This document shows, in pieces, positions 1 to 64,000 of a stretch of DNA of 64,000 nucleotides (positions are counted from its first letter, which is position 1; each line of letters opens with the position of its first letter). This DNA is from Candidatus Undivivens industriae. Lineage in GTDB: Bacteria; Omnitrophota; Gorgyraeia; Gygaellales; Profunditerraquicolaceae. The position numbers and the translations under genes are program-made. The stretch covers positions 40,962-104,961 of the forward strand of contig JAAYZR010000002.1 in NCBI GenBank assembly GCA_012514745.1. Reading direction: 5' to 3'. The notes under the pieces were generated by a model. That model was not told the origin of the DNA. It did not search any database and saw nothing but the letters and a program-made list of their open reading frames with translations.

Positions 1-2
1 AG

Positions 3-155
3 ATAAATCCGGAGTATCTATTCCTGGATATAAAACTTCAGGCGCTTGAGAAAGCCATCGTTAAGGAACTGGGTAACGAGGAACTGCGGCGCATAAAGAA
101 TCTCTACGAGCAGGAGATGTCGGAAAGAATACTCCATTCCAGGGACGAAAAGTAG
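3..155 (+). CDS. 3' end of an upstream CDS (partial, hypothetical protein)
   Basis: Open frame entering the window in frame 3 and ending at TAG 153-155; coiled-coil-like sequence ...LEKAIVKELGNEELRRIKNLYEQEMSERIL; no recognisable family. Confidence 0.3.
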   Translation: MNPEYLFLDIKLQALEKAIVKELGNEELRRIKNLYEQEMSERILHSRDEK

Positions 156-182
156 ATTTTTATTCCGTGAAAGGCCGCAGTA

Positions 183-1100
183 ATGATAATAGACGCCCAT
201 TGCCATTGGCTGCCCGAAGAAATAATCACCAACGCGCATTTTTTCTCCAGGGCCTGGGGAGATATCGAGGCGGGACTTGCTTCCATGGAGGCTAACGGCA
301 TAGATGCCGCGGTCCTGACGTATCCTTCCAGCGACGCGCACCTAAAGCTGGGAGGTTACGCGGCGGCGGCGGAGATATTCAACGCCAACCTTGCTCTCCT
401 GGTAAAAAAGTATTCCGGCAGGATCATCGGTTCCGCGGTCCTGCCTTTCGGCGACGGAGAGGCCATGGCCGATACGGTGCGCCGCGCCCACGAAGAGCAG
501 GGGCTGCGCGCCGTTTCCCTGGCGAGCAGTTACGCGGGTGTATTCCTGGATGACGCTGTCTTCGGGCCCGCTTACCGGGCTGCCGCCGACGCCGGCATGC
601 CCGTATTCGTGCATTCTCAGACGGTATCGCCGGCCGGCAGCGATAGGGTGTCGGATCCATTGCTTACGCCGGTGGTGGAATACATTTTCGACATCACGCT
701 CTGCATAGGGAAGATGCTTATGTCCGGTCTCCTGCGCGAGTATGCCGGAGGGATAAAATTCATTTTCGCCAATTCCGGCGGCGCGGTGCCTTATCTCGCC
801 GCCCGTTTTGACGACACCTACAGGATGTTGCGCGGAGTGGATTTCGTCAAGGACCTCGGCTCCGATCCTTCGGAGCAGCTGCGCGGCATATACGTGGATA
901 CCGGGGGAGAAAGAGAAAGCGCCGCCTTGCTCCCCGCCCTTAAGTTCTTCGGACCCGACAGACTGCTTTGGGGCAGCGATTGGCCGGCGAAGAAGGATCC
1001 TGCGCCTTCCCTGAGAGCGGTTAAGGGCCTCGGGTTGGGGATGAAGGACGAAGAAAGAATAACGGGAGGGACTCTCGCTTGCCTCTTGGGTATTTCATAG
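183..1100 (+). CDS. amidohydrolase-2 family metal-dependent hydrolase (ACMSD-like fold)
   Basis: 305 aa; N-terminal MIIDAHCHWLPEE metal-binding motif and overall TIM-barrel amidohydrolase_2 pattern. Confidence 0.65.
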   Translation: MIIDAHCHWLPEEIITNAHFFSRAWGDIEAGLASMEANGIDAAVLTYPSSDAHLKLGGYAAAAEIFNANLALLVKKYSGRIIGSAVLPFGDGEAMADTVRRAHEEQGLRAVSLASSYAGVFLDDAVFGPAYRAAADAGMPVFVHSQTVSPAGSDRVSDPLLTPVVEYIFDITLCIGKMLMSGLLREYAGGIKFIFANSGGAVPYLAARFDDTYRMLRGVDFVKDLGSDPSEQLRGIYVDTGGERESAALLPALKFFGPDRLLWGSDWPAKKDPAPSLRAVKGLGLGMKDEERITGGTLACLLGIS

Positions 1101-1135
1101 AGAAAAGGACCGGAACAACAGCAAGGAGCGATGTT

Positions 1136-1885
1136 ATGAAAATGGTGAAAGACGTGCATTTGACCGGCAAGGATCTTGCCGAGATGGTCCAGCTCAGGCC
1201 GCAGGACGTCGGCAAATACGCCGTCGTGCCCGGGCCCCGCGACAGGCTGGACGTTCTGATGAAGAAAATAGAAGAGCCGGTGCGCAATTTCTCTTTCATG
1301 GAATATACCATGTATACCGGTACATACAAAGGGGTCAAGATTACCGCCATAAACGGCGGCAGGTTTTCTACAGATACAGCCATCACCTCCGAGGTGATCT
1401 GCCACGCCGGCATAAAGAACGTCATCCGCATCGGTACCTGCGGCGCGCTGGACGAGAAGATGAAGGTCGGAGACCTGGTGGTGGCCGATACCGTACTAAG
1501 GGGCGACGGCGTCACTCCCTATTATGTGGACGATTCTTTCGTCACCAGGGCGGACAAAAAGCTTTCCGACATACTTGTCGCGTCGGCTGCCGTCGCGGGG
1601 GCGGCCGTGCACCGCGGCTGCGTCTGGAGTACCGACGCCCTGCTGCGAGAGACCAGGGAGATAGTGGAGGACAAGCGCGGCAAAGGGGCGGTGGCAGTGG
1701 ACATGGTTTCTTCATCACTGTTGACCATAGCGCAGTTCTATGGCGTGCGCGCGGCCTCTATTCTGGCGGTCAGCGACCACGTTATCACCGGAGAAATGGG
1801 TTTTATGAATCCATTGTATTATATGGCGGAAACGAAATTGATAGAAATAGCGCTGGCGGCGGTACTGCAGATGGAAGGGAAGTGA
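1136..1885 (+). CDS. purine/5'-methylthioadenosine nucleoside phosphorylase family protein (MtnP/PNP-like)
   Basis: PNP_UDP_1-type sequence (IRIGTCGALDEKMKVGDLVVADTVLRGDG); start chosen at MKMVKD (ATG 1136) after an AGGAG RBS rather than the overlapping ORF-track start 1079. Confidence 0.75.
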   Translation: MKMVKDVHLTGKDLAEMVQLRPQDVGKYAVVPGPRDRLDVLMKKIEEPVRNFSFMEYTMYTGTYKGVKITAINGGRFSTDTAITSEVICHAGIKNVIRIGTCGALDEKMKVGDLVVADTVLRGDGVTPYYVDDSFVTRADKKLSDILVASAAVAGAAVHRGCVWSTDALLRETREIVEDKRGKGAVAVDMVSSSLLTIAQFYGVRAASILAVSDHVITGEMGFMNPLYYMAETKLIEIALAAVLQMEGK

Positions 1886-2817
1886 TGAGATTCTCTCCGT
1901 TATTCTGGCCGGTATTTTTGAAGGGAAAAGAGCTCTGCGTTTTGGATGAGACGTCTCTTCCCAGAGCGCCCCAATACCTTAACGTTACGGGTTACCGTCA
2001 GTCGGTGCGCGTGATCAGGCGTATGCAGACCAGGGCGATCGGGCAGGTATTGCTGGTGATGTATACTTTTCTCCTGGAGATCAAGAAAAACGGGGGTAAA
2101 TTGAGCGTCCAGGATTTGAAAAAGATCGCGCAGGCGCTGAATTCGGCGCGCCCCACGCTGCCGTTCAAGATGCTTACCGGCATGGTGCTGGGCTGGGCGC
2201 AGGCCGGAGAACCCGTGGAGCAGAGGATTTCAGGTTTTCTGGAAAAACTGAAGTCTGCGAGAATAGAGCAGGCCGGGGAAGCAGCCGCACTCTTCGAAGA
2301 CGGGGATAGCGTGCTTACGCATTGCAATGTCAGCGGGCTGCTGCCTTTGATAGCGGAATTATGCAGAAATAAAGGTAAAAGTATATCTTTTTACGCCACA
2401 GAGACCAGGCCTTACTGGCAGGGAAGCCGGCTGACGGCGTGGGAACTGAAAAAAGCCGGAGTGCCTGTTACCGTGATAACAGACGGCATGGCGGCGCAGG
2501 TGATGAAAGAAAGAAGGGTAAATAAGATCATTACTGGAGCGGACCACCTTGCGTTAAACGGGGACATCGCCAACAAAATCGGCACATTACAGCTGGCAAT
2601 TTGCGCGAAATATTTCGGGGTCCCTTTTTACGTGCTTTGTCCGCCTCCATCCCAAGCCGCGTGCGGAGAAGATATAAAGATCGAGGTCAGGCCGGGCAGG
2701 GAATTGTTGTCTTACCGCGGACTGAGGCTTGCCCCGGCCGGGGTGAATGCTTATTATCCGGCTTTCGACGTCACGCCGGCGGGACTGATCACTAAACATA
2801 TCCATATGAGGTTTTAA
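1882..2817 (+). CDS. eIF-2B alpha/beta/delta family sugar-phosphate isomerase (methylthioribose-1-P / 5-deoxyribose-1-P isomerase, MtnA-like)
   Basis: 311 aa; ITGADHLALNGDIANKIGTLQLAICAKYFGVPFYVLCP is the hallmark core of the MtnA/eIF2B family; ATGA overlap with the upstream gene. Confidence 0.8.
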   Translation: MMRFSPLFWPVFLKGKELCVLDETSLPRAPQYLNVTGYRQSVRVIRRMQTRAIGQVLLVMYTFLLEIKKNGGKLSVQDLKKIAQALNSARPTLPFKMLTGMVLGWAQAGEPVEQRISGFLEKLKSARIEQAGEAAALFEDGDSVLTHCNVSGLLPLIAELCRNKGKSISFYATETRPYWQGSRLTAWELKKAGVPVTVITDGMAAQVMKERRVNKIITGADHLALNGDIANKIGTLQLAICAKYFGVPFYVLCPPPSQAACGEDIKIEVRPGRELLSYRGLRLAPAGVNAYYPAFDVTPAGLITKHIHMRF

Positions 2818-2819
2818 AA

Positions 2820-3833
2820 ATGGCGCGAAAATTCACCAGGGAAACGGCCGAGGCGGAAGTGATAGAGACCGGAAAAGAGCTTTACCGCTGCGGTATGGCT
2901 GTGGCGGCTTCCGGCAACCTGAGCGTGAGGCTCGATGATAAGCGTATCATTATCACCGCCTCCGGCAGCAGGCTGGGCAGGCTGTCCGCAGAAGATATGG
3001 TTTGCGTGGGATTGGTTTCCGGGCTCGCGGAGGAGGGCAGGGTCCCCAGTTCCGAACTACCGATGCACAGAATGATCTATGCGGAGTTCCCGGAGATAAA
3101 AGCCGTATTGCACTGCCATCCGCCTTTCGCCAACGGTTATTTCAGCGTCAGGGATTCTTTCAAACCGCTTACTTTCGAGGCATCTTTCTATCTCGGGGAT
3201 GTCCCGGTGGTGCCGCAGGACACTCCCACCGTGACCAGGCCTCAGGAAATCACCGCGGCCCTGCGGCAGGGGAATCTTATAGTGCTGAAGAACCACGGCA
3301 TAGTCTCGGCGGCCGGCGATATGGCAAAAGCCCTGGATCTCGCGCAGACTCTGGAGGAGTCAATAAAGACCGCGGCTCTGGCGCGTCTGTTTTCCTGCGG
3401 GATAGAGCCGACGCCCGCGGAAGCGCAAGCGGAACGAGCGGCGGCTCCCGGGGGAGCTTATCGGATGTTTTCCCCTGAGCACATAGACGCTATCGTTGGC
3501 CTGGTGAACCGCGACTCTTTTATCTCCGAAAAAGGCAGGGAACTGGAGCTTACTTTACAGCTTTCGGTGGTGCTGGACGATGACGGGACCGCCTATAAAT
3601 TCGTTTTCCGGCAGGGTCAGATTACTTCCGTTGAACGCAGCGCAGAAGCCCCGTTCGTGATCTCGGCCCCGGCATCAGCCTGGAGAGAAGTTTTCGCCGG
3701 CAGGCTCGACCCGTTCACGGCGGTGACGCAGGGGAAAATGAAACTTAAGGGCCAGCTCGGACAGCTTTCCCGCTGGTACGTTCCTTTCAGCAGGCTGTTT
3801 GAACTTTTCAAACAGGTGCCGGTATCCTCATGA
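2820..3833 (+). CDS. class II aldolase/adducin-domain protein fused to a C-terminal SCP2 sterol-carrier-like domain
   Basis: N-terminal 210 aa show the class II aldolase pattern (AASGNLSVRLDD..., HCHPPFANGY); C-terminal 110 aa resemble SCP2 (AWREVFAGRLDPFTAVTQGKMKLKGQLGQL). Confidence 0.7.
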   Translation: MARKFTRETAEAEVIETGKELYRCGMAVAASGNLSVRLDDKRIIITASGSRLGRLSAEDMVCVGLVSGLAEEGRVPSSELPMHRMIYAEFPEIKAVLHCHPPFANGYFSVRDSFKPLTFEASFYLGDVPVVPQDTPTVTRPQEITAALRQGNLIVLKNHGIVSAAGDMAKALDLAQTLEESIKTAALARLFSCGIEPTPAEAQAERAAAPGGAYRMFSPEHIDAIVGLVNRDSFISEKGRELELTLQLSVVLDDDGTAYKFVFRQGQITSVERSAEAPFVISAPASAWREVFAGRLDPFTAVTQGKMKLKGQLGQLSRWYVPFSRLFELFKQVPVSS

Positions 3834-5314
3834 ACGCCAGGCTTTTTATAAACGGCAGGTTCGTTCACGGAGGCGCCAGAAAGACGGTAATCAATCCTTC
3901 CTGCGGCGTGCCGTTGTGCGAAGCGGAGTTGGCTCTGGAGCCGGAATTGGAAGCGGCTCTGGATGGCGCGCGCAGGGCGTTCGACTCAGGTCCCTGGAAA
4001 GACATTTCTTTGGATAAACGCCGGGAATGCCTTATGAAAATGGCCGCCGGTATCCGCGAACGCGCCGCTGAGCTGGCGCAGTTGGAGACATGGAACGCCG
4101 GCAAGCCGATAAAAGAAACCACCTTCATGGATGTTCCCTCTTCCGCCCAGGTCTTCGAAGAGACCGCCGCGCATTTCGAGGAGTATTTGAAGGATCCTGC
4201 GCCGGCGGGCCTTCCGCCGGAGGCCGACGGACGCCTGCTGCGCGAGCCGCTGGGAGTGGTCCTGCTGATCGTCCCCTGGAATTATCCGCTTTTAATCGCC
4301 TGCTGGAAACTCGCCTCAGCCCTTGCCGCGGGCAACTGCGTGATATTAAAACCTTCTTCGCTTACTCCTTTAAGCGCGATCGCCCTGGCAGAAATAGCCT
4401 GCGCGGCGGGTATACCGGACGGGGTGTTGAACGTAGTGAATTGCGAGGGGGGACTTGCGGGGAAGAAATTGTGTGCCGACCCCAGGGTCGACATGATATC
4501 TTTTACAGGAAGTAACGAAAGCGGGGGAGCCATTCTCGGCCATACCGCCGTTTCCCCGAAGAAGACGCTGATGGAACTGGGAGGGAAATCCGCAGCCTTG
4601 GTCTTCGCCGGCAGCGATCTGGAGACCGCGGTGAACAGTTGTCTTGTTTCCGTGTTTCTGAACCAGGGGCAGATGTGCACGGCGATGTCGCGCATACTGG
4701 TGGAAGAGAGCGTTTACGACGCCTTCTGCGCGAAGTTTGCCGCCGCAGCGGAGAAGATCGAGGTCGGCGACGCCGCAGATTTCCGGACGCAGATGGGTCC
4801 TTTGATATCGCAGGGGCAGAGGGAAAAGGTCGCTTCCTTTGTGGGGGAGGCGTTGAGCCGGAAGGCCAGGCTGCTCTGCGGCGGCAGAGCGCCGTCCGAA
4901 GAAAGTCTCCGCAGCGGGTTTTTTTACGAACCGACGGTGTTGGCGGGAGTGACCTCGGAAATGAATATCTTCCGCTGCGAGGTCTTCGGCCCGGTGGCGG
5001 CGCTGAACAGGTTCAAGAATCAGGAAGAGGCGCTGCGTCTTTGCAATGATTCCGATTACGGGCTGGCCGCTTCCATCTGGACGCGGGATGAAGGCGCGGC
5101 TTTAAAACTCTCCTCACGGATAAACGCCGGCACTGTCTGGATAAATACCTACGGGATGTTCTATCCCGGTCTGCCATACGGCGGGTTCAAAAAAAGCGGA
5201 TTCGGCAAAGAAATGGGGAGGGCGGGATTCCTGGAATATACGCGCCTGAAGAATGTGGTGCTGGATAGGAGCGAAGGCGGTAAACCCCTGGTGAGTTACT
5301 GGTACGGTTTTTAA
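3830..5314 (+). CDS. NAD(P)-dependent aldehyde dehydrogenase
   Basis: 494 aa; ALDH glutamate and cysteine regions (ELGGKSAALVF, catalytic-Cys region NQGQMCTAMSR); ATGA start overlap with the aldolase gene. Confidence 0.85.
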   Translation: MNARLFINGRFVHGGARKTVINPSCGVPLCEAELALEPELEAALDGARRAFDSGPWKDISLDKRRECLMKMAAGIRERAAELAQLETWNAGKPIKETTFMDVPSSAQVFEETAAHFEEYLKDPAPAGLPPEADGRLLREPLGVVLLIVPWNYPLLIACWKLASALAAGNCVILKPSSLTPLSAIALAEIACAAGIPDGVLNVVNCEGGLAGKKLCADPRVDMISFTGSNESGGAILGHTAVSPKKTLMELGGKSAALVFAGSDLETAVNSCLVSVFLNQGQMCTAMSRILVEESVYDAFCAKFAAAAEKIEVGDAADFRTQMGPLISQGQREKVASFVGEALSRKARLLCGGRAPSEESLRSGFFYEPTVLAGVTSEMNIFRCEVFGPVAALNRFKNQEEALRLCNDSDYGLAASIWTRDEGAALKLSSRINAGTVWINTYGMFYPGLPYGGFKKSGFGKEMGRAGFLEYTRLKNVVLDRSEGGKPLVSYWYGF

Positions 5315-5394
5315 TCAAACCGCAGAAATCCCCGGTTCTCGTCCGAGGGGCTACACTCAAACCCAGGGATTACCGGTTTTATATAGGGAGAACA

Positions 5395-6918
5395 ATGAAC
5401 ATAGCGGCATTGTTGAAAGAACAGGCGCGGAAACATCCGGAAAAAACGGCTTTCGTTTTCCGGGGAGAAGAAGTTTCCTTCCGGGAACTTAAGGATAAGG
5501 TTTTTTCCGCGGCGGCGGCTTTGTCTGCCCACGGTATAGTCAAGGGAGACAGGGTGGCTTTATACCTGCCTGGCTGTCCGGAATACATCCTCAACTACCT
5601 GGCGGTGTGGGTTCTCGGCGCGACGGCGGTGCCGCTTGATTTTATGCTCACTTCGGATGAACTGCTCTCCTGCCTGGGACATTGCGAAGCTAAAACCCTG
5701 ATCATGCGCGAAAAGGCGGTGGTTTCAGCCTGCGGGTTGAAAGAAAAATTGCCCGCGCTTTCTTCGGTCTTCGTATGCAATCACAAAGATACGGTTTATC
5801 CGTCCGGCGTATTTCCGTTCAAGGAGCTCCCGGAAAAAGATTGCGCTATTTCCGGGTTTCCCGTCCCGGATGATTCCGATCCGGCTATAATATTTTATAC
5901 CTCGGGAACAACCGGCAAGCCTAAAGGAGTGATAGTCAATTACCGCCAGCTGGAAGCTCCGCCGAAAGCGATGGAGTATTTCGTGGAATTGAGCGGAGAA
6001 GACATAGCGCTCTGCGCTTTGCCTTTTTCTCACCTCGGCGGCTTGATCTATATCCAGGGCTGCCTCGTGTATTCGCTTACTTTCGTGCTTATGGAGCGTT
6101 TTATCCCCGCGGAATTCCTCAAGATCGTGCAGGAAAGGAGGATCACCTGTTTCTGGATAGTCCCATCCATGTATTACGCCCTGTTGCAGTTGAAGGAATT
6201 CGAGAGTTTCGATTTGTCCAGCCTGCGCTGGGTGGTTACTTTCGGCGCTTCCAGTTCTCCGGAAGCGCTGCGCAGGTTCCAGAAATTTTGCCCCGGCGCG
6301 CAACTTCTCAACGGCTGGGGTATGACCGAGACCAACGCCCCGACGGTGGTGCTTCCCAGGGGGTCGGCCAAGATAGAAAGCGTGGGCAGGCCGGCGCCGT
6401 GGGTTGAGATATGCATACTTGACGCAAACGATAAGCCTGCGCAGTCCGGCGCGGTGGGAGAAGTGGCGGTGCGCGGATGGGTGGTCACAGACGGTTATTT
6501 TAAGGACCCGGAGTTGACGGCCGAGAGTATGCGGGGAGGGTGGTTCCATACCGGGGATCTGGGGCGGATAGACGCAGAAGGGGACCTGTTCATCGTGGGT
6601 CGGAAGAAAGAGATGATCAAGGTAGGGGGAGAGATCGTTTTCGAGCCGGAAGTGGAATCCGTGCTGTTGCGTCATCCCGCGGTGGCGGAGGCCGCAGTGG
6701 TCGGCGTTCCGGATAAATTGCGCGGGGAGATCCCCAGGGCCTGGGTAGTGTTGAAACAAGACGCCGCTGTTTCTGCGGAAGACCTGCGCTATTTCTGCCG
6801 CGAACATCTGGCGCGTTTCAAGATCCCGCAGCAGATAGAATTCCTGCCCGCCCTTCCCAAGAACCGCTCCGGTAAGAACGATAAAGAACGCTTGCGCCTG
6901 CAGCCTGCCGGTAATTGA
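5395..6918 (+). CDS. AMP-dependent synthetase/ligase (acyl-CoA synthetase family)
   Basis: 507 aa; AMP-binding signature IIFYTSGTTGKPKGV and C-terminal adenylation-domain motifs. Confidence 0.85.
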   Translation: MNIAALLKEQARKHPEKTAFVFRGEEVSFRELKDKVFSAAAALSAHGIVKGDRVALYLPGCPEYILNYLAVWVLGATAVPLDFMLTSDELLSCLGHCEAKTLIMREKAVVSACGLKEKLPALSSVFVCNHKDTVYPSGVFPFKELPEKDCAISGFPVPDDSDPAIIFYTSGTTGKPKGVIVNYRQLEAPPKAMEYFVELSGEDIALCALPFSHLGGLIYIQGCLVYSLTFVLMERFIPAEFLKIVQERRITCFWIVPSMYYALLQLKEFESFDLSSLRWVVTFGASSSPEALRRFQKFCPGAQLLNGWGMTETNAPTVVLPRGSAKIESVGRPAPWVEICILDANDKPAQSGAVGEVAVRGWVVTDGYFKDPELTAESMRGGWFHTGDLGRIDAEGDLFIVGRKKEMIKVGGEIVFEPEVESVLLRHPAVAEAAVVGVPDKLRGEIPRAWVVLKQDAAVSAEDLRYFCREHLARFKIPQQIEFLPALPKNRSGKNDKERLRLQPAGN

Positions 6919-6940
6919 GCTTCCGCCGGCGAAGGAGTGT

Positions 6941-7981
6941 ATGCCCGATATAAAGGAGTTGTCTTTAGAGGAGTTGAAGGAACGGTTTAACGCCGCAGGT
7001 ATTCGGCCTTTTCACGCAGAACAGGTTTTTGCCTGGATATACAGGAAAATGGCCGGGACGTTCCGGGACATGAGCGACCTGCCGGCTTCCCTTAGGGAAT
7101 ACCTGTCTTCGGATTTTTCAATATACAGCTCCGTGGTCGCGCACAGACTGGTCTCCAGAGACGGAACCGTGAAGCTCCTTTCTGAACTGGCGGACGGGAA
7201 TATGATAGAATCAGTGCTTATCCCGGCGGAGCGCAGAATGACGGGATGTATTTCCGTTCAGGCAGGCTGCGGTCTGCGCTGCGCCTTTTGCGCCAGCGGA
7301 GCGCTTGGGCTGAAAAGGAACCTCAACTGCGGAGAGATACTGGAACAGGTCTGCCATCTGCAAAAAGAAGCCGGAGGCCGGCTCACTCATCTTGTTTTTA
7401 TGGGTACCGGCGAGCCGTTCAATAATTACGACAATCTTATCAAGGCCGTCCGGATAATCAATTCAAAGGAATCTTTTCATATCGGCGCCCGGCGCATTAC
7501 CATTTCCACATCCGGTATACTGCCGGGGATAGCCCGTCTTGCCGGAGAAGGACTGCAGGTTGAGCTTTCCGTATCTTTACACGCCGCGGATAATGAAATA
7601 AGGAGCCGGCTCATGCCCGTGAACGAAATCTATCCTTTGGCGCAGCTGCTGGCGGCCTGCCGGGTTTATTCGCGCAAGACAAGCAGGCAGGTGACTTTTG
7701 AATACATACTGATAAAAGGGATAAATTCCTCTTTGCCAAACGCGGTTAAATTATGTAGAATGTTAAAAGGGATGGGATGCAAGGTTAATCTTATCCCGCT
7801 TAATCCGTTACCGTCTATGGAATGGCGCCCGCCTTCCGCGGCGGAAACCGCCGTGTTCAGTTCATTCCTGCGCAAGCAGGGAATACAGGCCACGGTCAGG
7901 CAGCCGCGCGGGCGGGACATAGAAGCGGCCTGCGGACAATTAAGGCTGCAATACGCGCAGAACAGGCAGGTTGAGAGATGA
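6941..7981 (+). CDS. rlmN: 23S rRNA (adenine2503-C2)/tRNA methyltransferase RlmN, radical SAM
   Basis: 346 aa; CGLRCAFCASG radical-SAM cluster motif in typical RlmN context and length. Confidence 0.85.
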   Translation: MPDIKELSLEELKERFNAAGIRPFHAEQVFAWIYRKMAGTFRDMSDLPASLREYLSSDFSIYSSVVAHRLVSRDGTVKLLSELADGNMIESVLIPAERRMTGCISVQAGCGLRCAFCASGALGLKRNLNCGEILEQVCHLQKEAGGRLTHLVFMGTGEPFNNYDNLIKAVRIINSKESFHIGARRITISTSGILPGIARLAGEGLQVELSVSLHAADNEIRSRLMPVNEIYPLAQLLAACRVYSRKTSRQVTFEYILIKGINSSLPNAVKLCRMLKGMGCKVNLIPLNPLPSMEWRPPSAAETAVFSSFLRKQGIQATVRQPRGRDIEAACGQLRLQYAQNRQVER

Positions 7982-8646
7982 GTAAAGTCACAATAACGGG
8001 GTTCATATTTCGTATCTGTTCCTTCCTGGCGTTTCTTTTCTTTGCGGCCGGCTGCGTGGATTTTAATATCCGCAATCTCAACTCTTCCGGAAAGAACATA
8101 ATTTGCTTCGGCGACAGCCTGACCGCCGGCTATGGCGCCGAACCGAGTAGATCCTACCCGGTCATCCTGGCGGGTCTTACTTCATTTAACGTCATAAACG
8201 CTGGACTGTCGGCAGAGGATACGCGGGGAGCCCTGCGGAGATTAAAGACGGATGTCCTTGACAGAGAACCTGTTATGGTAATAGTAGAGTTCGGCGGCAA
8301 CGATCTTTTGAGTAAAATCCCTTTCGAGGAAACAGTCAAGAATATGCAGGAGATCATAGATAATATACAGGAAAGCGGCGCTATGGCAGCGGTAGTGGAT
8401 ATAAGCGTGGACCTTTTGATGGAGGAATATGGACAGGCTTTTCGTTCCCTTTGCCGGGAAAAAGGCGCCATTTTCATAAGGGACGTTATGGATGGGATAA
8501 TCACCGATCCGTCGCTGAAAAGCGATTATTTGCATCCAAACAGTTACGGCTACAGGATTATGGCACACCGTATATACCGCGCCGTCATGCCTTATTTAAA
8601 CCGTAACCTTATTGCCAGGGACATAGCGGCAGACAGGCCGCGCTGA
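7978..8646 (+). CDS. SGNH/GDSL-family hydrolase (lipase/acylhydrolase)
   Basis: 222 aa with N-terminal signal/anchor; GDSLTAGYG block I and GGNDL block III. Confidence 0.75.
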   Translation: MSKVTITGFIFRICSFLAFLFFAAGCVDFNIRNLNSSGKNIICFGDSLTAGYGAEPSRSYPVILAGLTSFNVINAGLSAEDTRGALRRLKTDVLDREPVMVIVEFGGNDLLSKIPFEETVKNMQEIIDNIQESGAMAAVVDISVDLLMEEYGQAFRSLCREKGAIFIRDVMDGIITDPSLKSDYLHPNSYGYRIMAHRIYRAVMPYLNRNLIARDIAADRPR

Positions 8647-8662
8647 CAACCGACTATACTGA

Positions 8663-8691
8663 TTGTTTTTACACACAAAATAGGGTATAAT
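8663..8691 (+). promoter_or_regulatory. sigma70-type promoter (-35 TTGTTT, 17-nt spacer, -10 TATAAT) upstream of the pilin-like gene
   Basis: TTGTTT at 8663-8668 and consensus TATAAT at 8686-8691 in an AT-rich 90-nt intergenic region; AGGAG RBS at 8728-8732. Confidence 0.55.
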
Positions 8692-8737
8692 TTATATAAA
8701 CGGACTTATTTATGACTTTTATAATATATAGGAGTAT

Positions 8738-9172
8738 ATGAGGCGGAGCGCTTTTACAATAATAGAAATGATGGCGGTGGTGGTAATTGTAGGAATATTA
8801 TCATCGCTGGCCGTTCTGGATTTTCATAAGACAGTGGAAAGGAACAAAGCCAAGGCCGCGGAGTATCATCTTAAAAGCATCTATAACGCCCAGAAAAGGT
8901 ATAAACTGGATAATGGCGAGTACTTTGTCTGTTCCAACACCGAGGGAGTGGTAAAGGAAGAGGAAATAGGCAAGGCATTATTCCCTAATTCAATAAATGC
9001 CGATGCTTACAGGAATATAGGAGATACGCTTTTTTCTTACGATATACAGGCCACGGAGGACGGAGGATATACGGTTACGGCGACGCGTAAATCCGGCATG
9101 TGCGCCGGCCGCACGGTCAAGATCACCGATGCCGGAGGGGTCCCCGACAAGGAGTGCCCGGTATGGAAATGA
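8738..9172 (+). CDS. type IV pilin / T2SS pseudopilin-like protein (prepilin-type N-terminal methylation domain)
   Basis: 144 aa; N-terminus MRRSAFTIIEMMAVVVIVGILSSLAV has the prepilin motif with Glu+5, but Ala instead of Gly at -1. Confidence 0.7.
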   Translation: MRRSAFTIIEMMAVVVIVGILSSLAVLDFHKTVERNKAKAAEYHLKSIYNAQKRYKLDNGEYFVCSNTEGVVKEEEIGKALFPNSINADAYRNIGDTLFSYDIQATEDGGYTVTATRKSGMCAGRTVKITDAGGVPDKECPVWK

Positions 9173-10455
9173 AGAAGAAGTTTTTTGTATTGGCCGCGGT
9201 ATTGCTGTTTCTCGCCGCCTTCCAACTCTACTCGAAGCATGCCGCTTACGCCAAGGATAAATACCTTAAGTACCTGCCCCAGAACCAGTTTGTGGATATG
9301 GTCAGCAAGGACGTGAACAAGACCGTCTCAGAAGTCATTTGTTCTTATACCACGAATCTGTTCAAGAAGGTCAAAGAATGCGAAGCCTGCATAAACGCCC
9401 AGGCAACATGCCCGGACTGTTGTTTGAACAACGCGAAGACGGCGATCGCCTGCACGCCGTCCGCCGGGCCCCAGTATCAGTGTTCGGCTGCCCCTTTCAG
9501 CGCCTCCGATACCGCCGAAGGCTATTGCAGCGCTTACAAGAGCTGTATGTCGGGTTATACTTCTTCCCCCAATCTGTGTTCCGACCCGAGTTCTCTGAAT
9601 TGCCACAAACGGGGATGCGGTTCCACGGAACCGGATGGAGAATGCGACGGCTACATCTGCGACGAGAATAACCTTTCTCCGAAGACGCCGGCATGTTCCC
9701 CCGTCTCGGACAGCGGGCTGGCTAAATGTTCTTCATACTCGCCTTACACCAGCATCACCAAAATCTGTACCAAGACCAACCCCCATACGGGACAGTGCAT
9801 AGAATACCGTTACAAGTATGCGGTGAATCCGCAGTATCAATCCTGTATCAATAAATGTAATACTTATGTCGATAAATACAGGAATTGCCGGCAGACGGTG
9901 GAATGCTGCAAGAAGAATGCCTGCACCAGCGGATATTCGGCGAATTGCACACAGTCCGACTGCGAGATCAGGCTCTCAAGCACGGCCTGCGCCAATTATA
10001 CCGCCGGCGACTGCGTGGCGCTGGAAAATCAGGTGCTCGAGTGCCTGGATGCCGCCGGGGACTGCCGCCAGTGTTTTAAGGATATAGATTCCGATTTCGC
10101 GTATAAATTCGTGGCCAAAAGCCGGGAAAAGGTCGTGGTCATCTGGCAGATGTCCTCCACCCCCTTGATGACTCCGGCCGACGGCACCAAGACCTATTTC
10201 TATACCATGATCAAGGTGATAGACGATGAGAGCGGAGACGTCGTGCACCAGAGTTTCGTGAGCCAGAAGAATTTCAGCGAGGCATTCTCGGTGTTCGCGG
10301 CCACGAACGTCTCGGAAAAGACCGGCGATAATCCCGGTCTTGAAGCGGGCAGAAGATATCGTGTGAAACTATACTATTTCATTCCGGAAGTGGGAGAAGG
10401 CCTTAAAATAGAGGTGAATACGGTGCAGATGATAATAATCAGGATTAGAGAATGA
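9163..10455 (+). CDS. secreted cysteine-rich protein of unknown function (about 40 Cys in the N-terminal 330 aa plus a Cys-free C-terminal domain)
   Basis: Start taken at MEMKKKFFVLAAVLLFLAAF (signal peptide), overlapping the pilin stop by 10 nt; no recognisable family. Confidence 0.6.
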   Translation: MEMKKKFFVLAAVLLFLAAFQLYSKHAAYAKDKYLKYLPQNQFVDMVSKDVNKTVSEVICSYTTNLFKKVKECEACINAQATCPDCCLNNAKTAIACTPSAGPQYQCSAAPFSASDTAEGYCSAYKSCMSGYTSSPNLCSDPSSLNCHKRGCGSTEPDGECDGYICDENNLSPKTPACSPVSDSGLAKCSSYSPYTSITKICTKTNPHTGQCIEYRYKYAVNPQYQSCINKCNTYVDKYRNCRQTVECCKKNACTSGYSANCTQSDCEIRLSSTACANYTAGDCVALENQVLECLDAAGDCRQCFKDIDSDFAYKFVAKSREKVVVIWQMSSTPLMTPADGTKTYFYTMIKVIDDESGDVVHQSFVSQKNFSEAFSVFAATNVSEKTGDNPGLEAGRRYRVKLYYFIPEVGEGLKIEVNTVQMIIIRIRE

Positions 10456-10510
10456 TAGCATCATCATCCCGTCCGCCGCCACGGCCCGGGATGTAAAAAA
10501 GGAGGTAGGT

Positions 10511-11257
10511 ATGTGGTACAGAAAAGTTGTTGCCGTTATCGCGTTTTGCGTCCTGGCTTCACCGGCTTTAGCCGAGAAGACCAGCATGACGGTCAATCCC
10601 GCGCCGATGACGGAGCAGGTGCTGGGAACGACGGAGGCGAATTTGCCGCCGGCTAAATTCCCCAAGTTCGCCAATGAAGGGGACAACGCCGAATGCAAGG
10701 AATATCTGGAGGCCCAGTATCCCGAAGGCTTGAGCCTGGCCCCGATCTGCACAGTCAGCAAACTCGGGGACGGGACAAAAGTGGGAGAATGCCAGGATTA
10801 CACTCAGATCCCGGGAATGGAAAAAGTTAGCTTCGAAGTCCCGGAGGCCTATAGAAAGACCGCCACCGTATTGGTTACCTGGACGATAAGAGTGGAAGGG
10901 TTGGGCACTGAGGGTTATACTATCTGGCCGCAGTTGTGTAACAGTTGGCACGGGACGTCGGAGCAGTCTTTTCCCCAGGACGTGGTTAAGACCCGGCTTT
11001 ATGTGAACAACACCCTGCTGGGGCAGGACGCGGTGATGACCATCCCTGCGGGGAACAGCGTCACCCTTACCCAGGTCCAGGACCCCACGCATACCGGCAG
11101 TTATCTGATCAAACCGAGCGATTTCGGCGGAGAACTCCCGGCGACCCTGGACATCCGGCTGAAATGGATAAACGAAACATCCATGAAGATCGTCAGCCCG
11201 GCCAACATGCGCAGTATGCTCATCACGCTGACGCCTATAGGTGATATAAAAGAATAA
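10511..11257 (+). CDS. secreted hypothetical protein
   Basis: 248 aa; signal peptide MWYRKVVAVIAFCVLASPALA; good GGAGG RBS at 10499-10503; 4 Cys; no family recognised. Confidence 0.55.
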   Translation: MWYRKVVAVIAFCVLASPALAEKTSMTVNPAPMTEQVLGTTEANLPPAKFPKFANEGDNAECKEYLEAQYPEGLSLAPICTVSKLGDGTKVGECQDYTQIPGMEKVSFEVPEAYRKTATVLVTWTIRVEGLGTEGYTIWPQLCNSWHGTSEQSFPQDVVKTRLYVNNTLLGQDAVMTIPAGNSVTLTQVQDPTHTGSYLIKPSDFGGELPATLDIRLKWINETSMKIVSPANMRSMLITLTPIGDIKE

Positions 11258-11276
11258 GAGGCGTTTTTTGGTAAAA

Positions 11277-11320
11277 CCCGCCGGCCGCGGCCTGGCGCAT
11301 GGCCGGCCGGCGGAGTTTTT
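11277..11320 (+). terminator. rho-independent terminator after the 10511-11257 gene
   Basis: GC stem CCCGCCGGCC (11277-11286) pairing with GGCCGGCGG (11305-11313), followed by TTTTT at 11316-11320. Confidence 0.55.
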
Positions 11321-11342
11321 CCACACTCAGTCCTGGGATCCG

Positions 11343-11497
11343 CAGGATCCGGGTGATCTCGGCGGAGAACTCCCGGCGGGCCAGGACATCCGGTTGAAAA
11401 GGATAAACCAAACGTCCAGAAAGATCGTCAGTCCAGCTGACTGACATATGCAGCACACCGTTACGATGACGCCCAGAGGGGATATAAAGGAATAAGG
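11343..11497 (+). repeat. degenerate direct copy (about 80% identity, with indels) of the last 150 nt of the 10511-11257 CDS; gene remnant
   Basis: 11111-11260 (…GGCGGAGAACTCCCGGCGACCCTGGACATCCGGCTGAAATGGATAAACGAAACATCCATGAAGATCGTCAGCCCGGCC…GATATAAAAGAATAAGAG) aligns to 11343-11497 (…GGCGGAGAACTCCCGGCGGGCCAGGACATCCGGTTGAAAAGGATAAACCAAACGTCCAGAAAGATCGTCAGTCCAGCT…GATATAAAGGAATAAGGA); the copy has an in-frame TGA and a frameshift. Confidence 0.6.
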
Positions 11498-11502
11498 ACA
11501 AG

Positions 11503-12324
11503 ATGACGCTAAAGCCTCGGGAAAACAAAAGCTTTACTCTGATAGAAGTCCTGGTTTCCATTATTATAGCCGTGATCATCTTCGCCGCACTTTCCAAAGG
11601 CATGGTCGGAGGAGGCTTCCTGCTTAAACAGGTGGAGAATAAGTCCCGCGCATGCGGGGTGACAGCGGCCAAGATGGAGGAGTATCTGGCCAAGGCGTAT
11701 TCTGCCCTGGAATCCGGGACATACAGCGGCGATCCCGTAGATTACGGCTCGAAGCCGGTATTCGACTGGACGGTGAAGGTAGAGAAAAAATGGATGGGAG
11801 ACGACCCCGACACCGTCGACCAGGAAGGAGTGCCTTACAATCTGATAACCGTGAATTCTTCGTATGATGAGACCGACTACAAGAATATCTTTCATACCAA
11901 GAACGTTCGGTTCGTCAATATGGTGCCTTACCCCTACGTTCACGCGGAGATAAAGACTCTTTCTTCCTCCTTAAGCGTTCCCCCCAACAGTTACACCGAG
12001 ATCTTCAGGATCAAGATAGATTACGAGGTGGCGAAAGACCTGATGATAATATATAATATCGCCATCAAAGTGAAGAACGCCGGCGGACTGGAAGCCACCA
12101 ATACCATATATACCAAGTGTTTCGTCGACTCAGAGGGCAAGGACATAGAGACGAGGACTCCCATCATAACGCAGCCTTTGATCAGCAATGTCGTGGGCGT
12201 CAACAACGTTCCGCCCGGAGAGCATACCGTTTCCGTGCAGTGGTATAAAGACACCGGCGCCGGGGACATTTCTTTGAAGGAGATCAACGTCATCGTGGTG
12301 GCGTTCGAGCACAAACAGTCATGA
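11503..12324 (+). CDS. prepilin-type N-terminal domain protein (minor pilin / pseudopilin-like)
   Basis: 273 aa; N-terminus MTLKPRENKSFTLIEVLVSIIIAVIIFAAL has the FTLIE motif with Ser at -1. Confidence 0.65.
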   Translation: MTLKPRENKSFTLIEVLVSIIIAVIIFAALSKGMVGGGFLLKQVENKSRACGVTAAKMEEYLAKAYSALESGTYSGDPVDYGSKPVFDWTVKVEKKWMGDDPDTVDQEGVPYNLITVNSSYDETDYKNIFHTKNVRFVNMVPYPYVHAEIKTLSSSLSVPPNSYTEIFRIKIDYEVAKDLMIIYNIAIKVKNAGGLEATNTIYTKCFVDSEGKDIETRTPIITQPLISNVVGVNNVPPGEHTVSVQWYKDTGAGDISLKEINVIVVAFEHKQS

Positions 12325-12908
12325 AGAGTAAAGAAGCTTTCACGATAATAGAACTGCTCCTCGGAGTAGTCCTGGTCAGCGCCGTGATGATGATCATCGG
12401 CCTCGGGTTTATCTTCTTCAAAAAACAGATCGATATCTACGCCGAGCGCCAGCATATCTATTCGCAGATCGCTTATACGCTGGAGGATATGAAGCTGAGA
12501 TTGATAAGCGCCACCTGGGTTGACAACGACTCCGTGTTCAATCCGCCGGCGTTTAGCGGTGAACCGCAGGTAAATAACGAGATGTTCTTTCGCGGGCAGA
12601 AGGATATCTACAATGTCACCCCGGACGATCTGACCGACGACATCTGGTATAAATACGCGGTAGACCAGTCAACCGGGGACCTCGTGCTTTATACCTATAA
12701 TTCCGGCAAGGCGCTGCAAAAAAAGGAAGTGATGGTGGAAGGCAAGTATAAACCTAAACTGGAGTTCAGCTATAAGAAAGGTTACGAACCGAATTTCTGC
12801 GTAGTCACCCTTACGGTGCCGAGCGGGCGAGCCAACTTCATCGACATCCAGAACGACATCAAAAAGATGGAAGGGCTGCGCATCTGGTTCGTCGACGTGG
12901 TCAGATGA
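12321..12908 (+). CDS. prepilin-type N-terminal domain protein (minor pilin / pseudopilin-like)
   Basis: 195 aa; N-terminus MKSKEAFTIIELLLGVVLVSAVMMI has the motif with Ala at -1; ATGA overlap with the upstream gene. Confidence 0.65.
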   Translation: MKSKEAFTIIELLLGVVLVSAVMMIIGLGFIFFKKQIDIYAERQHIYSQIAYTLEDMKLRLISATWVDNDSVFNPPAFSGEPQVNNEMFFRGQKDIYNVTPDDLTDDIWYKYAVDQSTGDLVLYTYNSGKALQKKEVMVEGKYKPKLEFSYKKGYEPNFCVVTLTVPSGRANFIDIQNDIKKMEGLRIWFVDVVR

Positions 12909-13246
12909 TAATAGTCGTTATAGCGTTGTTCATAATAATGTCGGTGGTGGTATTCGCTTTCTTCGCCTACATACCGAACGTCCATTATCTGATCGAGAAC
13001 GACCTGCTGCGCAGGGCGAATTCCAATGCGGCGCTTTACGGCATGCAATACGGCCAGCTCGCCTGCCGCGCAAAGACTCTCTCCACGGAAGAGGGAAAAA
13101 CAAACACGGCCTCCGTGGATATGGGGTATCTCAAGAAGACGGACAGCAAGGAAATAGACAAGCTGCTCTTCGATATAAAGTTATTATCGGAAGACGGCGG
13201 ACAGATGCTGGACATCGAAGTTAAGCACAGCCTTTCTTCACAATAA
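12905..13246 (+). CDS. small membrane-anchored protein, possibly an atypical minor pilin partner
   Basis: 113 aa; N-terminal hydrophobic helix MIIVVIALFIIMSVVVFAFFAYI; ATGA overlap (translational coupling) with the preceding pseudopilin gene; no prepilin motif. Confidence 0.4.
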   Translation: MIIVVIALFIIMSVVVFAFFAYIPNVHYLIENDLLRRANSNAALYGMQYGQLACRAKTLSTEEGKTNTASVDMGYLKKTDSKEIDKLLFDIKLLSEDGGQMLDIEVKHSLSSQ

Positions 13247-13265
13247 TCCTTTTTAAAACGCGATA

Positions 13266-14255
13266 ATGAAAAAAAACCGTATTATGATCCTGAGTACGGC
13301 GGCAGCCGTATTTCTCCTCGCCGCCGGCTCGGCGGCCCTGGTATATCACAAGGCCGTCAGCGAAAGGGAAGAGCAGAACCGCCGCATACTTGAGGCGCGC
13401 AGGAATGCCTGGAAGTCCCTGGAAGAAAGGCTGCGGGCGGACGCCTTTCGCAGCGCGGGGGTTGTCCCAGGCATTGTCGTGGAGGATCTTTCTACCGGCT
13501 GGAGGATAGAGATCAATCCGGACATGCTTTTCCCTTCGGCCAGCCTGGCCAAAGTGCCGATCATGGCTTCCTGTTTTCTCTCCGCCGCCGGCAACAAGCT
13601 TGATCTGGAGAGTAAGGTAAAGCTGTTGCGGCGGGACAAAGTCGCCGGCTCCGGAGTGATAAAGAACCTGCCGGACGGTTCGGTATTCAGCGTAAACGAG
13701 CTGATGACCATCATGATAACTAAAAGCGATAACACCGCCAGCAATCTGTTGATAGACCTTCTGGGCCGGAATTATCTGAACGAATCGTTTCATAAACTGG
13801 GGTTGAGAAACACCAACCTGGCCAGGAAGATGATGGATTTCTTCAGCAGAAAACAGGGCAGGGAGAATTATACTACCGCCAGGGACATGGCTTTTCTTCT
13901 GGAAGAGATCTACTACGGCCGCCTGATAAACAGGGAATATTCGCGCCGATGCCTGGAGATGCTCATGGCCCAGAAGATCCGCGACCGTATCCCGGCAAGG
14001 CTTCCTCCCGGCACGCCTGTGGCGCATAAAACCGGGCTTGAATACGGGGTCTGCCATGACGCCGGAATAGTATTTGTTCCGGAAGGCAATTTTATCATAT
14101 GCGTGCTTACCAGGCATAATTACAAGAATTCCTATCCTGCCAAGAGATTCATCGCCCGCATAGCCGGAAAAGTCTATGATTTCTACCGCACCGAGATCCC
14201 CCTGGCCACTGCCGCCGTCAGCGGAAAAAACAATAACTACGCCTCAGGGAATTGA
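13266..14255 (+). CDS. class A beta-lactamase-family serine hydrolase
   Basis: 329 aa with N-terminal signal/anchor; S-x-x-K (SLAK), SDN (KSDNTASN) and KTG (HKTGLEYG) motifs in the correct order and spacing. Confidence 0.8.
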   Translation: MKKNRIMILSTAAAVFLLAAGSAALVYHKAVSEREEQNRRILEARRNAWKSLEERLRADAFRSAGVVPGIVVEDLSTGWRIEINPDMLFPSASLAKVPIMASCFLSAAGNKLDLESKVKLLRRDKVAGSGVIKNLPDGSVFSVNELMTIMITKSDNTASNLLIDLLGRNYLNESFHKLGLRNTNLARKMMDFFSRKQGRENYTTARDMAFLLEEIYYGRLINREYSRRCLEMLMAQKIRDRIPARLPPGTPVAHKTGLEYGVCHDAGIVFVPEGNFIICVLTRHNYKNSYPAKRFIARIAGKVYDFYRTEIPLATAAVSGKNNNYASGN

Positions 14256-14368
14256 CCGCAGGTCCTTTCTTGCCGGCTTTCCTTTACTGCCTATATATGG
14301 CTGTGTACCGATCAAACCCGGGTTTCTCCGGGAAAAGACAGGGCCCTGGGGCGAGGAAATATTTTGGC

Positions 14369-14396
14369 TTGACATATATTTGTAGTATGCTATAAT
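14369..14396 (+). promoter_or_regulatory. consensus sigma70 promoter with extended -10 (TTGACA, 16-nt spacer, TGcTATAAT) for the TetR/efflux operon
   Basis: TTGACA 14369-14374 and TATAAT 14391-14396 with TG at -15/-14; AAAGGAG RBS and GTG start at 14431. Confidence 0.65.
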
Positions 14397-14430
14397 TTTA
14401 GTGTATACATCAAAATAAAAAGGAGCCGCG

Positions 14431-15108
14431 GTGAGCCGGGAAAAACATTCGTTGCGTGAAATAAAACACGCCAGGACAAAGATCGCGATTATGAAAGCCC
14501 TGGTCGTGGCCATGGAGAAGGCCCGCTATGACGATATCTCCATAAAACGCATCTGCCGGGACGCCGAGATCTCCGAGGGAACATTCTTCAATTATTTCCC
14601 GGAAAAGATCGACATCGTCCATTTTTTTATACATACCCTCCTGTTAAAAGCGATCTGGCAGGCTCAGCGGTTTGTCCCGGAGCGCCATAAGCTTCTCCTG
14701 GTGGAGGCGGTTATGGAGAATCTCGCCGGTTCTATCCCGAATGCAAACATTATGTATCAGTTGATCGCCGCCATGATCAACCGGCGGGAATTACCGCGGA
14801 AAGGAACTGTAACCGCGCTGGAAAGAGCTCTCCTGTATCCCGGATGCGAGGGGATAGAGGAGATAGAAATGACCGATATCGAGTCCTTCTTCGCGGAGTG
14901 TCTCAAAGGAGCGGTGAAGAACGGGGAATTGCCTAAGAAAACCGATTTGGAAGACGCCGCGGTATCCTTGATGACTATTTTGACCGGGACTCTGCTGGCG
15001 ACTAAATTCTCGGACAACGATAACGGGAACATCATGTACCATTTCAAACGCCAGTTGCGGATATTGTGGCGCGGCATCGGCGCCCTCAAGCGAGGCTGCA
15101 ATGAATAA
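14431..15108 (+). CDS. TetR/AcrR-family transcriptional regulator
   Basis: 225 aa; N-terminal HTH (ISIKRICRDAEISEGTFFNYFPEKIDI) typical of TetR; sits immediately upstream of an efflux pump operon. Confidence 0.75.
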   Translation: MSREKHSLREIKHARTKIAIMKALVVAMEKARYDDISIKRICRDAEISEGTFFNYFPEKIDIVHFFIHTLLLKAIWQAQRFVPERHKLLLVEAVMENLAGSIPNANIMYQLIAAMINRRELPRKGTVTALERALLYPGCEGIEEIEMTDIESFFAECLKGAVKNGELPKKTDLEDAAVSLMTILTGTLLATKFSDNDNGNIMYHFKRQLRILWRGIGALKRGCNE

Positions 15109-16447
15109 ACTTTGCCTGTGGACGGCTGTTTTCTTTGCCGTGGGACAGCCGGTTTTAACAGCGACCCCGGCGGCGGCAGAATCCGGCAGGAGCGTCGTCA
15201 GGGAAGTCGGCCTGGATGATGTGATACGCCTCTCCCTGCATAACAGCGAAGAGTTGAAAATACAGGATAATCAAGTGGGCAGAAGCGAAGGGGTCTATAA
15301 ACAAGTTCGCTCCGACATCCTGCCGCATTTAAACGTCAAAGCGGTCTGGACCAACAATATGGAATATCCCGATTCCGCTGCCGAGGATATGACCGACCAC
15401 GCTCTGGAAGGCGGCTTGAGCGCTTCACAGGTGCTCTGGTCATTCGGCAAAGTGGCGTTCGCCGTCAAATCCTCCAGGCAGTCGCTGGAGGCGGTGAAGT
15501 TCAACCGTGAAGCCGGACGGCAGGATATAATCTACGCCGCCAAACTGGGATATTACGGCACTCTTCTTGCCAGAAATACCCTGTCCATAACCGAGAAATC
15601 ATACGCTAATGCCGTTGAAAACAAAGAGCTTATGGGAAAACGCGCTTACGGAGGTCGCAGTTCAAAATATGAGATAATACGCATGAACGCGGAAGTGGCG
15701 GCGCGTATTCCCATGGTGAATGATGCCAGGACGGAATTCGATGCGGCCACCGAGACCCTGAAAAAGATGATAGATGCCGAGCCCGATTGCAAGCTTGCCC
15801 TCAGCGGGAATTTCTCGCAAGAATACGCCGATTTTAATTACGCGTCCCTGGTTTCTCTGATGAACGCGCGTGAACCGTCTTTGAAAAGCCTGAATAAGAA
15901 TATTGAAGCTGCCGAGTCGCAGTTAAGAAGCAGATATGGCGCTCTGCTTCCCACCTTATCCGCTTTCGCGTCTCTAAGCCGGGCGGGCGGCTCAAATCAG
16001 CATTCCTTTCTGCGTGGCGACAGGCTGGATCCATATACCAGCGCCGGACTGAAGGTGGAATTTCCCATCTGGGAAGGTGGATTGAAAGAAGCGCAATTAA
16101 GGCAGTCCCATGCGGATAAAGAGATAGCCGTTTTGCGCAGAAAACAGGCCGGCAAGGAACTGCTCCTGGAACTCAAAAGGTCCTGTTTGGAATACCGGCA
16201 GTACAAAAGCAACCTGGCGGCCAATATCGATGCCGTAAGCCTGGCCGAAGAATCTTTTAGGCAATCCCAGGAGATGTTCTATTCCGGGCAGATAAGCCTG
16301 GCGGATCTGAATGACGCGGAGCTGCTTTTGACGAACCAGAGGCTCAATAAGGAAATCACGCTTTACAATATAAATATCACACTCGCGAAGATAGAGAAGT
16401 TGATCGCGGGGGAATATGAAGAACGGGGGCGCGATGACCGGTCTTAA
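15101..16447 (+). CDS. outer membrane efflux protein (TolC/OMF family)
   Basis: 448 aa; signal peptide; two-repeat helical/beta architecture typical of OEP family; first gene of an OMF-MFP-RND set. Confidence 0.7.
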   Translation: MNKLCLWTAVFFAVGQPVLTATPAAAESGRSVVREVGLDDVIRLSLHNSEELKIQDNQVGRSEGVYKQVRSDILPHLNVKAVWTNNMEYPDSAAEDMTDHALEGGLSASQVLWSFGKVAFAVKSSRQSLEAVKFNREAGRQDIIYAAKLGYYGTLLARNTLSITEKSYANAVENKELMGKRAYGGRSSKYEIIRMNAEVAARIPMVNDARTEFDAATETLKKMIDAEPDCKLALSGNFSQEYADFNYASLVSLMNAREPSLKSLNKNIEAAESQLRSRYGALLPTLSAFASLSRAGGSNQHSFLRGDRLDPYTSAGLKVEFPIWEGGLKEAQLRQSHADKEIAVLRRKQAGKELLLELKRSCLEYRQYKSNLAANIDAVSLAEESFRQSQEMFYSGQISLADLNDAELLLTNQRLNKEITLYNINITLAKIEKLIAGEYEERGRDDRS

Positions 16448-17126
16448 GAGCCGAAAGATAATCTATGCGCTCGTGGTCGCGGCCTGTCTTTCTGCGATAG
16501 CCCTGCGGGTCAAGGTCGTAAGAGCCGGGCGCATCCGGCCCATCATCAGTTATTATGCCCAGTGGCAGAAGGACGGCAAACCGGTGGAGGTCAAGACAGT
16601 CGAATCTAAGGATCTGCCGGTGTATTCGCGTTTCACCGTGAAAGTGTCGGATGGGCGCCTTGCCGAAGGGTTCGTTACCGGCGACGTCAAAGATGTCCTC
16701 CGGGAAGGCCAGGACATATACGATGAAGACCGGGCGGTCCCGTGCGCAGCAGTCAGGAAAGCCGGCAAGGAACTGGACATAGGCACCGGGATGTTTCCCG
16801 TGCAGGTGATATTCAACTCTCCGCGCGATCCCGGGGCTTTCTTTGTGGTCTCCGCGCACACGAGAACGCTGCGGGATGTCCTTGCAGTCCCCAACGAGGT
16901 ATTGGATATCTCCGGAGGGGAGTATTTTATATGGCAGGACGATAACGGCTTTGCTAGGAAAAAGAAAGTTTCGGTCGGTGCCCGCGACGGTTACGGCGCG
17001 GTGATAACTTCCGGTTTGCGCTCCGGGGACAAGGTGGTATTCAACGGGCAGAGCGGCCTGCGGGAGAATGAGAAGCTTCTGGTTCAAGAGCAGCCCGCCG
17101 CCGTAGGTGAAGAGAAGAAACAATGA
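16434..17126 (+). CDS. RND efflux periplasmic adaptor (membrane fusion protein, HlyD family), short form
   Basis: About 230 aa; N-terminal TM anchor then beta-rich lipoyl/beta-barrel-like segments; positioned between the OMF and RND genes with overlapping stops and starts. Confidence 0.6.
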   Translation: MTGLKSRKIIYALVVAACLSAIALRVKVVRAGRIRPIISYYAQWQKDGKPVEVKTVESKDLPVYSRFTVKVSDGRLAEGFVTGDVKDVLREGQDIYDEDRAVPCAAVRKAGKELDIGTGMFPVQVIFNSPRDPGAFFVVSAHTRTLRDVLAVPNEVLDISGGEYFIWQDDNGFARKKKVSVGARDGYGAVITSGLRSGDKVVFNGQSGLRENEKLLVQEQPAAVGEEKKQ

Positions 17127-20100
17127 TAGAATTCTTCGTAAAACACAGGATCACCACGATCATGTTCATCCTGGTTTTCGTGGTGCTCGGCATTTTCAGC
17201 TATTCCAACCTGATGATCGAGAAGACCCCTAAAGTGGATTTTCCGATCGTCACGGTCTCCGTTACCTATCCCGGGGCCACCCCGTTGGAAGTGGAGACCC
17301 TGGTGGTAAAGAAAATAGAGGACGCCGTCTCGGAGATCTCCGAGATCAAGAAGATCAAGAGTCAGTCTTACGACAGTTTCGGGTTCATTTACGTGGAATT
17401 TCTGCTCTCCGCCGACGTGAACGTCAAGTCCATAGAAGTGAAGGACAAGGTGGAGGCTATCCTCAACGATCTTCCAGACGCCGTGGAAAAGCCGGTCATC
17501 GAGAAATACGACCCGCTCATCGAACCGGTGCTGGACCTGGTTTTGTCCTCGGACAACGGCGACCTGCGCGAGGTGTATGAATACGCGGATAAAACGCTGA
17601 AAACCAGGTTTTCCTCCATACGCGGCGTGGCCAAGGTAGACGTCTACGGCGGGAAGAAACGACAGATAAACGTGCGCCTCGATCCTATGCTGATGAAACA
17701 ACATTATATCAGTATAAACGAGGTGGTCGCCGCGCTGATGGCGCGCAACAAGAACGTCCCTGCCGGAGATATAGAAAAGGGGTTTGACGCCCTTAGCGTG
17801 CGTTTTACCGGGGAGTTCCAGAGCGTGGAGGAGATAGCGCAGACCCGCCTTGTCTCCACCGACGCCGGAGAGTTCCGGCTGAAAGATATCGCTTCGGTAG
17901 AGGACGGTTACAAGAAGATATCCAGTATCGCCAGATATAACGGGAAGGAAGTCGTAGCTCTCTCCGTGAACAAGGCCTCGGACGGCAATGCCGTGTACAT
18001 AGCGCAGGAAATGAAACGCCGCCTGCCGGCGTTACGCAAAGAGCTGCCGCAGGGGATGTATCTTGATATCGCCACCGACACCACCACCTTCATAGTCAAC
18101 GAAACAGCCGACACCGAATGGAATATTTTCATAGGGATAATCCTGACCATCGCCCTGCTTTTGCTTTTTCTTGGGAGGCGGGACATGTCTTTTATTTCCG
18201 CCATCATCATCCCCACCTCGATCATCTCCACATTTTTTCCCATGTGGGGGTCAGGGTTTTCCATAAACATGATGACCCTGCTGGCCATAGCCACGGTGCT
18301 GGGGACACTGATCTCCAACGCCCTTGTTATCCTGGAGAACGTGACGGTGCATATGGAACGCCACGATGATCCGGAGAAAGCGGCGATAGAAGGGACCAAA
18401 GAAGTTTTTATTCCCGTCATCGCCTCTACCGGCACCAACCTGGTGGTATTCCTGCCTATCGCCATGATGGGCGGGATGGTCGGGTTGTTCATGAAGTCCT
18501 TCGGTTTGACGGTAGTTTACGCCACTTGTTTCTCTCTCTTGGCCTCGTTCACCCTCACGCCCATGCTCTGTGCGGCGATGCTTAAAACGGACGGAGGCAA
18601 AAAGGCCGTTCCCGGCGGAAAAACGTCGAAACTGATATCTTTGTGGAACAAGATTTTATCCGGGATCGGCGCTATAATGGATCTGCTGAAAAAGGGATAC
18701 AGGCGTATATTCGACTGGATGTTCCGTTTCCCGGGTTTTACGATTTTCCTGTCGGCGCTGGCGCTGGCAGGGTCATTTTTGCTCGTTCCCTTCGTGGAAA
18801 ACGACTTCGCCCCGAAATCAGACGAGGATAAGATAGTGGTCAACTTTTCTCTGCCGCAAGGGTCGACTATCGAGCGAACCGAGGCTGCAGCGAAGCGGAT
18901 CGAAGCTTTCCTGGAGACCATACCGGAAAAGAAGTCTTATTTGGTCAATATCGGGGACAACGGCGTGGAGAACGCCAGGGTAACCCTGGACCTGCTTCCT
19001 TCGGCGGAACGCAGGCGCAGCGACCTGCAGGTTATCGATTCCCTGACCGTTTTTCTCTCCCGGCTCCCGGACGTGGAAGCCAGCAGCGTGCGCCAGGGGA
19101 TGAGTTCATCGGTCAGCGACGGAGACGTGGCCATAGATCTTTACGGCAGCGATTACGCGGTGATGGCGGAGATAGCGGGACAGATGAAGGAAATAATGTA
19201 CAAGAACGGCGCGTTCCAGAGCGTGATATTATCCTACAAGACGCCCAGAAAAGAGCTCCGTTTGATCCCCGACGAGGAGAAGCTGAACGAGTTCGGTCTG
19301 ACAGCCGCCGGGGCGGGTGCGGTGCTGCGTTATTCCATCTTCGGAGAGGATTCCAACATTTATAAGGAGAAAGGCGAGGAGTACAAGGTTAACGTGGAGC
19401 TGGACGACCGGTATGCCGGGAATTTCGACGATATCAAGGAGATATCCATACTTTCGCGCAAAGGATTGATTCCGGTCAGCGAACTGGGAGAGATCAGGAT
19501 GGATAAGGCTGTGCCGACTATCTGGCGCAGGGACCGCAGGCGCATCATCCGTCTGGACGGCTTCCTGGCGAAAAGTTCGCTTGGTATCGTCAGCGGAGAA
19601 CTTGATAATGAATTCAAGGCGGTAAAGTTTCCTCCGGGTTACAGTTATAAGTATGCGGGGTATTCCGAATACATGAACGAATCCACGGTTGAGCTCGGCA
19701 AAGCCTTCCTGCTGGCGGTGATCCTGACCTTCATGCTGCTGTGCGCCATAATGAATTCCCTAATAGCCTATCCTTTGGCGGTCATGGCTACGGTGCTTAC
19801 CTCTTTCGCGGGGATGATACTCGGGCTGTTCTTCATGAATCAGAGTATCAACATCGCTTCCATGATGGGAATGGTCATGCTGGTGGGCATGGTGGTTAAT
19901 AACGCCATCCTGCTCTTGGACCAGACCCTGGTGAAGATGAGAGAGGGGTTGCCGGTTAAGGATGCCCTGTGGCAGGGGGCTTCGGATAAATTCCGGGCCA
20001 TCATCATGACTTCCCTGGCTATAATACTGGGGGTCGTCCCCCAGATGTGGAGCTTGAGCAAGGTCAAGCAGTCTATGGGCGCGGTCATGATCGGCGGGAT

Positions 20101-20197
20101 GCTGGCTTCGATAGTATTCACTTTCGTGCTCGTCCCGGTGCTCTTTTGGTACCTGGAACGCTTCGAAAGAAAATTCCTCAGGAAAAGAACGGCATGA
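17123..20197 (+). CDS. RND multidrug efflux transporter (AcrB/AcrD/AcrF family)
   Basis: 1024 aa; 12-TM plus two large periplasmic loops architecture and conserved ACR_tran blocks. Confidence 0.9.
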   Translation: MIEFFVKHRITTIMFILVFVVLGIFSYSNLMIEKTPKVDFPIVTVSVTYPGATPLEVETLVVKKIEDAVSEISEIKKIKSQSYDSFGFIYVEFLLSADVNVKSIEVKDKVEAILNDLPDAVEKPVIEKYDPLIEPVLDLVLSSDNGDLREVYEYADKTLKTRFSSIRGVAKVDVYGGKKRQINVRLDPMLMKQHYISINEVVAALMARNKNVPAGDIEKGFDALSVRFTGEFQSVEEIAQTRLVSTDAGEFRLKDIASVEDGYKKISSIARYNGKEVVALSVNKASDGNAVYIAQEMKRRLPALRKELPQGMYLDIATDTTTFIVNETADTEWNIFIGIILTIALLLLFLGRRDMSFISAIIIPTSIISTFFPMWGSGFSINMMTLLAIATVLGTLISNALVILENVTVHMERHDDPEKAAIEGTKEVFIPVIASTGTNLVVFLPIAMMGGMVGLFMKSFGLTVVYATCFSLLASFTLTPMLCAAMLKTDGGKKAVPGGKTSKLISLWNKILSGIGAIMDLLKKGYRRIFDWMFRFPGFTIFLSALALAGSFLLVPFVENDFAPKSDEDKIVVNFSLPQGSTIERTEAAAKRIEAFLETIPEKKSYLVNIGDNGVENARVTLDLLPSAERRRSDLQVIDSLTVFLSRLPDVEASSVRQGMSSSVSDGDVAIDLYGSDYAVMAEIAGQMKEIMYKNGAFQSVILSYKTPRKELRLIPDEEKLNEFGLTAAGAGAVLRYSIFGEDSNIYKEKGEEYKVNVELDDRYAGNFDDIKEISILSRKGLIPVSELGEIRMDKAVPTIWRRDRRRIIRLDGFLAKSSLGIVSGELDNEFKAVKFPPGYSYKYAGYSEYMNESTVELGKAFLLAVILTFMLLCAIMNSLIAYPLAVMATVLTSFAGMILGLFFMNQSINIASMMGMVMLVGMVVNNAILLLDQTLVKMREGLPVKDALWQGASDKFRAIIMTSLAIILGVVPQMWSLSKVKQSMGAVMIGGMLASIVFTFVLVPVLFWYLERFERKFLRKRTA

Positions 20198-20340
20198 AGT
20201 ATTGGGAATCTTTGTCTTTGGTAGCCGGAATGCTCGGGACAAACAAGGCGCTGCTCTGGCATGGGAGACGCGTCGCCGGGAAGAGTATCCATTTTTGAAC
20301 TTTGGCTTCGGAACGGTATCCCGGTATAAAAGACGGAGGT

Positions 20341-20426
20341 TGGTGCTGGAGGTGGGAGTTGAACCCACACGGACGTTAGCCCATCGGTTTTTGAGACCGA
20401 CGTGTATGCCATTCCACCACTCCAGC
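20341..20426 (-). tRNA. tRNA-Leu (anticodon CAA), type II with long variable arm
   Basis: Reverse complement reads GCTGGAG...TCGGT-CTCAAAA-ACCGA...GTGGGTTCAACTCCCAC-CTCCAGC-A-CCA: 7-bp acceptor stem, anticodon loop CUCAAAA, long variable arm, encoded CCA. Confidence 0.85.
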
Positions 20427-20442
20427 ATTATTGAGTATAATA

Positions 20443-20471
20443 AATATACTATCTAAAATCCTGTTTGTCAA
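20443..20471 (-). promoter_or_regulatory. sigma70-type promoter for tRNA-Leu (minus strand: TTGACA, 17 nt, TATATT)
   Basis: Reverse complement of 20443-20471 reads TTGACAAACAGGATTTTAGATAGTATATT; -10 lies about 10 nt upstream of the tRNA 5' end. Confidence 0.55.
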
Positions 20472-20493
20472 TTTGAGAAAATCGTTGTATAAT
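20465..20493 (+). promoter_or_regulatory. sigma70-type promoter (TTGTCA, 17 nt, TATAAT) pointing toward tRNA-Ala/ilvB; shares its -35 hexamer with the divergent tRNA-Leu promoter
   Basis: TTGTCA 20465-20470 and TATAAT 20488-20493; the palindromic TTGTCAA is read as -35 on both strands. Confidence 0.55.
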
Positions 20494-20669
20494 TATTACT
20501 TCTGCCCGGGGTATTATCCGGGGTGGTGAATACGGGATTTTTATTTCGACGGCGCTTAAACGCGCACTTAAGGCCGCGTTTAAGCCCCTCAAACCGCATA
20601 GGCACCGCTCAGTATCAAAATCATGAGCAAACCATGGCCTTTCGGTCGTGGCGCGTCGAATTGATTCAT

Positions 20670-20745
20670 GGGGCTGTAGCTCAGCTGGGAGAGCACTTGC
20701 ATGGCATGCAAGGGGTCAGGAGTTCAATCCTCCTCAGCTCCACCA
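20670..20745 (+). tRNA. tRNA-Ala (anticodon GGC)
   Basis: GGGGCTGTAGCTCAGCTGGGAGAGCACTTGCATGGCATGCAAGGGGTCAGGAGTTCAATCCTCCTCAGCTCCACCA; G3:U70 alanine identity pair, anticodon loop AUGGCAU, T-loop GTTCAATCC, encoded CCA. Confidence 0.9.
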
Positions 20746-20843
20746 TTTTTATTCTGCGGCGCTGCGGTGAGGCGGCCGGGAGACGATGTCCCGTCCCTTC
20801 TTTAACAGCGCCTTGTTTGTTTTTCGGCGAAAGAATAATTATT

Positions 20844-22556
20844 ATGAAAAAAAAGATCTCGAAAACCACGCCTTCGCAGGATGTCCATTCCCGAAACGGC
20901 GCCCGGGTTCTGGTGGAATGCCTGGAAAAGGAAGGGGTGGAGGTTATCTTCGGTTACCCCGGCGCCGCCGTGCTCCCGCTTTTCGATCTCCTTTTCGACA
21001 GCAGGGTGCGTTTCGTGCTCACCAGGCATGAACAGGGCGCTTCTCACGCCGCCGACGGCTATGCCAGGGTGACTGGCAAACCCGGGGTATGCCTCGCCAC
21101 TTCCGGGCCGGGCGCGGTGAACCTTGTCACCGGGTTGGCAACAGCCTATATGGATTCAGTACCGCTGGTGGCGGTCACCGGGCAGGTAAAAACCACGCTT
21201 ATAGGCAACGATGCTTTTCAGGAAGCGGACGTGACCGGTATCACGCGTCCCATCACCAAACATAACTATTTGCTGAAGGACGCTCGCGAGATCCCGGGCG
21301 TCGTGCGCGAGGCTTTTTACCTTGCCTCTTCAGGCAGGCCCGGCCCGGTGTTGATAGACCTGCCGGTGGACGTTCAGCAGCAGGTAGTGGAAGGAGATCT
21401 CTTTGCTCCTTCCCCAAGGCAGGAGAAGATTAATCTTTCCGCGCACAGAGGACAGATACACAGGGCCGCGGAGTTGATCGCGGCTTCCCAAAAGCCGCTT
21501 ATAATCGCCGGCGGCGGGGCGGTCACCTCCGGGGCGCAACGGCTGCTTGTGGAGCTGGCGGATAGGATACGCTGTCCGGCGGCGGTAACGCTTATGGGCA
21601 TGGGGGTTTTTCCGGCCGGACACGGATTTTATCTGGGTATGCCGGGGATGCACGGAACAGTTTATGCCAACCGGGCGATCAGCGAATCGGATTTGATTAT
21701 AGCCGTCGGCGTGCGTTTTGACGACAGGGTCACCGGACGGACCGACGCGTTTGCGCCCCGGGCGAGGATCATACAGATAGACATAGATCCTTCTTCCATC
21801 GGCAAGAATATCGACGCCGACCTGCCGATAACCGCCGACGCTTCGGCGGCGCTGGCCCAACTGCTGAAAGCTTTGAAAAAACTGCCGGATACCGGCAAAT
21901 GGCTGCAGCGCGTCGCCCGGCTCAAAAAAGAATATCCTTTATCTTACAAAGACGAGCCCGGGAAGATAAAACCGCAGTCGGTGATCCAAGAGATATATAA
22001 AGCCACTAAAGGCAGAGCGATAATCGTCACCGACGTGGGGCAAAACCAGATGTGGACCGCGCAATGGTATCCTTTCGAACGCCCGCGCCGTCTGATAACT
22101 TCCGGGGGGCTGGGGACTATGGGGTTCGGCCTGCCGGCGGCCATGGGCGCCAAGATCGCCTCTCCGCGCGATACCGTATTTCTTATTTCAGGAGACGGCT
22201 CCATACAGATGAATTTACGGGAACTGGCTACCTGCGCCGCCGAAGGTATAGACATCAAGATAGCGGTGTTGAACAACGGATGCCTGGGGATGGTGCGTCA
22301 ATGGCAGGAATTGTTCTATAGACGGCGTTACAGTCAGTCGTTGCTGTGCTCGCCGGATTTCGTTATGCTGGCGCGCAGTTACGGTCTCGACGGGGCCCTG
22401 GTGCGAGGGAATAATGGGGTGCGTCCGGCGTTGAAGAAGGCGTTGTCTTCGCGCAAGACGTTCATTGTTGATTTTCGCGTAGACAGCGGGGAAAACGTCA
22501 TGCCGATGGTGCCCGCGGGAGAGGCTATCGACCGCATGATCGGCGGCATGGCTTGA
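20844..22556 (+). CDS. ilvB: acetolactate synthase large subunit (thiamine-pyrophosphate enzyme)
   Basis: 570 aa from MKKKISKTTP (ATG 20844); the ORF-track start 20523 would run through the tRNA-Ala. TPP-enzyme N, central and C domains (GYPGAAVLPLFD..., GLGTMGFGLPAAMGAK..., ISGDGSIQMN). Confidence 0.85.
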   Translation: MKKKISKTTPSQDVHSRNGARVLVECLEKEGVEVIFGYPGAAVLPLFDLLFDSRVRFVLTRHEQGASHAADGYARVTGKPGVCLATSGPGAVNLVTGLATAYMDSVPLVAVTGQVKTTLIGNDAFQEADVTGITRPITKHNYLLKDAREIPGVVREAFYLASSGRPGPVLIDLPVDVQQQVVEGDLFAPSPRQEKINLSAHRGQIHRAAELIAASQKPLIIAGGGAVTSGAQRLLVELADRIRCPAAVTLMGMGVFPAGHGFYLGMPGMHGTVYANRAISESDLIIAVGVRFDDRVTGRTDAFAPRARIIQIDIDPSSIGKNIDADLPITADASAALAQLLKALKKLPDTGKWLQRVARLKKEYPLSYKDEPGKIKPQSVIQEIYKATKGRAIIVTDVGQNQMWTAQWYPFERPRRLITSGGLGTMGFGLPAAMGAKIASPRDTVFLISGDGSIQMNLRELATCAAEGIDIKIAVLNNGCLGMVRQWQELFYRRRYSQSLLCSPDFVMLARSYGLDGALVRGNNGVRPALKKALSSRKTFIVDFRVDSGENVMPMVPAGEAIDRMIGGMA

Positions 22557-22578
22557 CGGCCGCACGGAGATAACCGGT

Positions 22579-23430
22579 ATGTCTATGCTTTTAGGTGCGC
22601 ATATTTCCGCGGCGGGCGGGGTTTCTCTGGTGCCCGGCCGGGCCGCGGAATTGGGGTGTAATACAGCGCAGTTTTTCAGCCGCAGTCCGCAGTCCTGGCG
22701 CAGCAGGAGGCTGGACCTTTCTCAGGCCGCGGGGTTCCGCAAGGGGCGCGCGCAAAACGGCATCGCCCCGGTTTTCATACACATTTCATATCTGATAAAT
22801 CTTGCCTCGGCGGACAAAAAGCTTTTTCTTTCCTCCGTGGAGGCTTTTGTGGAAGATATGCGCGACGCGGAAATCCTCGGCGCTGATTATATCGTCAGCC
22901 ATATGGGCTGCCACAAGGGGGCGGGAGAGGATGCCGGACTGGCGCGTTTCTCCGGCGCGCTTAATACCATTATCAAAAAAACCGCCGGTTCTTCCGTAGG
23001 GATACTGCTGGAGAATTCAGCCGGCTCCGGCAGCTGCCTGGGATACGATTTTTCTCATCAGCGCAGGGTGCTGGAAGCGCTTGAAGACACGGGAAGGGTC
23101 GGCACTTGCCTTGATACGGCGCATGCCTTTGCCTCCGGGTACGATCTTTCCACGGCCTCAGGGCTGGCTGAGCTTTTGAAGGAAATACAAGATCAAACCG
23201 GAACGGAAAAATTGAGACTGGTCCATCTTAACGACAGCAGGAGCCCCTGCGGTTCGCGCGTGGACGCGCACGAACATATCGGCAAAGGCATGATAGGGCT
23301 CGCAGGGATGCGTAGGATAGTCAATCATCCGTTTTTAAAAAACCTGCCTTTCATCCTGGAGACGCCGAAAGACGGCGTTAGGGCGGACGCGATAAATTTA
23401 AGCACGGTAAAGGAATTACGCGGGCGTTGA
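22579..23430 (+). CDS. nfo: endonuclease IV (AP endonuclease family 2)
   Basis: 283 aa; MSMLLGAHISAAGG N-terminus and conserved His/Asp/Glu metal ligands of the Nfo TIM barrel (HLNDSR..., DAHEHIGKG). Confidence 0.85.
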   Translation: MSMLLGAHISAAGGVSLVPGRAAELGCNTAQFFSRSPQSWRSRRLDLSQAAGFRKGRAQNGIAPVFIHISYLINLASADKKLFLSSVEAFVEDMRDAEILGADYIVSHMGCHKGAGEDAGLARFSGALNTIIKKTAGSSVGILLENSAGSGSCLGYDFSHQRRVLEALEDTGRVGTCLDTAHAFASGYDLSTASGLAELLKEIQDQTGTEKLRLVHLNDSRSPCGSRVDAHEHIGKGMIGLAGMRRIVNHPFLKNLPFILETPKDGVRADAINLSTVKELRGR

Positions 23431-25856
23431 ATCGCGGGTTTCGAACGGGGGAAAATATGGAACAATATGATTTTTCGCGGATAGAACAGAAATGGCAGCG
23501 TATCTGGGAAGAAAAGGGGGTTTTTCGCGCCCAACGCGACCCCCGGCGCAAGTTCTACTGTCTGGAGATGTTTCCATATCCTTCCGGGAAGATACACATG
23601 GGGCACGTGCGTAACTATACTATCGGGGACGTTTACAGCCGGTATAAGTCTTTGTGCGGATATAACGTGCTGCATCCGATGGGGTTTGACGCTTTCGGAC
23701 AGCCGGCCGAGAATGCCGCGATCAAGAACGGGACAAAGCCGGACGTTTGGACATACAAGTGCATAGAAGAAATGCGTGTTGAGTTGAAGAAAATGGGATT
23801 TTCTTATGATTGGCAGCGCGAAGTAGCGACCTGCGACAGTAGTTATTACCGCTGGAATCAGTGGATATTCCTGAAGATGCTGGAGAAAGGGTTGGCGTAT
23901 AAAAAGGCTTCTCCGGTCAACTGGTGCCCCTCCTGTGCCACCACCCTGGCCAATGAGGAAGTGATAGACGGCGGCTGCTGGCGCTGCCACAGCCCGGTGG
24001 AACAGCGTCGGTTGGAACAGTGGTATTTGAAGATCACGCAATACCAGGAACGCCTGCTGGAAGACCTCAAGGAACTGGAACATTGGCCGGATAAGGTCCG
24101 GGCCATGCAGGAGAACTGGCTGGGCAAAAGCGAAGGCACGGAGATTTATTTCCGGGAAAAGGACAACGGCTCCGTGATTACCGTTTTCACCACCCGGCCG
24201 GACACCATTTTCGGGGCGACCTATCTGGTGATGGCCCCGGAACACCCTCTTTTAGCGGAGATAATAAAAGGCCGGCCGCGGGAAGATAAAGTGAAAGAAT
24301 TCATCGCCGGAGCAGGCGCGCGCAGAAAGGCTTCGTCATTGTCTGAGCCCGGGAAAGAAGGGATTTTTACCGGCGCCTACGCGGTGAATCCGGTGAATTC
24401 GGAAAGTGTGCCTATCTGGACCGCCGATTATGTCCTGACCGGTTACGGAACCGGCGCGGTAATGGCCGTGCCCACGCACGACCAGCGCGATTTCCTTTTC
24501 GCCAAAGAACACGGTCTGCCTTTACGTATAGTAATACGGTCTGCGGGCGAACCCGGCCGGACTGCAGAGCAGATGGTGGAAGCGTATGAGGATGACGGCA
24601 CCCTGGTAAATTCCGGAGATTTCGACGGATTGCCTGCGGGTGAAGCCCGGGATAAGATATCGGTCTGGATGGAAAAAGAAGGCATGGGCAAGAGAGTTAC
24701 TTGTTGGAGGCTGCGCGACTGGCTGATCTCCAGGCAGCGTTACTGGGGGACCCCCATACCGGTAATTTATTGCCGGGACTGCGGCATAGTTCCGGTGCCT
24801 TACGAACATCTCCCCGTGGAGTTACCCGCCGACGCGCCTTTTACCGGGGAGGGCGGCAGCCCGCTGGGCAAGGTCGCGGAGTTCGTCGAGACCGTCTGTC
24901 CCAAGTGCGGCGGCAGAGCGCGCCGGGAAACCGACACCATGGCGACTTTCTTCGATTCTTCCTGGTATTTCTTGCGTTACTGCTCTCCGGGCGAAATATC
25001 CGCCCCTTTTAACGGCGCGGATGCGGCTTACTGGATGCCGGTTGACCAGTATATCGGCGGCATAGAACACGCCATACTGCATCTGCTTTATTCCAGGTTC
25101 TTCACCAAGTTTTTCAGCGATCTCGGCATGCTCAAGCTGAAAGAGCCGTTCAACTGTCTTTTGACGCAGGGGATGGTGCTTAAGGACGGGGAGGTGATGT
25201 CGAAATCCAGGGGGAATATCGTCGATCCGGACTCCATGATCAGAAGGTACGGGGCGGACACCCTGCGTTTGTTCATCCTTTTTGCCGCCCCCCCTGAGAC
25301 GGAACTGGAATGGGATGAACGCGGCCTGGATGGAGCGCACCGTTTTCTGAACCGCGTCTGGCGGATTAAGGATAATCTTGTCCCGTCTTCTCCGGAGAGC
25401 ATCCTGCGGGCGATGCACCGCACGGTAAGGAAAGTTACGGACGAGGTGGAGAATTTCAAATTCAATACCGCCATCGCGGCGATGATGGAATTCGTCAACG
25501 CCGTCTATCAGTCGGGGGCGGATAGAGAGGTCTATTCGGTGTTGTTAAGGCTTCTTGCCCCGTTTGTCCCGCATTTCTGCGAGGAACTCTGGGAAGAAAC
25601 GGGGCATAAAGAGACTATTTTCGTTTCCGGCTGGCCGTCTTATGACCCTGAAATGCTCAGAGAATCCACCCTGACCGTCGTGGTGCAGGTCAACAGCAGG
25701 GTGCGTTCCAAGCTTAGGGTTCCGGCCGACATAGAAGAGGAGGAATTAAAACGTCTGGCCCGGTGCGACGAACAGGTCCTTCCCTGGCTGGCGGGAAAGA
25801 ATATAAAAAGCGTGATAGTGGTGCCGGGCAAACTGATCAATATAGTCGCGGCGTAA
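23427..25856 (+). CDS. leuS: leucyl-tRNA synthetase
   Basis: 809 aa; HIGH (HMGHVRNYTIGD) and KMSKS (VMSKSRGN) class I motifs, CP1 editing region; true start may be the ATG at 23457 (MEQYDFSRIEQKWQ). Confidence 0.9.
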   Translation: MNRGFRTGENMEQYDFSRIEQKWQRIWEEKGVFRAQRDPRRKFYCLEMFPYPSGKIHMGHVRNYTIGDVYSRYKSLCGYNVLHPMGFDAFGQPAENAAIKNGTKPDVWTYKCIEEMRVELKKMGFSYDWQREVATCDSSYYRWNQWIFLKMLEKGLAYKKASPVNWCPSCATTLANEEVIDGGCWRCHSPVEQRRLEQWYLKITQYQERLLEDLKELEHWPDKVRAMQENWLGKSEGTEIYFREKDNGSVITVFTTRPDTIFGATYLVMAPEHPLLAEIIKGRPREDKVKEFIAGAGARRKASSLSEPGKEGIFTGAYAVNPVNSESVPIWTADYVLTGYGTGAVMAVPTHDQRDFLFAKEHGLPLRIVIRSAGEPGRTAEQMVEAYEDDGTLVNSGDFDGLPAGEARDKISVWMEKEGMGKRVTCWRLRDWLISRQRYWGTPIPVIYCRDCGIVPVPYEHLPVELPADAPFTGEGGSPLGKVAEFVETVCPKCGGRARRETDTMATFFDSSWYFLRYCSPGEISAPFNGADAAYWMPVDQYIGGIEHAILHLLYSRFFTKFFSDLGMLKLKEPFNCLLTQGMVLKDGEVMSKSRGNIVDPDSMIRRYGADTLRLFILFAAPPETELEWDERGLDGAHRFLNRVWRIKDNLVPSSPESILRAMHRTVRKVTDEVENFKFNTAIAAMMEFVNAVYQSGADREVYSVLLRLLAPFVPHFCEELWEETGHKETIFVSGWPSYDPEMLRESTLTVVVQVNSRVRSKLRVPADIEEEELKRLARCDEQVLPWLAGKNIKSVIVVPGKLINIVAA

Positions 25857-25884
25857 GCATAAGAAAAGGTATTGGTATCGTTAC

Positions 25885-25920
25885 GGCCGTTCCTCCAGTA
25901 TGGAGGGCGGCCGTTTTTTT
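25885..25920 (+). terminator. rho-independent terminator after leuS
   Basis: GGCCGTTCCTCC-AGTAT-GGAGGGCGGCC hairpin (25885-25912) followed by TTTTTTT (25914-25920). Confidence 0.75.
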
Positions 25921-25955
25921 GCGTTAGAAAAAGCCCTTTTAGTGCGTCTATTAAT

Positions 25956-26300
25956 ATGATGGTATATTTTACTCCTCAAGAAAAACGCGCCCTGGTTTTT
26001 CTCTGCTGCGTGGTGCTGGCGGGTTCTGTCGCAGAGGCGGCGGGCAAGCATTTCCGGCGCAGCAGGCCTTTGCCGAGGATCTATTACCGCGTGGGGAAGC
26101 TGGATTTGAACCGCGCCGGTAAAGAGGAGCTCTGTTCTTTGCCCGGGATAGGAGAGAAATTGGCGGAACGCATATGCGTTCTGCGCGCCCGGCGCGGCGG
26201 ATTCGGGAGTATCGGGGAGTTGAAGGAAGTCGAAGGAATCGGAGAGGCGAAATACGGCAGGCTGAAGGATTTCTTTTATCTGGAAGGAGAGGAACGATAA
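25956..26300 (+). CDS. comEA: competence protein ComEA (helix-hairpin-helix DNA-binding)
   Basis: About 114 aa from MMVYFTPQEK (the ORF-track start 25872 would run through the leuS terminator); TM anchor plus HhH pair LDLNRAGKEELCSLPGIGEKLAERI...ELKEVEGIGEAKY. Confidence 0.75.
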   Translation: MMVYFTPQEKRALVFLCCVVLAGSVAEAAGKHFRRSRPLPRIYYRVGKLDLNRAGKEELCSLPGIGEKLAERICVLRARRGGFGSIGELKEVEGIGEAKYGRLKDFFYLEGEER

Positions 26301-27637
26301 AACGGGAGATCATTCTTCTCCATCCTGCGTTATGGCCGGCCTTATCGTTCGCCTGCGGGATAGCGGCGGCTGTCCCGTTCACGCTTTGCTGTGTCTGCGC
26401 AGTGGCGGGGATTACCGTGATACTGCTGATGCGGGACAGGAACGCGGCGTGGTTCGCGGCAGTAATTACACTTTGTTTCTTCCTGGGCGGCGCCCGCGGC
26501 CGCGCCGGCGAGATGAGGCCGGCCGACGATTACCGGGGCCTGCTGCGGACGGGCAGGGAGATTTATCTGCTGCGAGGCCGGTTCCGCGGGGAGGCTGTCC
26601 GGCGCGGACGGGGATACCTGTTGGATATGAAATTGTCGGCTTTCTGCGCGGGCGGCGGGTGGCAATCGGCGTCCGGGACGGCTGTCGTGCTGACTCATTT
26701 TTACCCGGGACATTCTTCCGGCAGGGAGGCCGTATTAAAATGCCGCTATTCGCGGTTCAAACATTTTTCCCTCGACTCCGGGCGGGACCTGTGTTTTTTA
26801 TCCGGGGAGAAGAACGGCGGGTCTTTACGCGACAGGATTGGAGGATTATTGAATTACAAGCATACGCCGGCTGGAAAGGGGATAATCTCGGCCATGGTGC
26901 TGGGAGATAAACGCGGCATCCCGCCTCTCGTCAAGCGAACGATGCTGCGTACCGGCACTCTGCATCTGTTGGTGGTCAGCGGTTTCAACACCGGCCTGGT
27001 GGCTTTTTTCGCGCTTTTTTTGCTGAAAGCCGCGCGCGTGCCGAGAAAGGTCAGGATTCTTCTTGCCTGTTGCGCCGTGGCCGCGTATTGCCCGGCCACC
27101 GGAAGCGCGCCCCCGGTTTTCCGCGCCGCGGTGATGACCATCCTCCTGTTGTCCGCGTATCTTATGCGCAGGGAAGCCGTTTTGCTCAATCTGCTCGGCT
27201 GTGCCGCCGCGGTACTGCTGTTCTGCGATCCGCAGATGCTCTTCAGCGTCAGTTTCCAGCTCTCTTTTCTCAGCGTCTTTGCCATAGCCGTATTATGCCC
27301 CTTATTCCGTGCCCTTTCCGGCAACGCGGCCGCGGGCGGCAAATTACTGCGCTGGAGCAGGGAGGCGGGAATAACCGGTTTTTCCGCCTGGATAGGAACA
27401 TTACCGTTCGTATTGTTCTATTTCCGGCTCTTCTCCTGGGTGGCTGTGCCGGCGAACCTGCTGGCGGCTCCTCTAACTTCTTTGATTACTATCTGCGGCT
27501 TCTGTCAGATCATCAGCGTCCCCTTCCTGCCGCGTCTGGCCGGATATTTCGCTTTTATCTCCGACACCCTGATCACGGCTCTGGTTTCTCTGCTGGTTTT
27601 CCTGGAACGTTTCCCGGGCGCATGGCTTAAGATCTGA
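26174..27637 (+). CDS. comEC: ComEC/Rec2-family competence membrane protein (short form without the metallo-beta-lactamase domain); start uncertain
   Basis: ComEC competence-domain block MLRTGTLHLLVVSGFNTGLVAFF and polytopic TM profile. The only ATG is 26174, overlapping comEA by 127 nt; the first in-frame GTG (26402) would remove a TM helix. Confidence 0.6.
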   Translation: MRSARPARRIREYRGVEGSRRNRRGEIRQAEGFLLSGRRGTIKREIILLHPALWPALSFACGIAAAVPFTLCCVCAVAGITVILLMRDRNAAWFAAVITLCFFLGGARGRAGEMRPADDYRGLLRTGREIYLLRGRFRGEAVRRGRGYLLDMKLSAFCAGGGWQSASGTAVVLTHFYPGHSSGREAVLKCRYSRFKHFSLDSGRDLCFLSGEKNGGSLRDRIGGLLNYKHTPAGKGIISAMVLGDKRGIPPLVKRTMLRTGTLHLLVVSGFNTGLVAFFALFLLKAARVPRKVRILLACCAVAAYCPATGSAPPVFRAAVMTILLLSAYLMRREAVLLNLLGCAAAVLLFCDPQMLFSVSFQLSFLSVFAIAVLCPLFRALSGNAAAGGKLLRWSREAGITGFSAWIGTLPFVLFYFRLFSWVAVPANLLAAPLTSLITICGFCQIISVPFLPRLAGYFAFISDTLITALVSLLVFLERFPGAWLKI

Positions 27638-27681
27638 CGGGCCGGTTTTGTCCGACTCACCCGGAGGCCAGGTATTTCTTA

Positions 27682-27710
27682 TTGCGCTTCGCCGGGAAGG
27701 AGCATATAAT
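27682..27710 (+). promoter_or_regulatory. candidate promoter (TTGCGC, 17 nt, TATAAT) upstream of the radical-SAM/glycosyltransferase operon
   Basis: Perfect -10 TATAAT at 27705-27710; weak -35 (3/6) at 27682-27687; 120-nt intergenic gap before GTG 27758. Confidence 0.35.
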
Positions 27711-27757
27711 TAAAGTAACTTGGTTAAGGCGGATCAACTCTTTCAGGGACGGCGGCG

Positions 27758-28483
27758 GTGAAAAAGGTAGACAGTTTAAGCGTGGTTATTCCCATGTATA
27801 ATGAAGAGTATTACGCGCGAGAGGTCGTCGTTGAGGTCATTCGCGCCGTTTCTTCCGTCACTCCGCGCGGCGAAGTGATCGCCGTGGACGATCATAGTTC
27901 GGACGCCACCCCCGTAATACTTGAGAATCTCGTTTCCGGAGACAGCAGGATAAAAATGGTGTGCAACAGCCGCAGGCTAGGGCTGGGTGGCGCCCTGCTG
28001 GCGGGATTTGCGGCCGCCTCGAACTCGGCGGTTTTATATACCGACGCCGATTTTCCCTGCGATATGGGGAATATCCGCCGCGCCGTGGAACTTATGGAAA
28101 GAGAAGACGCCGATATAGTGTCCGCCTACCGGAGCGGATGCCTACGGGAAAGTTTTCACAGGTCGGTCTATTCATTCGTATTCAACGGGATAGTCAATCT
28201 TTTTTTCAATCCCGGGATAAAAGACGTCAATTTCTCCTTTAAATTGTTCGACCGCGAAAAACTGAACGCGTTGAGGATAGGTTCGAGAGGGTCATTTATC
28301 AATACAGAGATATTCGTTAAGGCGAAGCGGTCCGGATATAAGATAGCGCAGTTCCCGGCGCAGTATCTGCGGCGGACGAAAGGCGTCTCAAAACTTGATA
28401 ACTTCGGTAATATCTTCGGCATATTGCGCGAGATGGCTTGCTTCGCGGTATCCGAAAGGAAACGCCGTCCGTTCGATAGATGA
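27758..28483 (+). CDS. family-2 glycosyltransferase (polyprenyl-phosphate sugar synthase / DPM1-ArnC-like)
   Basis: 241 aa; GT2 motifs VVIPMYNEE, AVDDHSSD, TDADFPCD (DXD region); size and architecture of Dpm1/GtrB/ArnC-type enzymes; GTG start. Confidence 0.75.
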   Translation: MKKVDSLSVVIPMYNEEYYAREVVVEVIRAVSSVTPRGEVIAVDDHSSDATPVILENLVSGDSRIKMVCNSRRLGLGGALLAGFAAASNSAVLYTDADFPCDMGNIRRAVELMEREDADIVSAYRSGCLRESFHRSVYSFVFNGIVNLFFNPGIKDVNFSFKLFDREKLNALRIGSRGSFINTEIFVKAKRSGYKIAQFPAQYLRRTKGVSKLDNFGNIFGILREMACFAVSERKRRPFDR

Positions 28484-29136
28484 TAACCCGTGTTTTATCC
28501 GGCATCTCGCGTTATTCCGGTTTCTGGTCCGGGATATACTGCCGGCTGCGGTTATTGACCTGTCCCTTCGGCAGGATATCGGAATTTGTCCCGGCTCGGG
28601 GGCGTATTCTCGACCTGGGGTGCGGGGCCGGCGTATTCTCTTTTCTGCTTTCCGTTTCTTTGCCGTCGAGGCAGATAATCGCAATGGACTGCCGAGCGGA
28701 GAGGCTCCGGTCCTCGGCGCGCGTCGCGGAAGAGAACGGTTTCGGGGCGCTTTCTTTCGTGCAAGGGGATATCCTTTCTTTACCGTATCCCGGACCCGCG
28801 GATTGCATATTGCTGGTCGATGTCCTTTATCAACTGCCGTTCAAGCAAAAAACCGCCGTTATCAGGAAGTGTTATGAAACGCTGGCTAATGACGGGGTGT
28901 TGCTTGTCAAAGAGACCGACGCCGGACCGGGGTGGAAAGCCTTGTTCTGTTATCTGCAGGAAATGATGCTGGCGCGGTTGATAAAACTGAACCGGGGGCG
29001 CGTTGAACCTCTTGCCTGCGCCGCCTGGATGAAGCTGCTGGCGGAAGAAGGATTTTCCGCCGTCATGCGCAGAATAGACAAAGGATATCCGTATCCCCAT
29101 GTCCTTTTCGTGTGCCGTAAGACGGAGAGGGGATGA
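28480..29136 (+). CDS. class I SAM-dependent methyltransferase
   Basis: 218 aa; motif I ILDLGCGAGVFS and acidic post-I loop (AMDCRAE); ATGA overlap with the GT2 gene. Confidence 0.75.
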   Translation: MITRVLSGISRYSGFWSGIYCRLRLLTCPFGRISEFVPARGRILDLGCGAGVFSFLLSVSLPSRQIIAMDCRAERLRSSARVAEENGFGALSFVQGDILSLPYPGPADCILLVDVLYQLPFKQKTAVIRKCYETLANDGVLLVKETDAGPGWKALFCYLQEMMLARLIKLNRGRVEPLACAAWMKLLAEEGFSAVMRRIDKGYPYPHVLFVCRKTERG

Positions 29137-30527
29137 AGAAAATACTGCTTTTAAACCCGCCGTCTCCGCAGTTATGCGTGAGGGATTATTACTGCACTTT
29201 TTCGGCGAAAGCCGCCTACTGTTGGCCGCCGCAGGACCTGATTGCCTTAAGCGGCAGATTGAGCGGGGATTTCCGGGTTTCTTATTATGATCCCCATTCT
29301 CACGGAGACGACCGCCGCCGCAGCCTGGAATACGTGCTGTCCGGAGGTTTTCACGCCGTTATTTTTACCACAGGATCTCTTTATCTGGATGAGGATATTT
29401 CTTTCGTCAAGGCGGTTAAAGAGAGGCTGCCGGGAATTCTCATAGTCGCCAGCAGCGCCATTTTCCGTTCTATAGGCGAAGACATTATGAAAAAGAACCC
29501 TTTTATAGACGGCTTGCTCCTGGATTTTACCAATGATGACGCGCTTAAGTTCCTGCGCGGCGATTACGGCGGCATCTCCGGGATGTTCTTCAGGGACGGC
29601 GGCGGCGCGCTGCATTTGAAAGATAACGCCGGAACCGGAAGGTTCTCTTTCCCCGTCCCTCGTCACGAGCTTTTCAACGGGCGCCAGTACAGATTCCCTC
29701 CCGGGTTTTTTGACAAACGGGGCCCCTTCTTTACTACCGTCGCTTCCGCGGGCTGCCCTTTCAAGTGCGGCTTCTGCACTGCGGCCTCAGTGCCGTACAG
29801 CCGCAGGGACACAGGCAATATTATGGAGGAAATGGACTGGATATGGCGTAAGACCGATGTGCGCAACATCTTTTTCGCCGACTGCAGTTTTACGGCCGAT
29901 CCGGGCGCCGCCGTTGATCTATGCGGCAGGCTGTCCGCTCTTTACGGCGGGTCCCTGTGCTGGATCTGCAATTCCCGGGCGGAACCTCTTTTGGAGAAAG
30001 AGACTGTGCGTATGCTGCGCCGCGCCGGCTGCCGCATGGTAATGATAGGCGCCGAGAGCGGGGATGAACAAGTTTTAAAGCGGCACAATAAACGCGTTTC
30101 CCCTATGCAGGTATGCGAGGCCGTCGTCAACTGCAGAAGAGAAGGGATCCGCACGCTGGTGTATTTTATATTGGGGTTGCCCGGAGAGGACCAGGCGTCT
30201 TTCGCCAAGACCGCGGATTTTATCAAGGGATTGCGCTGTGATTTCATAAGCGTGAGCTTTGCCATGCCGGATTTCGGCACCGCCTTGCGGCAGGAGGCGC
30301 TGGCGCGCGGATTGTGCGAAGAGACCCCGGGAGGATGGGACCATTCAGGCCGTCCGTTCCTCAGCGGGGAGGAAGAGGGGCAAAGGCTGCTCGCGCAGAG
30401 AAAGTCGCTTTACAGGAGGTTTTATTTAAGGCCGGGCCGGCTTGTCCCACGTCTCTTGGGATACGCCGGTCAACTTAAGGCGGGGGATTTTCAGGAAGGG
30501 GTGAGAATATTAAAGAGCTGGTTGTGA
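29133..30527 (+). CDS. B12-binding-domain radical SAM enzyme (class B) number 1
   Basis: 464 aa; N-terminal Rossmann-like B12-binding region (KILLLNPP...), CxxxCxxC in SAGCPFKCGFCTAA; ATGA overlap upstream. Confidence 0.75.
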   Translation: MKKILLLNPPSPQLCVRDYYCTFSAKAAYCWPPQDLIALSGRLSGDFRVSYYDPHSHGDDRRRSLEYVLSGGFHAVIFTTGSLYLDEDISFVKAVKERLPGILIVASSAIFRSIGEDIMKKNPFIDGLLLDFTNDDALKFLRGDYGGISGMFFRDGGGALHLKDNAGTGRFSFPVPRHELFNGRQYRFPPGFFDKRGPFFTTVASAGCPFKCGFCTAASVPYSRRDTGNIMEEMDWIWRKTDVRNIFFADCSFTADPGAAVDLCGRLSALYGGSLCWICNSRAEPLLEKETVRMLRRAGCRMVMIGAESGDEQVLKRHNKRVSPMQVCEAVVNCRREGIRTLVYFILGLPGEDQASFAKTADFIKGLRCDFISVSFAMPDFGTALRQEALARGLCEETPGGWDHSGRPFLSGEEEGQRLLAQRKSLYRRFYLRPGRLVPRLLGYAGQLKAGDFQEGVRILKSWL

Positions 30528-31372
30528 CAGCCGACGACTTCGGCCTTGCCCGGGGCATCAACCGCGGCATAATGGATTGCGTGGAAAGAGGAATAGTAAC
30601 TTCCGTTTCTTTATGCGTCAACGGCAGCGAATACGAAGAGGCGCTGGTTTTCTGCAGACGGTTCCCGGGCCTGGATGCCGGGTTGCATATCCTGCTTGTA
30701 GAAGGGGATGTTTTATCCTCCGCTTCCGCGGAGAGCGGTCTTTCCGACGGGGAAGGCCGTTTACCGGGAAATTGGGCCGCTTTCCTGCCGCGTTATTTTC
30801 TTCGCGGCATAAAACCCGGGGGGCTGGAGAAGGAAATAGGGGCCCAGTTCGATAAGATCTGCGGTTCAGGCATACGCGTGGTGCACGTCAACAGCCACCA
30901 GCATCTTCATATTCTCCCGGGCATACTGGAGATCGTTATAGACAATTGCAGGAAATACGGTATCAAGTATATTCGTGTCCCTTATTCGCGTCCCGGGCTG
31001 CACTGGCTGTCCGCCGGAATACGCAGGGTTTTCTGGCAGGCTATATTGAACCTATTTTGCGCGCGCGCGTTGCCCAAGATAAGAGCGGCCGGCCTGCTGG
31101 CCTGCGGTGAGACGACAGGCGTTCTTCATGCCGGCAGTATAAATATCCCCGTTCTGAAGCAAATAATAATTTCTCTTCAGGAAGGGCTCTCCGAGATAAT
31201 TTGTCATCCTGCTAGAGCCGGCAGGGAACTTTTCCTCCTTTACGGACATTGGGGTTATTCCTGGGATCAAGAAGCCGATTCGATGTGCTCCGGAGAGGCG
31301 AGGGAACTGTTGCAAGACAACGGCATTACCCTTTGCTCGTTCTCCGCCGCGGAGAGAGAAAATGAAGGATAG
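30524..31372 (+). CDS. YdjC/ChbG-family carbohydrate deacetylase (HpnK-like)
   Basis: 282 aa; N-terminal TADDFGLARGINRGIMDCVERGIVTSVSLCVNG typical of PF04794; GTG start overlapping the previous stop (GTGA). Confidence 0.75.
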   Translation: MTADDFGLARGINRGIMDCVERGIVTSVSLCVNGSEYEEALVFCRRFPGLDAGLHILLVEGDVLSSASAESGLSDGEGRLPGNWAAFLPRYFLRGIKPGGLEKEIGAQFDKICGSGIRVVHVNSHQHLHILPGILEIVIDNCRKYGIKYIRVPYSRPGLHWLSAGIRRVFWQAILNLFCARALPKIRAAGLLACGETTGVLHAGSINIPVLKQIIISLQEGLSEIICHPARAGRELFLLYGHWGYSWDQEADSMCSGEARELLQDNGITLCSFSAAERENEG

Positions 31373-32786
31373 AAAACCGGCGGAGACGGCCCTTTTGATA
31401 TATCCTCCCACCGGTATATACGATCGCTTTGAACGCTGTCAGTCTCCCGTAGCATCGGAAAGCGTGAATATTGTCAGGCCTCCTCTCGACCTGGCTTATT
31501 TGGCGGCGGTGCTGGAGAGGCACGGTATTAGGGTTTTGATACGCGATTACCCGGCGGCAGGAAAGGGCTGGAAGGATGTAGAGAAAGATATCCGTTTGTT
31601 TTCCCCGGACATCTTACTTGTCAGCGCCACGTTGTTCACCTGCGGCTGCGACTGCCGCGCTTTTTCCGTTGCCAAAAGGCATAATAAAGATACCGTGTGC
31701 GTGTTGAAAGGGTTCTTTCCCGATGAAGGCCGGCAAGCTCTGTTTGCGACCGGAGAAATAGATTTCGTCCTCTGGGAAGAAGCGGAGTCCGCTCTGGAAG
31801 AGATGGTGAAAGGGACTCTGCCGCAGGATATTCCGGGAGTAGCTTTTCGCGAAAGAGGGGCGGTATCCGTGACAAGCCCGAATCCGAACCCGCAGGAGCT
31901 TGATTCTCTGCCGTTTCCCGCGCGGCATTTGCTGGATAACGGATTATACCGTATGCCGGATAACGGCAGAAAGATGGGTGTGGTGTTGGCCGGCAAGGGC
32001 TGTTTCGGAGAATGCGTGTTTTGTCTGGCGCCTCTGGTTAACGGCAGACGATTGCGCTTGCGCGGGCATGTTTCTTTGATCGAAGAACTGCGGGAATGCG
32101 TATATCGACACGGGATAAGGGATTTCTGGTTGCGCGCGGACAACTTTACCGCCGACAGAGAGTGGGTAATGCGGTTTTGTGCGGAGCTTTCCGGCAGCGG
32201 TCTGCCTGCGCGCTGGGCGGTAAACAGCCGCGCGGATTGTCTGGACAGGGAACTTGGGATGGCGATGAAACGGGCGGGTTGTTTTGCCGTCGGCATAGGC
32301 GCGGAGAGCGGCAGCGAAGATACACTGCGGATGATAAAAAAGAATATAACCAAAGAACAAGTGCGCCGCGCAGTCAATACCTGTAAAGAATGCGGACTGC
32401 AGGCGTATTTATTCTTTATAATAGGTTTCCCCTGGGAGACGAGAAAACATATAACGGAAACCGTGGACTTCGCGTGTGAATTGAAGGGCGACGTCGTGAA
32501 TTTCTCTTTTCCCGTCCCTTTCCGCGGCACCCCGCTGTCGGGAATATATGAGAGCCTGGGTCTGCGCGAGGATAACGCACGTTGCGATGTAAATAATTAC
32601 GGCCTGCCCCGGGGCGGGACGGCATATTTATCCGCGGCCGAGCTTATACAGGCCGAGAAAGCCGCGTACCGCAAGCTTTTTTTCAACCCGGAATATATCC
32701 TGGGGCGTCTGTCGCGTATCGGTTCGCCGCAGGAGTTGCTCCGGCATATCAGGGCGGCATGGCATTTATTGAAAATAAGCGTTTAA
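31362..32786 (+). CDS. B12-binding-domain radical SAM enzyme (class B) number 2
   Basis: 474 aa; GKGCFGECVFCLAP cluster motif preceded by a B12-binding-like domain; 11-nt overlap with the upstream gene. Confidence 0.75.
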   Translation: MKDRKPAETALLIYPPTGIYDRFERCQSPVASESVNIVRPPLDLAYLAAVLERHGIRVLIRDYPAAGKGWKDVEKDIRLFSPDILLVSATLFTCGCDCRAFSVAKRHNKDTVCVLKGFFPDEGRQALFATGEIDFVLWEEAESALEEMVKGTLPQDIPGVAFRERGAVSVTSPNPNPQELDSLPFPARHLLDNGLYRMPDNGRKMGVVLAGKGCFGECVFCLAPLVNGRRLRLRGHVSLIEELRECVYRHGIRDFWLRADNFTADREWVMRFCAELSGSGLPARWAVNSRADCLDRELGMAMKRAGCFAVGIGAESGSEDTLRMIKKNITKEQVRRAVNTCKECGLQAYLFFIIGFPWETRKHITETVDFACELKGDVVNFSFPVPFRGTPLSGIYESLGLREDNARCDVNNYGLPRGGTAYLSAAELIQAEKAAYRKLFFNPEYILGRLSRIGSPQELLRHIRAAWHLLKISV

Positions 32787-32800
32787 AAGGTGATTCTGTT

Positions 32801-34114
32801 ATGAAGGACCTTCTTTTGATATTTCCTTCTCCGGGAGGCGGTAATTATATCAATACCTTTCCGCCTTTGGGTATTCTTTATTTGGCTTCTTTTCTGGAGA
32901 AAGAAGGTTTTTCCGTGGATGTCGTAGACTGCGCGGCGGATCCTTTCTCCGCGCGGCAGGCCGCCGGATACAAGACGGTCGGCGTAAGCCTGAACATCTC
33001 CAATGTGGAGAGCGGCACGGCTCTGCTTAACGAGATAAACCGGCTTTATCCCGCTGTGGAACTGGTTGTCGGAGGGCCGCTGCCGACCGTCTCCCCGGAA
33101 GTTTTCTTCCCGCTGCCTTTGAAAGCGATCTTCGTCTCCGAGGCAGAGGAGAGCCTTTTGGCGTATCTGCGCTATCCGGGAGAAGCGGACAACAAAGGAT
33201 ATTATTTCCGCGACGGCTCAGGGCGGTGGCGTTTCAACGGGAAGCGGCCGTATATAAAAGATCTGGACAAGCTGCCTTTTCCGGCTTTGAACAAGCTGGA
33301 CATCGGGAAATATTATACTCCCGTCAGGCGTTCCGCTCCGGTGTCGGCGTTGATATCTTCCCGCGGCTGTCCGTTCGAGTGCGGTTTCTGCTGCCACGTG
33401 CTCGGGGAAGAATACCGGGCGAGGTCGGCGGAAAACGTGGTGGATGAAATAGAGTGGCAGGTAAAGGAAATCGGCACGAGGGAGATCGCGTTATACGACG
33501 ATAACTTTACCCTGGACCGTGGGCGGGTTATGGAGATCTGCCTGCGGCTCCTGCATAGAAAGATCAAGGTGTCTTTACAGCTCACCAACGGCGTAAGAGC
33601 CGATACTCTTGACGAAGAGCTGCTGCGGACGATGAAATCAGCCGGAGTCTGGATGATCGCGCTTGCGCCGGAGAGCGGAAGCGGGGCCACGCTGGCGAGA
33701 ATACACAAGAGGTTTGCCGCGCGCGAGGTGGAGAAGGGGCTGTCTTTATGCCGCCGCCTGGGCATAAACACCTGGGTTTTTTTCATTCTCGGATTTCCCT
33801 GGGAGAAAGAAGCAGATTTCGCCGCGACTGTGAAGGCGGCCTGTTCGACAGATGCCGATATGGTGCATTTTTCCAGATTTGTGCCGCTGCCGGGCACGCC
33901 GCTTTATGCTCTTTCCTGTCCGGGGATCCCGTCACAAGGGATGCGGGACGCCGATCTGTTTTCCGCCTCGGGCCGGAGCGCCCTTACGGCGCGCGCCTAC
34001 AGAAGCGTTTATCTCAGGCATCCGCTCAGACTGCTGCGGCTGTTGCGGATATGTCCTTTTCTTGATATATTCAGGTTGATACTGCATGCTTTCAAAACAA
34101 GGAATGTATTCTGA
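32801..34114 (+). CDS. B12-binding-domain radical SAM enzyme (class B) number 3
   Basis: About 437 aa from MKDLLLIFPSPGG (ATG 32801 with AAAGG RBS); SRGCPFECGFCCH cluster motif. Confidence 0.75.
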   Translation: MKDLLLIFPSPGGGNYINTFPPLGILYLASFLEKEGFSVDVVDCAADPFSARQAAGYKTVGVSLNISNVESGTALLNEINRLYPAVELVVGGPLPTVSPEVFFPLPLKAIFVSEAEESLLAYLRYPGEADNKGYYFRDGSGRWRFNGKRPYIKDLDKLPFPALNKLDIGKYYTPVRRSAPVSALISSRGCPFECGFCCHVLGEEYRARSAENVVDEIEWQVKEIGTREIALYDDNFTLDRGRVMEICLRLLHRKIKVSLQLTNGVRADTLDEELLRTMKSAGVWMIALAPESGSGATLARIHKRFAAREVEKGLSLCRRLGINTWVFFILGFPWEKEADFAATVKAACSTDADMVHFSRFVPLPGTPLYALSCPGIPSQGMRDADLFSASGRSALTARAYRSVYLRHPLRLLRLLRICPFLDIFRLILHAFKTRNVF

Positions 34115-34153
34115 GCCGCGGCCCGGCTTCAGCCGGGTTGGACGCTCCGGAGG

Positions 34154-36877
34154 ATGCTTCAGATGATGAATTCAACCCGGCGCAGGAAGATCGGCGCGGC
34201 GCTCGTTCTATTCTTGCTTTTCTTATTAGCGTATACGGCGCACAATACGGTTTATCTGAAAAGAAACGCCGGATTCTACTGTCTGGAACAGTCTCTTTAT
34301 GATTCGGTGCAGCATTTTTATTCCGCTCAGGATAATCCCCGCAGCCTGCCGCATATAATCTGGAGACTCGTCGGCCCCGAGGCCGGGGAAAGGGGCCTGT
34401 ATGAATTATTCTGCTGGCCGTTCTTTTTCCTGTTCGGGGTATCCTATCAGACGGCAATTTATCCCAATTTTCTTTTTCTTCTTCTTCTGGCCTGCAGTGT
34501 ATATAAAACCGGGGTGTTGGTAAAGAACCGGGAGGTCGGATACCTGGCGGCATTTCTGACGCTTATGTATCCTGCCGTTTTCGGATTCTCGAGGATCTAT
34601 TTTACCACGCTCGCCGTCACGAGCCTGGTATCCGTGTGTAATTATTGTTTTCTTTCTTCCGGTCTTTTCAGGTCCGTCCGGAAGACGCTGCTTTTTGTGC
34701 TGTGCCTTCTGCTTCTCTTAAAGCTGAAGGCGGAGAAAAGCGTAATTTACGTCCTTTTTCCGGCGGGTCTTTATTTGTTTTCCGGTTTCAGACGCGGTTC
34801 AGGGAAGCCTTCATTTTCAGCACGTCAGGGGGTGAACATCGCGGCCGGGGCGGTTTTGTTCCTGTTGCTCTTTTTCATACTATTCAGGCAGGATTTTTTT
34901 TCGGGCCGAATCGGGTATTACCTGAATGACATAAAGAATTTCAGCTCCAGCCTGCGCATCGGCTCGGCTTCTTTCGTTATTACCGTGGCCACCGCGTATC
35001 TTAAGGATCTTTTTTCCACCCAATTAGGGAATTTGGGAGGTCTTTTTTTCATCGCCGCTTTCCCGTATTTTCTAAAGAGCGGAGTCCGTTTTAAATCCTT
35101 CCTGGTTTTCTGGATAACGATCCCGTATATTTTTCATACCGTTTATTACTGGTTTTCCGGGATACACTCCGCTTATTATACGGTTCAGTATCTTCCGGCG
35201 TTCGCCTTGATCTCTGCCTGCGGCATGCATAATATGTTTTCCCGGAGAAGAGAAACGGTAAAAATAGCCGTATATGCCGTGATAATCGCGCTCAGCCTGT
35301 CGAATTATACGCTTATTTCCCATTGCAACAGACAACTGCCGCTGCTGCGCAAGATTGCCAGCGACTCCTTCACAGGTAAAATGTCCATGTCCCTGATCCC
35401 CGGAGAGAACATAATCTTCGGGACGGCCCAGAAACTGGCCGAGGCTGTGGCGTCTACCGGCGGTTCGGCGCGCGTGGTCCTGGCCAATCACTATCCTTCG
35501 CTGCACTGGCTTTACGGAAAGATGCGCCTGCACAACAGTATCATGCGCTATCCGGTGTTTCTTTACGACTATTCATACAAGGTTTTCAGCCTGGAACCGC
35601 CGGACAAGAGGGCGTTGTTATCACAACGCTTCAAGAACGCAGATTTGATCATAGACGGGAAGAATATGTATCCGGTGGAGTCTTCCGGCAGGCTGGGCCT
35701 CTACCGTCAATTCGGGGCCTATTACGATTTCCGCGGGGTGATGAAGAATGAGGAAGAGGAGTACAAAGGAAGAATAGCGGATATGGAGAAGATATACAGC
35801 GTGAATACGGGGGAGAATAAGATCGACTTCTGGATCAGCCGGGAAGCTCGGCAGGCGTTCATCGCTAAAACCGGCAGGGATATCTGCGCATTCAGCAGAC
35901 AAGAGATAAGTTCCTTGATCCGGCGGCCGCTCGACAAAGGAAAGATCATGAATCAAAGAATAAAGTTCGTTTCTTCCGGGGGCAGGAATACCGTTTTCTG
36001 GAAAGACCGCGAACTTTTATCGTTCACGGCCCTGGAAGACTATAATACACCGGGATTCATCTCCCCAAACTTCTGCGTAGAGACAAAGAAGGGAGAACTG
36101 ATAGTTTCAAAAACGGATGAGTGCGGTAATGATGAAGGCGGCCATATTGAACAGGTCTGGACGATCCGTCTGGTAGGAGATATGCTCGATCTAAAATTGG
36201 AGATAGATACCAGGGATCAGTTGTGCCTGCGGTTACAGAGGCCACTTGTTTGTTTCTTGAGAAGAGCGGACGGTCCCGCTTGGGGCTGCGGGGTAAATTC
36301 CCGTAAAATCAGCTATTCCCGTGATATCGTTTTCGGCGGGCTCAAACAGCGCTTCTTTGAATACGAATCCGCAGCTAACGGCCCCTCTTTATCTCTTAAT
36401 AAGAAAATGTCTTTCTGCATCCCCAGTTTTTTCATTGCGCCCTTGCTGGGGCGGCACTACGATACACACGAATTATCACTGTTGCTGCACGGTATCGAAA
36501 GGCTCTATGGACAAAAGTTCCCGGCAAGAAGGATATTGACCGGAGGCCCGGGTTTGCGGGGGAGCATGTATGTCGGGATAGCGCCTGATGCCGATCTGCC
36601 CGGGATGATAATGATCTACGATTCCGGGTTATTGACCAGCCTGTATAGAGCGGATGAATACAGAATTGAGCCGGGGAACATCGGCATTCTTGCTCATGCC
36701 GGAGGAACGGTTACACTGGGCCCGGGTCGCTTTACGGTCCTCTCCTGCCGTATTATATTCTACGGCACGGCTGAGGATTTTTTCCTGGCCGCGGATAAAT
36801 TAAGACAGGATACAAGACCGGGGGACCGGCCGATAAAAATAAGATTGCTCCGTCAAGACACAGTTGACAAAAGATAG
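34154..36877 (+). CDS. large polytopic membrane protein with about 480-aa C-terminal soluble domain; candidate GT-C (ArnT/PMT-like) glycosyltransferase
   Basis: 907 aa; at least 10 predicted TM helices in the first 430 aa with Arg/Phe/Tyr-rich loops; no motif I can verify by eye; last gene of the operon. Confidence 0.5.
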   Translation: MLQMMNSTRRRKIGAALVLFLLFLLAYTAHNTVYLKRNAGFYCLEQSLYDSVQHFYSAQDNPRSLPHIIWRLVGPEAGERGLYELFCWPFFFLFGVSYQTAIYPNFLFLLLLACSVYKTGVLVKNREVGYLAAFLTLMYPAVFGFSRIYFTTLAVTSLVSVCNYCFLSSGLFRSVRKTLLFVLCLLLLLKLKAEKSVIYVLFPAGLYLFSGFRRGSGKPSFSARQGVNIAAGAVLFLLLFFILFRQDFFSGRIGYYLNDIKNFSSSLRIGSASFVITVATAYLKDLFSTQLGNLGGLFFIAAFPYFLKSGVRFKSFLVFWITIPYIFHTVYYWFSGIHSAYYTVQYLPAFALISACGMHNMFSRRRETVKIAVYAVIIALSLSNYTLISHCNRQLPLLRKIASDSFTGKMSMSLIPGENIIFGTAQKLAEAVASTGGSARVVLANHYPSLHWLYGKMRLHNSIMRYPVFLYDYSYKVFSLEPPDKRALLSQRFKNADLIIDGKNMYPVESSGRLGLYRQFGAYYDFRGVMKNEEEEYKGRIADMEKIYSVNTGENKIDFWISREARQAFIAKTGRDICAFSRQEISSLIRRPLDKGKIMNQRIKFVSSGGRNTVFWKDRELLSFTALEDYNTPGFISPNFCVETKKGELIVSKTDECGNDEGGHIEQVWTIRLVGDMLDLKLEIDTRDQLCLRLQRPLVCFLRRADGPAWGCGVNSRKISYSRDIVFGGLKQRFFEYESAANGPSLSLNKKMSFCIPSFFIAPLLGRHYDTHELSLLLHGIERLYGQKFPARRILTGGPGLRGSMYVGIAPDADLPGMIMIYDSGLLTSLYRADEYRIEPGNIGILAHAGGTVTLGPGRFTVLSCRIIFYGTAEDFFLAADKLRQDTRPGDRPIKIRLLRQDTVDKR

Positions 36878-36899
36878 CGGTTGTGCTACCGTAAACACT

Positions 36900-37844
36900 A
36901 TGTTTACCAAGGTATTTCTTGTTATCTTCTCTCTCATCCTGCTGACGGATCAGTCCGCGTTCGCCTATTGGATATGGACTCCTAAAAGCGGTAAATGGGT
37001 CAATCCCAAGACCGCCGTGAAACCCACCCCGAAAGAACAGGCTGAGGCGGCGATTTTTCTGTTCGAAGGCAAGCATTACGACGAAGCCGGGAAAGAATTC
37101 CGAAAATTGATCAAGGCTTACCCCAAGTCGGCGGAAGCGGCTGTCAGCCAGTATTATCTTGGGAGAATAAATGAGGCCTCCGGTAAGCCTTACGAGGCGT
37201 TTAAGGCTTACCAGTTGTTGATCGATAAGTACCCTTTCTCCGATAAAATCCAGGAGGCTATCGAAAGACAGTACGGTATAGGAGAAGAGTTTGTTTCCGG
37301 CAAGAGAAAAGGCGTGTCGGCGGTATTCGCCCCGGAGAATCCGGGGGTGGAGATATTCTCCAAGGTGGTGGAGAATTCCAATTACGGACCGCTGGCGGAC
37401 AAGGCCCAGTACAAGCTCGGCCTTGTGCTCAAGGGCCTTTCGCGTTACTATGAGGCGGAAGAAGCCTTTTTCAAGCTGATCAAGACTTATCCGGACAGCG
37501 AATGGGTGCCTGCGGCCCAGTTTCAGATAGCCGCCTGCCGCGCCGCCGTCTCCCAGGGGCCGGATTACGACCAGGGCGCGACAAAGGAGGCAAAGGAAAG
37601 GTTTATGTCTTTCGTCAACACCCATCCGGACGCCGTTCTTTCGCCAGAGGCGCAGAAGAACATAGACGCGTTGAAGGACAAGGAAGCATGCAGCGCCTTC
37701 AATTCCGGCAGGTTTTACGAGAAACAAAGGATTTATCAGTCGGCCAGGATATATTATGAAGACGTGGTAAAGAATTATCCGGGCACCATGTGGGCCGCGA
37801 AATCGCTGGAAAGACTGCAGATCCTCGAGAGGAAGAAGAAATGA
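36900..37844 (+). CDS. TPR-repeat outer-membrane lipoprotein-like protein (BamD/YbgF-like)
   Basis: Signal peptide MFTKVFLVIFSLILLTDQSAFA; repeated 34-aa A/Y/L-rich TPR-like units (...AEAAVSQYYLGRI..., ...ADKAQYKLGLVLKG..., ...AAKSLERL). Confidence 0.55.
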   Translation: MFTKVFLVIFSLILLTDQSAFAYWIWTPKSGKWVNPKTAVKPTPKEQAEAAIFLFEGKHYDEAGKEFRKLIKAYPKSAEAAVSQYYLGRINEASGKPYEAFKAYQLLIDKYPFSDKIQEAIERQYGIGEEFVSGKRKGVSAVFAPENPGVEIFSKVVENSNYGPLADKAQYKLGLVLKGLSRYYEAEEAFFKLIKTYPDSEWVPAAQFQIAACRAAVSQGPDYDQGATKEAKERFMSFVNTHPDAVLSPEAQKNIDALKDKEACSAFNSGRFYEKQRIYQSARIYYEDVVKNYPGTMWAAKSLERLQILERKKK

Positions 37845-38395
37845 AGCGTCTACGGTTTTTGTTCATACCGGCCGTTATTTCGGCTGCGGCGGGTTTCCTG
37901 CTTTCCTCCTGCGGCTACACCACCCGCTCAATGATAACCGGAAGTTACAAGACGGTTTACATCGCTCCTTTCGTCAATAAGGTCGATATTACCGGCGAGT
38001 CCGATTCCAGAGAGGGTTATAAAGTCTACCGTCCGATGCTGGAGAGCGATATTACCCGTACTCTTACGCGCCGTTTCCTTATGGACGGCAATCTTAAGCC
38101 GGTCGGCATAGAGAATGCGGATCTGATACTGAAAGGTGAACTGGTGGAATTCCGCAGGGATCCCCTGCGTTACAACACAGATAACGAAGTGGACGAATAC
38201 CGGATGAACTTGCTGGTGAACATAAGCCTCTGGGAACCCGGCGCAGACAAACCGCTCTGGGAAGAAAGGAATTTCACCGGTGACACCACTTATTTCGTCA
38301 GGGGAGTTGCCGCCAAGTCGGAGGACGCCGCCGTTAACGACGCGCTGCTCGATCTCGCCCGCAGAATAGTGGAGCGCACTGTTGAACAATGGTAG
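37841..38395 (+). CDS. lptE: LptE-like lipoprotein (LPS assembly), by size, lipobox and leuS...lptE-holA synteny
   Basis: 184 aa; MKRLRFLFIPAVISAAAGFLLSSC lipobox; ATGA overlap upstream; followed by a holA-like gene as in E. coli leuS-lptE-holA. Confidence 0.5.
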   Translation: MKRLRFLFIPAVISAAAGFLLSSCGYTTRSMITGSYKTVYIAPFVNKVDITGESDSREGYKVYRPMLESDITRTLTRRFLMDGNLKPVGIENADLILKGELVEFRRDPLRYNTDNEVDEYRMNLLVNISLWEPGADKPLWEERNFTGDTTYFVRGVAAKSEDAAVNDALLDLARRIVERTVEQW

Positions 38396-39057
38396 CCGGA
38401 GATATCCTTGTCTATGTTTTTGCCGGAGAAGATTCCGCGGCAAAAACCCTTCGTTTGAACCAGCTTAAAGAAACATTCCTGCCTTCCGATACCCGGGAAT
38501 TCAACCTCGACGTTTTTTACGGCAACGATATGGACCTGCGTTCTTTGCAGGAAAGGATTTTGAGTATCCCGGTGAGCGCTTCCCGGCGGATGATAGTCCT
38601 GAAGAACGCCGGCGCATTGTCGTCTGCCGCGAAGAAATTCATCTCGGCTTACGCCCCGGCCGCAAACAAATCTATATTGCTTGTGGTGGATTTCGAACGG
38701 TTCGATCCCAAAGATCCTTTTCAGTCATCTTTATGCAGGGCCGGACGCCTTATCCGCTTTGGGGAAACTCCGCATGCGGACGTCTTTGTTCTTGCCGGGC
38801 AGTTACGCTCCGGGCGGGCGGCAGACGCGCTCCGGGGCTTACACAGCCTTATGGAATCCGGGGAGAAACCGGAACGCATTCTCGGAGGCCTGCGTTATTC
38901 CTGCGCTAAATGGGAAAAAGGACGTTCGGCGGCGGCTTTCAAGGAGATATTACGCTGCGATCTGCAGATAAAAACCGGTCGTCTGAAACCGCTTTTTGCC
39001 CTGGAGCGTCTTATTGCGGCTCTCGCCCGGCAAGCCCGCGCCGTCGGATCCGGATAA
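38389..39057 (+). CDS. holA: DNA polymerase III delta subunit-like protein (short)
   Basis: 222 aa; N-terminal region (ILVYVFAGEDSAAKTLRLNQLKETF..., RRMIVLKNAG) resembles HolA; only about two-thirds of canonical length. Confidence 0.45.
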   Translation: MVAGDILVYVFAGEDSAAKTLRLNQLKETFLPSDTREFNLDVFYGNDMDLRSLQERILSIPVSASRRMIVLKNAGALSSAAKKFISAYAPAANKSILLVVDFERFDPKDPFQSSLCRAGRLIRFGETPHADVFVLAGQLRSGRAADALRGLHSLMESGEKPERILGGLRYSCAKWEKGRSAAAFKEILRCDLQIKTGRLKPLFALERLIAALARQARAVGSG

Positions 39058-39087
39058 AGAAACCGCCGGCAAGAATTCACCGGCGGC
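39051..39087 (-). terminator. hairpin terminator shared by convergent holA (+) and rpsT (-)
   Basis: CCGCCGG (39063-39069) / CCGGCGG (39080-39086) perfect 7-bp stem with 10-nt loop; on the minus strand it is followed by TTTCTTTATCC. Confidence 0.45.
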
Positions 39088-39115
39088 TTACAGGTGTCGA
39101 CTATAGAGACGAGCT

Positions 39116-39379
39116 TCAGGTCGTCTTCATTACTTTTTTGTTTAGACGCGATTTGCGGCGGTCGGCCGTGGCAGGATGAATGATCTTTTTCTTGGCGGCC
39201 TTGTCCAGTTTGGAAAAAACTTCTTTAAGGGCTTTTTGCGCTTCCTGGGTGTTCTTGGACGCTACAAGCATCTGTAATTCCTTGATCTTTTTTTTGAGTT
39301 CTTTCTTGATCTTGAAATTACGCAGGTGTCTTTTCTTGCTTAATTTGTTCATTAATATGGAACTGCGTCTTCTTGGCAT
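39116..39379 (-). CDS. rpsT: 30S ribosomal protein S20
   Basis: Basic alpha-helical 78-87 aa protein; ...KKIIHPATADRRKSRLNKKV matches the S20 C-terminus (GLIHKNKAARHKANL); true start probably the internal ATG 39352 (MNKLSKKRHL). Confidence 0.75.
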   Translation of the reverse strand: MPRRRSSILMNKLSKKRHLRNFKIKKELKKKIKELQMLVASKNTQEAQKALKEVFSKLDKAAKKKIIHPATADRRKSRLNKKVMKTT

Positions 39380-39511
39380 AACTTTCTCCTTGTGAATTTA
39401 TTATATACATAAAAGTCTGGTCATCAGACGGTTAGACGACGGATTGACCCGAAGTCCAATTATACAACGGCGCCGGTAATTAATCAATATTTTATTATCA
39501 CATGTCAAGGA

Positions 39512-41098
39512 ATGCCCGTGACAAGAGAGTTACATAATCAATGCAGGGGGATGATGCGTTCCGCCGGATTGATCGGTGCGGCGACCCTGTGTTCCCGCAT
39601 CCTCGGTTTCTGCCGGGACATAGTCATAGCCCGCATGTTCGGCGTATACGTTTACGCCCAGGCTTTCGTCGTGGCCTTCCGCATCCCGAATCTCTTTCGT
39701 GATATAGTCGGAGAAGGCGCGGTGAATTCGGCTTTTGTGCCGGTGTTCAGCCGCTACGCCCTCAGGCGAGACAAGGCCGAGTTCTGGGAACTGGCCAATG
39801 TCCTGCTTAACGTCCTTCTGGTCGTGCTTGCGGCGATAGTCCTGGCCGGCGTGGTCTTTTCTCCCTTTATAATCAGGGTTTTCGCTCCGGGGTTCACCGC
39901 AGACCCAGTCAAATTCCAGACGACAGTGCTGCTTAACAGGCTGGTTTTTCCTTATTTACTGCTGATAAGCCTGGCGGCATATACCATGGCCATGCTGAAT
40001 TCCTTAGGCCATTTCAAGGCTCCGGCATTTGCGCCGTGCCTGTTGAATATTTCAATTATCCTTTGCGCCCTTTTTTTCGGGGAAGGGATAACCGGCCTGG
40101 CCTCCGGCATCCTGATAGGCGGGGTTCTTCAGTTGGCGGTGCAGATTCCGGCGGTCTACGCCCACGGATTCCGCGTAAAGGGGTTCTTGACTAAATTCAG
40201 CCATCCGGGCGCGGCCGAGGTCGTCCGTCTTCTCGTGCCGCGATTATTCGGCACGTGTATTTATCAGCTCAATAATTTCGTCGATTCGGTTTTCGGCTCG
40301 CTGGCTTTCGCCGTGGGAGAGGGCGGAGTAGCCGTGCTTTATTTCGCCTACAGGCTGGTGCAATTTCCTGTGGGGATATTCGGCAACGCCGTGGCGCAGG
40401 CGTCCCTGCCGCTGATGTCCGCACAGGCCGCAGGCGATGACGGGACCGGCGATCTCAAGGCCACTCTTGTGACCAGCCTGCGCCAGGTGTTCTTTCTGAT
40501 GGTACCGGCATCGGCATTTTTTATTGCTCTTTCCGGCCGGCTCATAGAAGGGATTTTTAGCGGGGGCAGGTTCGACGCCTACGCTTCGTCCGCCACGGCG
40601 GATGCGCTCTCCTGTTATAGTATAGGACTATGCGCTTATGCCGGCAGTAAAGTGCTGAATTCCTGCTTTTTCGCCATGCATGATACCGCCTCCCCTGTGA
40701 AGGTATCAGCGGCGGCACTGATGATCAACGTCATACTTAATGCTTTATTGATGTTTCCTTTAAAAATAAAAGGGCTGGCCCTGGCAAGTTCCGTGTCGGG
40801 AATCGTTTCTTTCCTTATGCTTATCCGGATACTCGACAAAAAGACCGGGGGGCTTGATCTTGGGGTGATAGCGGTTTCTTTGGCGAAGCTGCTCGCCGCC
40901 GGCGCGGCCGCCGGATACGCCTGTTTTTTTATTTCGTCGAGACTGCCCGGTTACTGCCGGGGCGATGGTTTCTTTTTTCACGCGGCATTGCTGGCCGTGT
41001 ACTTTGTCTGCTGCTGCGCCGTATATATCGCCGTGTGCAAGATGTTAAGGTGTCCGGAGCCGGGAGAGTTGCTGGGATGGATGAAGAAAAAACTTTGA
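39512..41098 (+). CDS. murJ: lipid II flippase MurJ (MviN)
   Basis: 528 aa, 14-TM MOP-superfamily profile; N-terminus MRSAGLIGAATLCSRILGFCRDIVIARMFG is the MurJ signature. Confidence 0.85.
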   Translation: MPVTRELHNQCRGMMRSAGLIGAATLCSRILGFCRDIVIARMFGVYVYAQAFVVAFRIPNLFRDIVGEGAVNSAFVPVFSRYALRRDKAEFWELANVLLNVLLVVLAAIVLAGVVFSPFIIRVFAPGFTADPVKFQTTVLLNRLVFPYLLLISLAAYTMAMLNSLGHFKAPAFAPCLLNISIILCALFFGEGITGLASGILIGGVLQLAVQIPAVYAHGFRVKGFLTKFSHPGAAEVVRLLVPRLFGTCIYQLNNFVDSVFGSLAFAVGEGGVAVLYFAYRLVQFPVGIFGNAVAQASLPLMSAQAAGDDGTGDLKATLVTSLRQVFFLMVPASAFFIALSGRLIEGIFSGGRFDAYASSATADALSCYSIGLCAYAGSKVLNSCFFAMHDTASPVKVSAAALMINVILNALLMFPLKIKGLALASSVSGIVSFLMLIRILDKKTGGLDLGVIAVSLAKLLAAGAAAGYACFFISSRLPGYCRGDGFFFHAALLAVYFVCCCAVYIAVCKMLRCPEPGELLGWMKKKL

Positions 41099-42357
41099 TT
41101 TTAAGAAAAATGGCCGCGGCACTGCCGGACGGTCCCGGGGTGTATTTTTTTAAAAACGCGGTCGGGGCGCTTCTTTACGTCGGGAAAGCGAAGTCCTTAA
41201 GAAAAAGGGTTTCTTCCTACTTTTCCGGTCCGCATCCGGCCAGGACAGCCGCTTTGGTGGGAAAAACAGAGCGGATAGATTTCGTTACCACCGGCAGCGA
41301 ACGGGAAGCGGATCTGCTTGAAGCCTCAATTATAAAAGAAAAACAGCCGCATTATAACGTATCCAGGAAAGACGACAAAACATTCCCGTTCATCAGTATC
41401 GGCGGCGGCGATTTTCCCGCCGTAATGCTGGTGCGCAGGCGGGGGAAACCGGAAGCCGGGGCGGGGTATTACGGACCTTATACCGACGCGGCTTTCGCCA
41501 GGTCCGCTTTGAAGATCGTGCGCAGGCTTTTCGGGTTTCGTTCCTGCGCGAAACTGCCGAAAGAGCCCTGTCTTTATTCCAGGCTCGGACTTTGTCCAGT
41601 TCCCTGCGCGGGCCGCATCTCTCCGGAGGATTACGCCGCCGTCATCAGGCGCGTCAAGCTCTTCCTGGAAGGAAATTATGAGATACTCATCTCCGACCTG
41701 TCGGTCAGAATGGAACGGGCCGCCGGCGAAAAGGATTTTGAGGCGGCGGCCGGGTTGCGGGATCAGATCTCCGCTTTGTCCGCGATGAGGGCCGGAGGCA
41801 GCCGCAGGGAATTGGATGATCTGAAACGCAGGCTGCGCCTGAAGAGCGTCCCGGAACGCATAGAGGCTTTCGATATCTCCTGCATCCAGGGGAGGGAATC
41901 GTGCGGTTCTCTTGTTTCTTTCAACGGCGGCGGTCCGGATAAGCATAATTACCGCCGTTTCCGCATAAAGCAGGAACAGGGGATGAACGATTTCGCCATG
42001 ATGAAGGAAGTCGTTTTTCGCCGTTATTCCCGGCTGCTCAGGGAGAATCTGCCGCTGCCCGACTTGATCATCATAGATGGAGGCAGAGGCCAGGTTTCTT
42101 CCGCTCTTTCCGGACTGTCCGAGGCCGGGGTTTTCGGTATTCCGCTGATAGGTATAGCGAAACCGGAACGGGGCGCCGCCCGCAGAGGACGTTCCGCAAG
42201 GAGTATGGAGAAGGTATGTTTCGCCGACGGAAGGGAAATGGTCTTTTCCGGGGAAAGCGCCGGTCTTAACCTGCTGCGCAGGATCCGCGACGAAGCGCAC
42301 AGATTTGCGGTTTCTTATCATCGCCTTCTGCGTAATAAAAGAATGCTGGGAAAATGA
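41077..42357 (+). CDS. uvrC: excinuclease ABC subunit C homolog lacking the C-terminal (HhH)2 domain
   Basis: GIY-YIG (GVYFFKNAVGALLYVGKAKSLRKRVSSYF), UVR motif (FEAAAGLRDQISALSAM) and RNase H-like endonuclease domain (RIEAFDISCIQGRESCGSLVSF...DEAHRFAVSYHRLLRNKRM), ending about 150 aa short of canonical UvrC. Confidence 0.7.
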   Translation: MDEEKTLILRKMAAALPDGPGVYFFKNAVGALLYVGKAKSLRKRVSSYFSGPHPARTAALVGKTERIDFVTTGSEREADLLEASIIKEKQPHYNVSRKDDKTFPFISIGGGDFPAVMLVRRRGKPEAGAGYYGPYTDAAFARSALKIVRRLFGFRSCAKLPKEPCLYSRLGLCPVPCAGRISPEDYAAVIRRVKLFLEGNYEILISDLSVRMERAAGEKDFEAAAGLRDQISALSAMRAGGSRRELDDLKRRLRLKSVPERIEAFDISCIQGRESCGSLVSFNGGGPDKHNYRRFRIKQEQGMNDFAMMKEVVFRRYSRLLRENLPLPDLIIIDGGRGQVSSALSGLSEAGVFGIPLIGIAKPERGAARRGRSARSMEKVCFADGREMVFSGESAGLNLLRRIRDEAHRFAVSYHRLLRNKRMLGK

Positions 42358-42638
42358 AAAAAAAGAGAACCGGTCTGAGTCCATTCGCGCTTGAAGTGTA
42401 TCTTACCGTCGCTTCCATTCCCTACGGTCAAGTGCGCACTTATAAATGGGTGGCGGCTAAGATGGGGAAGGAGCTGGCCTGCCGCGCCGTGGGGACCGCC
42501 CTGAAGAATAACCCTTGGCCGATGCTCATCCCTTGCCACCGTGTGGTGAAAAGCGGAGGAGATGCCGGGGAATATGTTTACGGCAGGGAGATGAAGAAGT
42601 TTTTGATAGAATTTGAGCGAAAAACGGCCAAGATATGA
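42354..42638 (+). CDS. methylated-DNA-protein-cysteine methyltransferase DNA-binding domain protein (stand-alone MGMT C-domain, 94 aa)
   Basis: Active-site motif IPCHRVV with HTH upstream (VRTYKWVAAKMG); ATGA-coupled to the uvrC-like gene. Confidence 0.7.
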   Translation: MKKKRTGLSPFALEVYLTVASIPYGQVRTYKWVAAKMGKELACRAVGTALKNNPWPMLIPCHRVVKSGGDAGEYVYGREMKKFLIEFERKTAKI

Positions 42639-42719
42639 TATAATCAGAACTCAAGGTTTTCTTCGGATAAGTGGCGGCGGGGAGGTGATTTCCCCGTAGG
42701 CGACAGCGGAGGTACCATT

Positions 42720-43796
42720 ATGACCAATATTAAGAATTATCTCAAGATGATGCTGGACAGGAACGCTTCGGACATGTTCTTCCGCGCCGGGTCAAACGTG
42801 CGTCTGCGCATAGACGGCGAGGTCGTCTCCATTGACGAAAGGGTGATCACCCTTGACGAAGTAAACGAAGCGGTCAAGGAATTGACCTCAAACGAGTTAA
42901 AGGACTTCTTTCAGCGCACGCTGGACGTGGACTTCGGAGTGTATGTCCCGGAACTGGATAACCGTTTCCGTATCAGCATCTTCATGCAGAGAAATTGGCC
43001 GGCGCTGGTGGTCAGGAGCATTCGGTCCGCCATACAGACTTTCGAGGAATTACATCTGCCTTCCGATATCCTCTCCAGGCTTTCCATGGAGAAAAGAGGT
43101 TTGATCCTTCTGACGGGCAGCGTGGGCAGCGGCAAATCCACCACGATAGCCAGCATGATCGAGTACGTGAACAATAACGCCAACAAGCACATCCTGACTG
43201 TGGAAGAACCGATCGAGTTCACCTTCAAGGATAAGCGTTCCATCATAAATCAGAGGGAGCTGGGGATAGATGTGTCTTCATATGCGGTAGCGCTGCGCGC
43301 GTTCACACTGCAGAGCCCGGACGTGATTTTCATCGGCAACATCAGGGATTACGAGACCATGTCCGCCGCGCTCACCGCCGCCGAGACCGGCGTGCTGGTA
43401 TTTAGTACTCTGCATACCGTTAACGCCCCGCAAACGCTGGAACGCATCGTTAATTTTTTCCCTCCGCATCAGCATGCCGAGGTAAGGACTCAACTGTCCT
43501 ATCTGCTTAAAGGGGTAATTTCCCTGCGGCTTCTCCCTTCCAAAGAGGGGAAGGGACGGCTCCCCGCTTACGAAACCATGCTGCAAACTCCCACCATCAG
43601 CCGTCTGCTCAGGGAAGGAAAGACCTGGGAGATCCCCCAGTTCGTCGACGACGGCGCCGTATACGGTATGCAGTCTTTCAGCCAGGCGCTGGTAAGACTC
43701 GTCAGAGAAGGAAAGATAACGGAAGAGACCGCCCTGATGAACTGTGATAACAAAGACGAATTCATGCTCGCCCTGAGAGGCATCTGCAGGGGCTGA
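42720..43796 (+). CDS. pilT: type IV pilus retraction ATPase PilT (PilT/PilU family)
   Basis: 358 aa; Walker A LLTGSVGSGKSTT, Asp box, Walker B and His box in PilT arrangement. Confidence 0.85.
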   Translation: MTNIKNYLKMMLDRNASDMFFRAGSNVRLRIDGEVVSIDERVITLDEVNEAVKELTSNELKDFFQRTLDVDFGVYVPELDNRFRISIFMQRNWPALVVRSIRSAIQTFEELHLPSDILSRLSMEKRGLILLTGSVGSGKSTTIASMIEYVNNNANKHILTVEEPIEFTFKDKRSIINQRELGIDVSSYAVALRAFTLQSPDVIFIGNIRDYETMSAALTAAETGVLVFSTLHTVNAPQTLERIVNFFPPHQHAEVRTQLSYLLKGVISLRLLPSKEGKGRLPAYETMLQTPTISRLLREGKTWEIPQFVDDGAVYGMQSFSQALVRLVREGKITEETALMNCDNKDEFMLALRGICRG

Positions 43797-43835
43797 GAAG
43801 CGGCCGGCAACGCCGTTTTACAAAGAGAGGAAGAG

Positions 43836-44937
43836 ATGATAGACAATATAAAGACCGGTCTGGAGCGTATTCACTCGAAGCTCGAGCAGCTTAGAGGTTA
43901 TCTTTGACATAGAAGAAAAGCTGGAACAGGTTGAGCGGTTTTCTTCGGAGATGGCGGAGCCGGGCTTTTGGGACAACCAGGAAAAGGCCAATTCCGTGGT
44001 GAAACGCCTGAAGGCTCTGAAGGCGGTCGTCGGTCCCTGGCAGGAAACGATATCCAGACATAGAGAATTGCGGGAACTGGCGGAGCTGCTTAAGGAAGAT
44101 GACGGTGATTTGGCAGCCGAGATAAGCTTCGGGGTGGAAGCGTTGTCCCGCAGCGTGGAGAGACTGGAGCTGAAGACTCTTTTAAGCGGAAGGTTCGACG
44201 CCAACAGCGTTTTCTTGAGCGTCAACGCCGGGGCCGGCGGGACTGAATCATGCGACTGGGCGCAGATGCTGCTCAGGATGTACGCGCGCTGGGCCGAAGA
44301 TAAAGGGTATGAAACCAGAATGGTGGATATCCTTTACGGGGAAGAGGCCGGTGTTAAGAACGCTACGTTGTATGTGGGTGGAGAATACGCCTACGGCTAT
44401 TTGAGGTCCGAACGCGGCGTCCACCGGCTGGTGCGCATCTCGCCTTTTGACGCCAATAAACGCAGACACACTTCTTTTGCCTCCGTGGACGTCGTCCCGG
44501 AAATAGAGGACGACGTCGATTTCAAGATAGAAGAGAAAGACCTGCGCATAGACGTTTTTCGTTCTTCTGGCCCCGGCGGGCAGAGCGTCAATACCACGGA
44601 TTCGGCGGTGCGCATCACGCACCTTCCCAGCGGGACCGTCGTGCAGTGCCAGAATGAAAGGTCCCAGTTCCAGAATAAGCAGACGGCGATGAAGATGCTG
44701 AAGTCCAGGCTTTACGAGATAGAGCAACGTAGAAAAGAGGAGGAATTGAGCAGGCAATGCGACTCCTCGAAAAAGAAAATAGAGTGGGGCAGCCAGATCC
44801 GTTCTTATGTCATGCACCCGTACACCATGGTTAAAGACCATCGTACCGGGCTGGAAACCGGAGACGCCGGCGGAGTGATGGACGGGGCCCTCGACGGTTT
44901 CATCGAGTCCTATCTAAGAAAAAAAGCGGAAGGATAA
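43836..44937 (+). CDS. prfB: peptide chain release factor 2 with programmed +1 ribosomal frameshift (frame 0 43836-43904, frame +1 43906-44937)
   Basis: [23 protein letters not shown] then in-frame TGA within AGAGGT TAT CTT TGA C (43893-43908), the canonical SD-like/CUU UGA C shift site; downstream frame has GGQ ([17 protein letters not shown]) and SPF (RISPFD) motifs. Confidence 0.9.
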
Positions 44938-44939
44938 GC

Positions 44940-47867
44940 GTGATGTTCGGCTTTTTCAAGAAAGCGGTGCTCACCGGCAAACAAAAGGTGATCGACCGTA
45001 AATACAAGGGGATCAATATAACGCTGCATCCGGATATGCCGATGCCTTCGCTGGACGCGGTGGTTGCGCTGGCCGGCGCCGCCGCCGCCGTGAACGCCCG
45101 GGAGGAGGAGGTCGGCCGCCTCTCCGACGCAGAACTGCGCGCTAAAAGCGGGCAGTTCGGGGAATACCTGCGGGAAAAGGAAAAGGCGTGCGCGGAACAG
45201 CTCGCGGAGATCGCTCTGGCGGTGGAGAAGGCCGCCATTGCCGAGGAAAAAGAGAGGTTGAAAGAAAAGCTGAAGCTGGCGCGTAACCGCGTTTTCGACG
45301 GGATCCTCGCCGAGGCCTTCGCGGTGGTCCGGGAAGCATCCAGGCGCACCATCGGGCTCAGGCATTTCGACTCGCAGATAATCGGCGGATTGATCCTGCA
45401 CCAGGGGAAGATCGCCGAGATGTCCACCGGAGAAGGCAAAACCCTGGTAGCGACTCTTCCCGCTTATCTAAACGCCCTCCTGGGCCGCGGGGTGCACATC
45501 GTGACGGTCAATGATTACCTGGCCAGGCGCGACAGGGAATGGATGGGGCCGGTTTTCGAGTTTCTCGGATTGAGCGTGGGCGTCATACAGCACGATATGT
45601 CCGACGAAGCCCGCAAATCAGCCTACGCCTGCGACATCACTTACGGCACGAATAATGAGTTCGGGTTCGATTACCTGCGCGACAACATGAAATACAGCTC
45701 CTCCGAACTTGTGCAGAGGCCGTTCTATTACGCCATCGTAGACGAGGTGGACTCCATACTTGTGGACGAGGCCCGCACCCCCCTGATAATTTCCGGGCCC
45801 GCAGAGGAGTCCACGGACAAGTATTACACCATAGACAGGATCATCCCCCGGCTGGAAGGGAAAATGATCATGGAAAAGGAGCAGATCGAGGCCAAATACA
45901 AAGGAGTGGACCTCTCCAAAGGCTACGATTATGTCGTGGATGAAAAGGCGCGGAATGCCTATCTGACAGAACAAGGAGAGGCGAAGGTCTGCTCATTGCT
46001 GAACATCTCCAGCCTGCACGATATGGAGACCATGGAATGGAGGCATCATGTCATCCAGGCGTTGAGGGCCCACAACCTGTATAAAAGGGACGTGGATTAC
46101 GTGGTCAAAGACGGGCAGGTACTTATCGTAGACGAGTTCACCGGCAGGCTGATGCCCGGAAGGCGCTGGTCGGACGGACTGCACCAGGCGGTGGAGGCCA
46201 AGGAAAGGATGAAGATAGAGAGGGAGAATCAAACCCTGGCCACGATCACCTTCCAGAATTTCTTCCGCATGTACGAGAAGCTCTCCGGCATGACCGGTAC
46301 CGCTTATACCGAGGCCAACGAATTCAAAGCGATCTATAAACTGGACGTAGTGGTGGTTCCCACCAACAGACCGCTGATCCGCATAAATTATCCGGACCGT
46401 ATATATAAGACCGAGGCGGAGAAATTCAACGCCGTGGTCGAAGAGATAACCCGGATGTATTCTTCCGGCAGACCGGTGCTGGTCGGCACGGTTTCCATAG
46501 AGAAATCGGAATTGCTGTCGGGCATGCTGAAGAAAAGAGGCATAGAACACCAGGTGCTGAACGCCAAATACCACGAGATGGAAGCGCAGATCGTGGCGCA
46601 GGCCGGAAGGTATAAGGCGGTGACCATAGCCACCAACATGGCCGGCCGCGGCACCGATATCCTTCTGGGGGGCAATCCCGGTTTCATTGCCAGGAGCGTG
46701 CTTAACCAGAAAGAGTTTGACGGGGAGGAACAGCGCTTTGTCGAACATACCCGCCTGCTGGAGAAATACAGAAGAGAAACGGAAGAAGAACACCGAAAGG
46801 TGGTGGAAGCCGGCGGGCTGCATATAGTAGGAACGGAAAGGCACGAGGCGCGCAGGATAGACAATCAGTTGCGCGGGCGTTCCGGCAGGCAGGGGGACCC
46901 GGGGTCTTCGCGTTTCTACGTATCTCTCGGGGACAACCTGATGCGTTTGTTCGGTTCCGACCGGCTGATCGGGATAATGGACCGGTTGGGACTCGAGGAA
47001 GGCCAGGTAATCGAGCATCCCTGGATTAATAAATCCATAGAGGTGGCGCAGCGCCGGGTGGAGCAGCATAATTTCGAGATACGCAAACAGCTTCTGGAAT
47101 ACGATAACGTGATGAACAAGCAACGCGAAGTGGTTTACAGCCAGCGCAGGCAGATACTCGACGGCATCTCGCTGAAGGATAATATTTTGGCCATCATGGA
47201 GAGGAGCGTCTGCGGGCTGGCCGGCATGTATTCCGGAGAGGATCCCGCGCAGTCCGATTACGACGGACTGCTGGATACCCTGAAACTGAAATTCGGCCTG
47301 GAGTTTTCCCGGGAGGAATTGCTGGCCAAAGAGGGCGGGACGTTGTCCGATACCCTCTATGCCATGGTCTCGGAGGCATATTTAAACAAAGAGAAAGAGG
47401 CAGGGGAAGGGAACATGCGTTTAATAGAACGGATGGTTTTCCTGCAAATCATAGATTCCAGGTGGAAAGATCATCTGTACGCGATGGATAATCTGCGCGA
47501 GGGTATAGGATTGCGCGCTTACGGCCAGCGCGACCCCCTTGTCGAGTATAAACGCGAGGCGTTCGAGATGTTCAACAATATGATCTCCGCCGTGGAAGAG
47601 GAATCGCTGGAGATCCTTTTTAAGCTCCGTCCGGAACCGCGTAGAGAGGCCAGGGGAGTATTCAGCACCACGTCGCAGGAATTGAGCCATCCGGAGGCCG
47701 GGTCTTTTTCCGGCTCCGGCGGCCGCGAAGACAGGGAAAGCACGACCGCTCCGGCGGCCGGGCCCGCCGGCGGCAAGGCGCAGGGCGATCCCGCGGTAAA
47801 AGTCGGAAGGAATGATCCCTGCCCATGCGGCTCCGGAAAGAAGTTCAAGAAATGCTGCGGAAGATAA
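44940..47867 (+). CDS. secA: preprotein translocase ATPase SecA
   Basis: 975 aa; DEAD-like motor motifs ([34 protein letters not shown]), C-terminal zinc finger [14 protein letters not shown]; GTG/ATG start at 44940/44943. Confidence 0.9.
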
Positions 47868-49396
47868 TTTTTAACGGAACGAACGTAATTGTTTTATCCT
47901 CATCGCTGCTGTTGTTTTTGTCTTTTCCTCCCGCCGGCCTTTGGCCGGCGGCCTGGATCGCGTTCATGCCCCTCTTTAACGCCGTGGAAGGCAGGAGCGT
48001 AAAACAGACTGTTGTGCTGTTCTTTCTCTGCGGGTTTTTCTTCTGGCTTGGCGCTATATCTTGGATTTCGGCGGTTACCTTTATCGGGATGCTGCTGCTT
48101 TGCGGGTATCTGGCGCTGTATTTTGCCTGCTTCGGGCTTGTTTTTCCTTTATCCCGGAATATGCCGCAGGCTTTAGCTCCGGTATTCCTGGCCGCGGCCT
48201 GGACGGCGCTGGAATACCTGCGCGGCATGATCTTGACCGGTTTCCCCTGGGCGCTGCTCGGGCACACGCAGTATCTTAATCTTCCCGCCATACAAATATC
48301 CGATATCACCGGGGTATGGGGAGTGTCGTTTCTTATTATGTTTTTCAATGCCGCTTTCTACCCGGTCTTCTCCGGCAGGCAGCCCCTGGATACCGCCGCG
48401 AAAAGAGTAGCCCCGGCAATTATCTGCGTTATGGCCGCTCTGACCTACGGCTTGTTCCGTCTTTTTACCCCGCCGGCAGCCGGCGATTTCAAGATCGCCC
48501 TGGTCCAGGGGAACATACCGCAGAAGCTTAAATGGGCGGTTTCCAGCAGAAAGTTCATAGTCGATAAGTTTCTGGGTATCTCTTCCGAAGCGGTTATAAA
48601 AGATAATCCGGATATAGTCATCTGGCCGGAGGCTTCATTTCCGGAATTGATGGGAGAGGAAACGGAACTCTATTCAAGACTGCGCGATACCGTGCGGGAA
48701 TGGAACACGCCGCTTTTGTTCGGAGCGGTGCTGCGGGAAGGGGAAGGTTATTACAACGGCGCTTTTCTCCTTTCTTCCGGCGGAGAGATCGCCGGAGAGT
48801 ACCGGAAGATACAGCTCGTTCCTTTCGGTGAATTCATCCCTTTTAGAAAGACGCTGGGTTTCCTTGAGACGGTCGTTCCCATAGGCGACTTCTATCCGGG
48901 AAGAGAATTCAAGGTCTTTACCGCGGAAGGCAAAGGTTTGGATAACGCGGGAAAACAGCATAAATTTGCCGTCTTGATCTGTTTCGAAGACGCCTTCCCC
49001 AGGCTCAGCCGTCGTTTTGTGCGGGCAGGCGCCGGGCTACTGGTCAATATGACTAATGATGCCTGGTTCGGCAGGAGCGGAGCGTCCTCCCAGCACCTGC
49101 AGTCTTCAGTGTTCAGGGCGGTGGAGAACCGCGTCTGGGTCGCCAGGGCGGCCAATACCGGGATTACCGCCGTGATCGACAGTAAGGGAAAAATAAGAGA
49201 TATTGTAAAGAACAAACGGGGAGATCCCCTTTTTACCGAAGGATATCTGTCCGTTCCGGTAGGCGGGGCCGGACAGGGAGGATCTTTCTACACCGCCAAC
49301 GGTGATCTGCTGGTGTATTTTTGTTTCATGTTTGTTTTTGCCGGAGGTCTCTGGACGGGTTTTCTGCATGCGCTTACACGCCGCCGGTTGAAATAA
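47852..49396 (+). CDS. lnt: apolipoprotein N-acyltransferase
   Basis: N-terminal polytopic domain plus C-terminal CN-hydrolase domain (E...K...C: WPEASFPE, ...[13 protein letters not shown], ...[10 protein letters not shown]); start at MLRKIIFNG overlapping the secA stop. Confidence 0.8.
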
Positions 49397-49553
49397 AAAC
49401 GCACGGCGTCTATTTTTTACTTTGACTAACGATAGAAAATAGAATGTTGGCGCAATCGAGATGTTCCCTTTTTGTCTATTTTCACTTCTCGATTGTTTCG
49501 CGCGTTATTAGTATAAAGAAGGCGATTAGAGCAACAGCGCGGTATGGGGGGAT

Positions 49554-50975
49554 ATGAGTTATAGAACAGGACGATACTTATTTCCCGCAGCATTATTCCT
49601 GTTCTGTTTCTTTTCCGCCCGGCCGGCAGCTGCGGAGGAAGCCGTCAGCGGGGTCTTTATGAGGCTTCCGGCGTTTTCCGCTTCGGACAGAGTGCTTATC
49701 CTCGCCCCTCATCCAGACGACGAGGCTATCGCGTGCGCGGGAGTTATAAAGGAAGCTTTACGCCGCGGGGCGTTTCTAAAAGTGGCTTACCTGACAAACG
49801 GAGACCACAACCAGCTGGCGTTCCTTGTTTACAAGAAAAGGCCGGTACTGCGCACCGGAGAGTTCATCCAGATGGGAGAAGTGCGCAGGCGCGAGGCTGT
49901 AAAGGCCATGGGATCGCTGGGCGTCCCGGAAAAAGATCTCGTGTTTCTCGGCTATCCTGATTTCGGCACTTTCTCGATATTCTGCAAATACTGGAAGAGC
50001 AGAAAACCTTATAAGAGCATCCTTACAAGGATATCGGCGGTCCCCTACAAAGACAACTTCAGTTATGCTTCCGTCTATAACGGGGAGAATATCCTCTCCG
50101 ATCTGAAAGAAATACTGCTGGATTACAGGCCGACGAAGATTTTCGTTTCCCATCCGGGAGACGTAAACGTGGATCACAAGGCGTATTACTTGTTCCTTTG
50201 TATCGCGCTTGCCGATCTGGAAGATGAGATCGGCAGGCCGCAGGTGTTTCCTTATCTGGTGCATTGCCCGGGCTGGCCTCTGCCGAGACATTATCACCCG
50301 GATCTCCCGCTTCTGCCTCCCGGGCAGTTTTCCGGCCTCGCACTGGATTGGAAGGTTCATCGGCTTAGCGAGGCCGATCTATCGAGCAAACGCGACGCCA
50401 TACTCTGTTACAGAAGCCAGACCAGGTCCAGCGCTTTTTATCTTTTATCCTTTGCCCGCGGAAACGAGCTTTTTGGTGATTATCCGGAGATAACGCTGGG
50501 CAGCGTCGGTAAAGGGAGGATTTTTCCGTTTTCCAGGGAGATCCCGGACGAGGAATACGAACCCTCCTGCCCGAACGAGGCCTGGGAGGCAAGTTATTCC
50601 GTCTCCGGCGGGGTTTTTTATATAACCGTCGACAAGAACAAGGAACTGGAGAAGAGATTCGTGTTCACCGCTTACATTTTCGGCTATAAGAAGGGAGTGG
50701 AATTCGCCGCTATGCCGAAGATCATGTTCATCAGCCGCTACAACGTCTTTAAGATGTTCGATAAGAGGAGGCCCGTTTCTTCCGGCGGCGTTTCCGTGCA
50801 ATTGAGCAAGGAGCAGGTAACCGTGGGGATACCCCTGCGTCTTCTGGGCGACCCTGACCTGATGCTGGTCTCCATCAGGACTTACGACAGAATGCAGCCG
50901 CGGGGGGCGGCGGGGTTCCGTCGGATCAGGGTAAATAAAAAAGGGGGGAGCGATGCTGGAATTCAGGAGCGTTAA
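49554..50975 (+). CDS. PIG-L/LmbE-family N-acetylglucosaminyl deacetylase domain protein with signal peptide and about 200-aa C-terminal extension
   Basis: Signal peptide MSYRTGRYLFPAALFLFCFFSARPAAA; zinc-binding motif RVLILAPHPDDEAIACAGVI and downstream His/Asp region (SHPGDVNVDHKA). Confidence 0.6.
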   Translation: MSYRTGRYLFPAALFLFCFFSARPAAAEEAVSGVFMRLPAFSASDRVLILAPHPDDEAIACAGVIKEALRRGAFLKVAYLTNGDHNQLAFLVYKKRPVLRTGEFIQMGEVRRREAVKAMGSLGVPEKDLVFLGYPDFGTFSIFCKYWKSRKPYKSILTRISAVPYKDNFSYASVYNGENILSDLKEILLDYRPTKIFVSHPGDVNVDHKAYYLFLCIALADLEDEIGRPQVFPYLVHCPGWPLPRHYHPDLPLLPPGQFSGLALDWKVHRLSEADLSSKRDAILCYRSQTRSSAFYLLSFARGNELFGDYPEITLGSVGKGRIFPFSREIPDEEYEPSCPNEAWEASYSVSGGVFYITVDKNKELEKRFVFTAYIFGYKKGVEFAAMPKIMFISRYNVFKMFDKRRPVSSGGVSVQLSKEQVTVGIPLRLLGDPDLMLVSIRTYDRMQPRGAAGFRRIRVNKKGGSDAGIQER

Positions 50976-51438
50976 AGTCGTCAAACCGGACGATGTTAAT
51001 GTCATCCTCGGTCAGAGCCATTTCATAAAAACCGTGGAGGATCTTTATGAGGTCATGGCCGGTTCGGTCCCCGGCATAAAATTCGGCCTGGCTTTCGTTG
51101 AATCTTCCGGTGCATGCAGGATACGCGTCGAAGGCAACGACGCGGAGTTAAAGATGACGGCGGCGGAGAACGCAGCTTCCATAGGAGCGGGACACTTTTT
51201 CATAATCTGCATGCGCGGCGCTTTTCCTATCAACGTGTTGAACGCCGTCAAGGCAGTCCAGGAGGTCTGCTGTATATATTGCGCAACCGCAAATCCCGTA
51301 GAGGTCATAGTGGCCGAGACCGCGGCCGGATGCGGTATTATGGGAGTGATAGACGGCGCCAAGCCGAAAGGAGCGGAGTCGGCGGAAGACATTGCCTGGA
51401 GGCGCGGACTGCTGCGAAAGATAGGCTATAAACTATAA
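50953..51438 (+). CDS. small conserved hypothetical protein (about 160 aa, Cys/Gly-rich core); family not assignable by eye
   Basis: 161 aa, overlaps the PIG-L gene by 23 nt; no motif I can confidently name. Confidence 0.45.
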   Translation: MLEFRSVKVVKPDDVNVILGQSHFIKTVEDLYEVMAGSVPGIKFGLAFVESSGACRIRVEGNDAELKMTAAENAASIGAGHFFIICMRGAFPINVLNAVKAVQEVCCIYCATANPVEVIVAETAAGCGIMGVIDGAKPKGAESAEDIAWRRGLLRKIGYKL

Positions 51439-51441
51439 CCG

Positions 51442-51492
51442 CCCGCCCCGGTCCGGCTTTGCTCTTGAATCGGCGGGTTTTTTTGCTATAAT
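51442..51492 (+). promoter_or_regulatory. terminator hairpin plus T7 run overlapping a TTGAAT-16-TATAAT promoter for the lpxL-like gene
   Basis: CCCGCC (51442-51447) / GGCGGG (51472-51477) with internal CCGGtCCGG, then TTTTTTT 51478-51484; TTGAAT 51465-51470 and TATAAT 51487-51492. Confidence 0.45.
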
Positions 51493-51554
51493 ACGGCAGA
51501 TACGGTGCCGTGACGGCGCCTGTGCCGGGTTTCGTTCGTAATCAAAGGCAGAAG

Positions 51555-52472
51555 ATGCAATTTAAAAAAATATCCAAAGAGGCGCCGCGTTTCTTCGCCT
51601 GGGCGGCGCTTATGACGTGTTCTTTAATAATAAAAGTGCTGCCCAGCCGTTTTTTATACGGGTTTTCCGCCGTTCTCGGCCGCGTCTTTCATATTATTGC
51701 CCTGAAACACCGCAGGGTCGCAATGGACAGCCTGCGCATAGCATTCGGAAAAGAGAAAGATAACGGTGAGCTCAAGAAGATTTGCCGGGATTGTTTTATT
51801 TCCATAGCCAAATCCGGGGCCGAGATCCTCAAGCTGACTGTGGACCACGCGTATATGGCGGGGCGGGTGGAGATAGAAGGCAGAGAATATCTGGACAGGG
51901 CCCTTGCCGCCGGCAGAGGGGTGATATTGGTCAGCGCGCATTTCGGCAATTTCCCTCTTTTGATCTCAAAGCTGGACGTTGACGGTTACAGGATAGGGGT
52001 TATCATGCGCAGGATGAGGGATATCCGCATGGAAAGGTTCCTTATCCGCAAACGCAGCAAGTTCGGGATGAGAGTTATCTATAGCCAGCCCCGCCAGGCA
52101 TGCGTCGGGGAGACCTTGCGCGCCCTGCGCAGCAATGAGATGGTGTTTATCCCGATGGACCAGAATTTCGGCACGGCCGGTGTGTTCGTCGATTTTTTCG
52201 GCAAAAAAGCCGCAACCGCCACCGGGCCGGTGGTGCTGGCGCAGCGCACCGGATCCGCCATCGTCCCCTGTTTTATCGTCCGGCAGTCGGATAATACGCA
52301 CCGGATAATCTTCGAACCGCAGATGGCACTGCCGGAAGGTCCGGATTGTATAGCCGAGAGCGTCCAGAATATCACGGCGGTTATAGAGGCTTATATTAGA
52401 AGATATCCTTCCGAATGGGGCTGGATGCATAAACGCTGGAAGGCGCGTCCGGCGGGAGAAACGGCGGGATAA
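51555..52472 (+). CDS. lipid A biosynthesis lauroyl/myristoyl acyltransferase family protein (LpxL/HtrB-like)
   Basis: About 305 aa from MQFKKISKEAPRFF; N-terminal TM anchor and the lysophospholipid/Kdo2-lipid IVA acyltransferase HX4D-type region (SAHFGNFPLL) in LpxL order. Confidence 0.65.
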   Translation: MQFKKISKEAPRFFAWAALMTCSLIIKVLPSRFLYGFSAVLGRVFHIIALKHRRVAMDSLRIAFGKEKDNGELKKICRDCFISIAKSGAEILKLTVDHAYMAGRVEIEGREYLDRALAAGRGVILVSAHFGNFPLLISKLDVDGYRIGVIMRRMRDIRMERFLIRKRSKFGMRVIYSQPRQACVGETLRALRSNEMVFIPMDQNFGTAGVFVDFFGKKAATATGPVVLAQRTGSAIVPCFIVRQSDNTHRIIFEPQMALPEGPDCIAESVQNITAVIEAYIRRYPSEWGWMHKRWKARPAGETAG

Positions 52473-52556
52473 GTCCGGTTCTTCGTCAGATAATGACAGA
52501 AAACGATTCTCCGTCCGTACGTCGGAGAAGAACAATCTACAGTGAAAGGGGGAGTT

Positions 52557-52769
52557 ATGGCGGAAGATACAAAGAAAGACGTAAAGGGTTGCGGTTGCAA
52601 GAAGACGCTCGGCACGGCGTTTAAATTCATTCTCGGCCTGGTTTTCCTCGGCCTGGGAGCCTGGGCTGTGATCGGGTGGTTTGATAGCCTCAAGATAGTG
52701 TTCATGGGGTGCATAGGCTTGTTCCTCATTCTTGCCGGTATTATCACGCTTGCCATCGCGAGGGAGTAA
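52557..52769 (+). CDS. small two-TM membrane protein (70 aa)
   Basis: MAEDTKKDVKGCGCKKTLGTAFKFILGLVFLGLGAWAVIGWF...; GGGGGAG RBS before ATG 52557; followed by a strong hairpin. Confidence 0.4.
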   Translation: MAEDTKKDVKGCGCKKTLGTAFKFILGLVFLGLGAWAVIGWFDSLKIVFMGCIGLFLILAGIITLAIARE

Positions 52770-52779
52770 TTGATTCAGG

Positions 52780-52830
52780 CATAAGCCGGGAGCCGCGTAA
52801 CGGGTTCCCGGCTTATGCGCGGTGATTTTT
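52780..52830 (+). terminator. stem-loop terminator (12-bp perfect stem) after the small membrane protein gene
   Basis: CATAAGCCGGGA (52780-52791) / TCCCGGCTTATG (52806-52817) with 14-nt loop, then GATTTTTCG. Confidence 0.55.
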
Positions 52831-52924
52831 CGCTATATCCGGTATAAGAAATATAAGGCGCGGATGACGCCCTACAAGGCGGTGTTTTTAGTAACAATGT
52901 TTAGGGACAGGGAGAGATGACGGC

Positions 52925-53500
52925 ATGGAAGCTATATTGAAAAGGGAGATTGTTGTAGATAAGTCATTATCGAGAATAATTCTTATTGTTTCTTTTGCGG
53001 CAGCCATTACCCTGGGGGCGCACGTGCGCATCCCGCTGCCTTTTACTCCCGTTCCGCTGACCCTGCAGACTTTCTTTGTTCTTTTGTCGGCAGCGCTGCT
53101 GGGGGCGCGGATGGGGATGGCCGCGCAGGTTTTGTATCTATGCGCCGGAGCCGCCGGGTTGGGGGTTTTTACCGGCAGCGGCGCCGGTCTGTCTTATTTC
53201 CAGGGCGTCACCGGAGGATATTTAGTGGGTTTTATGGCGGCGCAGTTCGTTGTCCCTTTTCTTTCCCGTTCCATTGCGATCGAAAAAAGCGTTCTCCGCG
53301 CGGCCGCGGTTTTTCTGCTGGCGGATTTTGTCCTACTTGCCTGCGGCACGCTCTGGCTGAAGACGGTATACGGTTGCAGCGGTAAGCAGGCGATGCTTTG
53401 CGGCTTTTGGGCCTTCGTGCCGGGCGATATCCTGAAAGCCTTGCTTGCGGCCGGTATCTATACCGCCGCAGCTCCGCGGATAAAAGAAATTACGCGTTGA
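52925..53500 (+). CDS. bioY: biotin transporter BioY (ECF S-component)
   Basis: 191 aa, 5-6 TM; BioY blocks LTLQTFFVLLSAALLG and GVTGGYLVGFMAAQFVV. Confidence 0.75.
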   Translation: MEAILKREIVVDKSLSRIILIVSFAAAITLGAHVRIPLPFTPVPLTLQTFFVLLSAALLGARMGMAAQVLYLCAGAAGLGVFTGSGAGLSYFQGVTGGYLVGFMAAQFVVPFLSRSIAIEKSVLRAAAVFLLADFVLLACGTLWLKTVYGCSGKQAMLCGFWAFVPGDILKALLAAGIYTAAAPRIKEITR

Positions 53501-53519
53501 CGCGCGGTTTTTGCCCGTC

Positions 53520-53548
53520 TTGACAAAGAGCAAGGCGTATGTTAAATT
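53520..53548 (+). promoter_or_regulatory. sigma70-type promoter (TTGACA, 17 nt, TAAATT) for the 53605 gene
   Basis: TTGACA 53520-53525, TAAATT 53543-53548; AAGGAGG RBS 53591-53597 before ATG 53605. Confidence 0.5.
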
Positions 53549-53604
53549 GTGGCCTGGCGGAGGCGTTTCCGGGTGAGCCGTCCGGCGGCAAAGGAGGAGT
53601 CGGA

Positions 53605-54057
53605 ATGAAGATATGCAGAGTGTTATTCACGGCAGTTGCGGCGGCGTTCTTTTTCGCCGGCGGAGCGTGCCTGGCCGAGGAATTAAGCCGGGACAGTAAA
53701 GCGGTGGAGAGTCAGGTCATCGCCGACAGCGGAATTAAAGAGGTGCAATGGCTTTGGGGAGAGGTCGTTCTGGTAGATGTCGCCAAGAAACAGGTCATCG
53801 TGAGATACCTTGATTATGAAACAGACAACGAGAAAGAGATAAGCCTGTCCGTAGACGGTAAAACCGCTTACGAGAATATAAAAGATATTTCCGAACTTAA
53901 GGCGCAGGATATAGTGAGCGTTGATTACGTCTCGGACGCGGGAGGAAATAACGCGGCAGTAAATATCAGCGTGGAGAAACTGGAAGACGCCCAGAATTCT
54001 CCGGAGGAAGAGCTTCAAGAGCCGCCGTCCGCTTCCGGCGCGCAGAGCGGCGATTAA
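53605..54057 (+). CDS. secreted hypothetical protein (150 aa) with acidic C-terminal tail
   Basis: Signal peptide MKICRVLFTAVAAAFFFAGGACLA; strong RBS; ORF-track start 53539 lies inside the promoter. Confidence 0.5.
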   Translation: MKICRVLFTAVAAAFFFAGGACLAEELSRDSKAVESQVIADSGIKEVQWLWGEVVLVDVAKKQVIVRYLDYETDNEKEISLSVDGKTAYENIKDISELKAQDIVSVDYVSDAGGNNAAVNISVEKLEDAQNSPEEELQEPPSASGAQSGD

Positions 54058-54145
54058 TCCCCTTGCCCAGAAATCCGCGGGCTTTAGCCCGAGGGGCGCC
54101 ATTTAGAGTTCAGGAACTGGAATAAAGAGATCCGTGTTACATTGG

Positions 54146-54175
54146 AAAAGGCAGGCTTTAAGCCTGCCTTTTTTC
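54146..54175 (+). terminator. rho-independent terminator (bidirectional A-run/T-run)
   Basis: AAAAG-GCAGGCTT-TA-AGCCTGCC-TTTTTT: 8-bp GC-rich stem at 54150-54168 then T6; it lies inside the ORF-track N-terminal extension of the next gene, so that extension is spurious. Confidence 0.8.
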
Positions 54176-54228
54176 CTGGGATTAACGCTGCGTCCGCTGT
54201 TCGATTGTTCCGGCTCGCTCAAAAGATA

Positions 54229-54882
54229 ATGAAAAAAATAAAACTTGTAATATTCGACCTGGACGGGACGCTGGTGGACGCTTATCCGGCCATAACGGAA
54301 AGTTTTAATCATGTTATGCTTTACCTAGGCCTGCCGCCGGTTCAGGCGGCGGTGGTCCGCGGGGCCGTTGGGCGGGGGGATGCCGGATTACTGCGCCCGT
54401 TCGTTCCAGAGAAATCCCTGAAGAAAGCGCTGGGCATATACCGAAAACACCACGCCCGGGCCTTGCGCAGAAAAGCGCGGCTGCTCCCCGGCGCGGCGGA
54501 GTTGATGGCATATCTGAAGAAAAAAGGCGTACCAATGGCTGTGGCCAGCAACCGCCCCACGCGTTTCTCCAGGATATTGATTGATAACCTCGCCATAGAT
54601 AGATATTTCGTTTACGTACTTTGCGCTGATAAATTGAAGAAAGGCAAACCGGATCCGCTGATCCTGCGTTTAATCTTGAGCAAACTCGGTATAAACCGCG
54701 CCGACGCTTTGTATGTAGGCGATATGGGAATCGATGCCTTGACCGGCCTGCGCGCCGGGGTGAGGACCGCGATCGTGCTGACCGGTTCCGGCAAGAAGGA
54801 AGAGATAAAGCCGTTCTCGCCCTGGAAGATAGTGCGTAGCCTCGGAGATCTCCGAAAAATCTTGACCCGTCGGGTGTTATAA
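54229..54882 (+). CDS. HAD-superfamily hydrolase (phosphoglycolate phosphatase-like)
   Basis: 217 aa from MKKIKLVIFDLDGTLVD (motif I DxDGT), motif II/III (ASNRP..., KGKPDP), motif IV VGDMGIDALTGLRAG. Confidence 0.8.
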   Translation: MKKIKLVIFDLDGTLVDAYPAITESFNHVMLYLGLPPVQAAVVRGAVGRGDAGLLRPFVPEKSLKKALGIYRKHHARALRRKARLLPGAAELMAYLKKKGVPMAVASNRPTRFSRILIDNLAIDRYFVYVLCADKLKKGKPDPLILRLILSKLGINRADALYVGDMGIDALTGLRAGVRTAIVLTGSGKKEEIKPFSPWKIVRSLGDLRKILTRRVL

Positions 54883-54949
54883 TATAGAATAACCCACTGT
54901 GGACCGCTTTCGAGACAAGGGCCCGCGTGAAACAATTGTTCCCGCAGAG

Positions 54950-55693
54950 GTGATTTTGAGAAGATTAATTGTTCAGGTCTTTCTTTTTTCAAGCCTGGCC
55001 CTGCTGTTCGGCGGCTGCCAGAGACTAGGGATCGTCATAAAGGGCGGCAGATCCGAAAGTAAAGCGGGAGCGATTCCTTTGCCGGCTTATTCCGGGCCGA
55101 AGGCGCGGATTGCCGTTGCCGCATTTGAGGTAAAGTCGGAGAAAAGCGACGCGGAGACCGGCGCCGCTTTACGGGATATGCTGTTGAGCGGGATTGTCAA
55201 CAGCGGGCGTTTCGCGGTGCTTGACCTGCCCGCCGTCCAGGAGATCCCGCCGGGCGGCGTCAACGGCGCTCTCCCCGCGGGACAGAAAGAAAAGCAGCTC
55301 CCCTCCGCGGATCTGATAATAACCGTCAGCGTCAATGAGTTCGAACCGCAGGCATCCGGCGGAAGAGAAGGGCTGGGCGGCGGCGGCGGCGTGTCCAGCG
55401 GTGTTTTGGGAGGGCTGCTCGGGGCTTCGGTAAATAAGGCGCATGTCGCCCTGGAAATAAGGATAGTGAACGTCGCCAATTCCGAGGTGGTCGCGTCCAA
55501 TAAAGTGCAGGGACAGGCTTCCGATGTATCCATCAAATCTTCCGCGGGGACTCCGGAAGGATGGATACTGGGGGGGGTGCTTTCGCGTTATTCGGACGCC
55601 CCTATGGAAAATGCCATAAGGAGCTGCATGGTAGAGGCCGTAAGATATATCGTACAGGCGGTACCCGCCAATTATTACAAATATCAGGAATGA
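54950..55693 (+). CDS. CsgG-family lipoprotein (curli-type secretion channel family) homolog
   Basis: Lipoprotein signal (LIVQVFLFSSLALLFGGC); blocks IAVAAFEVKSE...ALRDMLLSGIVNSGRFAVLD and ITVSVNEFEP...GGGGG...HVALEIRIVNVANSEVVAS parallel E. coli CsgG; GTG/TTG start. Confidence 0.55.
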   Translation: MILRRLIVQVFLFSSLALLFGGCQRLGIVIKGGRSESKAGAIPLPAYSGPKARIAVAAFEVKSEKSDAETGAALRDMLLSGIVNSGRFAVLDLPAVQEIPPGGVNGALPAGQKEKQLPSADLIITVSVNEFEPQASGGREGLGGGGGVSSGVLGGLLGASVNKAHVALEIRIVNVANSEVVASNKVQGQASDVSIKSSAGTPEGWILGGVLSRYSDAPMENAIRSCMVEAVRYIVQAVPANYYKYQE

Positions 55694-55759
55694 AGATACG
55701 CCCGTACCTCACGGCCCGCTTTTGCCGGCCGTGATGGGACGATTGAAAGGAAGGTAAAA

Positions 55760-55840
55760 ATGGGAAAAAGAAAACGCAGAGGTAAATTGAACTGGCGTTC
55801 CAAGAAGGCGAATAAAGGGAGAAAACCCTGCCAGGGATAG
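55760..55840 (+). CDS. 26-aa highly basic micro-ORF ([26 protein letters not shown]) immediately upstream of trpB2
   Basis: Strong RBS GAAAGGAAGG 6 nt before ATG 55760; 12 of 26 residues Lys/Arg; stop TAG 55838-55840 sits 8 nt before the trpB2 start. Confidence 0.3.
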
Positions 55841-55847
55841 GTGTATT

Positions 55848-57206
55848 ATGGATGAAAGCAAAGTCGTCCTGTCGGAGAAGCATATACCGACAGTCTGGTA
55901 TAATCTGCTTGCCGACCTGCCTTTTCCCGCTCCTCCGGCACTGAACCCCGCCACCGGCCGGCCGTTATCGGCGAAGGACTTGCATACAATATTTCCTCTT
56001 TCATTGATCCGGCAGGAGATGGGCCGGCAGAAAGAGGTCGTTATCCCGGCCGCGGTAAGGGATATTTACAGGCTTTGGAGGCCCACTCCTTTGAAGAGGG
56101 CTTTACGGCTGGAGAGGTATCTTGGGACAAAAGCGCGCATTTACTATAAAGACGAAAGCGTCTCGCCCACCGGCAGCCACAAGATCAATACTGCCATAGC
56201 GCAGGCATATTTCAACAAAAAAGAAGGTATACGCCGCCTGACTACCGAGACCGGGGCCGGCCAGTGGGGAGCGGCGTTGAGTTTCGCTTGCAACGTCTTC
56301 TCCTTGAAGTGCATGATTTATATGGTAAAGGTGAGTTACAACCAGAAACCTTTCCGGCGCTCATTGATGAAAATCTGGGGCGCGGATGTCGTCGCTTCCC
56401 CTTCAAAGACCACTGTTTGCGGGCGAGCCATACTCAAGGAAGATCCCGCATGCCGCGGGAGTCTCGGGACGGCTATTTCTGAAGCGGTGGAGGATGCCGC
56501 CGGCAGAAAGGATACCAATTACGCCCTCGGCAGCGTGTTGAACCACGTTCTTCTACACCAGACCGTCATCGGGCAGGAGGCCAAGGCGCAGCTTAAACTT
56601 ATCGGAGAGACGCCGGATTTTGTGATCGGATGCGTGGGCGGCGGCAGCAATTTCGGCGGATTGGCTTTTCCCTTCGTGGCGGACAAATTGCGCAGACGTC
56701 CGGAGATGCGCATAATCGCGGTCGAACCCTCCGCCTGCCCCACCCTTACCAGGGGGCTGTATGAATACGATTTTGGAGATACCGCTTCGCTCACGCCGCT
56801 GTTAAAGATGTTCACTCTCGGCCATAAATTTATGCCGCCTTCCATACACGCCGGAGGTTTAAGATATCACGGATGTTCTCCTCTAGTAAGCCTGCTTTGC
56901 AGAAAGAAGATAGCCGAGGCCCGGTCTTATCCGCAGTTGGAGGTTTTTAAGGCCGCACTGGCTTTTGCCCGGACTGAAGGTATCGTTCCGGCCCCGGAGA
57001 CCGCGCACGCCGTAAAGGCCGCCATCGACGCAGCAAAAACGGCGCCCAAAGGCGCGTGCGTCCTTTTCAACTTCAGCGGGCACGGTTTCCTCGACCTCGC
57101 GTCTTATGACAAGTTTCTTGGCGGAGAGTTGACAAATTTTTCTCATCCCGCCGCCGGAATCAGGCGTTCTTTGAAAAACCTGCCTGCAGTCCGCCTCACG
57201 GAATAA
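55848..57206 (+). CDS. trpB: tryptophan synthase beta chain, TrpB2 type (PLP-dependent)
   Basis: 452 aa; long N-terminal extension ([22 protein letters not shown]) characteristic of TrpB2; PLP-lysine region [16 protein letters not shown]; GGGSN glycine loop ([11 protein letters not shown]). Confidence 0.85.
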
Positions 57207-57283
57207 CCGTTTCGGCGGGCCCGTTACCGAACTTATTTCAGAAAATGGGTATTATTTGTGCGTGTTCCGCCAAGAGAGCCGTA

Positions 57284-58312
57284 AAAATGTCCCGCAAAAA
57301 ACCGATAAAAGCCGTAGCGCTTATTTCAGGCGGCCTGGACAGCATACTCGCCGCCAGACTGATGATCGATCAGGGGATAACAATCCTGCCCCTGAAGGTC
57401 CTGTTGCCTTATCTGCCGCGCGAGCGCGATAGAACGGGAGCGAGAAGCAGGCTGATTTCCCGTCTGGAAGAATGGGCGGGAACGCCCCTTGCCGGGATCG
57501 ACGCTTCCGAGGAGGCCGTTGCTCTCCTGAAGTCTCCCGAATACGGCTTCGGTTCCAATATGAATCCGTGCCTGGATTGCCGGATACTGATGCTGAAGAA
57601 AGGCGCGGAGTTCATGCGGCAGGCGGGAGCCGATTTTGTAGTTACCGGGGAAGTCGTGGGGCAGCGCGGCATGTCCCAGCGCAGACAAGCTTTGGAGATC
57701 GCGGACCGCGAAAGCGGTATCCCCGGTTTGATCCTGAGGCCTCTTTCCGGCCGGATACTACCGGAGACCATACCTGAAAGACAAGGATGGGTGGAGCGCG
57801 CAAAATTGTTCAGTTTAAGCGGGCGGCCCAGGCAGGCGCAATTGCGCCTGGCGGAGTCTGCGGGTATAGAAGAACCGGTGAACGCCGCCGGAGGATGCTT
57901 GCTTACTGATCCGATCTTTTCCGGGCGGCTGCGCGATCTTTGCCGCCACGAAGGACTGGATAGGAGGGAGCTTGAATTGCTCAAGTTCGGCAGGCATTTC
58001 AGGCTTTCCGAAAAAACAAAGCTCATAGTGGGAAGAAATAAGGAAGAGAACGGGTTACTGGAATCTTTTGCCGGGCCGGGCGATGCCCTTTTTTATACCA
58101 TAGATGTGGCTGGTCCGGTCGCCCTGGGCAGGGGAGAGTTTCATTCCGGCCTTATAGCATTGTCGGGTTCGTTTCTGGCTTATTACTGCCGTCCGGCTCC
58201 AGGCAGCGGAGTAAAGATATCCCGCAGGGTGCTGCCGGAAGGCGCGGAGACGATTTCGTATTGTTTGCCGGCTGACGAAAAGGCCCTGGAGGCATTCCGC
58301 ATAGGTAAATAA
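57284..58312 (+). CDS. PP-loop ATP pyrophosphatase-family protein (adenine nucleotide alpha-hydrolase; tRNA thiolation/ThiI-TtuA-QueC-like candidate)
   Basis: SGGLDS PP-loop (KAVALISGGLDSILAARLM) and downstream NPCLDC Cys pair; about 340 aa; start taken at MSRKKPIK. Confidence 0.55.
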   Translation, partial: KMSRKKPIKAVALISGGLDSILAARLMIDQGITILPLKVLLPYLPRERDRTGARSRLISRLEEWAGTPLAGIDASEEAVALLKSPEYGFGSNMNPCLDCRILMLKKGAEFMRQAGADFVVTGEVVGQRGMSQRRQALEIADRESGIPGLILRPLSGRILPETIPERQGWVERAKLFSLSGRPRQAQLRLAESAGIEEPVNAAGGCLLTDPIFSGRLRDLCRHEGLDRRELELLKFGRHFRLSEKTKLIVGRNKEENGLLESFAGPGDALFYTIDVAGPVALGRGEFHSGLIALSGSFLAYYCRPAPGSGVKISRRVLPEGAETISYCLPADEKALEAFRIGK

Positions 58313-58355
58313 ATTCTGCGTTTCGCCGACGGGATAAAAACTTCAAGGAGGAAAG

Positions 58356-59063
58356 ATGAACGGGTTGAGAAAATCAGTTGTTTTGTTGATCGTGTCGGCG
58401 GCGGTCCTTATCGCCGGCATACTTTTGCGTCCGGCTAATCCGCGCCGGGTAGTGATAAGCAGGTTCGATTCAAAGGACGCGGTCAAAAGAGTGGAATACG
58501 GCAGCCGCGATTTTAATCTCGCGGTGGAAAGTTCTGCCAGGAGCGCATCTTGGTTCGGCAGGTCTCTTAAATTGAGCCTGAAACTCATTCCGGGAAGTTA
58601 TAATTTTCTGGCTTGCGGGAAGGGACTTGTCGAAAAAAGGTGCGAGTGGGAGAATCGGCCGGCAGGATTGGATTGGAATGAAATATCCGGGATTTCCTAC
58701 AAAATATTTGTCGAGCCCGTCAAAGGTACGGAGCAGAAACCGGCGATGGTCAGGATCGCCACCGATATCATAGACGGGGATGGAGAGATATTGCGTGCCT
58801 CCAGGATCGTGCATACCGGGGAGTGGCTTGAGGAGCGGGTGTATTTCAATGAATTGACCACGCGCTACGACTATCAGCGCGACTGGAAAAGCGTGAAATG
58901 GACGGGTACCGGCGACGACAAAACCTCTCTGAGCAGGGTCGATAACGGGGTGAAGTCTTATCAGTTCGAGGTCCTCGGTATCGTCACGGAGCGGCCGGTA
59001 GACCTGAAAACGGAGCAGATAGAGGTAGTGTTGTATATAGACGAGGTGGCATTGATACGCTGA
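58356..59063 (+). CDS. hypothetical membrane-anchored/secreted protein
   Basis: 235 aa; N-terminal anchor MNGLRKSVVLLIVSAAVLIAGILL; GGAGG RBS; no family recognised. Confidence 0.45.
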   Translation: MNGLRKSVVLLIVSAAVLIAGILLRPANPRRVVISRFDSKDAVKRVEYGSRDFNLAVESSARSASWFGRSLKLSLKLIPGSYNFLACGKGLVEKRCEWENRPAGLDWNEISGISYKIFVEPVKGTEQKPAMVRIATDIIDGDGEILRASRIVHTGEWLEERVYFNELTTRYDYQRDWKSVKWTGTGDDKTSLSRVDNGVKSYQFEVLGIVTERPVDLKTEQIEVVLYIDEVALIR

Positions 59064-59078
59064 GGTCCGCAGCCGGCC

Positions 59079-60101
59079 ATGGACAAAGAAGCCATATTGT
59101 ACGATAAGCAGTCCGGCGGCGCGGTGCGCTGTCTGCTTTGCCGCCATTCCTGCCGTATACTGCCCGGCGGCAGCGGTATCTGCGGGGTCCGTTTCAACAA
59201 GGACGGCATATTGATGACGCACGCCTACGGCAATCCCGTTTGCGGGAACGCCGACCCGGTGGAGAAAAAGCCGCTGTATCATTTTCTTCCCGGTTCCTTG
59301 AGCATGTCTATCGCCTTCCCCGGGTGCAATTTCAGGTGCGGGTTCTGTCAGAACTGGCAGATATCGCAGGACGTTTCTTTTTATGACGGAGCGCCGCCGG
59401 CGGAAGAATTCCCGCCGGAGAAAATAGTGGAATCGGCGGCGGAGAACGGGTGCGCCAGCGTTTCATATACTTACACCGAACCGACGGTATTTATGGAATA
59501 CGCTCTTGATACCTGCAAAGCGGCGCGGGGGAAAGGGCTGAAAAACGTTTTCGTTACCAACGGTTATATGAGCCGCCGGGCTTTGGAGGCCGTCGCCCCC
59601 TGGCTGGACGCGGCCAACGTGGATATAAAGTTTTTCAGGGAGGACTCATACCGCCAACACTGCGGGGCGGCGCTGGGACCGGTCCTGGAATCGGTGCGCC
59701 TGATGAAAAAGCTCGGCATCTGGGTGGAACTTACCACGCTGTTGATACCGGGTTTGAACGATTCCAGGGAGGAGCTTGAAGGGCTGGCGGGGTTTATCGC
59801 TTCTCTCGACCGCAATATACCCTGGCATATCTCGCGGTTCCATCCGGATTATAAATTCAGCGCATTTCAATCCACCCCGGAGCCGCTTGTGAGAGAGGCG
59901 GTGGAGACCGGGAAGCGGGCCGGGCTTCCTTATGTTTACGCCGGCAACGTCTCGGGCTGGGGCGCAGATACGCATTGTCATAATTGCCGGGAGCTTTTGA
60001 TAAAAAGGGAAGTATTCCATATCCGGAATTGCGGGATGCATAACGGGAAATGCCGTTTTTGCGGGGAGAAGATCCCGGGGGTATTCGCCGGGGGATGGTA
60101 G
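59079..60101 (+). CDS. AmmeMemoRadiSam-system-type radical SAM enzyme (PFL-activase-like with N-terminal Cys-rich ribbon)
   Basis: 340 aa; N-terminal VRCLLCRHSCRILPGGSGICGVRFNKDGIL plus cluster motif FPGCNFRCGFCQNWQIS, the pattern of TIGR04337-type enzymes. Confidence 0.7.
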   Translation: MDKEAILYDKQSGGAVRCLLCRHSCRILPGGSGICGVRFNKDGILMTHAYGNPVCGNADPVEKKPLYHFLPGSLSMSIAFPGCNFRCGFCQNWQISQDVSFYDGAPPAEEFPPEKIVESAAENGCASVSYTYTEPTVFMEYALDTCKAARGKGLKNVFVTNGYMSRRALEAVAPWLDAANVDIKFFREDSYRQHCGAALGPVLESVRLMKKLGIWVELTTLLIPGLNDSREELEGLAGFIASLDRNIPWHISRFHPDYKFSAFQSTPEPLVREAVETGKRAGLPYVYAGNVSGWGADTHCHNCRELLIKREVFHIRNCGMHNGKCRFCGEKIPGVFAGGW

Positions 60102-60132
60102 TGAACTGCATATACAACAGAAAGGCTGTGGA

Positions 60133-62838
60133 GTGATCACTGAACGTGACGCTATGGTTAAATGGTGGCAGAAAGACGCCGTCGATACGGCCAGGGAACT
60201 CGGCACGGATCTTAATAAAGGGCTTTCCCTGCAGGCAGCCGGCGACCGTTTGCGCGAATACGGGCCCAACGAATTGAAGGAAGCCGAGCACGATTCGGCG
60301 TTTGAGATTTTCATCGCCCAGTTCAAGAGTTTCATCATCTGGGTGCTGATCGCGGCCGCGGTCATATCCGGTTTTTTGAACGAGTGGGGCGACGCGCTGG
60401 CAATACTGGCGGTGGTGATACTGAACGCTTTTCTCGGATTCCTGCAGGAATACCGCGCGGAGAAGTCTCTGGCGGCGTTGAAGAAAATGTCCAGCCCGGT
60501 ATCCCGCATAATACGCAGCGGCGTGCGCGGAATGATCCCTTCCCGCGATCTGGTCCCGGGAGACCTGATCGAAATAGAGGCGGGGGATAATCTTCAGGCG
60601 GACTGCCGTGTTTGCTGGATTACGCGTAATTTCGCGGTTCAGGAAGCCAGTCTCACCGGGGAGTCGCTACCGGTAAACAAGACCGAACTTCCTTTGAATA
60701 TAGCCGATGCCGGCTTGGCCGACAGGGCAAATATGGTCTACATGGGGACATCCGTGGTGGCGGGCAAAGCCAGAGCGCTGGTGGTCAACACCGGGATGAG
60801 CACCGAGCTCGGCAGGATAGCCGGCATGATACAGCAGCAGGCCGCGGAACAGACGCCTTTGCAGCGTAAGCTGGAAGAGTTCGGCAGGTGGATAGTATAT
60901 ATTTGTTTCGCGCTGGTGGGTATCGTTTTTATCCTGGAAATGCTGCGCGGCGGAAGGATGCTGGATGTCTTTCTTACCGCGGTCAGCCTCGCAGTGGCGG
61001 CCATTCCGGAAGGACTGCCGGCGGTGGTCACAGTGGCTTTGGCCCTCGGTGTGCAGCGTATGGTCAAACGCAATGCTTTGATCAGGAAGCTTCCTTCGGT
61101 GGAGACGCTGGGCTGCGCCACGGTTATCTGCACAGATAAAACCGGGACCTTGACCAGAAATGAAATGACCGTACAGCGCGTGGCTTTTCCGGGCCGCGTA
61201 TTCTCGGTGGAGGGCAGCGGGTATTCCTCCGTGGGGGATTTTCTACTGGACGGCAGGAAGATAAATCCTCTCGATTTTCCGGAGTTGAAAAAGGCGCTGC
61301 TCTGCGGCGTCCTTTGCAACGGCGCCGAGCTGGTTTTCTCTTCCGGCAGGACCAGCGTTGTCGGAGATCCTACCGAGGGCGCGATATTGGTCGCGGCGGC
61401 GAAAATGGGGATCGATAAATCGGCGCTGGAAAAAGAATTCCCTTTCGTGGAAGAAATCCCTTTCGACCCGAAACGCAAGAAAATGAGTCTGGTGCGCAGG
61501 CAGGGGGACGGATTTGCCGTCTTCGCCAAGGGGGCCCCGGATGTGCTTATCGGGGATTGCTCGGAGATCGAAGAGAACGGGGTCAGGCGCAGACTTTCTC
61601 CGGAAGAGAAGAAACGGATACTGGAGCTGAACGACAGCCTGGCTGACGGCGCGATGCGCGTCCTGGCCGTCGCCTACCGCCCTTTAGACGTCCGGCCGGA
61701 GGATTATAACCCGGATTTTATAGAGCGTTATCTTGTTTTTTGCGGGCTGATTGCCATGATGGACCCTCCCCGCCCGGAAGCGGCTGAGGCGGTGTCCAGA
61801 TGCAGAAGGGCCGGCATACGCACCGTTATGATCACCGGTGATCATAAGAATACCGCCGTGGCGGTGGCGCGCAGTCTCGGATTTTTCGATTCCGGTTCCG
61901 GCGCTTTGAGCGGAGAGGAACTGGACCTTCTTCCCGAAAAGGAGTTCGCCGCCCGCGTGGAGAATATCGCGGTATATGCCAGGGTCTCTCCAGAGCATAA
62001 ACTACGGATTGTGCGGGCCTGGCGCGGCCGCGGCGAGATCGTCGCCATGACCGGAGACGGAGTCAACGACGCCCCCGCGGTAAAGGAAGCCGACATCGGG
62101 GTGGCCATGGGGATTACCGGCACGGATGTTACCAAAGAGGTCTCAGACATGGTCGTTACCGACGACAATTTTTCTTCTATAGTCGCCGCGGTAGAGGAAG
62201 GGCGCGGCATATACGGTAACATCCGCAAGTTCATACATTATCTGCTTTCCTGCAATACGGGGGAGATTATGGTCATGTTCGCGGCTTCCCTCTTCGGTCT
62301 GCCGGTGCCGCTTTTGCCGATACACATACTCTGGGTTAACCTGGTAACGGACAGCCTGCCTGCCCTGGCGCTGGGGGTGGAGCCCGTAGAGCGGGACGTT
62401 ATGTCCAGGCCTCCGCGCGATCCGCAGGAAAAGATAATCGACGGCGGTCGTCTTAAGCTGATGCTTTTTCAGGGGGGGCTTATAGCTTTTTGCAGCCTCG
62501 CCGCTTTTGTCTTCGAGCTGTTCGTCCGTAAACAGGGTTTAATGGCGGCCCGGACCGCGGCCTTTATCGTGCTTTCCTGCAGCCAGCTCTTTCATGCCTT
62601 CAACTGCCGCAGCATGGAGCGCCCGGTATTCTCGCTCGGCATATTCTCCAACGCCAAGCTGGCGGCGGCGGTGCTGGTTTCTTTCCTGCTTTTGCTGGCG
62701 GCGGTATACATGCCGTTCTTCTCCGACATCTTCAGCGTTTCTTCGCCGGATCTTTCGGACTGGGCCATTATGGTGGTCCTTTCCTCCTTACCGTTATGGT
62801 GCGTGGAATTGATGAAGAAGGTGCGCGGCCGGCAATAG
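60133..62838 (+). CDS. P-type cation-transporting ATPase (P2-type, Ca2+-ATPase-like)
   Basis: 901 aa; phosphorylation motif ICTDKTGTLT, TGES (SLTGES), MITGD, hinge MTGDGVNDAPA, 10-TM layout. Confidence 0.9.
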   Translation: MITERDAMVKWWQKDAVDTARELGTDLNKGLSLQAAGDRLREYGPNELKEAEHDSAFEIFIAQFKSFIIWVLIAAAVISGFLNEWGDALAILAVVILNAFLGFLQEYRAEKSLAALKKMSSPVSRIIRSGVRGMIPSRDLVPGDLIEIEAGDNLQADCRVCWITRNFAVQEASLTGESLPVNKTELPLNIADAGLADRANMVYMGTSVVAGKARALVVNTGMSTELGRIAGMIQQQAAEQTPLQRKLEEFGRWIVYICFALVGIVFILEMLRGGRMLDVFLTAVSLAVAAIPEGLPAVVTVALALGVQRMVKRNALIRKLPSVETLGCATVICTDKTGTLTRNEMTVQRVAFPGRVFSVEGSGYSSVGDFLLDGRKINPLDFPELKKALLCGVLCNGAELVFSSGRTSVVGDPTEGAILVAAAKMGIDKSALEKEFPFVEEIPFDPKRKKMSLVRRQGDGFAVFAKGAPDVLIGDCSEIEENGVRRRLSPEEKKRILELNDSLADGAMRVLAVAYRPLDVRPEDYNPDFIERYLVFCGLIAMMDPPRPEAAEAVSRCRRAGIRTVMITGDHKNTAVAVARSLGFFDSGSGALSGEELDLLPEKEFAARVENIAVYARVSPEHKLRIVRAWRGRGEIVAMTGDGVNDAPAVKEADIGVAMGITGTDVTKEVSDMVVTDDNFSSIVAAVEEGRGIYGNIRKFIHYLLSCNTGEIMVMFAASLFGLPVPLLPIHILWVNLVTDSLPALALGVEPVERDVMSRPPRDPQEKIIDGGRLKLMLFQGGLIAFCSLAAFVFELFVRKQGLMAARTAAFIVLSCSQLFHAFNCRSMERPVFSLGIFSNAKLAAAVLVSFLLLLAAVYMPFFSDIFSVSSPDLSDWAIMVVLSSLPLWCVELMKKVRGRQ

Positions 62839-62977
62839 CCGGAGCGCGCGCCCCTTCGGCCGTCACCCAGGAACGCAGTCTCTCCCGCAAGGTTCCTCTT
62901 AAGAAAATAGTTTACTAAGGAGTTCCTTTACTGGTAAAATAGATCGAGCCGGCGAGCCGGTCATACAAAGGAAGATC

Positions 62978-63709
62978 ATGATGATGCTTGAAGTTAAAAA
63001 CATAAGCGTGGAAGTATCCGGCCGGCTCATCCTTCAGGGCGTGGATATGCATATACGCAAGGGGGAAGTGGTTGTGCTGTTTGGGCCGAACGGCAGCGGC
63101 AAGAGCACGCTGCTTAAGACGATAATGGGATTCGAGGGGTACAAAGTGATCTCCGGAGAGATCCTTCTGGGAGAGACCAGGATAGACGGGCTTCCCGTGG
63201 AAGAAAGAGTGAAGCTCGGTCTCGGGTTGATGTATCAGCATCCTCCGCAGGTCAGGGGTGTCAAACTTGCTCAGATCGCCGGCCGTCTGAACGGCAATGC
63301 CGGGTTGATAAAGGAGATGTCGGAAAGGCTTTCCCTTTCTTCGCATCTATCCAGGGATATAAACATGGGGTTTTCCGGCGGGGAGATGAAACGTTCGGAA
63401 CTTTTTCAACTGATCCTGCAGGATCCCGGTCTGCTCCTTCTCGACGAGCCGGAGTCGGGCGTGGATCTGGAGAACATTTCGGTCATGGGTAAAGTACTGG
63501 ATGGTTATCTCAAAGAAGAAGGCAAGTCGGCCCTGATCATAACCCATACCGGTTATATCCTAGATTATATAAACGCCAGGAAAGGCTGCGTGATGATAGA
63601 CGGGAAGATGTGGTGCGTGGGCAGGCCGAAGGAGATATTCGAAAACATAAGGGAACGCGGATACGACAAATGCATGGGATGCGATGACAGAGCACAATCG
63701 GCAAGATAA
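62978..63709 (+). CDS. sufC: Fe-S cluster assembly ATPase SufC (ABC-type)
   Basis: 243 aa; Walker A GPNGSGKSTLLKTIMG, SufC-like EDYEV(T)GG-type segment (EGYKVISGEILLGE), ABC signature FSGGEMKR, Walker B LLLLDEPESGVD. Confidence 0.8.
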   Translation: MMMLEVKNISVEVSGRLILQGVDMHIRKGEVVVLFGPNGSGKSTLLKTIMGFEGYKVISGEILLGETRIDGLPVEERVKLGLGLMYQHPPQVRGVKLAQIAGRLNGNAGLIKEMSERLSLSSHLSRDINMGFSGGEMKRSELFQLILQDPGLLLLDEPESGVDLENISVMGKVLDGYLKEEGKSALIITHTGYILDYINARKGCVMIDGKMWCVGRPKEIFENIRERGYDKCMGCDDRAQSAR

Positions 63710-64000
63710 TCTGGAGGGTCGCGACCGCGATACCATCGTTTCCACGGGGATGGATTTCTCCGAGAAGGACCGCTCGGGAAGCTTCCTGCAGCAGGACTCG
63801 GGGCTGATGTTCGCCCGGTCACTTTCAGACGGCCTGGAGATAATGGAGATCAAGGAAGCATTGGAAAAAGACCCGGAGGCCGCCGGTTATTTCGGCGCTA
63901 ATTTCCGTTCCACAGGCAGGGATTTCGACAGAGAGACTGAAGGCGGATATTTCATCCGGGTCAAGCGCGGCCATACGATAGAATTCCCGGTGCAGGCCTG
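63684..64000 (+). CDS. SufB/SufD-family Fe-S assembly protein, 5' partial (runs off the window)
   Basis: ATG 63684 overlapping the sufC end; open to the window edge; ...GGYFIRVKRGHTIEFPV resembles the conserved SufB/D core. Confidence 0.5.
   Translation, partial: MTEHNRQDNLEGRDRDTIVSTGMDFSEKDRSGSFLQQDSGLMFARSLSDGLEIMEIKEALEKDPEAAGYFGANFRSTGRDFDRETEGGYFIRVKRGHTIEFPVQA

Follow-up and report, generated by a model that had tools for sequence, protein, structure and literature searches.

Positions 8738–13246 of the window (the whole 64,000-nt stretch of DNA analysed here), which comes from a MAG of an uncultured Candidatus Omnitrophota bacterium, probably encode a six-gene pilin module of a type IVa pilus (T4aP), made up of three canonical prepilins, two non-pilin proteins exported by Sec and a pilin-like protein that has no leader. 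The first-pass annotation of this region had singled out the lack of Gly at position −1 of the three predicted leader peptides. This feature is not new; the remaining interest lies in the two secreted proteins, which are specific to Omnitrophota, and in the equal use of Gly, Ala and Ser at −1 throughout the phylum.

Composition and conservation of the cassette

The cassette runs in the order pilin, cysteine-rich secreted protein, secreted protein with a predicted jelly-roll fold, two predicted minor pilins and leaderless pilin-like protein (Table 1). It is conserved in the same order, at 30–45% amino-acid identity, in about 15 distinct Omnitrophota contigs (L012–L018, L024–L030 and L033–L035). 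The related contigs are Candidatus Omnitrophota MAGs, two of which carry the label 'uncultured Planctomycetales', and several orthologs are truncated or unannotated in the public gene calls. The two secreted proteins, previously described as interrupting the pilin cluster, are instead conserved core members of it. Both they and the cassette as a whole were found in Omnitrophota only, and the earlier suggestion of an unusual pilin lineage stands in the sense that the cassette is distinctive. The beta-lactamase-like gene reported after the cluster is present (131.3 bits against the class A model NF033103, cut-off 200), but it follows the cassette in the closest relatives only; distant cassettes have other genes downstream, and it was rejected as a member.

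Table 1. Features of the cassette and other genes of the window discussed in the text
Feature	Position	Strand	Basis
Small pilin, 144 aa	8738–9172	+	Leader MRRSA, mature N-terminus FTIIEMM (predicted); ORF and HMM
Secreted Cys-rich protein, 430 aa	9163–10455	+	Gene called here in public contigs; Sec-type N-terminus
Secreted protein, predicted jelly roll, 248 aa	10511–11257	+	Sec-type N-terminus; AF2 model
Degenerate partial copy of the jelly-roll gene's 3' end	11349–11437	+	89-nt direct repeat
Minor pilin (predicted), 273 aa	11503–12324	+	Leader MTLKPRENKS, mature N-terminus FTLIEVL (predicted)
Minor pilin (predicted), 195 aa	12321–12908	+	Leader MKSKEA, mature N-terminus FTIIELL (predicted)
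Leaderless pilin-like protein, 113 aa	12905–13246	+	ORF; last cassette gene
Beta-lactamase2-domain gene	13266–14255		HMM domain match
PilT/PilU-family retraction ATPase	42720–43796	+	T2SSE domain; TIGR01420 396.8 bits, cut-off 319.1

The three prepilin-like ORFs carry the junctions exactly as first described, with Ala, Ser and Ala at −1 and with Phe+1 and Glu+5. In each, no more than 10 residues separate the class III motif from the first start codon that could be used, and 16 or more uncharged residues follow it, in agreement with the type IV pilin definition of a largely hydrophobic stretch of about 21 residues behind the cut site with Glu at +5; all three match the PilFind motif followed by 14 or more uncharged residues. 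A six-frame scan of the 64-kb window found hydrophobic class III-like motifs at these three sites only. Since the residue preceding Phe+1 is fixed by the sequence, an alternative upstream start cannot create a Gly−1 site, which removes an objection that the annotation had itself raised. The expectation that N_methyl HMMs would recover the set was borne out in part: the 144-aa and 273-aa proteins exceed the PF07963 cut-off of 21.2 bits (22.7 and 25.0 bits), and the 195-aa protein does not (14.6 bits), though its ortholog in L018 does (28.8 bits). With TIGR02532 (cut-off 16.3), the 144-aa pilin passes at 24.9 bits and the other two prepilins stay below (12.5 and 11.6 bits). The set resembles known class III signal peptide/N_methyl proteins (PF07963, TIGR02532, IPR012902) in the motif and in the two PF07963 matches, and departs from the usual N_methyl set in the matches that fall short and in the phylum-wide occurrence of Gly as a minority, and of Thr, at −1. 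Judged by these sequence features, the three ORFs are genuine prepilin-like proteins.

Glu5 is invariant in the prepilin ortholog alignments. In the 144-aa pilin, Ala−1 is kept in all five orthologs (5/5; 78–99% identity), whose leaders otherwise vary (MRRNA, MKRNA, MEQRA, MNRKA). The Phe+1 column of its family profile aligns to residue 1 of solved mature pilins, and the family has an invariant C-terminal Cys pair (C122, C140) and a terminal C..W motif. Orthologs of the 273-aa protein, which has GspJ and HpsC matches only, both weak, occur in all cassettes with Gly, Ser or Cys at −1, and those of the 195-aa protein have Gly, Ala, Ser or Thr. The start of the 195-aa gene overlaps the stop of the 273-aa gene, and the globular parts of both proteins matched no known minor-pilin family. 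The 113-aa protein opens directly with a hydrophobic helix (MIIVVIALF...), has neither a cleavage motif nor Glu5, and matched no family among the Pfam and NCBIfam HMMs; every complete cassette carries it in this position.

The residue at −1 and the specificity of the peptidase

The view that bacterial prepilin peptidases are near-strict for Gly at −1, from which the first-pass annotation had started, does not hold. Published definitions of the bacterial motif already admit a tiny residue there, either Gly or Ala or any of [GAS]. The PilFind motif, [GAS]-x4-[DE], allows Gly, Ala or Ser (PMC3244431), and the ComG pilins of Streptococcus sanguinis end in Ala−1 in five cases out of five and are described as processed by the bacterial peptidase ComC (PMC7212644). 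Because both the [GAS] rule and Ala−1 pilin sets are already published, the cluster needs no exotic peptidase.

Comparison with relatives shows that Gly is in the minority. Among 59 distinct Omnitrophota prepilin N-termini from the fetched contigs, −1 is Ala in 22, Gly in 19, Ser in 15, Thr in 2 and Phe in 1; in the 144-aa pilin family, 51 representatives clustered at 50% identity have Ala (24), Gly (21), Ser (5) or Cys (1). Single contigs mix Gly, Ala and Ser, occasionally with Thr, and for this reason the peptidase of this lineage would have to take residues other than Gly as well. The earlier proposal of relaxed specificity is right to that extent, but an exotic enzyme is unneeded: non-Gly residues at −1 are already accepted for bacterial pilins and are routine in Omnitrophota, so the finding is largely ordinary. 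With Gly at only 19/59 of these N-termini, Omnitrophota pilins are under-called by HMMs and annotation rules that are built around 'GFxxxE'.

The cassette resembles the streptococcal ComGC–GG set in that the whole of the latter combines Ala−1 with Phe+1 and Glu+5, and in that ComGG likewise has a non-canonical N-terminus (PMC7212644). Com pili differ in occurring in monoderms, without a secretin, with the pilin genes in an operon with comGA and comGB, whereas the cassette host is a diderm bacterium, encoding LptE, BamD, Lnt and SecA, and its relatives have a secretin. Identity with ComG pilins was rejected, the matches being N-terminal only (ComGC 30.7 bits vs 75, ComGD 19.1 vs 70).

Alternatively, proteins with non-Gly residues at −1 might be cut by a specialised peptidase other than the one that acts on the Gly−1 pilins, namely an archaeal-type enzyme (PibD- or FlaK-like) or a second, dedicated one. 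Class III signal peptides of archaea commonly have Ala or Ser at −1. Directly after pilC, the putative main pilin has Gly−1 in every case, while many other pilins on the same contigs do not, and a prepilin peptidase gene was found neither in the window and its 10-kb flanks nor in the ~520 kb of fetched sequence or in three loci fetched beyond it. We consider such an enzyme very improbable, as all the sequences keep Phe+1 and Glu+5, the genes linked to the cassette encode a bacterial machine (PilM, PilQ, PilB, PilC), the orthologous −1 residue drifts freely between lineages among Gly, Ala, Ser, Thr and Cys, a pattern better explained by a single tolerant enzyme than by two specific ones, and a bacterial ComC has already been described as processing an all-Ala−1 set (PMC7212644). 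The archaeal analogy drawn in the first-pass annotation fails on related grounds. Phe+1 and Glu+5 are bacterial hallmarks, and the relatives' cassettes lie near genes for PilM, a PilQ-type secretin, PilB and PilC. We also rejected assignment to the archaeal type IV pilin-like proteins (substrates of PibD, FlaK or EppA, with FlaI/FlaJ machinery), in which these two residues are unconserved; here the host is bacterial and both are kept.

It is also conceivable that the non-Gly proteins stay uncleaved, as bitopic inner-membrane mimics of pilins, for example assembly or regulatory factors. Strom and Lory reportedly found in 1991 that replacement of Gly−1 in P. aeruginosa PilA impairs cleavage; the 195-aa protein misses the N_methyl cut-off, and the sixth cassette gene has no leader at all. 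However, Phe+1 and Glu+5, which matter only after cleavage and for assembly, are strictly kept, and the restriction of −1 to tiny residues across deep divergence argues for selection by a peptidase at this position. Given, in addition, the description of streptococcal Ala−1 pilins as processed (PMC7212644), we regard a lack of cleavage as extremely improbable.

Association with type IVa pilus genes

As the first-pass annotation had observed, the cluster stands apart from any assembly ATPase, platform protein or secretin, none of which was found in the window or within 10 kb on either side, and the PilT homolog is distant from it (Table 1). Though unlinked to the cassette, this predicted PilT/PilU gene indicates that the organism has a type IVa pilus. 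In L016, L017 and L025–L030 the gene order is cassette, lipA, a pilM-like gene, two small genes, a PilQ-type secretin, PilB, PilC/GspF and four more pilins, the housekeeping lipA separating the cassette from pilM in this L016/L025 clade. In L034, 7 kb separate the cassette from pilB, pilC and two pilin genes on its upstream side. Because it is found within a few kb of pilM, secretin, pilB, pilC and pilin genes in two lineages, the cassette is, by gene content and order, probably part of a bacterial type IVa pilus and not of an archaeal-type system.

A different assignment would make the cassette a type II secretion-like pseudopilus, with the two Sec-exported proteins as cargo pushed through the secretin and not displayed at a tip. 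GspG (E = 2.8e-11) and GspH match the N-terminus of the 144-aa pilin; for the 273-aa protein there is a weak GspJ match. The relatives' platform protein scores best against GspF, their ATPase reaches 579 bits against GspE, and the two secreted proteins, with their Sec-type N-termini, are always co-encoded with the pilin genes. Yet the Gsp matches span the shared N-terminal helix only and lie far below the family cut-offs (GspG 43.6 bits vs 88.85, GspH 32.4 vs 80, GspJ 15.7 vs 64.85), and identity with type II pseudopilins was rejected. The same ATPase scores higher as PilB (617 bits to TIGR02538) and the secretin higher against PilQ than against GspD, with both PilB and PilQ scores just below the NCBIfam equivalog cut-offs. 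A PilM-like gene is present, the related loci yielded no GspC, GspL or GspM, and the PilT retraction ATPase is present. We therefore consider a pseudopilus unlikely.

A DNA-uptake (competence) pilus, in which the 144-aa pilin would be a ComP-like DNA receptor feeding ComEC, also seems quite unlikely. Weak matches to ComP_DUS (PF16732) do recur in this pilin and its orthologs, K53, R54 and R117 each reach at least 90% conservation in its family, a ComEC/Rec2-related gene is found at 26174–27637 in the window, and PilT is present. But the ComP_DUS match of the 144-aa pilin (24.5 bits, gathering threshold 27.3) spans the generic pilin core, the ComEC gene lies 13 kb off amid unrelated genes and scores 105.7 bits against an equivalog cut-off of 190, and nothing connects the two secreted proteins to DNA.

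The secreted proteins and a predicted pilus tip

The 430-aa protein has a Sec-type N-terminus ending AYA/K (by inspection), about 24 invariant cysteines and a C-terminal domain predicted to be a β-sandwich; it has no Pfam or NCBIfam match and no PDB sequence homolog. Its AF2 model has a pLDDT of 69 overall and of about 80–89 over residues 305–430, and the C-terminal domain weakly matches the jelly rolls of lectins and of receptor-binding domains from phages. We regard this protein as a candidate pilus-associated binding protein. The 248-aa protein, whose Sec-type N-terminus ends ALA/E (by inspection), belongs to a family of 38 homolog clusters, in which all clusters with an organism label are Omnitrophota hypothetical proteins. 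Its AF2 model (pLDDT 88.8) returned TNF-like lectins, capsid jelly rolls and tail-tip proteins in Foldseek, at low TM-scores. On the models, the 248-aa protein and the C-terminal domain of the 430-aa protein would thus share a jelly-roll β-sandwich with TNF-like lectins (PLTL of Photorhabdus and the N-terminal domain of BC2L-C) and with phage tail-tip receptor-binding domains. They differ from these in the lack of sequence homology, and the structural matches of both proteins are weak (query TM-score ≤0.36, identity 7–15%) to what is a very common fold. An adhesin role for the two proteins is our guess.

The P. aeruginosa fimU-pilVWXY1Y2E operon is a T4aP minor-pilin operon with a non-pilin tip protein. 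Like it, the cassette combines several pilin-like genes with genes for Sec-exported non-pilin proteins, encodes four pilin-like proteins, one with a non-canonical N-terminus, and is unlinked or loosely linked to pilMNOPQ and pilBCD; the machine is likewise one of PilT, PilB, PilC, PilM and secretin, here partly known from the relatives' loci. Unlike in that operon, −1 is Ala or Ser and not Gly, two small Omnitrophota-specific proteins, one disulfide-rich and one with a predicted jelly roll, replace the large PilY1, and the sequence similarity of the cassette is limited to the N-terminal helix.

We propose that the three prepilins insert into the inner membrane, where an aspartic peptidase of the ordinary bacterial PilD type, with its gene elsewhere in the genome, would remove their short basic leaders by cutting between the tiny −1 residue (Ala, Ser or Ala) and Phe+1; the Omnitrophota enzyme would take Gly, Ala and Ser with about equal ease. 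Together, the four pilin-like proteins most probably build a low-abundance priming or tip complex of the filament. This complex would display the disulfide-rich and jelly-roll proteins as binding modules, as FimU-PilVWX carries PilY1 in Pseudomonas, on a filament assembled by PilB, PilC, PilMNO and the secretin and retracted by PilT.

More tentatively, and with the balance of probability against it, the S1 pocket of the Omnitrophota peptidase may be relaxed (Gly, Ala and Ser about equal, with occasional Thr or Cys) and the disulfide-rich and the jelly-roll protein may be phylum-specific binding components of a previously undescribed pilus tip. If so, these ultra-small, possibly epibiotic or predatory bacteria might attach to host cells by such a tip. 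T4aP are near-universal in Omnitrophota and have been proposed to mediate host attachment (PMC10066038), which makes the two secreted proteins concrete candidates for host-attachment factors.

Two further observations concern the genes of the secreted proteins. DsbA or DsbD/thioredoxin genes occur near the cassette in L034 and L035. The 89-nt repeat, which is 84% identical to positions 11114–11202, sits in a 246-nt intergenic gap, and intact tandem paralogs of the jelly-roll gene are found in L024 and L035.

Cassette genes and prepilin motifs

The cassette comprises six consecutive genes, all encoded on the same strand. A six-frame scan of the whole 64 kb window for class III-like motifs with a hydrophobic segment behind them found just three, all in the cassette, and together with the ORF listing confirmed the three prepilins with Ala, Ser and Ala as the last leader residue (-1) that the first-pass annotation had described. 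Promoter and terminator scans gave counts no higher than chance.

Genes of the pilin cassette (window coordinates, from the ORF listing)
Protein	Position	Strand	N-terminus
144-aa pilin	8738-9172	+	MRRSA then FTIIEMM, -1 = Ala
430-aa Cys-rich protein	9163-10455	+	Sec-type
248-aa jelly-roll protein	10511-11257	+	Sec-type
273-aa pilin-like protein	11503-12324	+	...ENKS then FTLIEVL, -1 = Ser
195-aa pilin-like protein	12321-12908	+	MKSKEA then FTIIELL, -1 = Ala
113-aa protein	12905-13246	+	hydrophobic helix right at start

The assignment to the N_methyl family (PF07963, cut-off 21.2 bits) stood for the 144-aa and 273-aa proteins (22.7 and 25.0 bits), while the 195-aa protein, the weakest of the three, fell below the cut-off at 14.6 bits, with one of its orthologs reaching 28.8 bits. 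The cut-off of TIGR02532 was cleared by the 144-aa protein alone among the three prepilins. An upstream start codon yielding Gly-1 was rejected as impossible, because the residue preceding the first mature residue, Phe+1, is set by the DNA. The leader of the 195-aa minor pilin is polymorphic in length within the species, MKSKEA in the window (12321-12340) and MKRKKSKEA in otherwise near-identical strains (L002, ~13585-13612), with Ala-1 retained.

Alignment of the 144-aa pilin family revealed an invariant Glu5, Glu34, a 'IYNAQKRYKLDNG' block, an invariant cysteine pair (C122 and C140) and a terminal C..W motif. In the family profile, the Phe+1 column falls on the first residue of mature pilins with solved structures (among them Myxococcus PilA, GspG, PAK pilin and Thermus PilA4), which supports the predicted cut site. 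In the 273-aa and 195-aa proteins, both the class III N-termini and the globular parts are conserved, the latter with no known match beyond the helix. The 113-aa protein, also conserved, opens with a hydrophobic helix and has neither a leader nor Glu5; it is reminiscent of the atypical subunits in minor-pilin sets elsewhere, ComGG among them. Pfam scans of diverse orthologs of these three proteins returned N_methyl only, with no PilV/W/X or GspH/I/J/K assignment, and in PDB profile searches with five cassette families the pilins matched by the N-terminal helix only.

In one Omnitrophota clade, none of the codons ATG, GTG or TTG precedes the FTLLE/FSLIE motif of the cassette pilin (loci L016 ~9990-10016, L017 ~4200-4227, L014 ~2650-2674 and L025 8224). 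A GGAGG-like Shine-Dalgarno sequence followed by ATT suggests that translation starts at ATT. In public gene calls, this pilin is shortened to 102 aa and its signal peptide is lost (L025 8308-8616).

The residue preceding the predicted cleavage site

We compared the -1 residue across relatives of the cassette pilins. Ala-1 is common to five orthologs of the 144-aa pilin (78-99% identity) in which other leader residues vary; the residue is therefore selected and not an error. Among the best 150 of 4,900 relatives of this pilin (exhaustive phmmer search), -1 was Gly in 77, Ala in 53, Ser in 9, Cys in 2 and Thr in 1, and in the family proper, represented by 51 sequences at 50% clustering, it was Ala in 24, Gly in 21, Ser in 5 and Cys in 1. 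The 59 distinct prepilin N-termini from all Omnitrophota loci compared carried Ala (22), Gly (19), Ser (15), Thr (2) or Phe (1). Gly, Ala and Ser are mixed on single contigs: Ser, Ser and Ala in the cassette and Gly, Ala, Gly and Ser in a second pilin set of L026; Gly, Gly, Gly, Ala and Ala in L034; Ala, Gly, Ser, Gly, Ala and Ser in L035; and Thr in addition in L030. Between lineages, orthologous -1 positions shift among Gly, Ala, Ser, Thr and Cys. Given this mixture and drift, a single peptidase in each organism would have to tolerate several tiny residues at -1.

The premise that bacterial prepilin peptidases are near-strict for Gly-1 is not general: it holds for the classical proteobacterial model enzymes, but the PilFind motif is [GAS]-x4-[DE] (PMC3244431), and in S. 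sanguinis each of the five ComG pilin leaders ends in Ala-1, with ComC described as the processing enzyme (PMC7212644). The non-Gly feature is real and was correctly described in the first-pass annotation, but bacterial class III signal peptides with Ala or Ser at -1 are an already accepted variant, routine in Omnitrophota. What retains interest is that Gly, Ala and Ser are equally used across the phylum. The Pilin-domain (Pfam) pilin directly downstream of pilC has Gly-1 in every contig seen, and non-Gly residues are concentrated in the other pilins; we speculate that this enrichment would fit tolerable slower processing in low-abundance subunits.

A reading of the cassette proteins as uncleaved pilin mimics is contradicted by the selection acting on tiny -1 residues and Glu5. 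A dedicated or archaeal-type peptidase for non-Gly leaders, proposed by analogy with archaeal signal peptides, is likewise contradicted, since the machinery is bacterial, Phe+1 and Glu+5 are conserved, and -1 drifts freely; an archaeal origin was rejected on account of the bacterial machinery and host. Searches of ~520 kb (window plus loci) with a GxGDxK active-site regex and by tblastn with a P. aeruginosa PilD query returned no prepilin peptidase. No Peptidase_A24 gene was found in the 10-kb flanks on either side of the window, in the 10 kb downstream of pilC in L026, or in three further cassette contexts.

Conservation of the cassette and linkage to type IVa pilus genes

NCBI assembly GCA_030154505.1 and numerous metagenome contigs encode the same cassette proteins. 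When species-representative genomes were scanned with a narrow pilin alignment, the 44-sequence alignment being too diverse, 13 loci were identified, 11 labelled Candidatus Omnitrophota MAGs and two labelled 'uncultured Planctomycetales'. BLAST of the window proteins recovered the six genes in unchanged order at ~30-45% identity in L012-L018, L024-L030 and L033-L035. The two secreted proteins, previously taken to interrupt the cluster, are present in every one of these cassettes and are therefore conserved core members.

In L016, L017 and L025-L030, lipA comes directly after the cassette, and then a PilM-like gene, two small genes, a PilQ-type secretin, PilB, PilC/GspF and another four pilins; L034 has pilB, pilC and a pair of pilins 7 kb upstream of the cassette. 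The presence of pilus genes beside the cassette in two lineages ties it to a bacterial type IVa pilus (T4aP). A reading as a T2SS-like pseudopilus whose cargo is the two secreted proteins is argued against by Gsp matches that are sub-threshold and N-terminal only, by the presence of PilM and PilT, and by higher ATPase scores for PilB than for GspE, the cassette-linked PilB scoring 617 bits to TIGR02538 and containing an MshEN domain. A competence pilus is an unlikely reading, based on weak ComP_DUS matches and a distant, sub-threshold ComEC gene. T4aP genes have been found in nearly all Omnitrophota, with a proposed role in host-cell attachment (Seymour et al., PMC10066038).

Other products of the window include LptE, BamD, Lnt, SecA, a lipid A acyltransferase, a ComEC-related protein and a PilT/PilU ATPase, which mark the host as a diderm bacterium whose T4aP is retractile. 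No gene for an assembly ATPase, a platform protein, a secretin or a prepilin peptidase was found in the window or its 10-kb flanks, in agreement with the earlier description of the cluster as lacking the first three.

The cluster is most likely a lineage-specific version of a T4aP pilin and tip module. The data show the motifs, their conservation, the linkage and the -1 statistics, from which we infer cleavage, a minor-pilin or tip role and adhesin function for its products. The three prepilins would insert into the inner membrane, where an ordinary PilD-type peptidase, with its gene elsewhere in the genome, would cut them behind the tiny -1 residue. The cut pilins and the leaderless 113-aa protein may then form a priming or tip complex carrying the two secreted proteins as binding modules, on a filament that would be assembled by PilB, PilC, PilMNO and the secretin and retracted by PilT. 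Such an arrangement would be analogous to Pseudomonas FimU-PilVWX with PilY1.

In one clade, the cassette lies between lplA (lipoate-protein ligase) and lipA (lipoyl synthase) (L016 4125-15482; L025 2774-13622), at the end of a glycine-cleavage gene cluster, and looks as if it had been inserted into a housekeeping operon, with pilM, the secretin, pilB and pilC coming directly downstream. ORFs without a Pfam match, of >2,226 aa and 939 aa, adjoin the cassettes of L035 (18001-20939) and L024 (4395-7214), and a 1,325-aa ORF adjoins the pilus gene cluster of L031 (13666-17643); these very large ORFs recall the giant ORFs reported for Omnitrophota.

Secreted proteins and neighbouring genes

The 430-aa protein has ~24 invariant cysteines and no match in Pfam, NCBIfam or PDB sequences. 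Its AF2 model is moderately confident, with a β-sandwich C-terminal domain (residues 305-430). The 248-aa protein, modeled as a jelly roll (pLDDT 88.8), has 38 homolog clusters, and all those with an organism label are Omnitrophota hypothetical proteins. Profile-profile comparison detected no homology between the two, and PDB profile searches returned nothing for either. Foldseek matched both models weakly to TNF-like bacterial lectins (PLTL and the BC2L-C N-terminal domain), phage tail-tip/fibre receptor-binding domains and capsid jelly rolls; with query TM-scores ≤0.36 for both, this is a hint and not an assignment. As two uncharacterised secreted proteins seen only in Omnitrophota, they retain interest.

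In two distant Omnitrophota, the region a few kb upstream of the cassette contains a DsbA-like gene (L034 3284-4060) or DsbD and thioredoxin-like genes (L035 3416-4620), as would suit an exported 430-aa protein rich in disulfides. The jelly-roll gene is tandemly duplicated, as two intact paralogs, in L024 and L035. In the window, the 246-nt gap that precedes the gene for the 273-aa pilin holds a decayed copy of the 3' end of the jelly-roll gene, visible as an 89-nt direct repeat with 84% identity (11114-11202 and 11349-11437); given the intact paralogs elsewhere, the window lineage seems to have lost its second copy.

The β-lactamase-like gene downstream of the cassette, which the first-pass annotation had noted as following the cluster, was rejected as a member of the system, as it adjoins the cassette only in the closest relatives and other genes come next elsewhere. 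Its product (13266-14255) has a hydrophobic N-terminus and a Beta-lactamase2 domain (PF13354, E = 1.4e-63) but reaches only 131 bits with the NCBIfam class A model (cut-off 200). Instead of a resistance β-lactamase, it may be a divergent enzyme of class A-like or penicillin-binding type. A TetR gene and an OEP-MFP-RND efflux operon (14431-20197) follow.

The ComEC/Rec2-related protein (26174-27637) is only 487 aa long, with a Competence domain and a sub-threshold DUF4131 match; it falls below the ComEC equivalog cut-off and has no metallo-β-lactamase domain match. All window ORFs that have a family assignment or belong to the cassette lie on the + strand, and each 2-kb bin shows positive GC skew, so that strand bias is unusually strong across the 64 kb. 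A run of genes at 27758-36877, encoding a glycosyltransferase, a methyltransferase, three B12-binding radical SAM enzymes and a YdjC-like deacetylase and closed by a 907-aa protein without a Pfam match (34154-36877), may be a cell-envelope or natural-product modification cluster.

Follow-up and report, generated by a model that had tools for sequence, protein, structure and literature searches.

A seven-gene operon in an Omnitrophota-type uncultured bacterium is best read as a lipid-carrier periplasmic amino-sugar modification system of the NaxD/Lgm/Arn type, with radical SAM and methyl tailoring added. The seven open reading frames are consecutive, closely spaced and all on the + strand (Table 1) of the window, the whole 64,000-nucleotide stretch of DNA that was analysed. 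Part of the design is already known: a GT2 enzyme, a YdjC deacetylase (NaxD, LgmC) and an ArnT-like transferase are the GalN/GlcN route to lipid A, a close precedent that the first-pass annotation had overlooked. NaxD, of the YdjC superfamily, deacetylates undecaprenyl-P-GalNAc ahead of transfer to lipid A (PMC11279074), and Bordetella needs lgmA-C to place GlcN on its lipid A (PMC4993483). There are also precedents for tailoring a lipid-linked sugar in the cytoplasm ahead of the GT-C step, and for a C-terminal carbohydrate-binding module on a GT-C enzyme (PMC11127046). A literature search turned up no radical SAM enzyme reported to act on a polyprenyl-phosphate sugar.

The first-pass annotation had proposed that a lipid-linked HexNAc is made, deacetylated, tailored and then transferred by a GT-C enzyme. 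We adopt this proposal with moderate confidence. Of the three observations named there as speaking against it (a membrane protein lacking a GT-C fold, radical SAM proteins of a characterised family, a gene set conserved nowhere else), none was made.

Table 1. Coordinates of the operon genes and neighbouring features within the window.
Feature	Position	Strand	Description
Possible promoter	27682..27710	+	TTGCGC 27682-27687, 17-nt spacer, TATAAT 27705-27710
GT2 glycosyltransferase, 241 aa	27758..28483	+	GTG start; polyprenyl-phosphate sugar synthase type
Class I SAM-dependent methyltransferase, 218 aa	28480..29136	+	Methyltransf_31, _25, _11 (Pfam)
rSAM1, 464 aa	29133..30527	+	PF04055 at 3.7e-23; degenerate B12-like N-terminal domain
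YdjC-family carbohydrate deacetylase, 282 aa	30524..31372	+	PF04794 at 4.8e-49, full length
rSAM2, 474 aa	31362..32786	+	PF04055 + PF02310; radical SAM with B12-binding domain
rSAM3, 437 aa	32801..34114	+	PF04055 at 3.9e-19, PF02310 at 7e-13 (48.9 bits)
GC-rich hairpin, 9 bp + tetraloop	34119..34140	+	rSAM3/membrane-protein spacer
GT-C-fold membrane glycosyltransferase, 904 aa	34163..36877	+	907 aa from ATG 34154; GT-C fold by model
Recombination breakpoint at operon 3' end	36852..36852	.	L011 comparison

The observed domain identities agree with those expected for the GT2, methyltransferase, YdjC and radical SAM proteins (PF00535, Methyltransf_31/25, PF04794 and PF04055). For GT2, PF00535 matches at 2.5e-26. 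Its closest solved structures are ArnC (9BHC, 8VXH, 9HWJ; about 4e-13), GtrB (5EKP) and DPMS (5MLZ), with matches spanning residues 5-225, which bears out its assignment as a polyprenyl-phosphate sugar synthase type. We found no hydrophobic or transmembrane segment in the protein. The top NCBIfam models (PgfS, ArnC, AglJ and PpgS) each score far under their equivalog cutoffs. The YdjC protein matches the HpnK model over its full length with 165.2 bits (NCBIfam cutoff 232.6) and the ChbG model with 97.6 bits in the N-terminal half only; its top PDB match is the chitooligosaccharide deacetylase 7VI8 at 2e-15. Every specific NCBIfam model scores far under its curated cutoff. Hence none of these proteins is orthologous to a characterised enzyme.

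The three radical SAM proteins each carry one CxxxCxxC motif and share an HpnJ/AprD4-like architecture. HpnJ is the NCBIfam model that fits them best, yet with 125-165 bits they stay under its cutoff of 577.6, which places them outside this characterised family. rSAM1 (CPFKCGFC at residue 208) scores 137 bits with HpnJ, has AprD4 6FD2 as its top PDB match at 8.9e-17, and has one-to-one orthologs 45-52% identical in L002, L008, L009, L020 and L024. rSAM2 (CFGECVFC at residue 214) is the best-conserved gene of the cluster, with orthologs 55-57% identical in L002, L008 and L009. It scores 165 bits across almost the full length of the HpnJ model, and its ortholog profile matches 6FD2 at 1.5e-40. 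rSAM3 carries the motif CPFECGFC; its gene is missing from L009 and L011. All three had been described as B12-binding. Pfam bears this out for rSAM3 and for rSAM2, where PF02310 reaches 32.6 bits against a threshold of 32.1; in rSAM1 the domain stays under threshold at 19.6 bits. The first-pass annotation had called three such enzymes in one operon unusual, but three radical SAM genes are nothing exceptional in this lineage, whose related loci have as many as about ten.

The membrane protein itself has no direct Pfam or NCBIfam match. About 11-13 transmembrane helices occupy aa 1-395; they are followed by an alpha/beta domain in the periplasm (aa about 418-575) and by a C-terminal part rich in beta structure (aa about 600-907), for which no fold is recognised. 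Its AF2 model reaches a pLDDT of 80-90 for residues 1-570 and stays below 50 for most of 590-907. The top Foldseek matches of this model are ArnT structures (5F15/5EZM; E 2e-7, TM 0.54-0.56 normalised on ArnT), followed by at least 30 further GT-C structures, among them STT3, AftD, ALG12 and PglB; the expected ArnT/PMT-like fold is thus observed. Sequence profiles point the same way. Among the 2954 relatives found by a profile of the protein, PF13231 (PMT_2) is present in eight of ten sampled, seven of them over the Pfam threshold, and a 40-sequence family profile matches ArnT at 3e-4, its only meaningful PDB match. The first periplasmic loop holds one conserved acidic residue, E44: the usual D-E/D-x acidic pair of the first GT-C loop is cut to a single glutamate (C-L-E44-Q).

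The gene junctions are tight, if less uniformly so than first described. Four of the six overlap: ATGA at 28480 and at 29133, GTGA at 30524 and 11 nt at 31362. The other two, also said to overlap, are gaps. Between rSAM2 and rSAM3 lie 14 nt if rSAM3 starts at ATG 32801, the start taken in the first-pass annotation; for the two genes to overlap, rSAM3 would have to begin at the upstream ATG 32759, which lacks support and would give it 451 aa. The ribosome-binding-like AAAGGTGA precedes ATG 32801, and the ortholog in L001 has 437 aa, favouring this start. The gap between rSAM3 and the membrane-protein gene measures 39 nt to ATG 34154 or 48 nt to ATG 34163. The latter start is better supported because the 904-aa product equals NCBI protein P0001 and, in L005, a stop codon lies in frame 5' of 34163. 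The region 34115-34162 folds at -21.5 kcal/mol (RNAfold). In L005 and L001 the hairpin keeps its stem and varies in its loop; in L007 it is deleted. No T-run follows it 3', and a terminator scan did not call it.

Upstream, the possible promoter sits within the 120-nt gap 3' of comEC. Direct reading of the sequence confirms a perfect TATAAT; position 27682 is a weak -35-like TTGCGC hexamer, not a gene start. A sigma-70 consensus scan of 27637-27758 called no site, missing the TATAAT because the -35 hexamer agrees at only three of six positions. The genes may be co-expressed from one promoter, but the earlier claim that this is obligate was overstated. Downstream, the + strand continues with bamD-lptE-holA, separated by at most 22 nt, and the transcription unit may extend into them. 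The adjacency of bamD-lptE to the operon is confined to the closest lineage.

The gene set is conserved well beyond this genome, recurring in more than ten metagenomic loci at 31-94% identity. The complete seven-gene order is observed in L008 (37-57% identity). It is also seen in L017 and L024, where the GT2 and methyltransferase domains are fused in one polypeptide. A second, independent fusion, in P0233, joins GT2 to a B12-radical SAM domain that is 40% identical to rSAM2. Both link tailoring enzymes with the GT2 step. In a minimal relative of the cluster (L021/L022), a single radical SAM/SPASM gene precedes GT2-YdjC-PMT_2, and these three genes overlap. The GT-C transferase is present in every locus showing that end of the cluster. 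In L002 and L020, YdjC and/or GT2 do not adjoin the radical SAM and GT-C genes. The radical SAM/GT-C core can therefore do without deacetylation and perhaps also without the GT2 step.

Among known systems, Francisella FlmF2/NaxD/FlmK and Bordetella LgmA/LgmC/LgmB, which modify lipid A with GalN or GlcN, resemble the operon in having a GT2 lipid-carrier synthase, a deacetylase for lipid-linked HexNAc and an ArnT-like GT-C; this is a comparison of enzyme type, not of sequence. LgmA/B/C, FlmF2 and FlmK presumably belong to the GT2, deacetylase and ArnT-like classes that match the operon trio. The related locus L021/L022 has the trio and a single radical SAM gene. The operon differs from the Francisella and Bordetella systems in that three HpnJ/AprD4-like radical SAM genes and a methyltransferase gene are interleaved with the trio. 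Furthermore, GT2 here has no transmembrane helices, and the GT-C is extended by a beta-rich domain of about 300 aa and retains a single acidic residue in the first loop.

The Arn pathway (ArnC/ArnD/ArnT), which adds L-Ara4N to lipid A, provides the nearest solved structures for both GT2 (ArnC) and the membrane protein (ArnT). It follows a similar logic, in which an N-acylated amino sugar on the lipid carrier is unmasked before GT-C transfer. However, the ArnC model reaches 56.6 bits against a cutoff of 529, no ArnT model in NCBIfam matches, and the operon has no equivalents of ArnA, ArnB, ArnE or ArnF. ArnD is a deformylase of a different family. The three-component periplasmic glycosylation systems (Gtr; pentofuranose) likewise combine a lipid-carrier synthase with a GT-C, which can bear a C-terminal carbohydrate-binding module, and in them accessory enzymes of the cytoplasm remodel the sugar on its lipid carrier before it is exported (Kelly et al. 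2024, PMC11127046). Those systems use SDR or DprE-type epimerases where the operon has radical SAM enzymes, and their loci include a flippase gene, which the operon lacks.

We infer the substrates, the order of steps and the acceptor as follows. Going by family resemblance, the soluble GT2 would use a nucleotide sugar to load polyprenyl phosphate with an N-acetylhexosamine at the inner membrane face. By analogy with NaxD, YdjC would then strip the N-acetyl group and expose the amine. The three cytoplasmic radical SAM enzymes and the methyltransferase would alter the sugar, with the glycosyl-phosphate linkage retained; they might carry out C-methylation, deoxygenation, oxidation or epimerisation, and N- or O-methylation. 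Some tailoring enzymes may work on the nucleotide sugar instead. A transporter encoded outside the operon would flip the donor across the membrane; the operon genes encode no flippase of the GtrA, ArnE/F, MATE or Wzx type. Finally, the GT-C would put the tailored sugar on a periplasmic acceptor, most likely lipid A, LPS core or another surface glycan, which its beta-rich, variable C-terminal domain possibly binds. The window encodes BamD, LptE, a TolC-like OEP and Lnt; thus the host has an outer membrane.

The operon could instead be a three-component system whose radical SAM enzymes and methyltransferase act on a soluble nucleotide sugar or on a precursor of the acceptor glycan, which we consider unlikely. 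The closest solved structure for rSAM1, rSAM2 and rSAM3, the apramycin radical SAM diol dehydratase AprD4 (PDB 6FD2), is of an enzyme that acts on the glucosamine ring of a soluble aminoglycoside intermediate, and radical SAM and GT-C genes persist in loci without YdjC or GT2. The NCBIfam AprD4 model reaches 74-113 bits against a cutoff of 500, and the operon has no AprD3-type partner reductase. Against this reading, the Pfam results for the operon contain no nucleotide-sugar enzymes (dehydratase, aminotransferase, nucleotidyltransferase), and both fusions put tailoring domains at the membrane-proximal GT2 step. Rather improbable, too, is a hopanoid-like HpnI-HpnK-HpnJ head-group pathway. Here HexNAc, placed by GT2 straight onto a membrane lipid alcohol, would be deacetylated by YdjC and ring-contracted by an HpnJ-like radical SAM enzyme to an aminocyclitol ether, in parallel with the archaeal calditol synthase reaction, and the remaining enzymes would decorate the product further. 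The combination of GT2, YdjC and radical SAM with a B12-like domain is the same, and HpnK and HpnJ are the best curated models for YdjC and rSAM1-3. The HpnI/K/J logic and Cds ring contraction are documented (PMC13459092), and SHC occurs at low level in Omnitrophota (PMC12324291). Yet the scores fall well under the curated cutoffs, and GT2 matches lipid-carrier sugar synthases, HpnI not being among the 19 NCBIfam families listed for it at E<=0.01. The GT-C, present wherever that cluster end is seen, is unused by the Hpn pathway, and ring contraction would presumably destroy the glycosyl-phosphate donor it needs. In line with the first-pass annotation, which saw no squalene-hopene cyclase here, an SHC domain is absent from all ten large window ORFs scanned.

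Two further readings are far less probable. Radical SAM enzymes could modify a ribosomal peptide or protein (cf. ApyD, PoyC), with the GT-C as a PMT-like protein O-glycosyltransferase, but this seems very improbable. rSAM2 and rSAM3 do match the RiPP enzyme model ApyD (115-131 bits), SPASM-type radical SAM genes, typical of peptide maturases, are numerous in the extended loci L017, L020 and L024, and PMT_2 includes protein mannosyltransferases. The ApyD scores are nevertheless lower than those for HpnJ and far under the cutoff of 750. The operon leaves no room for a precursor-peptide gene (none of at least 100 aa on the + strand), RiPP chemistry has no use for a sugar deacetylase or a lipid-carrier GT2, and the fusion partner of the radical SAM domain is GT2, not a peptide-binding domain. 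We give least credence to membrane-spanning or branched core lipids (GDGT or brGDGT-like) made by the radical SAM enzymes next to unrelated sugar genes, an alternative raised at first pass that has gained no support since. Its sole basis is weak matches to TIGR04072, 'lipid biosynthesis B12-binding/radical SAM protein' (64-87 bits), which lie below several other families and under the cutoff of 360. No Tes, Grs or Mss equivalog matched in the NCBIfam search of the operon proteins, and conserved order, overlapping stop and start codons and GT2 fusions speak against chance adjacency.

Lipid-carrier amino-sugar modification, our preferred reading, is also favoured by a comparison between strains. 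L011 is 98.07% identical to window positions 36852-44110, gap-free, whereas 5' of the breakpoint identity across its operon drops to 75-78% and rSAM3 is absent. The operon has been replaced by a divergent allele between strains that share 98%-identical downstream genes, as typically happens at surface-antigen loci. LPS or a different surface glycan is the probable acceptor, and the operon as a whole suggests an undescribed, heavily tailored surface sugar.

The seven genes of the operon lie head to tail on the plus strand between 27.7 and 36.9 kb, and on this strand they are the only ORFs of at least 100 aa between 27.6 and 36.9 kb. We call the three radical SAM proteins rSAM1, rSAM2 and rSAM3 in gene order. 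The first-pass annotation described every junction as an overlap. This holds for the ATGA at 28480, the ATGA at 29133, the GTGA at 30524 and the 11 nt at 31362, but not for the rSAM2/rSAM3 and rSAM3/membrane protein junctions. The rSAM3 gene most likely starts at the ATG at 32801, 14 nt past the rSAM2 stop, because of a ribosome-binding-like site (AAAGGTGA) and a 437-aa ortholog in the related metagenomic locus L001. The longest ORF of the membrane protein gene opens at 34154. At that place the related locus L005 (10001-10012) has an in-frame TAG, and the NCBI protein P0001, identical to ours, is 904 aa long. Hence, the most likely start is the ATG at 34163 (MMNS...), 48 nt past the rSAM3 stop and 8 nt past a GGAGG motif, which shortens the previously reported 907 aa to 904 aa.

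Coordinates of the operon genes and of other features in the window and in related loci (L numbers)
Feature	Sequence	Coordinates	Strand	Details
GT2	window	27758-28483	+	GTG start, 241 aa
Methyltransferase	window	28480-29136	+	218 aa
rSAM1	window	29133-30527	+	464 aa
YdjC	window	30524-31372	+	282 aa
rSAM2	window	31362-32786	+	474 aa
rSAM3	window	32801-34114	+	437 aa
GC-rich hairpin	window	34119-34140		9 bp, tetraloop; rSAM3/membrane protein spacer; no T-run after it
Membrane protein (GT-C)	window	34163-36877	+	904 aa
Beta-rich C-terminal region of GT-C	window	35950-36877	+	residues ~600-904
PIG-L domain protein	window	49554-50975	+	473 aa
GT2::methyltransferase fusion	L017	751-2112
GT2::methyltransferase fusion	L024	664-2007
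GT2::B12-binding radical SAM fusion	L025	9710-11923		protein P0233
Further radical SAM genes	L017	9775-19667		downstream
Further radical SAM genes	L020	6784-13619		downstream
Further radical SAM genes	L024	8702-18683		downstream
Cluster neighbours (nitroreductase family and others)	L008	1073-3483, 11732-14652
Nitroreductase-family neighbour	L009	598-1200

Position 27682, previously taken as the start of the operon, falls instead on a weak -35-like hexamer (arrangement TTGCGC-17-TATAAT). In neither the upstream gap nor the rSAM3/membrane protein spacer did a consensus scan for promoters and terminators make a call. The hairpin in this spacer keeps its stem in L005 and L001, where the loop varies, and L007 has lost it; possible roles are mRNA processing, mRNA stability and attenuation. 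Next come bamD, lptE and a holA-like gene, on the same strand and at little or no distance, so the transcription unit may be larger than seven genes. Across the window (1-64000) all ORFs resembling real genes are on the plus strand and GC skew is positive in 32 of 32 2-kb windows. The entire 64 kb is thus co-oriented and probably lies on the leading strand. None of the seven genes has a paralog elsewhere within the window.

GT2 matches PF00535 at 93 bits, as had been expected, and the top PDB matches of its residues 5-225 are ArnC, GtrB and DPMS. We predict that its GT-A catalytic domain is of this polyprenyl-phosphate glycosyltransferase type. All three of these solved relatives attach a sugar to polyprenyl phosphate. 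Among the NCBIfam matches of GT2, no score reaches equivalog level for a characterised polyprenyl-phosphate glycosyltransferase (PgfS 65 bits vs a cutoff of 500, ArnC 57 vs 529, PpgS 37 vs 370). GT2 lacks the C-terminal transmembrane hairpin of the ArnC/GtrB kind: it has no hydrophobic segment and ends at residue 241, and its length agrees with the 226-position PpgS model. The PF04794 match predicted for YdjC was also found, at full length (residues 2-264 of 282; 168 bits vs a threshold of 29.7), and places the protein in the YdjC carbohydrate deacetylase family. Its best curated model, HpnK (TIGR03473), scores 165.2 bits, below the cutoff of 232.6. The methyltransferase is of class I (Pfam). 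A second, unrelated putative sugar deacetylase is encoded elsewhere in the window, a protein with a PIG-L (GlcNAc-PI de-N-acetylase family) domain that adjoins lnt and secA.

Of the three proposed B12-binding radical SAM enzymes, all have the radical SAM core (Pfam) with one CxxxCxxC motif each, but for the B12-binding domain (PF02310) rSAM2 and rSAM3 exceed the threshold, whereas rSAM1, with 19.6 bits, falls short of it. By domain content, a core plus an N-terminal B12-like domain, all three would qualify as class B radical SAM proteins, with the rSAM1 domain below threshold. The three are 27-31% identical to each other and have one-to-one orthologs of 45-57% identity in distant loci; they are old paralogs. 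The rSAM2 family numbers roughly 1,100 proteins. None falls into a characterised family such as BchE or HpnJ, which would have spoken against the first-pass annotation: the best curated model for all three is HpnJ (TIGR03471), which reaches 125-165 bits (137 for rSAM1, 165.3 for rSAM2 and 124.8 for rSAM3) against a cutoff of 577.6. Their closest solved structure is in each case the aminoglycoside diol dehydratase AprD4, which has a B12-binding domain and is reportedly cobalamin-independent. We therefore place them, by these similarities, in the HpnJ/BchE/AprD4 region of the superfamily, outside any characterised family.

The large membrane protein is less easily recognized. It has no match in Pfam and none in NCBIfam (E<=0.01), hence no ArnT equivalog, and only five close homologs among 5.8 billion proteins. 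Searched with a profile, 1.84 billion representatives yield 2,954 relatives, which match the first ~390 residues of the protein. PMT_2 (PF13231) is present in eight of ten sampled relatives from this search, in seven above the gathering score. We built an AlphaFold (AF2) model on 14 sequences, with a pLDDT of 80-90 for residues 1-570. In a Foldseek search of the PDB with this model ArnT comes out on top (E 2e-7); behind it rank over 30 further GT-C structures with a probability of ~1.0, including STT3/OST, AftD, ALG12 and PglB. A 6-sequence profile matches nothing among the PDB sequences, and a 40-sequence family profile matches ArnT (5EZM) by sequence with E=3e-4. CrcB matches in the latter search were discarded as weak matches between transmembrane helices. 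These results support the initial guess of a GT-C transferase, and the N-terminal membrane domain is predicted to have a GT-C fold. Its first periplasmic loop reads C-L-E44-Q, with one conserved acid (D in the related protein P0010); in the family at large this is a D-E/D-x pair, and the alignment register is uncertain by one residue. The C-terminal region is beta-rich, with a pLDDT below 50, few homologs and no family match. Apart from the nearest relatives, it occurs solely in the 950-aa protein P0009 (there with an extra C-terminal extension), and it is the part of the GT-C protein that diverges most between alleles. This domain may be an acceptor-binding module.

As anticipated, the gene set recurs together in many other loci. 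The search for these loci ran from an 8-sequence alignment; a 14-sequence alignment had no sufficiently conserved stretch. The full seven-gene order is present in L005 and L007/L010 (92-94% nucleotide identity), in L001 (81-85%) and in L008 (37-57% amino acid identity), as well as in L017 and L024, where GT2 and the methyltransferase form one polypeptide. Other loci are reduced. L009 and L011 are without rSAM3, L020 is without methyltransferase and YdjC, and in L002 GT2 and YdjC are missing beside the cluster. L021/L022 are minimal, with one radical SAM/SPASM gene followed by GT2, YdjC and a PMT_2 GT-C enzyme. L025 has a B12-radical SAM gene, YdjC and then GT2 fused to a relative of rSAM2 (40% identical). 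Judging from the gene content of these loci, the stable association consists of GT-C, GT2 and a varying number of radical SAM genes, and YdjC may be present or absent. We reject chance adjacency of unrelated genes because gene order is conserved at 31-57% identity, stop and start codons overlap and there are two kinds of fusion. Such fusions are also direct evidence for a probable role of the methyltransferase and of the rSAM2 family at the GT2 step. NTP_transf_3 scores below threshold in the L025 fusion and lies over its GT2 domain, so we did not count it as a separate domain.

Among genomes, the nearest are MAGs that carry the label Candidatus Omnitrophota or 'uncultured Planctomycetales', and distant versions of the cluster occupy unrelated genomic contexts. 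Taxon labels conflict: P0001 is labelled 'Elusimicrobia bacterium' at NCBI, the 86%-identical genomes Candidatus Omnitrophota and the 40-68% relatives 'uncultured Planctomycetales'. L017, L020 and L024 have at least six further radical SAM, SPASM or B12-radical SAM genes downstream, none of which reaches a curated family cutoff. In L024 there are, besides, another GT2 gene and a second 567-aa unannotated protein. A nitroreductase-family gene neighbours the cluster in both L008 and L009 (40%-identity versions). L008 additionally has a NodU/TobZ-type carbamoyltransferase, an extra GT2 and an FAD amine-oxidase-like protein as neighbours. The neighbour genes of L008 and L009 may be further sugar-tailoring partners.

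One relative, L011, is a mosaic strain. We compared window 30431-44110 to L011 1-12353; the L011 contig ends inside ydjC, so the comparison covers the right-hand end of the operon. From 36852 to 44110 (bamD, lptE, holA, murJ and uvrC) the two sequences are 98.07% identical with zero gaps. Directly upstream of 36852 identity drops to 75-78% and rSAM3 is absent from L011; window 36030-36852, the 3' end of the GT-C gene (last ~280 residues), has no DNA-level alignment with L011 at all. The breakpoint lies right at the 3' end of the GT-C gene. An allele of the L011 type is also carried by a 166,908-nt contig (protein P0158). In other relatives, divergence is even across operon and flanks. These two patterns lead us to view the operon as a cassette that recombines between close strains, much like a surface-antigen locus. 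The operon is real, conserved and recombined between strains.

What could such an operon make? A GT2 enzyme, a YdjC deacetylase and an ArnT-like GT-C enzyme together form the known route that adds GalN or GlcN to lipid A. In this route NaxD, of the YdjC superfamily, deacetylates undecaprenyl-P-GalNAc (PMC11279074), and GlcN on Bordetella lipid A requires lgmA-C (PMC4993483). In three-component systems a sugar is put onto a lipid carrier, possibly remodelled in the cytoplasm, flipped and transferred by a GT-C enzyme, which can bear a carbohydrate-binding module (PMC11127046). By analogy, we moderately favour a lipid-carrier amino-sugar pathway with radical SAM and methyl tailoring. Based on the NaxD/Lgm precedent and the three-component systems, we propose five steps. 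GT2 would make polyprenyl-P-HexNAc, and YdjC would free its amino group. Tailoring of the sugar by the radical SAM enzymes and the methyltransferase would follow, with the glycosyl-phosphate bond left intact. An unlinked flippase would export the donor (the operon has no dedicated flippase, as there is no small multi-TM protein among plus-strand ORFs of at least 100 aa at 27.6-36.9 kb), and the GT-C enzyme would place the sugar on LPS or on some other glycan of the envelope. BamD, LptE, a TolC-like OEP and Lnt are encoded in the window, and the host is predicted to have an outer membrane.

We infer the individual radical SAM reactions, their stage (lipid-linked or nucleotide sugar) and the acceptor. 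It is possible, and we suggest it tentatively, that the radical SAM enzymes act directly on the polyprenyl-phosphate-linked amino sugar (C-methylation, deoxygenation or another radical rearrangement) and that GT-C installs the resulting, hitherto unseen cationic, branched or deoxy sugar on an Omnitrophota-type LPS or surface glycan. Radical SAM and methyl tailoring at the nucleotide-sugar stage, a variant of the favoured pathway, we consider unlikely. Alternatively, the operon could follow the head-group logic of HpnI/K/J, with ring contraction to an aminocyclitol (PMC13459092). The names of the best models, HpnK and HpnJ, agree with this route, but all cutoffs are missed and both the ever-present GT-C enzyme and the lipid-carrier-type GT2 would go unexplained. 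Furthermore, none of the ten large window ORFs scanned has an SHC domain, nor do the called genes of related loci, which makes the route quite unlikely. A peptide-maturation system would need a precursor gene, of which there is none in the operon, and is very improbable. Synthesis of core (GDGT-like) lipids matched no specific model and is barely credible.

The pathway that we favour, lipid-carrier amino-sugar synthesis with tailoring, is not categorically new because its building blocks are of known kinds. Its basic logic of GT2, unmasking and GT-C resembles NaxD/Lgm/Arn-type systems, the lipid A amino-sugar modifications of Francisella, Bordetella and the L-Ara4N pathway. The new element is a modular radical SAM tailoring block interleaved in such a system. 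Our literature searches found nothing that links YdjC, LPS or undecaprenyl-phosphate/lipid-carrier sugar pathways with (cobalamin) radical SAM enzymes, and in a survey of Omnitrophota genomes radical SAM domains come up only in other contexts. Most cases of sugar tailoring by radical SAM enzymes known to date come from antibiotic and cofactor pathways.

If the favoured pathway is right, the lipid A or surface-glycan route (synthase, unmasking, GT-C transfer) can be combined with radical SAM chemistry. If, in addition, the radical SAM enzymes act directly on the lipid-linked sugar, glycan assembly would have its first known case of such chemistry at the lipid-carrier stage, and loci with different numbers of radical SAM genes (one to ~10) would form a modular source of surface-sugar diversity. 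This would be relevant to glycobiology and to the radical SAM enzyme field. The GT2::methyltransferase and GT2::radical SAM fusions are compact, tractable biochemical targets, and radical C-methylation or deoxygenation of lipid-linked sugars would be new enzyme activities for glycoengineering. Strains with near-identical downstream genes carry wholesale replacements of the operon, which would make it a candidate for strain-level surface variation. A large, uncultured and possibly host-dependent phylum would then carry novel envelope sugars.
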